In this document: positions 1 to 32,000 of the stretch, one piece after another
Layout of the letters: each line of letters begins with the position of its first letter
How positions within the stretch are numbered: the first letter of the stretch is position 1
NCBI GenBank assembly: GCA_047651235.1
Contig: CP178758.1
Span: forward strand, 900,001 to 932,000
Origin: Candidatus Electrothrix yaqonensis
GTDB lineage: Bacteria; Desulfobacterota; Desulfobulbia; Desulfobulbales; Desulfobulbaceae
Length of the DNA stretch: 32,000 nucleotides
Direction: 5' to 3'
The notes under the pieces: model-generated
Seen by the model: the letters and a program-made list of their open reading frames with translations, nothing else
Told to the model about the DNA's origin: nothing
The model's database searches: none
Position numbers and translations under genes: made by a program

Positions 1-134
1 ACGTAGACCCGGTTATTTTCCACATAACACCATAATGTGGTGGCATGGGCATAGACAGAAGCGGCAATGGACAGGAACAGCATGGTCGCTGCCAGGAGCA
101 CAGCGGTTTGTCTGAATGATTTGAACGTGTACAT
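1..134 (-). CDS. Partial CDS (5' end only, runs off the left edge). It encodes a secreted protein whose predicted mature N-terminus resembles that of the NikL-like protein at 10297-10947.
   Basis: ATG at 134 with GGAGGT 8 nt upstream. Translation MYTFKSFRQTAVLLAATMLFLSIAASVYAHATTLWCYVENNRVYV has a typical signal peptide. It is absent from the ORF track because no stop lies in the window. Confidence 0.45.
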   Translation of the reverse strand, partial: MYTFKSFRQTAVLLAATMLFLSIAASVYAHATTLWCYVENNRVY

Positions 135-225
135 GACGGATTACCTCCTTTTGTATGAGAAAAATGGACTACCTTTTCCCGAAAAAAGATCAATCGGAAA
201 TCAGGCCAGTTGTTATTTCATTGTT

Positions 226-1119
226 TCACCCTTCTCCCTGATTCGGTCCGCTTCGAGACAAAAGCGGACGCGAGATCAGAGCTCCGTAAAACAGGATACT
301 GGAGACCAAGGCGATTACAGCACCGCTGGGCACAGGTAGTAGTCCGGAAAGCAGCAGCCCGGAGGCTGTACTGAGCGTGGAAAAAATAACGCTGAGCCAG
401 ACAAAGCAGCGCAGATTTGGAGCAACCAGCTGGGCTCCGGCGGCCGGAACCACAACCAGAACCAGAACCAACAGCGCGCCGATCAGCTTGAGGCTGGATA
501 CGACCACAATGGTCATCAGGGTGACAAACAGGTATTCCAGAAAGACCGGCGACAGGCCGCGCGCCTTGCCCAAGGTCCGGTTGAAGCTGGCGAGCATGAA
601 CTGGTTAAAGTTGCAGGCAAAGATAATGCTGACCAGCAGAGAGGAGATAGTGAGAGCGATCAGATCCTGATCGTTCAGGGTGATCAGGCTGCCGAACAGA
701 ATACCTTCCACCTGATGGATATTGAACTGGCTGGTCACCAGGATCATCAGGATAATACCGAGCCCGAGCACCTGGGCCAGGACCACCCCGATGATGGTAT
801 CATTGGCCAGCCGGGTCCGGTTTTTGACAAAGGTCATCAGCAGGGCAACAATGAGGCAGAAGCCGTACAGTCCGGCATAGGTGCCGTCCACCGGCTCACC
901 GATCAGCAGGCCGATGGCAACCCCGCTCATGGCGGCGTTGCCGATGGTCTGGGTGAAAAAGGACAGCTTCTTGGTCACCACCACCGTACCCACAGCCCCG
1001 AGGAGCGGACCAATGATCAGGGCGGCCAGCAGGCCGCGGATCATGAAGGTGTGCTCAAAAATTGCCGGAAGATAGCCTGCAACGGCCCAATTCTTAAAAA
1101 TATCGTAGAGAGAATCCAT
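226..1119 (-). CDS. Metal ABC transporter permease (ABC-3 / ZnuB-TroC family)
   Basis: 297 aa, polytopic and hydrophobic. The N-terminal FEHTFMIRGLLAALIIGPLLGAVGTVVV is typical of ZnuB/TroC/MntB permeases. It lies in an operon with the cognate ATPase and SBP. Confidence 0.85.
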   Translation of the reverse strand: MDSLYDIFKNWAVAGYLPAIFEHTFMIRGLLAALIIGPLLGAVGTVVVTKKLSFFTQTIGNAAMSGVAIGLLIGEPVDGTYAGLYGFCLIVALLMTFVKNRTRLANDTIIGVVLAQVLGLGIILMILVTSQFNIHQVEGILFGSLITLNDQDLIALTISSLLVSIIFACNFNQFMLASFNRTLGKARGLSPVFLEYLFVTLMTIVVVSSLKLIGALLVLVLVVVPAAGAQLVAPNLRCFVWLSVIFSTLSTASGLLLSGLLPVPSGAVIALVSSILFYGALISRPLLSRSGPNQGEG

Positions 1120-1182
1120 AGATGAATCCGTGTATCTCCAGTTCAGGGTTCAGAGGTATCTGCATACGGACGCATGCCGGAA

Positions 1183-1893
1183 TCACCCCAGCAAGGTATA
1201 CTGTTCCAGCAGACTGGAATGATCCAGCCCCTTGGCGGGACCGTCATAGAAGACCGTCCGGTTGACTGCGGTAACGGCATTGCAGATGCGTGAAATCATA
1301 TCCATACTGTGACAGACCATCAGAATGGTGATCCCCTGTTCTTCGCGCAGATTGATCAGCATCTCCTCAAACTGCCGTATCCCAACCTCGTCGATATTGC
1401 TGGCCGGTTCATCCAGCAGAAGAAGCTCCGGTTTCGGCTCCAGGGCCTGAGCCAGCAGTACCCGGCGGAATTCCCCGCCGGAAAGCTGGCCCACGCAGCG
1501 GTCAATGAGATGGCTGCAGTCTGTGGCGGCAAGAATCTTTTCGATCCTCGCCCTCATAGTCCGGCGGAGCCCTAAAAAAACCGGCAGCTTCTTCAGCATG
1601 AGAAAGAGAAAATCAAACACCGTAATCGGTACGGAATGATCAAACTCCAGAAACTGGGGCACATAGCCGATCCGGCTGCTTTCCCGGAAGAGAAAGCGGA
1701 TGGTCCCTTTATGGGGCATACCGCCGGTAATGCTGCGCATCAGGGTAGTTTTTCCTGCCCCGTTCGGGCCGGTCAGGGCATGAATATGCCCCTTTCTGAC
1801 GCGCAGATTGATGTTGTCGAGGATTCGGTTTCCCCGGAGGGAAACCGAAAGGTTCTCTATTTCAAGCAGGTTATGCTGGTTTTCGGCAGTCAT
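1183..1893 (-). CDS. Metal ABC transporter ATP-binding protein (ZnuC/TroB-like)
   Basis: Walker A GPNGAGKTT, signature LSGGEFRR, Walker B LLLLDEP. The start is moved to ATG 1893 (MTAENQ...), which lies 1 nt after the TAA stop of the upstream SBP gene. The track start at 1929 would overlap that gene by 35 nt. Confidence 0.9.
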   Translation of the reverse strand: MTAENQHNLLEIENLSVSLRGNRILDNINLRVRKGHIHALTGPNGAGKTTLMRSITGGMPHKGTIRFLFRESSRIGYVPQFLEFDHSVPITVFDFLFLMLKKLPVFLGLRRTMRARIEKILAATDCSHLIDRCVGQLSGGEFRRVLLAQALEPKPELLLLDEPASNIDEVGIRQFEEMLINLREEQGITILMVCHSMDMISRICNAVTAVNRTVFYDGPAKGLDHSSLLEQYTLLG

Positions 1894-1894
1894 C

Positions 1895-3343
1895 TTATTG
1901 AGCCTGCTCCTCCTGCACCTTCGGGACAAGGTTCTCCTGCACGTTTTTCTGCATATCCTTCATACGTCCCTCAATCTGCTTCTGCTGCATTTCCGGCACA
2001 GTTTTCTGTAGGGTTTCCCGCATGCTGTTCTGCATCTGCTTCGTGGTATCCTGCACCTGCTGGTTCATGCGTTCAGACATCTGCTTCTGCTGCATTTCCG
2101 GCACAGCGTCTTTGAGTTGTTCCTGGACGGAATCCCGCATCTGTTTTGTGGTATCCTGCACCTGCTGGTTCATGCGTTCGGACATCTGCTTCTGCTGCAT
2201 TTCCGGCACAGATTCTTTGAGTTGTCCCTGGACAGAATCCTGCATCTGCTTTGTGGTGTCCTGAACCTGCTGCTGCATACGTTCAGACATCTGCTTCTGC
2301 TGCATTTCAGGTACAGAATCGTTGAGTTGTTCCTGAACAGTGCCCTGCATCTTTTTGGACATATCTTTCGGTATATTGCCGGGCATACCTGGCATACCCG
2401 GGGCTGCGGACGGTCCTCCCGCCACCTCGGTCAGGGCTGCAATAATGGCATCGATATTTCTCTGCATGGCCTGCTCAAAAAATTCCTTGGTGTACTGACC
2501 ATTGGAAATATGGGAGAGGGCATAGAGGCGGCAGCCTGTCTCCTGGTAAATAATATCCACATATTTCTTCTCATAGTCCAGCTCGCCGAACAGGATATTC
2601 ACGTTGGCGCGTTTAATCCGCTTGATGGTATCCTGCAGCTGTCTGGCGCTGGGCCGCACCCCGTGTCTCGGCTGCACCACGGCACTGACCTCAATCCCCA
2701 GCTCCTGAAAGAGATAGGAGTAGCCGTCGTGTACTGTGGCGATGCGCACATTGTTCAGATTCAGCCTGTCCAGCTGCATCAGGGCGGACTGGAGCATATT
2801 GCGCAGTTCTGCTGAATAGGCCCGCACATTTTGTATAAAAGTTCCGGCCTGATCCGGGCAGAGCCTTGCCAGCTTTCTGGTGATCTTCTGCATCTGCTGG
2901 ATCGCGCCGGTTATGGCGATATAGGTGTGGCTGTTATAGGCAACCTTGTTGTCCTGTCCCTCAAAAGAGTAATGCTTGTTGAATGCAGGAATCAAAGGGA
3001 GTCCCTTGCTGGTGTCTATGACCAGCATCTTGTCGTTCTCAACAGCCTTGAGCATGGGTTTGATGAATTCATCATGCCCTACGCCGTTCACTATCACCAC
3101 ATCCAAACCCTCCAGCCTCTGCATATCCGAGGGCACCGGCTGGTAGGCATGAGGATCCGAGCCGGACGGAATCAGAGAGACGACCTCTGCCGCATCTCCG
3201 ACAATATTTTTGGTCCAGGAATAATACGGATGCAGAGAAGCACCGATCTTGAGACCGCAGTTTTTTCCCTGGGCAAATCCCGAACTGCAGCTCAGGACAA
3301 GACAGACGACAGCTGCGGACAGGCAACGCAATGTTTGTTTCAT
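1895..3343 (-). CDS. Metal ABC transporter substrate-binding protein (TroA/ZnuA cluster A-I) with a C-terminal Met/Gln-rich repeat extension
   Basis: Signal or lipoprotein-like N-terminus (LVLSCSSG). Family motifs present: GSDPHAYQP, IATVHDGYSY, LFGELDYE. The core ends near aa 306, followed by a Pro/Gly/Met linker and about 150 aa of 35-aa repeats. Confidence 0.85.
   Translation of the reverse strand: MKQTLRCLSAAVVCLVLSCSSGFAQGKNCGLKIGASLHPYYSWTKNIVGDAAEVVSLIPSGSDPHAYQPVPSDMQRLEGLDVVIVNGVGHDEFIKPMLKAVENDKMLVIDTSKGLPLIPAFNKHYSFEGQDNKVAYNSHTYIAITGAIQQMQKITRKLARLCPDQAGTFIQNVRAYSAELRNMLQSALMQLDRLNLNNVRIATVHDGYSYLFQELGIEVSAVVQPRHGVRPSARQLQDTIKRIKRANVNILFGELDYEKKYVDIIYQETGCRLYALSHISNGQYTKEFFEQAMQRNIDAIIAALTEVAGGPSAAPGMPGMPGNIPKDMSKKMQGTVQEQLNDSVPEMQQKQMSERMQQQVQDTTKQMQDSVQGQLKESVPEMQQKQMSERMNQQVQDTTKQMRDSVQEQLKDAVPEMQQKQMSERMNQQVQDTTKQMQNSMRETLQKTVPEMQQKQIEGRMKDMQKNVQENLVPKVQEEQAQ
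1898..2368 (-). repeat. In-frame tandem repeat with a 105-bp period: about 4 copies plus a partial one. It encodes VPEMQQKQMSERMxQQVQDTTKQMxDSVQxQLKxx.
   Basis: The string ctgcttctgctgcatttc recurs at 1976, 2081, 2186 and 2291, an exact 105-nt spacing. Confidence 0.9.
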
Positions 3344-3398
3344 GTTGATACCCTGTTCTTCTGTATTAAAAAGTGAAAGGAGCCGGAAATCATGGCGA

Positions 3399-4076
3399 TC
3401 AGCTTCCGGCTGGTTCTATAATCTTTCCATCAGCAACCTTTCCATCAACAGGAGCATTGCCGCTGACAACCCATTTCCAACCCCGCTTGACCAGACCGCC
3501 CTCCGGGTAGTCAACCGTCTGCGGGTTGACCCAGATCTGGGCGGAAAAACGGTTTTCCGATGCACTCTGCACATAGGGATACGGATACTTCCCGGCCTGC
3601 AGATCAATAATACGGAGGATAAAACTGTTTTCCAAGGGGTCAGCCCCTTTTTCTTCATCCAGCTTCGCGTTTTTGTTGACTCCGTAATAATCCACCCAAG
3701 TTGCTCCCCGGTGCATTTCCCAGACAAAACCGCGCAGGCCTGCAGGGAGAAAATTGCCGACAAAAGGCGGCAGAGCTTCCGCCTCAAGCGCAGCAATGTC
3801 CGGCCAGTTGCTCCCGGCCTCGTAGGTCCAGGTGATGCTATCCACAGCTCCCAGCAGCGAGCGGTACATAACCGGGGCCTGATTTTTCAGACGGATATCC
3901 CTGATCTGGTATGCTTTGCTGCCGGAGGAGGTTTCCTTCGGGGCAACCTGGAAAGAACGCAGGACGATGAAACTCAGAATAAGACAGATGGCAACCATAA
4001 GCCCGGCAAGCTCCCGGCCCGCTGCCAGAGGGGAGACAATGACCTCCCGGTATTCCTTTGTGACTGCAGCACTCAT
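3399..4076 (-). CDS. Hypothetical N-terminally membrane-anchored (predicted periplasmic) protein; first gene of the metal ABC operon
   Basis: 225 aa. One TM helix (LAGLMVAICLILSFIVL) followed by a soluble domain. GGAGGAG RBS 8-9 nt upstream of ATG 4076. The stop lies 55 nt before the SBP gene. No family recognised. Confidence 0.6.
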   Translation of the reverse strand: MSAAVTKEYREVIVSPLAAGRELAGLMVAICLILSFIVLRSFQVAPKETSSGSKAYQIRDIRLKNQAPVMYRSLLGAVDSITWTYEAGSNWPDIAALEAEALPPFVGNFLPAGLRGFVWEMHRGATWVDYYGVNKNAKLDEEKGADPLENSFILRIIDLQAGKYPYPYVQSASENRFSAQIWVNPQTVDYPEGGLVKRGWKWVVSGNAPVDGKVADGKIIEPAGS

Positions 4077-4110
4077 GGCTATCTCTCCTCCATCTGGCCT
4101 TTTTTATCTG

Positions 4111-4164
4111 ATTATAGAAGTTCTGTCCTACAGCGAAGTATTACTTTGATAGAATACGTAACAC
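4111..4164 (-). promoter_or_regulatory. Candidate promoter (-10 TATAAT, plus-strand 4111-4116) with an imperfect palindrome GTATTAC-N13-GTAACAC (4138-4164) over the -35 region
   Basis: The minus strand reads GTGTTAC gtattctatcaaa GTAATAC, then 21 nt, then TATAAT, about 35 nt upstream of ATG 4076. The half-sites match in 6 of 7 positions. Confidence 0.45.
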
Positions 4165-4204
4165 TGTTTGCGGGGCTGCGCAATATTTTTTTGCAGGGAG
4201 GTGT

Positions 4205-4230
4205 AAAAAAAATACTCACCGGCCGGTGAG
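4205..4230 (-). terminator. Rho-independent terminator after the cyclase gene
   Basis: The minus strand reads CTCACCGGCCGGTGAG (perfect palindromic hairpin) followed by TATTTTTTTT. Confidence 0.7.
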
Positions 4231-4291
4231 CAGGAAAATTCTGCAGGGGGCTGAACTACCTTTTTTACCAAAGCTTCTGACGAATCCCGGC

Positions 4292-6280
4292 TTATCCTCC
4301 CAGCACAGCAATAAGCGCCTGCACCACTTCGGGATCAAAATCCCCTTTTTCCACCCCATGCTGCAGTTCATAGAACGCCACCTTCATGTCCCACCGCTCC
4401 CGTCTGGAATGCCAGGAGGTGAGGGTGTCATAGGTATCGGCAACAGCAATAATGCGTGAACCCAGAGGAATATCCTTTTCTTTCAGACCGGACGGAAAAC
4501 CGCTGCCGTTATATTTTTCATGGCTGTGGTAAATCATTTTGAGCAGCTCATCATCGTGATAGCCGTTTTTTTTCAGAATTCTGGTGCTCTCAACACCGTG
4601 ACGGAGAAATTCCTGATATTCGTCTGAGCTGAGACTTCCTTTGCTGCGGTTCAGCAGATGATGCGGTACTGCCTCCAGCCCCACATCGGCAAGAAACCCG
4701 GCCCGGAGGATAGTCTTTTTTTTCTGCTCAGACTGGATGCCGAGTTTATCGGCAATGGCATAGGAAAGCAGAGCAACCACCTTGCCGTGCCCGATGCGTC
4801 CGTCCAGAACCTCGGAAGGAAGAATGACATCATCGGGTATATTGATGAATTTTTCAGCAGCACTGTATTTCTTGTAAAAAGCAGGGGTGATTTTTTCCCG
4901 ATCCAGTAAAGCATTTTTTATACCGACGACCTCATAGGCCGCTATCCTCCGGCTTTTTCCTTTCACCGAAAGACAGTTCCTGTCTTTCTGCATGGTTGCT
5001 TCGGCAAAGGCAATTTTAAGAGCATTATCTTCAGGCTTCAGATGCAGGGCCTGCGAGAAACAGGACAAAGCTTTATCGACCTCCATAATCGCCAGATTCA
5101 GCTGGCCGATCTGATGATAGATATCTGCCTTGACATGCGCATTGTCTGTTTCCAGCTGCTGTTCAAGTGCACTGATTTTTTTCTGGACCCCGGTCACCAG
5201 CGAGTCGGAGAGTTTGACCTCATGTTTAAGTTTTACCTCAATAAACGACCGGACCCCCTCCATTGTGGAGCTGTCGATAAGAACTGAACCGGGAGAACAT
5301 GCCTTTTCAAGACGCGATGACAGGTTGACGACATCGCCGATTGTTGTGTATGCCTGCCTTTTGGCCCCGATCAGGCCGACAATGGCCATTCCGGAGGCTA
5401 TGCCGATCCGCATCTGCCAAGGATATTTCCGGGACAGCATTTTTTCCTGCATCTTGATGGCGCAGACCACAGCCATGAGGCGATAATGCGTAAAATCAAG
5501 CGGTGTCCCGAATTCGCACATAATGCCGTCACCCTGGTATTTATCAATATGGGCATTATAGGCGAACATAATTTTTTCCATTTCACTGAAATACCTATTC
5601 AGATCCCGTGTCACCAGCTCCGGCTGCCGGGTTTCGGAGTAGGCGGTAAATCCGGTAAGATCAGTAAACATGACGCTGATTTTTCTCTTTTCATCCCGCA
5701 GGCGCCCCTCAATAATAAGTTTGGCCACAGTCGCATCCATTGTGGAATATAGGGCATCCTCCACCTTCCCCTTCATCATTTCCAGCATATTGCGGGATTC
5801 CTCCAGTTCCGCAGTCCGTTTGGATACCTCTCTTTCCAGGTCGCCGGCATTTTTCTGCAGGGAAAGGTTAGCCTGACGGAGTTCTTCCTGCTGCTCAGTC
5901 AGTACGTCGTTCAGGCGAAGGGCTTTCCTAGTCTCCCGAAGCAGTTTTTCCTGCAGCCCGCCGACAACCGCACCGGCAATGATCAGAAAAGAACCCCATA
6001 AAACAAGATGGATAATGACCTCCTGGCTGTTGGAGTTCGCTGTGAAATGCTCCGGAAAAAGAACAAAATAGAGGACGTTAAAAACTATGCAGAGCAAAGC
6101 GCTCAGCACCGTGTTGCGTCTTCCGAGATAGTAGCCGGAAACAATAACCGGCAGGTAATAGAAATTCAGAAAAGCTACTTTCTGAATAATAAGAGAATTG
6201 ATTACCGCTACACTGACAATGAGCGAAAAAATAAAGAACAGTTCAAAATGTCTCAGAATAAAAGATTTCAGGAATTCCAT
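4292..6280 (-). CDS. Membrane-bound class III adenylate/guanylate cyclase fused to TPR-like repeats and a degenerate HD-GYP domain
   Basis: N-terminal TM helices and a coiled coil. Cyclase motifs VMFTDLTGFT, KYQGDGIMCEFG and IGDVVNLSSRLE. C-terminal HSHEKYNGSGFPSGL...IIAVADTYDTLTS. The start is moved to ATG 6280 (MEFLKSF...), which has a GGAGA RBS. The 110 aa upstream in the track ORF look non-coding. Confidence 0.85.
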   Translation of the reverse strand: MEFLKSFILRHFELFFIFSLIVSVAVINSLIIQKVAFLNFYYLPVIVSGYYLGRRNTVLSALLCIVFNVLYFVLFPEHFTANSNSQEVIIHLVLWGSFLIIAGAVVGGLQEKLLRETRKALRLNDVLTEQQEELRQANLSLQKNAGDLEREVSKRTAELEESRNMLEMMKGKVEDALYSTMDATVAKLIIEGRLRDEKRKISVMFTDLTGFTAYSETRQPELVTRDLNRYFSEMEKIMFAYNAHIDKYQGDGIMCEFGTPLDFTHYRLMAVVCAIKMQEKMLSRKYPWQMRIGIASGMAIVGLIGAKRQAYTTIGDVVNLSSRLEKACSPGSVLIDSSTMEGVRSFIEVKLKHEVKLSDSLVTGVQKKISALEQQLETDNAHVKADIYHQIGQLNLAIMEVDKALSCFSQALHLKPEDNALKIAFAEATMQKDRNCLSVKGKSRRIAAYEVVGIKNALLDREKITPAFYKKYSAAEKFINIPDDVILPSEVLDGRIGHGKVVALLSYAIADKLGIQSEQKKKTILRAGFLADVGLEAVPHHLLNRSKGSLSSDEYQEFLRHGVESTRILKKNGYHDDELLKMIYHSHEKYNGSGFPSGLKEKDIPLGSRIIAVADTYDTLTSWHSRRERWDMKVAFYELQHGVEKGDFDPEVVQALIAVLGG

Positions 6281-6368
6281 TTTTCCGTCTCCGATAGTTT
6301 TTCTTATCTGTCCCCGCCCAGACCGCCTTCCAAGTGAATATATTCGCACCTTATCAGGAATAAAATTC

Positions 6369-6396
6369 ATTATATACGTTATACTGCAAAAGTAAA
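6369..6396 (-). promoter_or_regulatory. Candidate sigma70-type promoter for the cyclase gene
   Basis: The minus strand reads TTTACT, 16 nt, TATAAT. The -10 is a perfect consensus. Confidence 0.4.
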
Positions 6397-6446
6397 CAGG
6401 AATAGGGGCAAGCGGGGCAGCGTCCTGAGAAAGGATAAGGGAGAGA

Positions 6447-7211
6447 CAGGGCTGTTCAATTCTATAAGAGCTTGTATTTTCAAGACGTATGCAGTAATTG
6501 ATACAGAAGAACTTTACACGAGGATTCTGCATGCTGTTTTTTTGCTGAACACAATCAAAGATCATCGACGCGGGCAGGGCCGGCGATATGAGCTTACGCA
6601 TATTACGCATATTCTTCTGTTTTCGATCATGGCGATCCTAAGCGGTTCGGATTCTTATCGCAAAATCCATCTGTTCGTTGATGCGCATCGTGAAAGGCTC
6701 AATGAATATTTCGGCCTGGACTGGAAAAAAGCTCCTGCATATACAACGATCCGCACTGTCATTCTGAACACTTCCGGTTCGGAACTTGAGCGGATTTTCA
6801 GGGAGCACGGCAAAGCTCTCGCGGAAGAGGAACCGGACGGAGAATTTATTCATTGCGACGGCAAAACTCTCCGGGGAAGTTTCGATAACATGAAGGATAT
6901 TAATCAGCTTCAGATATTGAGCGCTTTTGCCGGCGACCGCGCCGTCGTTCTCGGCCATGAAGAAATCAAGGAGAAAAGCAATGAAATCCCGGCGGCGCGG
7001 AAACTGATGAAAGAACTCGGTTTATCCGACCGCATTTGACCGCTCCCGAATTCGTTGCAATCCGCACATATTTGCAAAACTGAGGAGCTTTGCTCTCAAT
7101 ATTCTTCGTAAGAACAAGGTGAAAGATGTCAGCCGGGAGCTTTTCAGGAACTGTATGGATATACATCGTCTGTTTGATTACGCCGGGATTTTTTAGAATT
7201 GAACAGCCCTG
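6447..7211 (+). mobile_element. Internally deleted, non-autonomous ISAs1-family insertion sequence (765 bp)
   Basis: Perfect 18-bp terminal inverted repeats: CAGGGCTGTTCAATTCTA at 6447-6464 and its reverse complement at 7194-7211. Flanked by a perfect 10-bp direct repeat AAGGGAGAGA at 6437-6446 and 7212-7221. Confidence 0.85.
6542..7196 (+). pseudogene. ISAs1-family (H-repeat-associated) transposase lacking the central DDE portion
   Basis: The N-terminal 165 aa (IKDHRRGQGRRYEL...FIHCDGKTLRGS...NEIPAARKLMKELGL) stop at 7039. From 7041, in a different frame, the sequence reads SRIRCNPHIFAKLRSFALNILRKNKVKD...FDYAGIF*, which matches the extreme C-terminus of ISAs1 transposases. About 170 aa are missing between the two parts. 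Confidence 0.8.
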
Positions 7212-7300
7212 AAGGGAGAGAAGTGTACAGGGGAAGGATATGAAATGAATTTACCCCGTCCTGACGAGGCAGGGGAGCAAACTCCGGTTCAATTTCCGGG

Positions 7301-8488
7301 TCATTTTTTATTCGGGGTTCTGATGTCAAACCTCGGTGCCTGCAGCATCCGACTGATCTGCGCCTTCAGGTCAGCCAGATCAGGATTGACGCTGTCCTGC
7401 TCGGCAATCAGGGCGCAGAGGCGTTCCTGTTCCACCGGATGGATATATTCCGGCGGCGTGCCGTCCTGCAGCTGGATATGGGCCGCCCAGGGGACAAAGT
7501 AGGTGGTGGCCGGGCAGTCTTGGTGTTCTGAGATATCCAGGTTCAATCCGGCAACGTACAGCAGATTTCTGCCCTTATATTCCGTGCCCCGGCGGATGGA
7601 TTCCACGGCCCGGGCGAACTCCAGCTGAATATTTATCTTGGCGGCCCGCAGCGGCGGATTTTTCGAGGTAACAATGATGGGCATAAATTCAATCAGATTG
7701 CGCTCCAGCAGGATAGAATCGTCGGTTTCATGAAAATCCTCCCGGAAATAAAATAGATCCTCAGTGAGATAATCACCGATGCTCTCTCCGGCCCCGCTCT
7801 TCCAGGTATATCCGGCCCCGTCAAGACGCCTGCGGAAGCTCTCGGATACCTCGTAGGTCTGACTGGTGCTGACCGCCCCGACCGGCTGAATATTGCCGTT
7901 TTCATCCGGCGTGACAATGCGTTCCAGATGCACGACTAGACCGTTCACAACCGGATGGGAGGCAAAATCGATAAGGGAATTTTTTACCGTGATCAGATGG
8001 CGGCCCCGGTCGTCCCGATGCAGGAATATCCGCTGCCTGGCAAACTCATACTGCTTCAGATACGGCGTGATCACATGGGTTATTTTTCCGCAGGACGGCG
8101 TGATGCAGATGCCGTCCCTCTTGGGCCGGGTGCAGGTGCCGTAGATATCGGTCCGGGGATCATAGCCCACATGGCTTGCCTGGACAATCACGAAATCTTC
8201 CCCGTGATTGGCATGGGGACCGTGACGGTCAATGGCGACGATTCCTCCCACCTGCCCGTGGTCAAACGGAAAGGTATCAAAATGCTTGGTCAGCAGAATG
8301 ATGGGCCAGCCCTGATTTTCGTCCGAGCAGAAAGCTCTGGAGGGCATGATCCTGCCTTTGCGGAACCCCAAGGTCATACAGAGATTATAGAGCTTGGGCA
8401 CAAATTCAGCATAGGGAATTGCAAAGCCGTCTACCCTGAACGGAGCCAACCGGCGGATAATTTTTGACTGGAGATAAGTATGCTGCAT
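7301..8488 (-). CDS. Conserved hypothetical protein, possibly LCIB-like (beta-carbonic-anhydrase-related)
   Basis: 395 aa with an AAGGAA RBS. No P-loop and no TM helix. It has a C54-S-D, H106 (ASHVGYD), C133-G-K arrangement. The family assignment rests on recollection only. Confidence 0.6.
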   Translation of the reverse strand: MQHTYLQSKIIRRLAPFRVDGFAIPYAEFVPKLYNLCMTLGFRKGRIMPSRAFCSDENQGWPIILLTKHFDTFPFDHGQVGGIVAIDRHGPHANHGEDFVIVQASHVGYDPRTDIYGTCTRPKRDGICITPSCGKITHVITPYLKQYEFARQRIFLHRDDRGRHLITVKNSLIDFASHPVVNGLVVHLERIVTPDENGNIQPVGAVSTSQTYEVSESFRRRLDGAGYTWKSGAGESIGDYLTEDLFYFREDFHETDDSILLERNLIEFMPIIVTSKNPPLRAAKINIQLEFARAVESIRRGTEYKGRNLLYVAGLNLDISEHQDCPATTYFVPWAAHIQLQDGTPPEYIHPVEQERLCALIAEQDSVNPDLADLKAQISRMLQAPRFDIRTPNKK

Positions 8489-8536
8489 TTCCTTACTTTC
8501 TTTTTTCTTGGAAACAGAACGAGGAACTTACGGAAC

Positions 8537-8562
8537 GAAACATTCTAAAAAAATCAACTCAA
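8537..8562 (-). terminator. Candidate rho-independent terminator after the Q-component gene
   Basis: The minus strand reads CTCAAC aga GTTGAG followed by TTGATTTTTTT. A second hairpin, TGCATCA-N8-TGATGCA, lies just upstream. Confidence 0.45.
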
Positions 8563-8633
8563 CTCTGTTGAGAGTAGCATCATCTTTTTCTGATGCACAG
8601 AGAAAAAGGGGCGTCAGACAGAACATTTCAACT

Positions 8634-9383
8634 TCAAACCACCTCAATCACCATCAGCCCCGCTCCGGCCACCAGCAACCCGACCAGCAGCAGCACATCC
8701 CGCTGCTGCATCTTTCCTGTTGTATACAAAGAGTGAAACTGGCCGGAAAACCCGCGCAGCTCCATTGCCTGCTGTACCCGTTCGGCCCGGTTCCAGCTCC
8801 GCACCAGCAGCATCCCCAACATGGAACTGTAGCTCCGATAGGTGTGCAGATTGGTCTGCGGCCGGAAGCAACGCAATTCTGCGGCCCGCTGCAGGCGTTG
8901 CAGCTCCTCGTAGATCAGAGCTATGTAGCGGTAGGAAAACAGGAGGAGCAGGCAGATCTTCGGTGAAACCCGCAGAGTCTGCAGGGCATGACCAAGCTGA
9001 GCTGCACTGGACGTGGCAAGCAGGCTGATAAACACCAGCAGTACCGCATTGGATTTGATCGTGATCAGAATAGCCATGGAGAGTCCTGCGCGGCTCAGAT
9101 CGATGCCAGCAATCTCCAGCACGAGTCCGCCGTAGGTCAGAGGCAGAACCAGGAGGAGCAGGAGATTGAAGGTGTTGACGACAAGAATTCTGCGGAGAAC
9201 TATTTTCCAGGGCAGGCGGGCTGCGGCCACCAGAACAAGGGCGAGCAGCAGCCCGATAAGGGCGGTGCTGAGATTACGGCACAGGGCGATAATCAGACTG
9301 AGCAGCCCGGCGCTGATCAGCTTGCCGCGCGGGTCTGCCCGGTGCAGAAGTGAGGCCCCGCGACTGAACTGTTCAAAGGTCAT
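8634..9383 (-). CDS. cbiQ: ECF-type Ni/Co transporter transmembrane (T/Q) component, CbiQ/NikQ
   Basis: Polytopic protein. The N-terminal SLLHRADPRGKL and the C-terminal coupling-helix motif AMELRGF are typical of CbiQ/EcfT. ATG 9383 with an AGGAAG RBS is preferred over GTG 9398. Confidence 0.8.
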   Translation of the reverse strand: MTFEQFSRGASLLHRADPRGKLISAGLLSLIIALCRNLSTALIGLLLALVLVAAARLPWKIVLRRILVVNTFNLLLLLVLPLTYGGLVLEIAGIDLSRAGLSMAILITIKSNAVLLVFISLLATSSAAQLGHALQTLRVSPKICLLLLFSYRYIALIYEELQRLQRAAELRCFRPQTNLHTYRSYSSMLGMLLVRSWNRAERVQQAMELRGFSGQFHSLYTTGKMQQRDVLLLVGLLVAGAGLMVIEVV

Positions 9384-9431
9384 ACGGCTTCCTACCACAA
9401 CTGCACCGGCAGGTTCAACAGAAATAATTCA

Positions 9432-10199
9432 TTATTTATAGGCATCCAGGTAGGTCCAGAGCACAGCACCGAGCTCCACGCCCTTTTCGTTGCCTTCCGG
9501 ATCCTTGATGGTATAATCGGCCTCATTCAGCGCGGAAAAACCCCACCATCCCGGCTGGGGACAGGCAAAGGTAAATACGCCGTTTTCATCGGCCTTGACC
9601 ACCTGGGTGACATGATAGTCGCTGGGTGCGGTGAATTTCTTGTCCTTGTTATAGAGCTCCACTTCCACTTCCGCACCCGGAACCGGCTTGCTGTTCAACA
9701 GCACCTGACCGCTGAAGCTGTTGCCTGCATAGTTGCCGAAAGGACGGGTCAGGGGCACGATCTCCGTGGCAACGCCGATCGGCTTATCCCAGCCCTGGTC
9801 ATCACCGAAGGCGGCAATCATGGTTTTTGTGTAATGGATGATATGGAGATCTTCGGCCGGTTCCCAGTACGGGGTCGGCTCCATAACAAAGGTATACACG
9901 CCGGGACGCTTGATGGGTATTTCTGCTGTCCAAGCAGTATGATCCATTACTTTGGCTTCCTTGAGAGCCGGAACCAGATTGGTCTTCTGTCCGCCTGCAA
10001 CCATGAAGAACTCTTTCGGTTTGGCCAGATCCATGCCGATGATCTCAAAGGGATGCGAAAAGGAGAGGTCCAGCTTGACGCTCTTCTTTTTCGGGGTGAG
10101 GATGTTGTCCGAGGGAATGATCATGCCGAAATGGGCAAAGGCTTCGCCGGTCAGGCAGGCAAGAAATACTGCGGCCAAGGAAACTGCACGAATCTTCAT
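9432..10199 (-). CDS. Periplasmic DUF4198-type protein (NikK-like auxiliary component of Ni/Co uptake)
   Basis: Signal peptide ending GEAFA, followed by HFGMIIPS. Beta-rich 255 aa protein with a PQPGWWGF motif. AGGAG RBS. It lies between the M/L-like and Q components. Confidence 0.65.
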   Translation of the reverse strand: MKIRAVSLAAVFLACLTGEAFAHFGMIIPSDNILTPKKKSVKLDLSFSHPFEIIGMDLAKPKEFFMVAGGQKTNLVPALKEAKVMDHTAWTAEIPIKRPGVYTFVMEPTPYWEPAEDLHIIHYTKTMIAAFGDDQGWDKPIGVATEIVPLTRPFGNYAGNSFSGQVLLNSKPVPGAEVEVELYNKDKKFTAPSDYHVTQVVKADENGVFTFACPQPGWWGFSALNEADYTIKDPEGNEKGVELGAVLWTYLDAYK

Positions 10200-10296
10200 C
10201 TTGTGTTACTCCTTTTTTTAGAGGGATAAAAACGAACTGCTCCCCGGCACATCCGGAAGAGCACATCATACACATACACGGAACAGAGAGCAGCGC

Positions 10297-10947
10297 TCAG
10301 GTCTGCCCTGCTTTTTGCTTTTTTCTGGAACGCAGCCAGGCAAACAGCCCGGCCAGCCCGATGATGCAGCCGATGCCGCCGAGAATATCCTGCGGAGCGA
10401 TTTTTCTTTGCTGCTCTTCTGCCAAGGCCTGGCGGACAGGAGCCAGCTGCCGGTTTACTTCCTCACGCACAATACGGCGTATCTGCGCTTCATCCGGGCC
10501 TGCGGTTACCGGCTGTGTCCTGCCGCCGGATCCTGCAGTAGAAGATTTCGCAGGATGGTCTGCTGCAGCCGAGGAGGCAACAAGGTACTCCTCGGCTGCT
10601 AGCGGCCATTCGGCACGATGTCCGTCCCCAGCATCGGCAATGATCAGCAGGTCAGGCTGCTTTTCCACTGTCTGTGCAGGCGGAGAAAACTGAAACTTGC
10701 CCTGTCCGTCCGTGCGGGTTGTCAGCAGGACGGCTCCTGACGCGGCATCCTCTACCGTGACTGTAATGTTTTTAGCGCCCCGTCCGCCGCTGAATTTAGC
10801 TTCGCCGTAGATTAGCTGGTCTTCTGCCCAGGCGAAAACATTCATTTTATGGGCCGAAGCCAGCAGCGGTGCCAGCAGGAGCACCAGCAGAATAGCGGGC
10901 CGGAAGATTGTCAGAATGCGCAGGTTCATGCGTACTTCTTCATGCAT
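10297..10947 (-). CDS. NikL-like auxiliary membrane protein: signal peptide, beta-sandwich-like domain, low-complexity linker and C-terminal TM anchor
   Basis: Sequence LLASA then HKMNVFAWAEDQLIYGEAKF...TRTDGQGKFQF, with a C-terminal TM helix ILGGIGCIIGLAGLFAWL. The start is ambiguous: ATG 10947 overlaps the cbiM stop by 8 nt, and ATG 10929 is the alternative (MNLRIL...). Confidence 0.55.
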   Translation of the reverse strand: MHEEVRMNLRILTIFRPAILLVLLLAPLLASAHKMNVFAWAEDQLIYGEAKFSGGRGAKNITVTVEDAASGAVLLTTRTDGQGKFQFSPPAQTVEKQPDLLIIADAGDGHRAEWPLAAEEYLVASSAAADHPAKSSTAGSGGRTQPVTAGPDEAQIRRIVREEVNRQLAPVRQALAEEQQRKIAPQDILGGIGCIIGLAGLFAWLRSRKKQKAGQT

Positions 10948-11542
10948 ATTTCAGATGGAGAATTTCCGGCTGTACCCTGGCAATGAAGCTGACCGTGAAC
11001 ATGGTGACACAGCCTTCAATGACCATAACAGGAAGATTGGCCGCAATAATGAGTTTGGCCGCCGCCAAGAAGCCGGTATCTGACAGGGCAAGAGCCGAGG
11101 CCGTGAGCAGTGAGGCCAGCAGGATGGCCAGCGCCCCTGCGCTAAAGGCGGCTGCAGGTCTTGTTTTCGGATCATCCAGCCAAGGGCGGGCCAGATAAAA
11201 ACAGCAGACCGCCGGAATGGACATGGTTGCCGTGTTCACTCCGAGGACAGTCAGGCCGCCGAACTGAAAGAAAAGCGCCTGCAGAAACAGGCCGGTCAGA
11301 ATGGCCGGGAACGCAGCCCAGCCCAACATGATGCCGAGCAGACCGATGAGCATCAGATGCGCTGATCCCGGCCCGATGGGCACATGCACAAGTCCGGCAA
11401 CGAAAAAGGCCGAGGAGAGCATGGCAGCGGGCATGATCTCCTCCGGATCAATCTTCTTCAGCCCGATATATGTGCCGATTGCGCTGATTACCCCGCCGCT
11501 GAGCAGGACTGGTGCAGCCAGAACTCCTTCTGAAATATGCAT
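10940..11542 (-). CDS. cbiM: ECF-type Ni/Co transporter substrate-capture (S/M) component, CbiM/NikM
   Basis: N-terminal MHISEGVL, the metal-binding Met-His N-terminus characteristic of CbiM/NikM. 200 aa, polytopic. Confidence 0.85.
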   Translation of the reverse strand: MHISEGVLAAPVLLSGGVISAIGTYIGLKKIDPEEIMPAAMLSSAFFVAGLVHVPIGPGSAHLMLIGLLGIMLGWAAFPAILTGLFLQALFFQFGGLTVLGVNTATMSIPAVCCFYLARPWLDDPKTRPAAAFSAGALAILLASLLTASALALSDTGFLAAAKLIIAANLPVMVIEGCVTMFTVSFIARVQPEILHLKYA

Positions 11543-11575
11543 AGCAGGTAATATTTTTTTGTTGTTTGTAATACT

Positions 11576-11613
11576 GCCTTCTGCTCTATAGTATAAAGCA
11601 GAAGGCTTGTCAA
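11576..11613 (-). promoter_or_regulatory. Candidate promoter (TTGACA, 17 nt, TATAGA) overlapped by a perfect palindrome GCCTTCTGCT-N11-AGCAGAAGGC (11576-11606)
   Basis: Read directly from the sequence. On the plus strand the -35 is at 11608-11613 and the -10 at 11585-11590. The palindrome spans the spacer, the -10 and the likely transcription start, 34-66 nt upstream of cbiM ATG 11542. Confidence 0.45.
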
Positions 11614-12007
11614 GCAGTCCGGCAGGAAAAAATACAAATCAGCAGATCAGGCTGCCGGAGCTGCGGACTGCGGCGGCGTTCTGTTACCCGGCTGAACCGG
11701 CAGAAATATTCCGCCAGACAAGCGGATTTTCCGGGTTGGGAGAAAGCGGAGAAAGGAAAGCAGTGTTTTGTTTTCAGGAGACTTTTTTTCTTCTTTTACA
11801 GTAAAAGCCAAAGAGGAAAACTGCACAGCGGAATCAATGTATTTTTCTTGGGCAAATCATGCAAAAAAAAATATTGACACCAAAAATATTAAGGGTATCT
11901 TTGCCCAAGTCAGTATATATCAGTTGTATGCAAGGAAGCGTGAAGTTATTTTTCGTTATCTTTATAAAATGGCTCTGCACTGAAGAGCCGCTACCAAGGA
12001 GAAAGAT

Positions 12008-12193
12008 ATGTTTGAAGTAGTTGTTGATAAAGAAAAATGTGTCGGTTGCGAAGAGTGTGTCGGTTCCTGCCCGGCAGGCGTATTTGAGATGGTTGACGGC
12101 AAGTCTGATCCGGTGAACGAAGATGAATGTCTGGGCTGTGAGACCTGCGTCGAAGTCTGTGAGGTAGAAGCCATCACCGTGACTGAATCCTGA
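12008..12193 (+). CDS. 2x[4Fe-4S] ferredoxin (61 aa)
   Basis: Motifs CVGCEECVGSCP and CLGCETCVEVCE. AAGGAG RBS. Confidence 0.9.
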   Translation: MFEVVVDKEKCVGCEECVGSCPAGVFEMVDGKSDPVNEDECLGCETCVEVCEVEAITVTES

Positions 12194-12216
12194 TCCACCA
12201 CCCGGTTACGAGTTCA

Positions 12217-12256
12217 GGGCAGCGGTCAGCCCGGCGCGCCGTTGCCCCTTCTTTCT
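12217..12256 (+). terminator. Candidate rho-independent terminator after the ferredoxin gene
   Basis: GGGCAGCGG, 13-nt loop, CCGTTGCCC (one mismatch), followed by TTCTTTCT. Confidence 0.45.
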
Positions 12257-12353
12257 GCCCTCCCTGCCGGATTTTCTTTTCCCCTTTGTTCACAGCAGAA
12301 TAACAGAATAGACTTTTTGTTCTTCAGCTCTGCAACCTCGACGGGCTGCAGAT

Positions 12354-12389
12354 AAAAAAAAGGCACAGAGCAGATGCCCTATGCCTTTT
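12354..12389. terminator. Possible bidirectional terminator between the convergent ferredoxin and Cys-repeat genes
   Basis: AAAAAAAAGGCA ... TGCCTTTT: an A-run, a stem and a T-run. The stem is short. Confidence 0.3.
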
Positions 12390-12443
12390 CCGGTTTCCCG
12401 GTCTCCGACGTGAGGTGGGGAGGGAATAAGTCTCCGCCTTACC

Positions 12444-13487
12444 TTACTGCTGGAAGCGCAGCCCTATGCCGAACCGTCCGTACTCCGAGATGCTGTCCAG
12501 TTCATCGACCGCATTGCGGGCTTCCAAGAAGACAGAAATGTTGAAGTCGTCCGGATCGCCGTACACACGGGCCCCGATATTGGCCAGAAAATCAATATCC
12601 GTGTCCTCCGAATCAGAGTCATCGTCTCCTGAGCTGATCCAGGTGCCGAGACCGATGCCCAGGAATCCGTCAAAGCTTTCAGACCAGTTGTACTGGGCAA
12701 AGAGATCGACCAGCAGGGCATCGTCGCCGTCAGAACCGCTCACTTTGGGCGCTGCACCGACTAAAGCCAGGAAAGAGACATCTTCCAGCGAAGTATCGGT
12801 AAAGGGGCTGTACTCAACACCGAGCCGGGCAAAGAGATAATCTGCCGGATCCGAGAGCCGCAGATAACCAAGATCTCCTATAAAACGGAGAGCCTTCGAC
12901 CCGCTACCCTCTCCGTCATCGGTGAAATCATCATCAGGAACAGGAGGTGCATCGGGATCAAGCAGACATTCTTCCGGGATACCCTGACATCCTTCCGGAC
13001 AGTCTTCAGCATCCTCAGCACCTGCTGCGCATGATTCCGGGCAGTCGGACGGAAATTTGTCGCAGATGTTGCATCCGAGTTCATCGCATACAGGCGGGCA
13101 GTCTTTCCCGTCCGGATTCTCAATGCATGCAACAGAACAGTCATCGCAGGTGTAACAGCTTATATCTCTGCAGATATCCGGGCAGGTTTCACCGAAAGGA
13201 TTTTTTTTGCAGGCAGCCGTGCAGTCACTGCAGGACTGACAGGCTACATCTCTGCAGATATCCGGACATCCCTTGCCGTAAGGATTTTTTTTGCATGCCT
13301 CCGAACACTCGTTACAGGATGCCTGACATTCCGGATCAGCGCAGATCGGCGGACAGCCCTTGGCATAAGGATTTTCCAGGCATTCATCTGAACAGTCGTC
13401 GCAGGTCAGCGCTCTGCCTCCGGCAGAGGCGATACCGGCTGACAGCAGGATAAAGACAGCCGTCTGTGCCAATACTTTCAGTTTCAT
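12444..13487 (-). CDS. Secreted Cys-rich repeat protein with an acidic linker and a C-terminal domain that looks like an 8-strand outer-membrane beta-barrel
   Basis: Signal peptide ending GIASA. Four 28-aa repeats of pattern C-x2-C-x3-C-x8-C-P-x2-C-x4-C-x2, containing NP(Y/F)GxxCP. The C-terminal ~150 aa have alternating hydrophobic strands and end GIGLRFQQ. ATG 13487 with a GGAGAG RBS at 8 nt is preferred over GTG 13496. Confidence 0.7.
   Translation of the reverse strand: MKLKVLAQTAVFILLSAGIASAGGRALTCDDCSDECLENPYAKGCPPICADPECQASCNECSEACKKNPYGKGCPDICRDVACQSCSDCTAACKKNPFGETCPDICRDISCYTCDDCSVACIENPDGKDCPPVCDELGCNICDKFPSDCPESCAAGAEDAEDCPEGCQGIPEECLLDPDAPPVPDDDFTDDGEGSGSKALRFIGDLGYLRLSDPADYLFARLGVEYSPFTDTSLEDVSFLALVGAAPKVSGSDGDDALLVDLFAQYNWSESFDGFLGIGLGTWISSGDDDSDSEDTDIDFLANIGARVYGDPDDFNISVFLEARNAVDELDSISEYGRFGIGLRFQQ
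12963..13403 (-). repeat. Coding tandem repeats with an ~84-bp period: 4 copies plus a divergent fifth Cys-rich unit
   Basis: The plus strand shows recurring gcagatatccgg(g/a)ca...aaggatttttttgca blocks. The protein repeats are CDDCSDECLENPYAKGCPPICADPECQAS, CNECSEACKKNPYGKGCPDICRDVACQS, CSDCTAACKKNPFGETCPDICRDISCYT and CDDCSVACIENPDGKDCPPVCDELGCNI. Confidence 0.85.
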
Positions 13488-13600
13488 GGTTTTCACTCTC
13501 CTTTTTCTCTGAAGTTCATCTCATTGCCCGCAGTCATCACCAGCGGGCCGTATTCTGTTTTAAACATTTCCGGGTGAACGGTAAAATTTTTTATACTCTT

Positions 13601-13629
13601 TTTATATAAGCTCTCTTGTCATCTGGCAA
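13601..13629 (-). promoter_or_regulatory. Candidate promoter for the Cys-repeat gene
   Basis: The minus strand reads TTGCCA, 17 nt, TATAAA, about 115 nt upstream of the start codon. Confidence 0.35.
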
Positions 13630-13758
13630 GATAAAAAAAGAGCAGGAAGGAAGACAGGAGGACAATTTTCTTCCACAGTACTTTGAGATATGCCTCGCCT
13701 GTGTAAAGCTTGTAAAAAAAAATCTGCTGTAGTCCTTCTTTGCCGGGAGCTCTTGATC

Positions 13759-16686
13759 CTACTCTAACTCCGTAATATCGTCAAACAGTCCGGCGTCTGC
13801 TCTGATTTTTCCGCTGCTGCCGATGCTGGCCCGTACACCATTGTCCTGCAGTCTTTCCAGCAGTGGTGCATAGCTGCGTATGGCCTCCACTTCCGTATCA
13901 ATCGCCCGTTCAATACGTTCCTGTTTGTATTCCGGCGTAATACCGAAGAGGTATTCATTCCGGGCGGCAACACCCTGCAGGGCAGGGGAAAGCAGCGGGG
14001 TCAGACTGCCGTAGGTTCCGATGATTAATTGATCCAGTTTTTCCCGGCTCAGGTCGAGCTGCCGCACAGCAGCAGCAATGGCATCATAGGCTGCGTAGGT
14101 TCTGGCAACCTGGGGATCCCGGTAGCTGACCAGAGCGAGATTGCCGGTGGGCTGGTGGAACTGGACAAAACAGCCGTAGGCTCCGCCTAATTGACGCACC
14201 GTGTTCCAGAGATAATCCCGTGACAGCCAGGTTTTGAGAACCTCGAACTCACCGCTGTACTGAGAATGATCCATAAACAGGGTACAGCCCTGGACATTGT
14301 AGACCACATCAGCCGAAGTGCAGAATCCCTGTCGGGCAGGCAGCTCCGGAAAAGCAAGCTCAGCAGGCGGTTGCGGTGTTCCCTGCAAAGAACTGCAGAT
14401 ACCGGCTGCATATTCCCTGACCCGATCAATATCAGGAGCAGATGCGGTCACCGCGATTTTGAGTCCGTCCGGCTGAAAAAGCAGCTGCCGGAGGGCTTCC
14501 AACCGGGCAAGGAACTCCTCCTCCTGACCTGCATAATCAGCAACCAGAGCCTTGAGCTGCAGGTAGGCTGTCGCGCCGTTGACGTACTCGTTCAGCATGC
14601 CGGATCTGCCGAGATGAGCAAAAACCCTGGAGGAAGCCAAGGCATATCCCTCGCTCTGCACTGAATGCTCGTTCCAGGTAAATTCTCGGAAGACAATTTC
14701 CCGGATACGCTGCCGGTTGCTGAGGTCGAGATCGGCAAAGACCTCACGGACCAGTTTGATAGCTTCGGGCAGATAATCGGACAGGGCCTTGAGCTGGAAC
14801 CAGAGCACCGAGTGCATGGATTCCGGCCTGTTCATATGCTGATAGGTGGAGAACGAGTGGCTGAATCCTCCTGTGCAGATGTTGATATCCTTGGCAAAGC
14901 GGATGTAGTCCCGCGAGCCGGTGCCGATTTCGGTGGCAATGGTGGCGAACAGATCCAGCCAGGGCAGCAGGTCCGTCGGCACAGCCGAACAGTCCAGGCC
15001 GAACTGGATATAGACGATGGAGTTGGTGTCCAGCTCACTGGCAATGCAGGTTGCGGAAGCGCAGTCCGTAACTTTGGGCCGCAGAAACTCCGGTCTGCGC
15101 TCCAGATCCTGCCGGGAAAGGCGGGGCAGCAGGGCAAGGGTCTGCTCGCTGTTCGGCGTCTGCTGAAGCCGCATGAGTTCCTGGGTATTGGCGATCAGGG
15201 CCTGAACTTGGTCGGCAGCAAGGGTCTGTTCATAAGCAGCCAGCCGCTCCTGCTCCCTGGCCATGCTTCGGCCTGTTTTTTCCGGATCAGGCGATAGGGT
15301 TACGGCAACAAAGGCCGGCGTTTCGACAAGATGGTCTTTGATCAGCTCTTCAAAATAATTTTCTTCCAGAGCCTTGTGCCGGATTGCGGCAAACACTTCC
15401 TCGATAGCCAGGGCTGCAAAGGGATCAGTCCCGTGCTGGAGGGCTGGCAGGGCTTTGCCAATCAGATCTAGGCCGCGCTGGGCCTTGGTCAGATCCTCCC
15501 GAAAAGCAAACTCGTATTTGTTCAGCTCTGACAGAACAAAATCCCGGTCAAGTCCCTGTGCAATGATCCCGGCCAGCGTTTCCCGGTACAGCTCCAGAAA
15601 ACGGTCCCGCTGATCCGCCTCGGACCCGATCAGATAGGTCATCATAAAGGTTTTATAGCAGGAATCAGCCAGAAACATGCCGCCGAAATCCCGGCACAGC
15701 CCGGCTTCCAGGATAGCCTTTTTTAGGGGTGAGGCATCGGAGTTATAGAGGATATTGGCAATGATCTGAAAAGCAGTGTTGCGCTGACGATCTAAGATTG
15801 TTCCCACAGCCGTACCCACGGCCAGATAGGTCTTGCCGGTCAGCTGGCTGCCCGGCTGCACTGCATAGCTGTCCTCGATAAACACCGGTTCACTGATGCC
15901 CGGGCCCCGGATGATTTCAGCCTTGTCACCGGGCCCGTCGTATTCAGCCAGAAAATTTTCCTGCACAGCAGCCAGCTCCTGCTCCAGATCAGCATCGCCG
16001 TAAAAAAAGAGCATGGCATTGGAGGGATGGTAATGCTTTTCATGAAAGGCAACAAACTGCTCATAACTGAGGTCAGGGATGGCGGCAGGATCACCGCCGG
16101 ATTCATGGGCATAGGTGGAGTCCGGCATCAGTCCGGCAAAGGTGTGGTGAAAGATGGCCCGGATGGGATCGGAATAGGCCCCCTTCATCTCATTGAGCAC
16201 CACGCCCTGAAACTGCAGCGGTGCATCCTCGGCCTCCTTATGATAATGCCAGCCCTCCTGTTCAAAGGTGCTGCGCGGAAGCAGCGGATTGAACACAACA
16301 TCGCAGTACACGTCCATGATGTTGAAGTACTCGGTCATATTACGGCTGGCAAAGGGATACCAGGTGGTGTCCGAGCCGGTCATGGCATTGAGAAAGGTGG
16401 TCAGGCCGCCCTTGTTGATCTCGCCGAACACATCATGCACCGGATATTTTTTCGATCCCATAAGCACGGAATGCTCCAAGATATGGGCCACGCCGGTGGA
16501 GTCCTCCGGCACAGTCTGAAAGGCAATGCAGAAGGTCTTATTGGGGTCGGTATTCTTGATGGCCAGAGCCGGGGTGCCGAGCTGCTCATGCTCAAAAAGA
16601 TAGACGTCGGAACGGATATCAGCAAGATGCTCCTGACGCCGGAGAATAAATCCGTGATAGCTGGAACCGATAGTGAAGTTTGTCAT
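13759..16686 (-). CDS. M16C-family zinc metallopeptidase (PreP/insulinase-like)
   Basis: Inverted zincin motif HILEHSVLMGSKKYP. About 975 aa, typical of M16C. The start is moved to ATG 16686 (MTNFTIGSSYHGF...). Confidence 0.85.
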   Translation of the reverse strand: MTNFTIGSSYHGFILRRQEHLADIRSDVYLFEHEQLGTPALAIKNTDPNKTFCIAFQTVPEDSTGVAHILEHSVLMGSKKYPVHDVFGEINKGGLTTFLNAMTGSDTTWYPFASRNMTEYFNIMDVYCDVVFNPLLPRSTFEQEGWHYHKEAEDAPLQFQGVVLNEMKGAYSDPIRAIFHHTFAGLMPDSTYAHESGGDPAAIPDLSYEQFVAFHEKHYHPSNAMLFFYGDADLEQELAAVQENFLAEYDGPGDKAEIIRGPGISEPVFIEDSYAVQPGSQLTGKTYLAVGTAVGTILDRQRNTAFQIIANILYNSDASPLKKAILEAGLCRDFGGMFLADSCYKTFMMTYLIGSEADQRDRFLELYRETLAGIIAQGLDRDFVLSELNKYEFAFREDLTKAQRGLDLIGKALPALQHGTDPFAALAIEEVFAAIRHKALEENYFEELIKDHLVETPAFVAVTLSPDPEKTGRSMAREQERLAAYEQTLAADQVQALIANTQELMRLQQTPNSEQTLALLPRLSRQDLERRPEFLRPKVTDCASATCIASELDTNSIVYIQFGLDCSAVPTDLLPWLDLFATIATEIGTGSRDYIRFAKDINICTGGFSHSFSTYQHMNRPESMHSVLWFQLKALSDYLPEAIKLVREVFADLDLSNRQRIREIVFREFTWNEHSVQSEGYALASSRVFAHLGRSGMLNEYVNGATAYLQLKALVADYAGQEEEFLARLEALRQLLFQPDGLKIAVTASAPDIDRVREYAAGICSSLQGTPQPPAELAFPELPARQGFCTSADVVYNVQGCTLFMDHSQYSGEFEVLKTWLSRDYLWNTVRQLGGAYGCFVQFHQPTGNLALVSYRDPQVARTYAAYDAIAAAVRQLDLSREKLDQLIIGTYGSLTPLLSPALQGVAARNEYLFGITPEYKQERIERAIDTEVEAIRSYAPLLERLQDNGVRASIGSSGKIRADAGLFDDITELE

Positions 16687-16775
16687 ATGTGATATTTTTC
16701 GGTTTGCGGTTGTGATCCGGGACTGGAGAACAGAATAACAAAACGATAGCAAAACAGCTATACGGAAATAGTATC

Positions 16776-17225
16776 CTAAAATTTCTTATGAGAATCAAGG
16801 AGAATGGTCACCGGCCCGGTATTGACCAGACTGACATCCATCATGGCCCGGAACTCACCGCTGGCTGTAATGACGCCGTAAGTCTCAACAGCGCGGATAA
16901 AATCAAGATAGAGCTGTTTTGCCTGCTCCGGCGGCGCAGCAGACGACCAGGACGGACGACGTCCTTTGCGGCAGTCAGCCAGCAGGGTAAACTGGGAGAC
17001 AACGAGCATGGACCCGCCGGTATCAGCAAGGGAGCGGTTCATCTTCCCCTGTTCATCTTCAAAGATGCGCAGATGAACGATCTTCTCTGCCAGCCAAGCG
17101 ATATCCTTCTGCTCATCATCCTTATGCACCCCAAGCAGAACCAGCAGGCCCGTCCCTATGGTCCCGGTCTGCTGCCCGGCAACCGTGACCTCTGCGGAAC
17201 TGACCCGCTGCAGCACGGCCCTCAT
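16776..17225 (-). CDS. dtd: D-aminoacyl-tRNA deacylase
   Basis: 149 aa with MRAVLQRV...LLVLLGV...VSQFTL...GRRPSW, typical of Dtd. Its ATG overlaps the rsmE stop (ATGA). Confidence 0.9.
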
Positions 17226-18001
17226 CGTCCGCTCTCCGTATTATTCACCGTACTGTTCTTCGCAGCCGGTTGTCCGGGGAAGGCGCAGAGATTATGCACG
17301 GTATGCTGAATCAGCGTGACAGCAGAGAGAGCCGCTGTTTCAGCCCGCAGAATGCGCGGGCCGAGCGAGAAAGTCATAAATCCCAATTCCAGAGCATATT
17401 CGACCTCGTCAGCATGAAAGCCGCCCTCCGGCCCGATCAGCAGAACCACAGGACGTCCGCAGTCCAGCCGGACAGCGGAGAAAGAGCAGTTCTGTTCTCC
17501 TTCCCACGGCATAACCTTATTGCAGCCCTCCGGAAAAAACAGATCCTGCAGCGGGGTCGGCGGGCTGATATGCATGGGGACCGGCCGTCGGCACTGCTTG
17601 CATGCCTCCAGCATAATCCGCGTCCAGCGCTTGAGCTGCTGCCTTTCCCCGGTCTTTCCTGCACAGTAGCGGGTGATGACCGGAACAAAGGCATTTACAC
17701 CCAGTTCGGTAGCCTTCTGGATCAGCAGGTCCATTTTCTTTCCCTTCAGGACTCCCTGGGCCAGAGTCAGGGGAATTCCGGTTTCCGGTTCCATATGCCG
17801 GGTCATAACCTGAAAGACCACCTGACCGGAGCAGATCTGCTCAATCCGCCCGGCTACGACACTGCCTGTGCCGTCAAACAGCTCGACCGCATCACCGCAC
17901 TGCATCCGCAGAACGCTTCTGATGTGATGGGCTTCGGCCCCGTTGATCAGAACCCGATCCTCCGTGTCCTGAATGTCGGAATCGTAAAAAAAACGTCGCA
18001 T
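17222..18001 (-). CDS. rsmE: 16S rRNA (uracil1498-N3)-methyltransferase
   Basis: N-terminal [22 protein letters not shown], and C-terminal LLIGPEGGF...[12 protein letters not shown]. Confidence 0.85.
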
Positions 18002-18221
18002 GAAAACCGGTTGTTCCGTAAGCGGAACCTCTGCTGCCTGCTGATATATATTCTGCCGGACGAACAGTCACTCCTCGGACTGCTGCCCCCAAAATACGCA
18101 TACAAGAAACCAGATATCTTTGTCTCCTGCAAGCCTTTTTTGTCAAGAAAAACAGAAAGACGGATTCTTTCCCGACAGGAAGGGAAACGTGCACTGCAGT
18201 TTCAGGGCGGCCAGCTCTTTT

Positions 18222-18250
18222 TTGACGATATGTCCGCAATGGTGTAGAAT
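18222..18250 (+). promoter_or_regulatory. Candidate sigma70 promoter for the peptide/nickel-family ABC operon
   Basis: TTGACG, 17 nt, TAGAAT. This predicts a leader of about 160 nt before ATG 18417. Confidence 0.5.
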
Positions 18251-18416
18251 GGCGTCCGGTTTCAACGCAACCGGAAAATTGTCAATCACCTGTCGCCATT
18301 TTCCGCAGGTATTACATTCTCATTCCTTACTCCTCTGATTTCGATTGACGAACAGCTCTCTTTCTGCTTTTCTGTAAGCTCAATTGCCTTCAGCCCCGAC
18401 TTTGCAAAAACATACG

Positions 18417-21400
18417 ATGCGCAATTTTTTTATTCGCCTCCCCTTGCGCCTGATCCTCGGCGTTGCCTGCATTTTTCTGCTTTTTTTGGGGTGCAGCTTT
18501 CTCTTTTCACCTGCGCCGTCGGATACCGAAGCCCAATCTTCCCCTGACCTGGAAATACAGAAAGCGGTACAAAAAGTGGAGCTGGCTGTGCTCAAAGATC
18601 AGTCCATTGATCCTGATAAAATCATGCGCGTACAGGTGGAAGTGGACTACGATGAGGGAGAGGAGGGAGCATGGTATCCCAAGGCGGAATCGCCGGTTCT
18701 GACGCCGCTGGTGGAAAAAGGAAAACTCCCTCCGGTGGCTGAGCGGGTCGGGGAAGAACCGCTGGTGCTCAAGGGTCTGCATGGCGCTGCCGAGTACGGC
18801 GGCAGCATGTACCGGCTGAACAGTGTCCCGGCCCCGCGCCTCACCCCGATCAATCTGGTGCGCTTCAGTCCGCAGGGCTTTCCCATTGTTCCCAATGTCG
18901 CCAAAAGCTGGACCATCAGCAAGGACGGTCGCCGCTTTACCTTTAGCCTGCGCAAGGGCATGAAATGGAGTGACGGGCAGCCCTTTACTTCAGAGGATAT
19001 CCTGTATTGGTGGCGGCACGAACAATGCGATAAAAGCGTCAGTCCCGGCGGCCCTGCGCCGCTGTATGTCCATCACGGCAAACCCATGACCGTGACTGCC
19101 CCTGATCCGCAGACCATTATTTTTTCCTTTGCAGATCCCTATTTCACCTTTCTGGAGAAACTCGCCGCTTCACCGGGGTATTACAATGCATCGCCGCGCC
19201 ATTTCCTGCAGTCCTATCATCCTGAACTGGGCGATCCGCACCTCATCCTGGATGTCATGCAGACCCATAACTTGGTCAATAAACGGGCTGTGTACGCGAT
19301 GGTCAGCAACCGGGTTGAGCGCCCCAGCATCGGCCCCTGGATCACGCGGACGGAGAAGATGAGCTCACCGGAGACCATGGTGCGCAACCCCTATTACTGG
19401 GCCGTAGATACCGAGGGGCGGCAGCTTCCCTATATAGATCGCATCGTGATAACGGAAAAGTCCAAGGATATGGTGGGGATTTCAGCTGCCCAGGGCGAGG
19501 TGACTGTGCAGGCGCGCTCTATCCGGAATGAAGAGTACACCATGCTGATGCGGCAGCGGCAGACCTACGGCTACCAGGTACATCATTGGGTGCAGGGAAA
19601 GGGCAGCGCCTGGGCTATGGCCTTCAACCTGAACCGCAGGATTCCCGAAGGAGACCGGGAAGCGGCCCATAAAGCCAAACTGCTGGCTGATAAACGCTTT
19701 CGCCAGGCCCTCTCCCTTGCCGTGGATCGGCAGACCATTATTCAGGCCCTGTTCGGCGGTGAGGGGGAACCCCATGCTGTGGGCCCGCCGCCGACCTCCC
19801 CGTTCTATTTTCCGGAACTGCAGCAGACCTACAGCCGCTTTGACCCGGCAAAGGCAAATGCATTATTCGATGCCCTCGGCCTGATCGAGCGCGACAGGGA
19901 TGGTTTCCGCCGTTTTCCCGACGGTCCGTCCCTGCTTTTTGATATCAACTACTGCTCCTTTACCGGCGAAGGTCCCGGACAGTTCATTGTCGAGGACTGG
20001 CGCCGGGTCGGTATCCGGGCGCGGATGCGTTCCCAGGACCGCTCAATTTTTTATGTCGAAAAACTGGCCGGGCTGCACGATATCACGGTCTGGCGGGGCT
20101 ACGGAGCCTATTTTCCCATCCTTGACCTGCGCTATTATGCTCCGCTGAATTCGGAATCCAACTTTGCCATCCGTTACGGCTCCTGGTATGCTTCGGGCGG
20201 TTTGTTCAAGGAAGACGGGACTGTGCGCGGCACACCGCCACCCAAGGATCATCCCCTGTATCAGGCCCTCCTCCTGAATGAGCAGATCAAAGAGGCCCCC
20301 ACTTCTGCCGAACGCCGCGCCCTGTTCGGCGAGCTGCTCAAACTGGCTGCCGAGAATGTCTATATTCTGGACATTACCACGCCACTTCCAGCTCTGGCCG
20401 TGGTGAAAAACGGGGTCAAAAATGTGCCGATCAAGGGGGTGTATTCTTGGTCCTTCCAAAGCCCGGCCAATCTGGGCCTGGAGACCTGGTGTTACGCAGA
20501 ACCCAAAATGAGCGCAGCTGAGATCCGGGATATTACCTCTGAGCTCAGCCATATCACGCCGGTGCGCCCGCTCCACAGTACCGGGGTGCAGAAGCCCTCT
20601 GCTTCTGCCGTTACAGCCCCGGCATCTGAGCCTGCTGCTTCCCTTGTCGGGACGCTGATCCGTTACGGTATCGGGCTGGCCCTGCTCCTTCAGCTGATCC
20701 TGCTTATCTTCCGCTTTCCCTTTGTCGGCTATCGGCTGCTGATTATGATCCCGACCCTGATCCTGATCTCCGTCATCACCTTTGTGGTGATCGAGCTGCC
20801 GCCCGGCGATGCGATCAGCAGCAAGATCATGCAGATGCAGGAAGCAGGCGGTGAGGTCAACCAGAAGGAGATTGATGAAATGAAGGCCCTGTTCCGCATC
20901 GACGAATCGGCCTGGCATCGCTATGCCTGGTGGATGGGACTGGACTGGTTTGCCAGCCGAGAAGGCAGGGATGAGGGCCTGCTGCAGGGGAATATGGGGC
21001 GCTCCATGATGGACCTCAAACCGGTGAACGACAAAGTCGACGACCGACTGCTTTTCACCATTCTGATCTCCCTGGGCACGATCCTCTTCACCTGGGCGAT
21101 GGCCCTGCCCATCGGTATCTACTCGGCAGTGCGCCAGTATTCGTTTTTTGATTACTTTTTTACCGTGATTGGATTCATCGGCATGTGCATTCCCGGGTTC
21201 CTGCTCGCCCTGCTTCTGATGTTTGCTGCCGAATCTTGGCTCGGGATCAGCGTGTCCGGGCTGTTTTCCCCGGAATATGCCGTTCAGAGCGGCTGGAGTC
21301 AGGGCAAGATTCTGGACCTGCTGCGCCATATCTGGCTCCCCATTTTTGTGCAGGGCGTGGCCGGGACCGCCGGGATGGTCCGGGTCATGCGGGCCAACCT

Positions 21401-21746
21401 GCTGGACGAGCTGCAGAAGCCCTATGTGATTACGGCGCGGGCCAAGGGCCTCCGGCCCATGAAGCTGCTTGTCAAATATCCCATCCGCCTTGCCCTCAAC
21501 CCGTTTATCTCCGGGATCGGCAGCATTTTCCCGGAACTCATCTCCGGCGGGGCCATCATCGCCATTGTCCTGAGCCTGCCCACCATTGAGCCCATGCAGC
21601 TCAATGCGGTCATGCAGCAGGACATGTATCTGGCCGGTTCTATCCTCATGCTCCTGAGTCTGCTCAGCGTGCTCGGCACCCTGTTCAGCGATATCATGCT
21701 CCTCCTCCTTGATCCGCGCATCCGCACTGCCGGAGGCTGGAAATGA
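18417..21746 (+). CDS. Fusion protein: family-5 (peptide/nickel, DppA/OppA-like) substrate-binding domain, an extra TM helix and a DppB/OppB-like permease
   Basis: Signal anchor MRNFFIRLPLRLILGVACIFLLFLGC. SBP_bac_5-like body of about 680 aa. Ser/Ala/Pro linker, then an extra TM helix (LIRYGIGLALLLQLILLIF), then a permease beginning LLIMIPTLILISVITFVVIELPPGD. The start is moved to ATG 18417. Confidence 0.85.
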   Translation: MRNFFIRLPLRLILGVACIFLLFLGCSFLFSPAPSDTEAQSSPDLEIQKAVQKVELAVLKDQSIDPDKIMRVQVEVDYDEGEEGAWYPKAESPVLTPLVEKGKLPPVAERVGEEPLVLKGLHGAAEYGGSMYRLNSVPAPRLTPINLVRFSPQGFPIVPNVAKSWTISKDGRRFTFSLRKGMKWSDGQPFTSEDILYWWRHEQCDKSVSPGGPAPLYVHHGKPMTVTAPDPQTIIFSFADPYFTFLEKLAASPGYYNASPRHFLQSYHPELGDPHLILDVMQTHNLVNKRAVYAMVSNRVERPSIGPWITRTEKMSSPETMVRNPYYWAVDTEGRQLPYIDRIVITEKSKDMVGISAAQGEVTVQARSIRNEEYTMLMRQRQTYGYQVHHWVQGKGSAWAMAFNLNRRIPEGDREAAHKAKLLADKRFRQALSLAVDRQTIIQALFGGEGEPHAVGPPPTSPFYFPELQQTYSRFDPAKANALFDALGLIERDRDGFRRFPDGPSLLFDINYCSFTGEGPGQFIVEDWRRVGIRARMRSQDRSIFYVEKLAGLHDITVWRGYGAYFPILDLRYYAPLNSESNFAIRYGSWYASGGLFKEDGTVRGTPPPKDHPLYQALLLNEQIKEAPTSAERRALFGELLKLAAENVYILDITTPLPALAVVKNGVKNVPIKGVYSWSFQSPANLGLETWCYAEPKMSAAEIRDITSELSHITPVRPLHSTGVQKPSASAVTAPASEPAASLVGTLIRYGIGLALLLQLILLIFRFPFVGYRLLIMIPTLILISVITFVVIELPPGDAISSKIMQMQEAGGEVNQKEIDEMKALFRIDESAWHRYAWWMGLDWFASREGRDEGLLQGNMGRSMMDLKPVNDKVDDRLLFTILISLGTILFTWAMALPIGIYSAVRQYSFFDYFFTVIGFIGMCIPGFLLALLLMFAAESWLGISVSGLFSPEYAVQSGWSQGKILDLLRHIWLPIFVQGVAGTAGMVRVMRANLLDELQKPYVITARAKGLRPMKLLVKYPIRLALNPFISGIGSIFPELISGGAIIAIVLSLPTIEPMQLNAVMQQDMYLAGSILMLLSLLSVLGTLFSDIMLLLLDPRIRTAGGWK

Positions 21747-22840
21747 ACAGGAACAAGGACATCGCCTCCCTGAGCCAGTGGCAGCTCATTGCCTTGCGCT
21801 TCAACCGGCACCGGCTGGCCACGGTCGCCCTGCTCCTGATCGGGGGGCTGTATACCTTAGCGTTTTTTGCCGACAGCTTTGCCGTCAACACCCCCTATGA
21901 TAAAGACGTGCGGTACATTTACGCGCCGCCCATGCTGCCCAAGTTCAGCCTGGAGCAGGGATTCTACGCAAATGCCTCTATCCAGCAGACCGATCCTGTT
22001 ACCCTGAGAAGGTCATATCAGTTCACCCCGGACACCTCTGTACCGTTAGGCTTTTTTGTCAAAGGTTATACATATAAATTGCTGGGCCTGATTCCGACAG
22101 ATATCCATTTTTTGGGGGTCCGCCAGAGAGGAGCAGATGCACCGAAATTCCTCCTTTTCGGCGGCGATAAATTCGGTCGGGATATCTTCAGCAGAATCCT
22201 GCTCGGCACCCGGATTTCTCTGTCCATCGGCGTGGCCGCCATTGTGATTTCCTTTGTCCTGGGCGTGAGCATCGGCGGCATGTCCGGCTATTTCGGGGGC
22301 TGGACCGACACCCTGATTCAACGCCTGATCGAGGTGATTGATGCCTTTCCCAAGCTGCCCCTCTGGCTCTCCTTGGGAGCTGCTCTGCCCCGAAACTGGT
22401 CCAATCTTCAAGTCTATTTCGGCATCACTATCATCCTCTCGCTGGTGGGCTGGACCGGCATGGCCCGGGTTGTGCGTGGAAAAATTCTCAGCCTGCGGGA
22501 GGAGGATTACGCCTTGGCGGCCCGCCTGATGGGCGCCGGGCACAGCCGGATCATCTTCCGCCATCTTGTGCCCGGCTTTACCAGCCATATCATCGTCTCG
22601 CTGACCATGACCGTGCCGGGAATGATCCTGGGCGAAACCAGCCTGTCTTTTCTCGGCCTGGGCCTGAAGCCGCCCATCATTAGCTGGGGCGTGATGCTCC
22701 AGGACTGCATGAGTATGCAGGTGGTGAAGAATTATCCTTGGCTGCTTCTGCCGGTGCTCATGATTATCCTGACCGTGCTCTGCTTCAACTTCATCGGCGA
22801 CGGCCTCCGCGATGCCGCTGATCCTTATACTGCAAGCTGA
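21743..22840 (+). CDS. DppC/OppC-like ABC permease
   Basis: Sequence GGDKFGRDIFSRILLGTRISL plus a C-terminal FNFIGDGLRDAADP motif. ATGA overlap with the upstream gene. Confidence 0.9.
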   Translation: MNRNKDIASLSQWQLIALRFNRHRLATVALLLIGGLYTLAFFADSFAVNTPYDKDVRYIYAPPMLPKFSLEQGFYANASIQQTDPVTLRRSYQFTPDTSVPLGFFVKGYTYKLLGLIPTDIHFLGVRQRGADAPKFLLFGGDKFGRDIFSRILLGTRISLSIGVAAIVISFVLGVSIGGMSGYFGGWTDTLIQRLIEVIDAFPKLPLWLSLGAALPRNWSNLQVYFGITIILSLVGWTGMARVVRGKILSLREEDYALAARLMGAGHSRIIFRHLVPGFTSHIIVSLTMTVPGMILGETSLSFLGLGLKPPIISWGVMLQDCMSMQVVKNYPWLLLPVLMIILTVLCFNFIGDGLRDAADPYTAS

Positions 22841-22854
22841 CTGCGAGATCGTCT

Positions 22855-23868
22855 ATGTCGGAAAATGTTCTGGAAATAAAAAACCTGCGGGTTGCCTTCC
22901 GCTTGGAAGAAGGCGAGATCCATGCTGTGCAGGATGTCTCGCTCGCCATCCCGCGCGGTAAGATTGTCGCCCTGGTCGGTGAATCAGGCTGCGGCAAGAG
23001 TGTCACCGGTCTCTCCATTCTCCGCCTGATTCAGCGGCCCGGTGAAATCACCGGCGGCGAGATGCTTTTCAACGGTCAGGACGGCAGAAGCGTTGATATT
23101 GCCCGGCTGAGAGAGAAGGACAAGGAGCTGTACTCCCTTCGCGGTAATCGGATTTCGATGATTTTTCAGGAGCCCATGACCGCGCTTTCGCCGGTGCATA
23201 CCATCGGCAACCAGCTCTGTGAGGTTCTGCTTCTCCACCGGAAGGTGCGCAAAAGACAGGCGGAAAGAAAGGCCATGATGATGTTGGGGCGGGTCGGTTT
23301 TCCTGCCCCGGAACGGAGCCTCCGGCAGTATCCTTTTGAGCTGTCCGGCGGAATGCGCCAGCGGGTGGTGATCGCTATGGCCCTGCTGGCGGAACCGGAA
23401 CTGCTGATCGCCGATGAGCCGACCACTGCCCTTGATGTGACCATCCAAGCGCAGATTCTGGCCCTGATGCATCGGCTCCAGCGGGAGGAAGGCAATTCCG
23501 TCCTCCTTATCACCCATGACCTCGGCGTGGTGGCCCAGGTCGCTGATGCAGTGGCGGTCATGTACCTTGGCCGCATCGTTGAAAAAGGCCCCATGCGCGA
23601 CATCATGCAGTCGCCCCTGCACCCCTACACCCAGGGGCTGCTCCAATCCCTGCCTGGTCTGCACTTGGAGCATAAACGCCTTCCCGCCATCAAAGGAACC
23701 GTGCCGGGCCTGAACGAGCTGCCCGAGGGCTGCCCGTTTCATCCCCGCTGTCCGCATTGCACAGCCGGTCTTTGTGACGGCCAGGCTGTGCCGTCTCCTG
23801 AAGCCTTTGGCCCGGAACGGGAAGCAGCCTGTTTCCGCATCAACAAACTGCAGGGAGTGCCGATATGA
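22855..23868 (+). CDS. DppD/OppD-like ABC ATPase
   Basis: Walker A GESGCGKS, signature LSGGMRQR, Walker B LLIADEPTTALD. C-terminal Cys cluster CPFHPRCPHC. Confidence 0.9.
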   Translation: MSENVLEIKNLRVAFRLEEGEIHAVQDVSLAIPRGKIVALVGESGCGKSVTGLSILRLIQRPGEITGGEMLFNGQDGRSVDIARLREKDKELYSLRGNRISMIFQEPMTALSPVHTIGNQLCEVLLLHRKVRKRQAERKAMMMLGRVGFPAPERSLRQYPFELSGGMRQRVVIAMALLAEPELLIADEPTTALDVTIQAQILALMHRLQREEGNSVLLITHDLGVVAQVADAVAVMYLGRIVEKGPMRDIMQSPLHPYTQGLLQSLPGLHLEHKRLPAIKGTVPGLNELPEGCPFHPRCPHCTAGLCDGQAVPSPEAFGPEREAACFRINKLQGVPI

Positions 23869-24872
23869 GCCTCCCTCTGCTCAGGGTCAGGAACCTGAAA
23901 AAATATTTCCCCGTCTGCAGCAAAGGCTTCTTCAAAAGGCGGCTGGGCATAGTCAGGGCCGTGAACAAGATCAGCTTCACCCTCGATGCCAAGGAAACCC
24001 TTGGACTGGTCGGTGAGTCAGGCTGCGGAAAAACCACCACAGCGCGCACCATCCTGCGGGCCGTCACGCCGACCGAAGGAAACATTTTCTTTGACCACAG
24101 TGGCACAGGTGAAGCTGTTGATCTAGCCGGTCTGCGCGAAGCCGGGCTGAAGCCGCTCCGCCAGCATATGCAGATGATTTTCCAGGATCCCTTCAGCTCG
24201 CTTAACCCGCGCATGACTGTGGGGCAGATTATTGCCGAGCCCATGCGGATCCATAAATTGGCTAAAGGGAGTGAGCTTGACGACCGGGTTGAGGCAATCC
24301 TGAAAAAGGTGGGGCTGAAACCGGAGCATAAGGCCCGCTATCCCCATGCCTTCAGCGGCGGCCAACGGCAGCGTATCGGCATTGCCCGGGCGCTCATCAT
24401 GGAGCCTGCCTTAGTGGTTGCCGATGAGGCTGTTTCAGCCCTTGATGTTTCGGTCCAGGCCCAGGTTATCAACCTGCTGGACGACCTGCAGGATGAGTTC
24501 GGAGTGGCCTACCTCTTTATTGCCCATGACCTGGGCGTGGTCCGCCATATCTGCGACCGGGTCGCGGTCATGTACGCCGGACGGATCGTCGAGATGGCCC
24601 GGACCAAAGACCTCTTCAATAATCCCCTGCATCCCTACACGCAACTGCTGCTGGCCTCGGTGCCCAGTCCTGATCCGGACGTCATAATGAAGATGGAAGA
24701 GTTCAGCGAAGTTGCCTATACCGGCAACCTGCCTTTCGGCTGCGCATTTCAGCCCCGCTGCGGACAATGCTCGGACGGCTGCCAGAGCGGCATTCCTGAG
24801 CTACTTGAAGTGGAAGCAGGGCATTTTGTGGCCTGTCTGTTGCGCAGGGGCAGCAAGGTATCCGGCAGATAG
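23865..24872 (+). CDS. DppF/OppF-like ABC ATPase
   Basis: Walker A GESGCGKTT, signature FSGGQRQR, Walker B LVVADEAVSALD. C-terminal Cys cluster CAFQPRCGQC. TAG stop. Confidence 0.9.
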   Translation: MSLPLLRVRNLKKYFPVCSKGFFKRRLGIVRAVNKISFTLDAKETLGLVGESGCGKTTTARTILRAVTPTEGNIFFDHSGTGEAVDLAGLREAGLKPLRQHMQMIFQDPFSSLNPRMTVGQIIAEPMRIHKLAKGSELDDRVEAILKKVGLKPEHKARYPHAFSGGQRQRIGIARALIMEPALVVADEAVSALDVSVQAQVINLLDDLQDEFGVAYLFIAHDLGVVRHICDRVAVMYAGRIVEMARTKDLFNNPLHPYTQLLLASVPSPDPDVIMKMEEFSEVAYTGNLPFGCAFQPRCGQCSDGCQSGIPELLEVEAGHFVACLLRRGSKVSGR

Positions 24873-24911
24873 GCGGAGGAAACATACCTCCGAAAACGGA
24901 GGCATGCAGAA

Positions 24912-25472
24912 ATGAAAACAGGACTGACTGATCATTTATGGACGCTCAAAGAGCTTTTCGCAACGACCGTTCTCGGTCGGCAACATTCAACAACTCACCA
25001 GGGTGACTGTCGAAAAATGAAATTCAAATTTACCCTTCTGTTCTTTGCAATATCAACTCTGCTGTTTGTAGTTGAAATTATTTTCAATTGTGATTTGATT
25101 GAAATCATCTATACAATGCACAGTAATATGCTGGATCGGTGCGCTTCAGTTGCTGTTTTAGCGGCAACCGGCTTGGTGATCGATTATATTATCAGCATAA
25201 AACGCAGAAAAGAACGCGAGAAAGTAGCAGCATATAATGCCGCCATGAGAGCAGCCAACCAGCTGCTGCGTGATTTGATGAACAGCATGATTATATTGTC
25301 CGCCTCAGAATCTGTAAAAGAAGAATTCGGTGATGACATTTCAGAGATAATAAACAAAAACATTAAAGATATGGAGCAAGTCCTCGAAGCCCTGACCGGT
25401 CTGAAAGAAATTACTCCGGAGATGATCAGGGAGATATCTGCTCCCTCGTATGCGGAAAATGAATCAGACTGA
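24912..25472 (+). CDS. Hypothetical membrane protein in an AT-rich patch; start uncertain (ATG 24912 with a GGAGG RBS, or ATG 25017)
   Basis: Two TM helices (FTLLFFAISTLLFVVEIIF and ASVAVLAATGLVIDYII) followed by a helical acidic tail. The first 35 aa (MKTGLTDHLWTLKELF...) look like a transposase C-terminal tail. Confidence 0.5.
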   Translation: MKTGLTDHLWTLKELFATTVLGRQHSTTHQGDCRKMKFKFTLLFFAISTLLFVVEIIFNCDLIEIIYTMHSNMLDRCASVAVLAATGLVIDYIISIKRRKEREKVAAYNAAMRAANQLLRDLMNSMIILSASESVKEEFGDDISEIINKNIKDMEQVLEALTGLKEITPEMIREISAPSYAENESD

Positions 25473-25496
25473 ACCGGAGTTCATTGTCCTGGAGGG

Positions 25497-25523
25497 TTAT
25501 CTGAATTATCTGAATTATCTGAA
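25497..25523. repeat. Perfect 9-nt tandem repeat (TTATCTGAA) x3
   Basis: Read directly from the sequence. Intergenic. Confidence 0.95.
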
Positions 25524-25559
25524 AACAGTATTGTACAGCAAGGGTGCAAAAAAATAACA

Positions 25560-25988
25560 ATGAAGTCCATCAATCCATTACTGTTTATCGGCATGATCGG
25601 CGTTTTTACCATAGGAAGCAGTCTTGCTGCTGATCTCATGCAGGTATTTTACGGGGACTAGGATATGTACTGGACGCATAAGGATAAGCCGTTGCCCCTT
25701 GAAAAAACCGGGGAACACTTTCAGATCTTTATCGGGGGGAAACCTCTGCAGGATCATCTGGACGGACAAACATTTTTTGCTGCGGATGCGGAGCTGGTGC
25801 CGTATCCGGTTGTTTCACAAGATGTTACAGTTCGGGTAAATAACTGGCATAAAGTAAAAGCGAGGACTCTGACTAAAACAACAATTACCGGTTTTGTATT
25901 CGGGGTTAACCTGACATTGATGATTGTGGGCTTGGTACAGACCTGTCTTCAGCGGAAGAAAAAGGCCGGTAATCGTCCAAGACGTTAA
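25560..25988 (+). pseudogene. Small bitopic membrane protein gene interrupted by an in-frame TAG at 25659-25661
   Basis: ATG 25560 encodes MKSINPLLFIGMIGVFTIGSSLAADLMQVFYGD, a signal peptide. TAG follows, and the same frame continues as D-MYWTHKDKPLPLEK... (track ORF 25665-25988) with a C-terminal TM helix and a basic tail. The gene ends 9 nt before the SulP start. Confidence 0.55.
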
Positions 25989-25996
25989 GGGAAAAT

Positions 25997-27700
25997 ATGT
26001 TTTCCGCATTGAAAAAATCATTACACAGTAAACCATCGTATGCGGACATCCAAGCGAATGTGCTGGCAGGCTTGACGGTCGGCGTTATTGCACTTCCGCT
26101 TTCAATGGCTCTGGCGATTGCCAGTGGTGTTCCACCCCAGCATGGCCTGTACACAGCAATGGTTGCCGGGATTGTTATTGCACTTACCGGTGGTTCAAAG
26201 GTCAACATCTCCGGGCCGACCGCAGCGTTTGTGGTCATTCTGCTGCCCATTGTGCAGAAATTCGGTATAGGGGGGCTGCTTGTCAGCGGTATGATGGCAG
26301 GGATGATCCTTATCCTGCTGGGTATAGGAAAACTCGGCAGGCTGATTGAAATTGTTCCGTATCCCGTGACGGTAGGATTTACCGCAGGCATCGGCGTGGT
26401 GATCGGTACTTTTCAGATAAAGGATTTTTTCGGCCTGCAGATAGAATCAACGGGCGGCCATTATCTCGACAAACTGTCGGTTATCCTGCAGGCATTGCCA
26501 TCGATAAACTGGCAGGAAACGTTCATCGGGGTTTTGACCCTGGCAGTCCTGCTGATCTGGCCGCGATTCCGCTCAAAGGTTCCCGGTCATCTCATTGCCC
26601 TGTTGATAGGCAGTCTGACGGCCTGGCTGTTCAGCCGCTTCATTCCGGATTTTTCCGTTGCGACCATCGGCAGTCGATTTCAGTTTGAAATAAACGGGAT
26701 AACGGGTAATGGAATCCCCCCCATCCTGCCCTCCTTTGAATGGCCGTGGAATTTGCCCGGTGCCGATGGAAAACCCATCGGGTTGGATTTTGCTCTGGTC
26801 AGATCGCTTTTTCCGTCAGCAATGACGATAGCTATTTTAGGCGCTCTGGAATCCCTGTTATGCGCGGTAGTCGCCGACGGGATGTCCGGGAAAAAACACA
26901 ATCCCAACGATGAGCTTATCGGTCAGGGGATCGGAAATCTGCTCGTGCCGCTCTTCGGGGGGATTCCGGCGACCGCTGCAATTGCCCGGACAGCAGCCAA
27001 TATCAAAGCGGGCGGCAGTATGCCGTTGGCCTCGGTTGTTCATGGTTTGTTTATCCTGATCGGGATATTGCTGCTTGCTCCTTTGTTATCCTACATCCCC
27101 ATGGCTTCAATGGCAGCCTTACTTTTGATGGTTGCATGGAATATGAGTGAGGCCAAGCACTTTATGCGCACAGTCAAGATAGCACCCAGACAGGATGTCT
27201 TTGTCCTGATTATCTGTTTTCTTTTAACTGTGCTGTTTGATATGACCGTCGCCGTCGCCGTGGGCATGGGGTTGGCAGCGGTATTATTTATTCGAAGAAC
27301 TATCAGCCTGATGCAGACTTCTGCAATTGAAAGCAGTCATGCAAAACGTGAACTTCCGAGGAATACGGTGATTTACGATATTAACGGCCCGTTATTTTTC
27401 GGCTCTGCGCAGAAAGCCCTAAAGACGATTTCAATGGTACGACCTGATGTGCGGGTCGTGATCCTGGATATGTCGGAGGTCACCATGCTGGATATGAGCG
27501 CCATTGTTGCTATGGAATCGATAGCAAATGATTTATCAGCAAGAAATATAGGTTTAATTATAAATAACCTGCAGCCCCGTATGATATTGAAGCTCAGGCG
27601 TGCCGGGATACGAAAGAGAATCGGCAGGGTGGCCTTTTCACGATCCCTTGAAGATGGTTTTGAGGCAGCAAAAAAGATGCTCACGTTGCCGCCCGCGTGA
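25997..27700 (+). CDS. SulP-family anion transporter with a C-terminal STAS domain (DauA/YchM-like)
   Basis: N-terminal ANVLAGLTVGVIALPLSMALAIASGVPPQHGLY. STAS region VVILDMSEVTMLDMSAIVAMESIANDL. Confidence 0.9.
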   Translation: MFSALKKSLHSKPSYADIQANVLAGLTVGVIALPLSMALAIASGVPPQHGLYTAMVAGIVIALTGGSKVNISGPTAAFVVILLPIVQKFGIGGLLVSGMMAGMILILLGIGKLGRLIEIVPYPVTVGFTAGIGVVIGTFQIKDFFGLQIESTGGHYLDKLSVILQALPSINWQETFIGVLTLAVLLIWPRFRSKVPGHLIALLIGSLTAWLFSRFIPDFSVATIGSRFQFEINGITGNGIPPILPSFEWPWNLPGADGKPIGLDFALVRSLFPSAMTIAILGALESLLCAVVADGMSGKKHNPNDELIGQGIGNLLVPLFGGIPATAAIARTAANIKAGGSMPLASVVHGLFILIGILLLAPLLSYIPMASMAALLLMVAWNMSEAKHFMRTVKIAPRQDVFVLIICFLLTVLFDMTVAVAVGMGLAAVLFIRRTISLMQTSAIESSHAKRELPRNTVIYDINGPLFFGSAQKALKTISMVRPDVRVVILDMSEVTMLDMSAIVAMESIANDLSARNIGLIINNLQPRMILKLRRAGIRKRIGRVAFSRSLEDGFEAAKKMLTLPPA

Positions 27701-27846
27701 ATGACCGGAGTAAATTCCGCAGGGTGACAGGGAAAGCAGAAAAAGAGACCATTTTCTTGTAACCGTGACCTTTTATCCAATATTCAGTGCCGATCAACAA
27801 AAAGTGATGGGCGGTAAGGGAGCCCAACGTTTTCTGCGGAAAACAG

Positions 27847-27876
27847 TTGACAGCACCTTTCCGGAAATGGTAGATA
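27847..27876 (+). promoter_or_regulatory. Candidate promoter for tRNA-Pro
   Basis: Perfect -35 TTGACA, an 18-nt spacer and a weak -10 TAGATA, about 25 nt upstream of the tRNA 5' end. Confidence 0.35.
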
Positions 27877-27902
27877 AATGCATTCTCGAAAGAATGATAT
27901 AT

Positions 27903-27979
27903 CGGAACGTAGCGCAGTCTGGTAGCGCACCTGAATGGGGTTCAGGGGGTCGGAGGTTCAAATCCTCTCGTTCCGACCA
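27903..27979 (+). tRNA. tRNA-Pro (anticodon GGG), with encoded CCA
   Basis: A manual cloverleaf fits. Acceptor stem CGGAACG/CGTTCCG, D stem GCGC/GCGC, anticodon stem CCTGA/TCAGG with loop AT-GGG-GT, T arm GGAGG-TTCAAAT-CCTCT. 77 nt. It is closely similar to the enterobacterial proline tRNA as I recall it. Confidence 0.92.
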
Positions 27980-27987
27980 GCAATATC

Positions 27988-28024
27988 AAGGAGTTAAATG
28001 GCAACGCTTAACTCCTTTTTTGTT
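27988..28024 (+). terminator. Rho-independent terminator after tRNA-Pro
   Basis: AAGGAGTTAA, 10-nt loop, TTAACTCCTT (perfect 10-bp stem), followed by TTTTTTGTTT. Confidence 0.8.
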
Positions 28025-28330
28025 TAAAGGTTCCAAAAAGGTTCCACTGGCACACCCTCTGAGAGTTTTTAAAGGCTCATCCTCTTACTCACAATCCCAC
28101 CAGTTTCCCGGCAAGATGTAACAAACGCAAAACCACCATTTCAAAAAAGCTCCCGTGAACATCCCTTCCAAGAACATCACCCCGAATATCAGCCAGGTTT
28201 TCAAAGCGGATCAAAAAGAACGGGTGGACTCCCCCTTTTTCTTGGTGGAGTCTCTGCGCTATGGGTGTACAGGTCTGCACAGGAAGTGGAGTTCTAAACG
28301 GTTGATGAAGTCACCGGACTATACAACGGA

Positions 28331-28361
28331 TTGGGGAGAATTGCCGGTTGCCAAGGCATGA
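28331..28361 (+). repeat. Left copy of the 31-nt direct repeat bracketing the HepT/MntA module
   Basis: TTGGGGAGAATTGCCGGTTGCCAAGGCATGA compared with 29194-29224: 26 of 31 positions identical, with a perfect 13-nt core GAATTGCCGGTTG. Confidence 0.8.
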
Positions 28362-28449
28362 AAAACCCATTGCCCCGAAATCAACCTTTGGCAGCCCCAC
28401 GTTCTGAGATTGAGCAGGGCGCACCGGAGGGAGAGAGGGGGGGGAGTTC

Positions 28450-28791
28450 CTACGGCAGCTCTTCACGTTCAAGAAGCCGGTTGACCGCCTCTTTCAGCGC
28501 AGGCAAATCCTGTTCCACCGTCATCCAGACTTCGGCCATGTCCACGCCGTCATACTGATGAATGAGCACATCCCGGAAGCCTGCAATCTCTTTCCAGGGG
28601 ATATGCGGCACAAGTTGGCGGACTTCTTCGGAAATGCGTTTAGCAGCTTCGCCGATAATCTCAAAATTGCGGATAACCGCATCCTGTGTTTTGCCGTCCG
28701 CTGAAAATGTGGATTCCCCGTCCCCGGTGTATTCCTCTATCTTTTCGATGCACTCCCGGATATGGATGAGATACAGCCGTTGATCCTTCAT
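28450..28791 (-). CDS. hepT: HepT-type HEPN toxin (DUF86)
   Basis: 113 aa. HEPN R-x4-H motif in FRDVLIHQY. 4-nt overlap with the upstream MNT gene. Confidence 0.85.
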   Translation of the reverse strand: MKDQRLYLIHIRECIEKIEEYTGDGESTFSADGKTQDAVIRNFEIIGEAAKRISEEVRQLVPHIPWKEIAGFRDVLIHQYDGVDMAEVWMTVEQDLPALKEAVNRLLEREELP

Positions 28792-29066
28792 AAGGGCACT
28801 GCCTCTTTGATGATTTTATCCCGGACATACCAATGAACGCTTCGTTCCGTCACAACATCGACCTTGCGGCCCAACAGCTTTTCCAGCTCCTGCATAAAGG
28901 CGATACGCTTCAGCAGGCTGCCTTCCATATTCACAAGAAAATCAGCATCACTTGCCGCCGTGTTCTCGCCCCGTGCGAACGAGCCGAAGATTCGGATATT
29001 CTTTGCCCCGTATCTGCGGGCAAGCCGCATTATTTCATCTTTTCTGCTGTGCAGTTCATTCGCCAT
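28788..29066 (-). CDS. mntA: MntA-type minimal nucleotidyltransferase antitoxin
   Basis: 92 aa. Motif GSFARGE...SDADFLV (the GSxxRG...DxD NTase motif). Confidence 0.85.
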   Translation of the reverse strand: MANELHSRKDEIMRLARRYGAKNIRIFGSFARGENTAASDADFLVNMEGSLLKRIAFMQELEKLLGRKVDVVTERSVHWYVRDKIIKEAVPL

Positions 29067-29193
29067 AAAGAGACCCTGGTTGATTCCGCCTGTGCGTTTT
29101 TGCCTTGATTCTACAGGACAGTATACCGTAACTGACAGTGCAGCGGCAATATGATTTCCTTTTTGCAGCGGGTCGCCCGTAGTTGTTTACCTG

Positions 29194-29224
29194 GTGGGGG
29201 GAATTGCCGGTTGTCAGGGCCTGA
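29194..29224 (+). repeat. Right copy of the 31-nt direct repeat bracketing the HepT/MntA module
   Basis: GTGGGGGGAATTGCCGGTTGTCAGGGCCTGA. See 28331-28361. Confidence 0.8.
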
Positions 29225-29540
29225 CAGACGTTACCTGCGTATATTTTCCGGCTTTGCTTGGCTGGCAGAGTTGGGCATGTTTTGGTAGCATTGCACCGGG
29301 CCGCATGATTTGAGGCCGTGAAGAAAGAAAAGGGGTGGTGGCTAATCAATTTCAACGATTCGGTATATCCCTACCCTCACCCTCTGAATTGTAATTGCCA
29401 CAACGGACGGTATGCGTTGAATTCTGAAGTGATTTAAACACAGGTTGGTGAGATTGACAAGGGGGGAAGTGCGGCGGGTTTGGTGGTTCGGTGTCCGTTG
29501 CAGTGAGAACACAGCCTGAAAACTAACTAAAAAATCTCAG

Positions 29541-31028
29541 CTATTCGTTATTATCTGAACGCATACAACATTTTTTATACTTTTTCCCCGACCCACAGGG
29601 ACATTTCTCATTTCTTCCATATTTTACAGCCATTCTTCTATATGGTTTATTATTTTTGTTTCTTTCTTCAAACAAGGAAATGCGAGAAGTAAAAATATCA
29701 TTTAGTATCTGCTTGTCTTTGATAAGACTTTTAGCTTCATCTTTTTCTTCCTGAGTTAGATCATGAAAATATTCTATCGAAAGAATATCTTCTGATCGCC
29801 CTTTTGCCTCTTTAGGCTCTGTCGAAATACATACTAAATCCTTGGCTGTTGGATATAAATATTTTGCAACAAGTAAATATTGCTGCATGAACGTCAATCG
29901 TTTACTTCTACAGTCATTATAAATAACACCTTTAACCCTTGGCAAAAAAAGAAAAACAAATAGTTTCTCTGGCCTATCAGGTGAATATACTACCCTGCCA
30001 GATCGTTTATCATGAGGGACTTCATCAAATTTTTCGATAAATGCCTTTGAAAGAAGGGTTCTTGATAATCTATTTTCAGCCGATAGCTTTCTTACTGCTC
30101 TCTCATGATATTCAAATTCAATTTTTTTTGCTTCTTCATAACCAGTTGCTTTTAAAACATGATTCGTAAAATGTCTTATAAGACGATCCCATAAATAACT
30201 TTTCTTGCGTTCGCTGCATAACAGCTCATATTCTTGGCTATTTTTAATATTATTCCATAACCCCTCTGATAATAAAATCGGTTCATTTGTAGTTGAAAAA
30301 GCAAAAAATGGATTATTTTTCAAAAAATAGTAGGCCAACATTTCTTCTTCGCCGGAAGAATAAATTACAGCTCTATCCTTGATATTTTTTTCTTTAAATT
30401 TTAAATAATCAGTAAAATCTGAAGCTGTGTCTAGCTCAGTCATTAATAAATCAAGAGAAAACTTATCTAAAACGTGAATAAATGTTTTATCGGGGGAAAA
30501 ATTACCTAGTGTAAATGGATACTCAGAACATTGACTTTCATCATAAAGATAATTCTGTATGAAAGTACCTGAGCTTTCACCACCAAAATGATGAACAGCG
30601 GCTTTGTAAGAGTTCCAAGTAACCGCTATCAAATGAATCTCATAATCATGTTGATTAAGGAAAATTGGAAATTTTTTTTTGCATTCTTTATCAAGATATA
30701 ACCTGTCTGGATATTTTTTTATCCATGATTCAGCTCCATATAGTTGCTTCGATGATCTTATTACTGATTTTAAAAACCACCTTTTCCACGCTACATGAAG
30801 ATCAATATTAGAATTAAACGATATGTCTTTATCAGAAAAAACTATTATTTTCCTTTCAAAAACCACTAATAAATCACATAATTCTCTACCTTGACCTGTT
30901 TTGGAAATTCCTTCATCAGTATAAATATTTGGATAAGACCAAAGACCAAAAAACGTATCCTCAGAGAGTTTTGCAAGATATTTTTCGGTTTTGGTTGAAC
31001 CTTTTTGTTTAAGAATTGGCCTAAGCAT
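29541..31028 (-). CDS. AT-rich orphan protein: NERD/PD-(D/E)xK-like N-terminal region, an unassigned ~350-aa middle, and a C-terminal SEC-C zinc-binding motif
   Basis: The C-terminus is KCPCGSGKKYKKCC. The N-terminus is TEKYLAKLSEDTFFGLWSYPNIY...GRELCDLLVVFERKIIVFSDKD. ATG 31028 with a GGGAG RBS at 7 nt is preferred over the GTG 31055 given in the track. Three hand-counted 60-nt lines gave 22-35% GC. Confidence 0.7.
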   Translation of the reverse strand: MLRPILKQKGSTKTEKYLAKLSEDTFFGLWSYPNIYTDEGISKTGQGRELCDLLVVFERKIIVFSDKDISFNSNIDLHVAWKRWFLKSVIRSSKQLYGAESWIKKYPDRLYLDKECKKKFPIFLNQHDYEIHLIAVTWNSYKAAVHHFGGESSGTFIQNYLYDESQCSEYPFTLGNFSPDKTFIHVLDKFSLDLLMTELDTASDFTDYLKFKEKNIKDRAVIYSSGEEEMLAYYFLKNNPFFAFSTTNEPILLSEGLWNNIKNSQEYELLCSERKKSYLWDRLIRHFTNHVLKATGYEEAKKIEFEYHERAVRKLSAENRLSRTLLSKAFIEKFDEVPHDKRSGRVVYSPDRPEKLFVFLFLPRVKGVIYNDCRSKRLTFMQQYLLVAKYLYPTAKDLVCISTEPKEAKGRSEDILSIEYFHDLTQEEKDEAKSLIKDKQILNDIFTSRISLFEERNKNNKPYRRMAVKYGRNEKCPCGSGKKYKKCCMRSDNNE

Positions 31029-31158
31029 TTTCAGGCTCCCATGAGCTTTTTTCACTTTTTCTACAGCCCCTTTTTTGTCCGTAATCTGACAGTCTACGAA
31101 GCCTCCTATTTCCTTTGACAGTCTTTGATCAGTTGAGAACTTTAACGTTGTAGAGAGT

Positions 31159-31265
31159 TATAGCTGGAGCAACATAATTTGAATATGCCCACAAGAGGCA
31201 TAAGTTTTGCCTTCACGCCTTTCAGATAGCTGATCCTGTATTCAGTTTATACTGCTCCAGCTATA
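31159..31265. repeat. Perfect 13-bp inverted repeat TATAGCTGGAGCA / TGCTCCAGCTATA (31159-31171 and 31253-31265) with an 81-nt spacer
   Basis: Read directly from the sequence. It sits at the junction between the AT-rich gene's upstream region and the truncated transposase reading frame. Confidence 0.8.
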
Positions 31266-32000
31266 GCGGTAAAAAAAACACATTGGCACACGACGTTCGG
31301 GATAATTCACGTAGTTGAGCAGGAGTACAGACAGCCGGGAAAACGGTACCGGCCGTTCAGCCGAAGTGCCGGAATAACCTGCCGATGCTGCTCGCTGCCT
31401 CTGCAGCGTGCCGTAACAGATTTCGGGGCAGACCATTCCTTTGGTCGGGTTCCTGAAAAACTGAAGGAACATTATGGGATAACATTACCGGTAAGCACTG
31501 TCCGAAATATCACGGAGACTCACGCCCGACACATACATGAAAGACGTCGACAGGAGAGAATTGAAGAATATCCGTCTATAAAGGGACGGGACTTCGTTAT
31601 TGCCGAGACGGACGGCAGCATGGTTCCGATTGTCCTGACGGATACAGATGCCAAGGACCGGCGTAAAGGTAAAAAGCACAGCTGGAAAGAAGCACGCCTG
31701 AGTATAGCTCATGTTCTCGGTGAAAGGACGCTTAAATTCGGAGTTGCATTTCAGGAAAACGTTGACGAGTCGGGAAAGGTTCTCTTTGATTGCGCCTGCC
31801 GTGCGGGATTCGGTCGGGGTACATCTCTGCATTCAGTGGGTGACGGAGCAACGTGGATTTCCGGGCAGGTGAAAAAACAGTTCGGTTCACAGGGACATTA
31901 CCTTGTCGATTTTTATCATGTTTGTGAATACCTGGAGGCTGCTGCACCGGCATGTTCCGGGAAAGACGGAAAAGGATCATGGAGTAAGCAGCAGAAAGAG
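31230..32000 (+). pseudogene. 5'-truncated ISKra4/ISLre2-like DDE transposase; the reading frame stays open to the window edge
   Basis: The frame-0 translation has no usable start codon. It reads ...THWHTTFGIIHVVEQEY...LQRAVTDFGADHSFGRVPEKLKEHYGITLPVSTVRNITE...VIAETDGSMVPIV...WKEARLSIAH...HSVGDGATWISGQVKKQF...YLVDFYHVCEYL. The motifs ETDGSM, W(K/R)EA(K/R)L, GDGAxWI and DFYH are as recalled for this family. Roughly 100 N-terminal aa are missing. Confidence 0.55.

Follow-up and report, generated by a model that had tools for sequence, protein, structure and literature searches.

The window considered here, i.e., the whole stretch of 32,000 nucleotides that was analyzed, derives from the cable bacterium Candidatus Electrothrix yaqonensis and carries on its minus strand, at 12444..13487, the coding sequence of a predicted cysteine-repeat outer membrane protein of 347 amino acids plus stop codon, as read from the list of open reading frames and the translation. 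The stop codon lies at 12444-12446 and the ATG at 13485-13487; judged from the sequence, the latter is the real start, because all orthologues open with the same MKLKVL and an invariant Shine-Dalgarno sequence, AAGGAG (13498..13503, minus strand, conserved in 7 Electrothrix loci), stands 10 nt upstream of it. A GTG at 13496 was rejected as an alternative start, as it falls within this ribosome-binding region.

The gene is preceded by a predicted sigma-70-like promoter (13601..13629, minus strand), composed of TTGCCA (13629-13624), a 17-nt spacer, and TATAAA (13606-13601). In an alignment of the upstream regions, the TTGCCA-N17-TATAAA block is kept across 7 Electrothrix loci while the sequence farther 5' diverges, which makes it probable that the gene has its own promoter, as a first reading of the bare sequence (hereafter, the earlier note) had proposed. 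A simple sigma-70 consensus scan found no minus-strand promoter in the upstream spacer, and the promoter was recovered only through its conservation across species. Downstream, a terminator-like hairpin with a T-run (12350..12380, minus strand) is located about 64 nt past the stop codon, and the gene is monocistronic. No riboswitch or other Rfam element was detected around it or upstream of nikM.

Two sets of neighbors deserve mention. The first is a convergent gene on the plus strand (12008..12193) for a 2x[4Fe-4S] ferredoxin of 61 aa, assigned by Pfam Fer4 (of the 19 families that it matches, 18 are Fer4 or related Fe-S families), which adjoins the cysteine-repeat gene in Electrothrix loci only. 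The second is an ECF-type Ni/Co uptake operon on the minus strand (8634..11542), made up of nikQ, nikK (DUF4198), nikL, and nikM/cbiM and identified by Pfam, NCBIfam, synteny, and a published figure legend; the start of nikM/cbiM, at 11542, is some 900 nt away from the cysteine-repeat gene. Both neighbors are thus where the earlier note had placed them, according to the coordinates and the Pfam and NCBIfam assignments. The ferredoxin and nikMLKQ lie beside the gene in all Electrothrix-type loci that extend far enough to cover them, whereas none of the Electronema loci has the nik linkage, and the gene is found there among a histidine kinase, TauE, Alph_Pro_TM, and adenylosuccinate lyase instead. 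Since this neighborhood is conserved in Electrothrix-type loci and not in Electronema, it says little about function, and a functional link to the nik operon was dropped. The window also contains ZnuABC-like and Nik/Opp-type importers.

Regarding expression, the gene Ga0183576_11333 of Candidatus Electronema GS, taken as the orthologue by matching contig and gene numbers in the transcript table, has transcript rank 98 and an RPKM of 3147, with no change from oxic to nitrate conditions. The orthologue therefore apparently ranks 98th among the transcribed genes of this bacterium, with a transcript level comparable to those of IF-1 and ribosomal protein S1. A silent gene, which the earlier note had named among the outcomes fatal to its idea, is not what this apparent place in the top 100 transcripts points to.

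Architecture of the Encoded Protein

The protein begins with a putative cleavable Sec-type signal peptide (aa 1-22; 13422..13487, minus strand), MKLKVLAQTAVFILLSAGIASA with GG after the cleavage point, recognized in the letters themselves and shared by the orthologues. It has neither a twin-arginine motif nor a lipobox Cys and, since the former is missing, neither the Tat route nor cytoplasmic loading of a cofactor is indicated.

The mature protein then displays four exact matches, by regular expression, to C-x2-C-x3-C-x8-CP-x2-C-x4-C, the module that had been described from the letters alone. All are on the minus strand: unit 1 (aa 29-54; 13326..13403; CDDCSDECLENPYAKGCPPICADPEC), unit 2 (aa 58-83; 13239..13316), unit 3 (aa 86-111; 13155..13232), and unit 4 (aa 114-139; 13071..13148). 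Tandem Repeats Finder reports an 84-nt period at 13164-13319, within which unit 2 lies and which also marks unit 3. The looser fifth unit of the earlier description is found at aa 142-174 (12966..13064, minus strand), is wider than the others, and has six Cys invariant in 25/25 orthologues; its tally of about 30 Cys in 150 aa becomes exactly 30 Cys within aa 29-174 (146 aa). With the central spacing set off by slashes, the Cys residues are arranged mirror-symmetrically, as 2,3/8/3,4 in the four units and 6,3/9/3,6 in the fifth, and as 4,2,3/8 or 13/3,2,4 in paralogues. Because of this symmetry, the units are read as twin-CX3C hairpins, with two CX3C motifs across a short turn and mirrored flanking Cys; the sequence indicates that each would comprise a twin-CX3C core around an NP(Y/F)G turn plus an outer Cys pair.

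Chance occurrence is not an issue for this pattern, because all 30 Cys are either invariant or kept in at least 90% of 25 full-length orthologues, aligned end to end and 56-74% identical to the window protein. The other positions of the Cys module are conserved to roughly the same degree as the barrel described below (60% versus 65% pairwise identity), and such strong conservation outside the Cys suggests, at the sequence level, a specific partner and not a passive spacer. The number of units differs between species, from 3 to 6 or more, which answers in the affirmative the question, raised earlier, of whether the repeat count varies.

In five AlphaFold2 models, the Cys module is ordered (mean pLDDT 82.6-85.5, pTM 0.64), and it is predicted to form a stack of five hairpins in which the only helices are turns of 3-5 residues. 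Its composition is unusual, with 19% Cys, almost no hydrophobic core, and a net charge of about -22, and the mature protein contains zero His. The freshwater orthologues are much less acidic, so that the negative charge may be linked to salinity.

The earlier note did not recognize the repeat, and wider searches gave the same answer. The Cys module matched no Pfam or NCBIfam family, and its AlphaFold2 model (pLDDT 85.5) gave zero Foldseek matches in the PDB. A sequence profile search of the PDB returned only poxvirus A16/OPG143 and Ste50 (E about 0.01); given the empty Foldseek result for the modelled fold in that database, these matches were attributed to biased composition. Likewise, a HMMER profile scan of 1.84 billion representative proteins found no true relative of the module outside the family; the sole non-family match was P0098 (E 3.4e-4), a protein with CxxNW(Y/F)GxxC repeats that is unrelated. 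A known disulfide-rich adhesin or structural domain, which would have counted against the earlier idea, did not emerge from these domain, fold, and profile searches.

The closest parallel to the hairpins is found in mitochondria, where the small Tim (twin-CX3C) and CHCH (twin-CX9C) proteins of the intermembrane space are single long helix-loop-helix hairpins, and where reduced small Tims can bind zinc. The two groups have in common with the present units two CX3C motifs facing across a turn and, as deduced here from the spacing, nested Cys pairs. However, the units of this protein are 26-28 aa long, with short helical turns and outer Cys rungs, and occur five in tandem, and no sequence or fold match links small Tim or CHCH proteins to the Cys module.

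The Cys units are followed by an acidic, proline-rich linker (aa 175-198; 12894..12965, minus strand), predicted to be disordered from its composition and from a pLDDT below 50 for aa 179-196, in keeping with the very acidic linker noted at first. In the alignment, most orthologues have one additional Cys unit at this position.

The remainder, aa 199-347 (12447..12893, minus strand), is a predicted 8-stranded beta-barrel anchor, supported by AlphaFold2, Foldseek, amphipathicity, and a sub-threshold Pfam match. AlphaFold2 places 8 strands within aa 200-346 at a pLDDT of about 90, with block means mostly of 82-96 and two loop blocks at 67-73, and hydrophobicity alternates along the strands, giving eight amphipathic strands. 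With this model, Foldseek retrieves the folds of OmpA, OprF, NspA (target-normalized TM-score 0.69), OmpX, OmpW, and PagL, the PDB entries being 1bxw (OmpA, E 3e-5) and also 4rlc, 1p4t, 2f1t, 2m06, and 2erv. In a search with the whole protein, the only match in Pfam and NCBIfam is OMP_b-brl (PF13505), which scores 13.8 bits (E 0.067), under its gathering cut-off of 28.7; on the model, the C-terminal domain is of the fold class of OMP_b-brl and not a PF13505 member. The C-terminus, ...GIGLRFQQ, contains the G-x-x-hydrophobic-x-F motif with F345 at the place expected for a beta-signal, followed by two residues, the last being Q where an aromatic is usual; in 16/25 orthologues the last residue is F or Y. 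The small OmpA/OmpX-type barrel of eight strands suggested earlier is thus also what the models predict, and the contrary outcome, a C-terminal region not predicted as a barrel, did not materialize.

Barrels with an even number of strands are inserted from the periplasm, where both termini stay. Given 8 strands and standard outer membrane protein biogenesis, the Cys module should therefore be periplasmic and tethered to the outer membrane, a topology that the earlier note had already derived from the strand count and that holds insofar as the barrel prediction does.

The N-terminal domain of OprF, together with OmpA, OmpX, and NspA, resembles this protein in its Sec signal peptide, barrel of about 150 aa, and 8 amphipathic strands, and perhaps in a beta-signal-like C-terminus. 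The differences are that the soluble domain is N-terminal here, whereas that of OmpA is a C-terminal peptidoglycan-binding domain, that the loops on both faces of the barrel are short, acidic, and unusually conserved, and include a short helix ahead of the final strand, and that the sequence remains under the Pfam threshold. A second comparison concerns the OmpM-type tethers of Negativicutes and Deinococcus-Thermus, which have an N-terminal periplasmic SLH domain and a C-terminal barrel. The same order of parts, i.e., signal peptide, periplasmic attachment module, linker, and C-terminal barrel, suggests by analogy a tethering role, even though the present protein has no SLH domain, a much smaller barrel, and no detected homology to OmpM.

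Distribution and the Barrel-Anchor Family

In three protein searches, every named homologue came from a cable bacterium, either Candidatus Electrothrix or Candidatus Electronema, and all of the GTDB loci (19/19) belong to these two genera or to unnamed Desulfobulbaceae. The protein was absent from other sulfide-oxidizing or sulfur-disproportionating Desulfobulbales in the GTDB loci and in the 1.84 billion representatives. On this sequence evidence, the cysteine-repeat protein is restricted to cable bacteria and is present in both genera.

The barrel has a wider use than the Cys module. Paralogues put other periplasmic modules on the same barrel, such as VPGPERIVEK repeats, a PKD-like domain, or a globular head with Cys units, and the window barrel is 47-66% identical to the anchors of these other architectures. 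The motif ...RFIGDLGY...FLEAR(S/N)A(V/I)DE...YGRFGxGxRF is common to the family and present in the window protein. A profile search with the barrel anchor gave 43 matches, all with E 8e-27 or better, and all the named ones are from cable bacteria, while a search with the single barrel sequence gave short family members only. For the head domain at the N-terminus of the paralogues, neither Pfam nor the PDB gave a significant match. By sequence, then, the protein belongs to a cable-bacteria-specific family that mounts varied periplasmic modules on one barrel anchor. Two paralogues, P0035 and P0042, are surrounded by unrelated housekeeping or toxin-antitoxin genes. Searches of the literature on cable bacteria or Electrothrix found no report of a "cysteine-rich" protein, and the orthologue accessions were not found in the supplements of the published papers searched.

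Possible Roles in the Cable Envelope

Cable bacteria conduct current over centimeters via periplasmic fibers that are built around a nickel-sulfur complex and are joined at the cell junctions by copper- and sulfur-rich spokes. To our knowledge, no protein that builds, sheathes, or anchors these fibers and spokes has been described. The earlier note had called any tie to sulfur-ligated nickel chemistry speculation; the remark is far more pertinent because the host is a cable bacterium.

Our main reading, to which we give a probability of about 0.5, is that the protein is a cross-linked rod in the periplasm of the cable envelope, specific to this lineage and anchored in the outer membrane. After Sec export, the predicted barrel would be inserted in the outer membrane with both termini in the periplasm, and the Cys rod would hang from the inner face of this membrane by the flexible acidic linker. 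Since the Cys domain has almost no hydrophobic core, its units must be held by Cys cross-links, and the mirrored spacing would fit three rungs per unit, C1-C6, C2-C5, and C3-C4, which are most simply putative disulfides made after export. The outcome would be a spacer or tether, rigid, rich in sulfur, and resistant to detergent, that connects the shared outer membrane with the layer of the periplasm in which the conductive fibers lie. The variation in unit number is counted as spacer-like behavior, and the fiber sheath is sulfur-rich and resists SDS and EDTA, for which its authors proposed abundant protein disulfides as the reason (PMC8238962). Two considerations speak against disulfides: the free sulfide in the sulfidic zones that cable bacteria span could keep periplasmic thiols reduced, and arrays of twin-CX3C and CxxC can also bind metals. 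The conservation of the non-Cys positions, in turn, counts against a passive spacer.

Metal binding by such arrays is the premise of a metal-thiolate protein, a tentative alternative that we regard as somewhat unlikely, in which reduced Cys would bind soft metal ions, Ni(II) or Cu(I), in thiolate clusters and the protein would serve at the outer membrane as a buffer, a chaperone, or a template on the periplasmic side. The composition of the Cys domain is compatible with it (19% Cys in CX3C and CxxC arrays, a missing hydrophobic core, a net charge of about -22), as are the exclusive presence in cable bacteria and the apparent high expression of an orthologue. Thiolate-only storage of Cu(I) is known from Csp1/Csp3 and metallothioneins, which are exported or soluble; the Csp proteins are four-helix bundles, and metallothioneins are small, unanchored, and without aromatic residues. 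High Cys content, CX3C or CxxC spacing, and lack of His are common to these proteins and the present one, which differs in its predicted fold, its outer membrane anchor, and a conserved aromatic in units 1-3 (D in unit 4 of the window protein); no match to a metallothionein or Csp family was found in Pfam, NCBIfam, PDB sequences, or Foldseek. The lack of His also counts against this alternative in another way, as most Ni(II)-handling proteins are His-rich. The genes for metal import in the window and the ferredoxin and nikMLKQ adjoining the gene in the Electrothrix-type loci would suit a metal-binding role, but the loss of the nik linkage in all Electronema loci means that it may be inherited gene order only, and the gene is transcribed as a unit of its own, in convergent orientation. 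Moreover, the charge may reflect salinity, and no metal-binding family in Pfam or NCBIfam was matched. From the literature, this alternative draws on a figure legend for the nik neighborhood, whose wording names "fd" and "hyp." (PMC11247825), on the report of a Ni/S entity in the fibers and a Cu/S entity in the cartwheels with no protein assigned (PMC13534509), and on a homology-based search for periplasmic nickel proteins that yielded no fiber candidate and that, according to its authors, could not detect a new family (PMC11976967).

A bolder proposal, and in our view an unlikely one, is that the protein is a missing protein component of the cable conduction machinery. As a thiol-rich rod, it would directly bind sulfur-ligated metal material, either by capping or anchoring nickel bis(dithiolene) nanoribbons via Cys-S-S or Cys-S-Ni or by forming the Cu/S entity of the cartwheel spokes, and would fix the wires under the outer membrane ridges. 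End-capping of the nickel bis(dithiolene) nanoribbons has reportedly been modelled in a structural paper of 2026.

It is very improbable that the protein is a periplasmic sulfane-sulfur carrier or buffer, with thiols that would carry persulfide or polysulfide while sulfide is being oxidized. The host does oxidize sulfide, and the protein is thiol-rich, predicted to be periplasmic, and apparently abundant; however, it does not resemble SoxYZ, Sud, TusA, DsrE, or rhodanese carriers in Pfam or NCBIfam, it is absent from the other sulfide-oxidizing or sulfur-disproportionating Desulfobulbales, and a fixed outer membrane anchor and an ordered fold would be odd in a carrier.

Scant credence is given to a periplasmic, poly-ferredoxin-like Fe-S protein, with chains of clusters passing electrons along the rod. 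What recalls the CxxCxxCxxxCP of 2x[4Fe-4S] ferredoxins is the C-x2-C-x2-C-x3-C at the unit junctions with a CP 8 residues later (e.g., CQSCSDCTAAC...CP), besides the ferredoxin gene next door. Nevertheless, the spacing is mirror-symmetric and not tandem, Fer4 families in Pfam and NCBIfam were unmatched even at E up to 1, and the fiber skeletons are low in Fe overall, without Fe enrichment in fibers or cartwheel and without an Fe-S Raman signal. In addition, the cofactor-compatible route for periplasmic Fe-S proteins is Tat, and export by Sec would leave no cytoplasmic cluster insertion.

Hardly any weight falls on a surface adhesin or autotransporter-like protein with its Cys-rich passenger outside the cell, for the succession of N-terminal repeats, linker, and C-terminal barrel is only superficially that of type Va, which has a 12-strand barrel and a pore helix, whereas the barrel here has 8 strands and best matches OmpA, NspA, and OmpX, 12-stranded beta-domains are only weak Foldseek matches (E at or above 0.017), and the AlphaFold2 model has no alpha-helical plug before the first strand.

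Whether as the cross-linked rod favored here or otherwise, the cysteine-repeat protein is a concrete candidate part of the sulfur-rich, metal-containing conductive envelope, because it is found only in cable bacteria, and in both genera, its orthologue is apparently highly transcribed, and it is predicted to face the periplasm with a domain that is one-fifth Cys and has no detected relatives outside cable bacteria. Should its role turn out to be no more than that of a disulfide-stapled structural tether, the protein still defines a new cysteine-hairpin repeat domain. With it comes a modular, lineage-specific family of outer membrane anchors, which may explain how the shared outer membrane of cable bacteria is shaped around the fibers.

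The cysteine-repeat protein and its domains

The ORF at 12444..13487 (minus strand) encodes a protein of 347 aa. The ATG at 13485-13487 is its true start: an AAGGAG, invariant across seven related loci, lies 10 nt upstream, and the N-terminus MKLKVL is common to all orthologues. The earlier note described this protein accurately as a whole, as judged from the ORF, regular expressions, and composition: the signal peptide and acidic linker it reported are present at aa 1-22 (Sec-type, ...ASA/GG) and aa 175-198 (also proline-rich); its pattern C-x2-C-x3-C-x8-CP-x2-C-x4-C has exactly four matches, at aa 29-54, 58-83, 86-111, and 114-139; and its figure of about 30 cysteines in 150 aa, including a fifth unit, compares with 30 counted in 146 residues, the fifth unit (aa 142-174) adding six. 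The linker is followed by 149 Cys-free residues, and the mature protein has no His, no Met, and a net charge near -49. Tandem Repeats Finder detects an 84-nt period at 13164-13319.

The Cys spacing is mirror-symmetric, i.e., 2,3/8/3,4 in units 1-4 and 6,3/9/3,6 in the fifth, and in paralogues the mirror is perfect (4,2,3/8/3,2,4 or 4,2,3/13/3,2,4). This symmetry indicates that each unit is a twin-CX3C hairpin: an NP(Y/F)G turn lies at its centre, and there are one or two outer Cys pairs besides. Such an arrangement implies that the cysteines pair antiparallel, rung by rung, the rungs being either disulfides or shared metal ligands. In 25 orthologues, with 56-74% identity to the window protein, each of the 30 Cys is either invariant or present in at least 90% of the sequences. 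Moreover, the mean pairwise identity at the non-Cys positions of this module (60%) is about equal to that of the barrel (65%), so that the module is not a freely drifting spacer. Repeat number, which the earlier note proposed to compare between strains, differs between species: some have 3-4 full units, most have 5, and the homologues P0016 and P0021 have at least 6. Most orthologues carry an extra unit just before the barrel, absent from the window protein.

Folded alone, the module yields five confident and reproducible models (mean pLDDT 82.6-85.5, pTM 0.64), with three or four short helical turns in most units. It is an orphan domain, in agreement with the first reading, which did not recognize the repeat as a known domain: it matches no Pfam or NCBIfam family, its profile gives nothing but noise against all PDB sequences, and with an E limit of 10 Foldseek finds no PDB structure for its model. 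When 1.84 billion representative proteins were scanned in full by HMMER with the profile of this domain, three matches came back, two of them orthologues; the third (E 3.4e-4) was rejected as a relative, being an unrelated CxxNW(Y/F)GxxC-type repeat protein.

Regarding the C-terminal domain, AlphaFold2 on the alignment of 25 orthologues (mean pLDDT 79) models eight strands (200-211, 215-226, 237-251, 257-269, 273-285, 297-310, 316-326, and 338-346), mostly with pLDDT 82-96 and lower in two loop-containing blocks, plus a short helix at 327-336; linker residues 179-196 are below 50. Hydrophobic residues alternate along the strands, as expected for a barrel. Foldseek matches in the PDB include the OmpA transmembrane domain (1bxw, E 3e-5), the OprF N-domain, NspA (target-normalised TM-score 0.69), OmpW, OmpX, PagL, and Ail, while Pfam gives only a sub-threshold match to OMP_b-brl. 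The family ends in ...YGRFGxGxRFxF, the last residue being Q in the window protein and F or Y in 16 of the 25 orthologues. The domain is thus a predicted eight-stranded outer-membrane barrel of a known fold class, in agreement with the OmpA/OmpX type proposed earlier. Barrels are inserted from the periplasm, and an even-stranded barrel keeps both termini on that side; therefore, the Cys module would face the periplasm. Overall, the protein is very probably a periplasm-facing, cross-linked rod of Cys hairpins on an outer-membrane barrel.

Transcription, neighborhood, and expression

The gene appears to be a separate transcription unit. Upstream of it, some 170 nt are conserved in seven Electrothrix loci, with divergence beyond, and this block holds a predicted promoter, TTGCCA-N17-TATAAA (13629-13601, minus), which bears out the separate promoter claimed from the first reading. 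Downstream of the stop codon lies a terminator-like hairpin, and an Rfam search at the gene found no element. The 5' leader of ~105 nt (13488-13600, minus) is strongly conserved across Electrothrix (upstream regions of loci L001-L005 and L018), matches no Rfam family, and may form a hairpin immediately upstream of the ribosome-binding site (in the window GCCCGC...GCGGGC, in the other loci CCG...CGG).

The order Cys-protein gene, convergent ferredoxin gene, and nikM-L-K-Q (Ni/Co uptake) occurs in every Electrothrix-type locus that extends far enough, and E. gigas has the same order minus nikM; a published figure legend listing 'fd' and 'hyp.' agrees with it (Fig. 2C, PMC11247825). The nickel neighborhood is weak evidence of function, because in Electronema the neighbors are unrelated, with a tandem paralogue upstream in some genomes.

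Three importers of metals or peptides are encoded in the window: nikMLKQ, a ZnuB/ABC-ATPase/ZnuA-like operon (226-3343, minus), whose ZnuA-like binding protein is unusually long (482 aa, Pfam domain at aa 35-302), and a Nik/Opp/Dpp-type ABC importer (18384-24872, plus). In the latter, the first gene encodes a 1120-aa protein in which a family-5 solute-binding protein (OppA/NikA-like) is fused to a permease domain, and the next genes encode OppC and two oligo_HPY-tailed ATPases; this importer is not conserved beside the Cys-protein gene in other species, and may correspond to the Nik/Opp/Dpp importer that has been reported to be cable-bacteria-specific (PMC11247825). Directly 3' of nikQ, where the ATPase nikO is expected, lies a 395-aa ORF (7301-8488, minus) with no significant family match and no ABC ATPase domain. 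A 772-aa fusion (4292-6610, minus) of an adenylate/guanylate cyclase catalytic domain and HD_5 (HD-GYP-like) suggests a nucleotide second-messenger enzyme with synthesis and hydrolysis modules. Finally, the region 27903-31055 resembles an island that integrated at a tRNA gene (27903-27976, plus): the sequence beyond the tRNA is low in GC (0.31-0.42 at 29-31 kb) and encodes a HepT-like toxin (28450-28791, minus) and a 504-aa SEC-C-motif protein (29541-31055, minus).

In Ca. Electronema sp. GS, the 100 genes with the highest transcription (Table S1, bioRxiv 10.1101/2020.02.22.960823) include many for 'hypothetical proteins'; one of these, Ga0183576_11333, ranks 98 (RPKM 3147) next to IF-1 and ribosomal protein S1, with a log2 change of 0.23 for oxic versus nitrate conditions. 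By IMG gene-id arithmetic this tag decodes to scaffold 113, gene 33, and the NCBI orthologue in this organism is CDV28_11333 on 'Contig113'; from these matching numbers, rather than from a sequence comparison, we infer that the two are the same gene. On the same scaffold, 20 genes away, is the gene of an 'Opacity protein' that ranks 21 (Ga0183576_11353).

Distribution and the barrel-anchor family

All named homologues come from cable bacteria, namely Ca. Electrothrix, Ca. Electronema, and the 'Desulfobulbus sp.' records TB, F1, F3, F5, US1, US4, and N2, which we take to be single-filament cable-bacteria genomes. A scan of 185,579 GTDB species, one genome each, gave 19 loci: eight in seven Electrothrix genomes, eight in Electronema, and three in unnamed Desulfobulbaceae MAGs. 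In some Electronema-type genomes a diverged second copy (39-43% identity) lies directly upstream of the orthologue (L011 8947-9765, L013 8991-9761, L015 2745-3509), which points to tandem duplication within the family.

Paralogues combine the same barrel anchor with a conserved globular head, after which come Cys units (P0029, P0033-38), a PKD-like domain (P0065), or VPGPERIVEK repeats. The last form long arrays in the Ca. Electrothrix paralogues P0039, P0042, and P0050, are labeled 'IMCp' or 'IMCp domain' in some records, and are reminiscent of the alveolin or articulin repeats in protist skeletons; with them, the anchor carries two unusual periplasmic modules. The weakest match of the anchor-profile search is at 8e-27, with an empty gap from there to 1e-3; the anchor proteins are a tight, modular, and lineage-specific family. 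Our literature search found no published description of the Cys-protein, and in UniRef the two orthologues looked up carry no label other than 'Outer membrane protein beta-barrel domain-containing protein'. Both the repeat of Cys hairpins and the modular family of anchors are new.

Possible roles in the cable envelope

Export by Sec, a Cys spacing that fits a ladder of paired cysteines, and a variable number of units, with structural repeats of other kinds on this anchor in paralogues, favor a structural role in the cable envelope, where the protein would be a tether or spacer stapled by disulfides; to this reading, the one we prefer, we assign roughly an even chance (about 0.5). The fibre sheath points the same way, being S-rich and resistant to SDS and EDTA, with disulfides proposed as the cause (PMC8238962). 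The main rival, thiolate metal binding by the Cys module, is less probable. It could draw on the Ni/S complex of the fibres and the Cu/S entity of the cartwheel, neither with an assigned protein, and on Ni-dithiolene oligomers whose end-capping via cysteine cross-links has been modelled (PMC13534509 and preprint). A classical Ni(II) protein is disfavored by the lack of His and by the lost nik linkage in Electronema. An iron-sulfur protein is unlikely given the lack of a Fer4 match, the Sec-type signal peptide, the mirrored spacing, and the Fe-poor fibres. As for the biology of these filaments, there is a real, if unproven, chance that the Cys-protein belongs to their conduction machinery.

Follow-up and report, generated by a model that had tools for sequence, protein, structure and literature searches.

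A SEC-C-tailed protein from a large mobile gene family is a candidate single-gene anti-phage system in a cable bacterium

What is the role of a solitary, AT-rich gene that sits between a toxin–antitoxin pair and the remnant of an insertion sequence in the genome of Candidatus Electrothrix yaqonensis? Around 90% of the encoded protein carries no annotated domain, and a SecA-type zinc knuckle at its end is the sole recognisable piece. The original prediction had proposed an accessory or defence function, with a nuclease-like N terminus. Having searched the literature, we found no paper or experiment on any family member. On balance, we favour the reading that this self-contained, horizontally acquired gene, which belongs to a large uncharacterised mobile family, acts against phages (or against mobile elements) as a system made up of one protein.

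A foreign gene in a small island

The gene lies in a window of 32,000 nucleotides, the whole stretch of DNA analysed here, in which we annotated the following features (positions count from the first letter of the window).

27903..27979, plus strand: tRNA-Pro(GGG) (ARAGORN, Rfam)
28450..29066, minus strand: toxin–antitoxin pair of HepT (28450–28791; Pfam HepT-like, 1.4e-31) and MntA (28788–29066; NTP_transf_2, 6.4e-15)
29520..31250, no strand: low-GC tract comprising the gene and its upstream region, 26–42% GC per 100-nt window
29541..31028, minus strand: gene for the SEC-C-tailed protein (495 aa, start codon ATG at 31028)
29541..31055, minus strand: maximal open reading frame, 504 aa from a GTG at 31055
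31160..31265, minus strand: long imperfect hairpin with a 27-nt inverted repeat, between the upstream region of the gene and the truncated transposase
31272..32000, plus strand: 5′-truncated ISKra4-family transposase, an open frame that runs off the window (NF033572, 1.1e-29)

The open reading frame of about 1.5 kb first proposed at 29541–31055 was borne out, with 504 residues on the minus strand and a translation that agrees with the one originally quoted. Its likely true start is M10, the ATG at 31028, at which the family alignments (39 and then 256 homologues) begin and which has GGGAG 7 nt on its 5′ side; residue numbering throughout follows the 504-aa frame, not the 495-aa protein. The gene is real, because Candidatus Electrothrix sp. 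YB6 has an annotated protein of identical sequence (100%, P0001) and because its family comprises 1,467 clusters at 50% identity (E ≤ 1e-30; 851 matches at 90% clustering).

With 31.5% GC, the gene stands out from the rest of the window (53%), and its GC3 of 22% contrasts with 56–60% in the neighbouring genes. The foreign composition claimed earlier therefore holds, although the flanking value of 58% given with it was somewhat high, because the flanks measured 48–56%. The nearest relatives of the protein, at 54–57% identity, are the metagenomic protein P0002 and proteins from Marinobacter and Shewanella; identity to the Desulfopila homologue drops to 31%. The Electrothrix gene is thus foreign, both by its low GC and by having closer relatives in Marinobacter and Shewanella than in Desulfopila, and the low-GC tract is presumably a horizontally acquired single-gene module. 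The same bias extends across the family, in which 26 of 27 loci had a gene poorer in GC than the flanking DNA.

The predicted HepT/MntA neighbours were confirmed by Pfam, and this pair is the sole defence-like neighbour of the gene within the window. It was also fair to call the transposase decayed, because the first ~70 profile positions are missing (the NF033572 match spans positions 71–307 of 422). The tRNA gene, which the original prediction placed directly upstream of the gene, is indeed close by, but it is near rather than adjacent, because 1.56 kb and the toxin–antitoxin pair intervene; tRNA-Pro(GGG) is possibly the integration landmark of the island. The hairpin folds at −42.5 kcal/mol (z = −5.0) and could be an insertion-sequence end, an insulator-terminator or a 5′ leader. 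A scan for promoters and terminators gave a site count not above that of shuffled sequence, and no attC-like integron site was seen by eye flanking the gene in the window.

A predicted nuclease-like core and a SecA-type tail

We divided the protein into six parts, all encoded on the minus strand.

30486..30998, minus strand: restriction-endonuclease-like core, aa ~20–190 (AlphaFold2 secondary structure, Foldseek, invariant residues)
30270..30485, minus strand: N-domain extension, aa ~191–262, with invariant H194, D213, Y217 and E236 and near-invariant K221
30012..30269, minus strand: helical middle region, aa ~263–348, family-specific, with conserved E327 and R332
29700..30011, minus strand: C-terminal alpha/beta domain, aa ~349–452, with conserved R354, R383, R386 and S421-E422-D423
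29628..29699, minus strand: flexible linker, aa ~453–476, of low confidence (pLDDT <50 at 456–476)
29559..29627, minus strand: SEC-C (SecA-type) metal-binding knuckle GRNEKCPCGSGKKYKKCC, aa 477–499 (PF02810, 4e-09)

AlphaFold models of the full protein (pLDDT 88.6, pTM 0.84) and of the N-domain alone (89.8 and 0.88) predict an alpha-beta-beta-beta-alpha-beta order, the core topology of PD-(D/E)xK enzymes, formed by helix 22–34, strands 40–46, 57–66 and 69–76, helix 86–114 and strand 139–146, all at pLDDT >90. The nuclease-like fold that had been anticipated is thus recovered in the prediction as a restriction-endonuclease topology, and the weak Foldseek matches are nearly all to PD-(D/E)xK proteins. 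The top PDB matches come from at least 9 distinct families of this kind, all with E ≥ 0.014, and are led by the small subunit of R.BspD6I (probability 0.87, TM 0.48), with Nt.BspD6I, Cdn1, VC1899, HincII, R2 RLE, RecU, Can2 and HerA–DUF4297 among the others; sub-significant BFVD matches were to PD-(D/E)xK, Cas4, RecB, RecE, YqaJ and UL24 proteins. In neither library did an individual match reach E < 1e-3.

Conservation across 257 sequences locates a candidate site within this fold. D61 is present in all 257, K76 in 256 and S74 in 255, E24, E58 and Q104 are each found in 255–257, and D75 is kept in 96%. In the model, E24 falls in helix 22–34, E58 and D61 in strand 57–66, S74-D75-K76 in strand 69–76 and Q104 in helix 86–114. 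Of the catalytic residues originally proposed, E58, D61, D75 and K76 are conserved in these sequences, whereas E67 and K69 are not, and the E67-R-K69 motif was rejected. On the predicted structure, E24/E58/D61/S74-D75-K76/Q104 is the better candidate. D61 and K76 fit the PD-(D/E)xK signature, but the (D/E)-x-K position is occupied by S74, with D75 adjacent, and catalysis is not assured because the canonical acid is a serine. Cfr10I and NgoMIV exemplify an 'SxK'-type variant of PD-(D/E)xK enzymes, in which the second acid is supplied from elsewhere. A more specific assignment to NERD (PF08378) failed: with E values up to 10 allowed, the query had no match, and a single member out of 40 matched (E = 0.23), so that no match reached the gathering score.

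The enzymes to which the N-domain can be likened are the FokI-type cleavage modules of type IIS enzymes (R.BspD6I small subunit, Nt.BspD6I) and the defence nucleases Can2, Card1 and Cap4/DUF4297, with which it shares the predicted core order and the positions of its invariant Asp in strand 2, Lys in strand 3 and Glu in helix 1. It differs from them in lacking a significant sequence or structure score, in having S74 at the acid position followed by D75-K76, and in carrying ~260 extra residues of unmatched fold packed on the domain, with no detectable CARF, SAVED or DNA-recognition domain.

The ~450 residues outside the tail had no sequence match in Pfam, NCBIfam, PADLOC or the PDB, and the N-domain extension (aa ~191–262) likewise matched no family. 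Pfam searches of 40 members returned nothing recurrent besides SEC-C, a profile search of PDB sequences returned SEC-C tails only, and PADLOC-DB v2.0.0 matched the tail alone (PDC-S12, E2 and E1-E2; aa 449–500) and nothing over the body. An internal duplication, such as between the N- and C-domains, was rejected (hhalign probability ≤0.3%).

The tail is a SEC-C knuckle, as predicted: PF02810 matches aa 481–499 and scores 36.6 bits (cutoff 20.4). It was found in all 40 aligned members, and C485, C487 and C496 are invariant among these 40 SEC-C-bearing sequences. The tail is nearly identical to the SecA metal-binding domain and aligns with the C termini of SecA, YchJ and YecA (PDB, NCBIfam). According to two reports, the SecA metal-binding domain and the YecA knuckle bind SecB and ribosomes (10.1101/613315, 10.1101/2020.07.21.215244). 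The knuckle is exchangeable within the family: among 257 members, a polybasic (Lys/Arg-rich) tail replaces it in 24 and the tail is absent in 25, so that ~80% keep the knuckle and ~19% do without it.

Could the protein be a non-catalytic factor associated with Sec or the ribosome, its mobile location being incidental? The near-identity of the tail to the SecA/YecA domain would fit, as would the names given to it ('YecA family' by PGAP, 'SecA' in some UniRef entries). These names arise because the 20-residue tail alone matches, and they constitute misleading annotation for thousands of copies called 'YecA family protein' or 'SecA'. The likeness spans ~20–35 residues; NCBIfam matches are limited to the last 20–35 residues and all fall below cutoff (9–37 bits against 68–267; TIGR04102 gives 28 bits against 68, and the other cutoffs are 120–267). 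Membership of YecA/AscA and YchJ was rejected, with no full-length match and no UPF0149 domain. What is shared with SecA, YecA (AscA) and YchJ is a metal-binding tail after a flexible linker; the body upstream is unrelated, and the knuckle is dispensable or polybasic in ~19% of the family. Given, in addition, the invariant polar and charged residues in a predicted nuclease-like fold and a confinement to accessory elements in E. coli (below), we consider such a factor very improbable.

A second possibility concerns the N-domain, which could be the FokI/BspD6I-like cleavage domain of a modification-dependent (type IV-like) or DNA-directed restriction enzyme with a C-terminal DNA reader. This would be a narrower form of the defence reading, in which invading DNA is degraded directly, in contrast to abortive infection or an action linked to the ribosome, and a basic tail adds DNA affinity. 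The best structural matches, to the BspD6I catalytic subunit and domain, point this way despite being sub-significant, as do the Arg-rich C-domain, the polybasic tails of some members and the lack of a methyltransferase partner among neighbours that type IV enzymes predict. However, Pfam picked up no SRA, YTH, EVE or similar modified-base reader domain among 40 members, and the partners documented for SecA-type knuckles are proteins or ribosomes rather than DNA. We regard a restriction enzyme of this kind as unlikely.

A solitary gene on mobile elements and in defence neighbourhoods

The family is found in Gamma- and Betaproteobacteria, Desulfobacterota, Acidobacteriota and Cyanobacteria, with plasmid-borne copies in Agrobacterium, Rhizobium and Hymenobacter. 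In E. coli, homologues occur in 34 of 5,426 complete genomes (0.6%) and are confined to IncN plasmids, P4-like satellites and prophages, a distribution on accessory elements only that is not that of a housekeeping family. Thirteen IMG/VR contigs carry the family, with a full-length match to phrog_18195, whereas tblastn against INPHARED phages gave no family match and no member is present in BFVD. A scan of genome contigs with peptide patterns was dominated by the SEC-C pattern, and three of the 80 loci that it listed were true family loci (L019–L021).

Wherever it was found, the gene is solitary and has no conserved partner, in agreement with the claim that it stands alone. Among 145 neighbours searched with Pfam, no family recurred in more than two, and there was no methyltransferase partner and no conserved antitoxin or small ORF on the 5′ side. 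In Vibrio parahaemolyticus, the gene forms exactly one integron cassette with attC-type repeats at both ends; this cassette status concerns the Vibrio homologue only. We assign a very low probability to a selfish role as a toxin or addiction gene, by which the carrier element would be stabilised. The toxin–antitoxin pair adjoining the gene in the Electrothrix window, the HicB and PIN genes beside relatives and the nuclease-like predicted fold would suit such a gene, but they are countered by the missing conserved antitoxin, by the persistence of a lone integron cassette and by stable, high-frequency carriage on epidemic IncN plasmids.

The contexts of relatives bear out the expected association, both with mobile elements and with defence genes already described. 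In a P4-like satellite, the gene lies at the end, after psu/delta, which is the psu-int hotspot described previously (PMC9122126); in a PICI-like satellite, it separates the primase from the capsid module; and in a lambdoid prophage, it occupies a moron slot that has the replication genes on one side and the nin region on the other, with REase and HEPN genes next to it. A plasmid copy adjoins PifA (1e-261) and PD-T4-5 (4e-114), both identified by PADLOC. Elsewhere, the neighbours include HEC-01A/B, PDC-S21/SIR2-like, AbiJ-like and PDC-S64 proteins, a DrmD/BrxH-like giant helicase and a DUF4238 gene. By raw count, a PADLOC protein lies within 5 kb in 6 of 15 non-redundant loci (PifA, PD-T4-5, PDC-S21, AbiJ-like, HEC-01A/B, DrmD-like and PDC-S64); the neighbours tested at the Shewanella and Desulfopila loci had no PADLOC match. 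Defence neighbours and mobile-element hotspots thus recur across unrelated hosts, as guilt by association predicts for a defence gene, and experiments have demonstrated anti-phage systems in the P4-satellite and lambdoid-prophage slots that the family uses (PMC9122126, PMC13586616). Because a foreign, stand-alone family sits in such phage-defence hotspots, it is a good candidate anti-phage system, and checks of housekeeping role, fold and neighbourhood, each of which could have overturned the original accessory or defence reading, left it standing.

The same contexts could instead indicate an accessory nuclease that benefits the mobile element itself, through inter-element competition (anti-plasmid or anti-satellite), counter-defence, or a recombination or processing role exploited by satellites and plasmids. 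Nearly all of the well-resolved contexts are mobile elements, 92 of the 142 plasmid records with the gene are conjugative, and the IncN copies lie close to the anti-restriction genes ardB, ardK and ardR. Set against this, the gene occurs on chromosomal islands in which element genes are not obvious and bona fide defence proteins are adjacent, namely a helicase together with a DUF4238 gene in Pyrinomonadaceae, and HEC-01 in a cyanobacterium; its position relative to replication and transfer genes is not fixed; and the P4 and lambdoid slots are those of proven anti-phage systems. We see a benefit to the element as a less probable explanation. On IncN plasmids, the gene is dispensable, because it is often truncated (a 246-aa form is present on 191 contigs).

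A proposed tethered effector and its relation to known systems

Several described loci resemble this family in part. Rugutis is a single-gene system from a lactococcal plasmid that has been validated against phages (359 aa, pUCCL633_059; PMC11381338), and it shares with the family a plasmid-borne single gene, a SEC-C motif and an otherwise novel fold without a PDB match. Compared by description, it differs in its size and its N-terminal motif, whereas the family proteins have ~495 aa and a C-terminal motif; there was no lactococcal match among the plasmid-match genera listed (10 of 19). Table S1 of Rousset et al. 2022 (PMC9122126) contains single-gene 'SEC-C' loci in the P4 psu-int hotspot of E. 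coli, which, as matched by description and location, are single genes in the same slot as the E. coli homologues; one SEC-C locus, WP_053286111, appears in the catalogue table only, outside the assayed systems (PMC9122126). The PADLOC models PDC-S12 and CBASS-type E2 and E1-E2 share the C-terminal knuckle, and SEC-C therefore recurs on defence-associated proteins, although their bodies are unrelated to ours and the match covers aa 449–500 only. The P4 systems Crouga, Bandua, Aernus, Toga, Reve and Hailong (PMC13586616) have a different architecture.

We infer a defence function, and with it a nuclease activity, a substrate and a role for the tail, along the following lines. In the anti-phage reading that we prefer, the N-terminal restriction-endonuclease-like domain would be the effector nuclease. 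Its site may be built from D61 in strand 2 and from S74-x-K76 with D75 in strand 3, with E24, E58 and Q104 contributed by neighbouring elements, making it a putative 'SxK' variant with a second acid from elsewhere, as in Cfr10I and NgoMIV. The family-specific helical and Arg-rich C-terminal domains would recognise the target, or else a trigger, and control the nuclease accordingly, and the flexible linker would carry a basic tether, either the SecA-type zinc knuckle (~80% of members) or a Lys/Arg-rich tail (~10%), that may keep the enzyme on a polyanionic partner such as the ribosome, SecB or nucleic acid.

A more elaborate version, which we consider speculative and rather unlikely, is a novel type of single-protein immune effector stationed on the translation and secretion machinery. 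Here the knuckle, or a polybasic tail in its place, would dock the nuclease on ribosomes or SecB. If a phage then caused a change at that site, for example through one of its nascent proteins or by altering the state of the ribosome or SecB, the Arg-rich C-domain would sense it, and the nuclease, once released, might cut rRNA, mRNA, tRNA or nearby DNA. If this were true, SEC-C, as present in Rugutis, PDC-S12 and CBASS E2-like proteins, would serve bacterial immunity as a general 'ribosome-docking adaptor'. The interchange of knuckle and polybasic tail offers a testable handle on why SEC-C recurs among defence proteins.

For the cable bacterium, the locus represents a small acquired island near tRNA-Pro, composed of a toxin–antitoxin pair, the SEC-C-tailed gene and an insertion-sequence remnant. 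For the family, whose carriers include epidemic IncN resistance plasmids, P4 and PICI-like satellites, prophages and Vibrio integrons, validation would make it a widespread single-gene addition to the anti-phage repertoire, with at least 1,467 clusters at 50% identity.

The SEC-C gene and its surroundings

The SEC-C gene, read from the minus strand (window 29541–31055), is open over 504 codons without interruption, as originally predicted, and the strings quoted in that prediction are present in its translation. An identical 504-aa protein occurs in a metagenome-assembled genome (MAG) of Candidatus Electrothrix sp. YB6, where it is annotated as 'YecA family protein'. Because alignments of the family (39 homologues; 256 homologues) begin at codon ten, and because the ATG at this codon (31028) has GGGAG upstream at a 7-nt spacing, the product most likely starts there and would be 495 aa long. 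Residues are given here in the 504-aa numbering, which is comparable with that of the original prediction.

The foreign composition proposed for the gene was evident, with 31.5% GC (GC3 22%) compared with 53% GC in the rest of the window and a GC3 of 56–60% for the gene's neighbours SulP and HepT. The tract of low GC extends from around 29520 to 31250, covering the gene and about 200 nt upstream. Low GC is a trait of the whole family: the gene falls below its flanks in 26 of 27 loci (typically 34–38% versus 48–56%). The nearest relatives of the Electrothrix protein (54–57% identity) are the metagenomic protein P0002 and proteins from Marinobacter and Shewanella, and a Desulfopila homologue is just 31% identical. 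Taken together, composition and this identity pattern indicate that the gene was probably acquired horizontally.

Of the context first described, the adjacent HepT and MntA genes and the decayed transposase were confirmed, whereas the tRNA placed directly beside the gene, tRNA-Pro(GGG), lies 1.56 kb away.

Features in the vicinity of the SEC-C gene
24912–25472, plus strand: first ORF of a second lower-GC patch
25665–25988, plus strand: second ORF of the same patch
31160–31265, minus strand: long imperfect hairpin with 27-nt arms, folding at −42.5 kcal/mol (z = −5.0)
31272–32000, plus strand: ISKra4-family transposase frame running off the window end, its alignment starting no earlier than profile position 71 of 422

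At its N terminus, the transposase is short of about 70 profile positions. It has no plausible start, its first ~125 codons including no start codon, and its 5′ truncation falls exactly at the start of the AT-rich module. The hairpin, which separates the truncated transposase from the region upstream of the SEC-C gene, might mark an IS end or serve as a leader or an insulating terminator. A 35-nt direct repeat (28332–28366 and 29195–29229; 83% identical, 863-nt spacing) flanks the HepT/MntA pair, which looks like a small inserted cassette in its own right; the 25-nt core of the repeat was absent from 100 shuffles. The second lower-GC patch (24900–25950, 40–46% GC) has opp-like ABC transporter genes on one side and the SulP gene on the other, and its two ORFs had no match in Pfam or NCBIfam.

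A predicted nuclease-like domain and an interchangeable tail

The tail is the sole part of the protein that can be assigned by sequence. The SEC-C motif that had been recognized there was recovered by Pfam at aa 481–499 (36.6 bits; cutoff 20.4). Searches of NCBIfam, PADLOC and PDB sequences returned nothing beyond the last 20–50 residues, where the matches were to the C-termini of SecA, YecA and YchJ and to PDC-S12 and E2/E1-E2 models. A Pfam scan of 40 diverse family members gave no recurrent match, and NERD, one of the types proposed for the N terminus, was matched by one of the 40 (E = 0.23). On the basis of these tail-limited matches and the single NERD match, the NERD idea is therefore unsupported and the name 'YecA family', which rests on around 20 residues, is a misnomer. 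PHROGs family phrog_18195 (function unknown) matched over the full length (5.6e-121); PADLOC v2.0.0 holds no full-length model.

AlphaFold2, run with 40 sequences, gave a pLDDT of 88.6 and a pTM of 0.84 for the whole protein, and 89.8 and 0.88 for aa 10–262 alone. The predicted N-domain comprises a helix (22–34), three strands (40–46, 57–66 and 69–76), a long helix (86–114) and a further strand (139–146), which is the order seen in restriction endonucleases. It is followed in the model by a helical middle (263–348), an alpha/beta C-domain (349–452), a disordered linker (456–476) and the knuckle; hhalign detected no internal duplication between domains. Foldseek searches of the PDB and BFVD gave no match at E ≤ 1e-3, but the weak matches were strikingly uniform in kind. 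Nearly all of the best 50 PDB matches to the N-domain were PD-(D/E)xK nucleases; they span nine or more families and include the small subunit of R.BspD6I (E 0.039, prob 0.87, TM 0.48), Nt.BspD6I, Cdn1, VC1899, HincII, the R2 endonuclease domain, RecU, Can2, HerA-DUF4297 and RecB; the best BFVD matches were PD-(D/E)xK, Cas4-like, RecB, RecE, YqaJ and UL24 proteins. The nuclease-like N terminus of the original prediction is thus backed by topology and by the uniformity of weak matches, although not by a significant score, which amounts to moderate support for a PD-(D/E)xK fold rather than proof.

Among 257 sequences (31–57% identical to the query), each of the N-core residues E24, E58, D61, S74, K76 and Q104 occurs in 255 or more, and D75 in 248. 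Four of the motif residues singled out initially (E58, D61, D75 and K76) are therefore conserved, whereas E67 and K69 are variable. Because D61 would face S74 and K76 in a beta-hairpin, the candidate site looks like D...SxK, with a second acid from E24, E58 or D75; the SxK variant of Cfr10I and NgoMIV offers a lead here rather than a test. Beyond the core, H194, D213, Y217 and E236 in the extension and R332 and R386 in the distal half are invariant, and R354, R383 and S421 exceed 90%.

The C-terminal end is modular. Near-full-length members end in a knuckle in 208 of 257 cases; a Lys/Arg-rich stretch replaces it in 24 (for example, ...KPKKNQREIRQKRKDQRKRRKAARKRR), and 25 have neither tail, most ending shortly past a conserved 'EYP' motif, which also lies upstream of most alternative tails. 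Members in which the knuckle is replaced or absent include P0225, P0231, P0233, P0235, P0241, P0246, P0252, P0256 and P0258. The Electrothrix knuckle, GRNEKCPCGSGKKYKKCC, is nearly the same as the SecA sequence, and SecA-like metal-binding domains are reported to bind SecB and ribosomes (10.1101/613315, 10.1101/2020.07.21.215244). The protein could accordingly be a non-catalytic Sec- or ribosome-associated factor, the third most plausible of four alternatives in a rough ordering; against this, the similarity is confined to the tail and the distribution of the family is patchy and accessory. Because the knuckle is interchangeable with a polybasic tail, we suggest that the tail acts as a general-purpose tether, with the ribosome, SecB or nucleic acid as its polyanionic partner. 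SEC-C knuckles are also built into the PADLOC PDC-S12, E2 and E1-E2 models (matched at aa 449–500), and the motif is shared with Rugutis, a validated lactococcal defence system of 359 aa in which the motif is N-terminal and the fold otherwise novel (PMC11381338). Immune proteins may have taken up the SEC-C motif repeatedly as an adaptor.

A solitary module in mobile elements and defence hotspots

The family yielded 851 matches at 90% clustering; at 50% identity (E ≤ 1e-30) there were 1,467 representatives, and nearly all members are collinear and 445–540 aa long. They are found in hosts such as Gamma- and Betaproteobacteria, Desulfobacterota, Acidobacteriota and Cyanobacteria; the gene is also plasmid-borne in Xanthomonas, Agrobacterium, Rhizobium and Hymenobacter, and is present on 13 IMG/VR contigs.

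The gene is a solitary, portable module, in agreement with its initial description as stand-alone. In Vibrio parahaemolyticus it forms exactly one chromosomal-integron cassette (gene 2993–4489, with attC-type repeats at 2841–2962 before and 4485–4606 after it). The following cassette encodes a DUF4917 protein (PDC-S21/SIR2-like, 4.5e-116) and is present in one of two strains (L012 and L013) that have the surrounding cassettes in common. The 15 non-redundant loci contain 145 ORFs within 5 kb; among these, no Pfam family occurred more than twice and no conserved partner gene was found, which argues against an addiction toxin, the least plausible of the four alternatives.

In complete E. coli genomes (34 of 5,426 carry the gene), it lies between repA and a resolvase on IncN plasmids. 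This IncN orthologue (L001:8025–9500) is found at full length on at least 1000 contigs; shortened versions are frequent too, one of 246 aa occurring on 191 contigs, and the label 'Preprotein translocase subunit SecA' is attached to some of the entries in its cluster. P4-like satellites at tRNA-Arg carry the gene in last place, after psu and delta, a slot that is the psu–int interval of the circular element and hence the P4 defence hotspot defined by Rousset et al. (PMC9122126). Table S1 of that study includes at least 16 rows of single-gene 'SEC-C' loci (WP_053286111) in the E. coli psu–int hotspot, which resemble the family by label and hotspot alone; its table of assayed systems lists no 'SEC-C' loci. 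Newly named P4 systems (2026) were rejected as the identity of the family because their architectures differ. A lambdoid prophage carries the gene in the stretch from replication gene P to the nin region, where its neighbours encode a restriction endonuclease and a HEPN protein. In a Klebsiella element, the order is integrase, three AlpA genes, Icd, DUF5906 primase, a hypothetical gene, the family gene, capsid, protease, portal, HNH and terminase; from annotated gene order alone, we take this to resemble a capsid-forming PICI-like satellite.

Elsewhere, the gene adjoins PD-T4-5 (4e-114) and PifA (1e-261) on a Klebsiella IncFIB/HI1B plasmid, HEC-01A/B in a cyanobacterium, PDC-S64 and a transposase in Pseudomonas viridiflava, and the PDC-S21/SIR2-like cassette in Vibrio; in Marinobacter it has an integrase on one side and an AbiJ-like Abi_C protein on the other. 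In a Pyrinomonadaceae MAG, its neighbours are a 1,749-aa DrmD/BrxH-like helicase on one side and, on the other, a DUF4238 protein and then a deaminase. This locus is a compact island (L016, 4502–14542) in which the helicase has PDDEXK/RNase_H/SNF2/DEAD domains, the deaminase is a 438-aa dCMP-deaminase-domain protein and the DUF4238 protein had no PADLOC match at 1e-5. A PADLOC protein lies within 5 kb in 6 of 15 non-redundant loci, a raw count with no matched background, and several other loci are validated hotspots; the neighbours tested at the Shewanella and Desulfopila loci had no PADLOC match.

Proposed function

The best-supported reading is that the protein is a single-protein anti-phage or anti-mobile-element system, in which the restriction-endonuclease-like domain would be the effector, the family-specific domains would act as a sensor or gate and the basic tether would place the enzyme. 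We infer the nuclease activity, what it acts on and what the tail does, as well as the step from 'found in defence hotspots' to 'defends'. The foremost of the four alternatives is a nuclease that serves the mobile element itself, whether by competing, by countering defence or by processing; second in plausibility is a type IV-like DNA restriction enzyme, which would be a narrower form of the main reading. Our literature search found no paper on the family, and a validated member in another study or supplement is possible. Solitary genes that bear a nuclease are a familiar sight in defence islands; because this architecture, with its SecA-type tether, is unfamiliar, we regard the SEC-C gene as a variation on a familiar theme.
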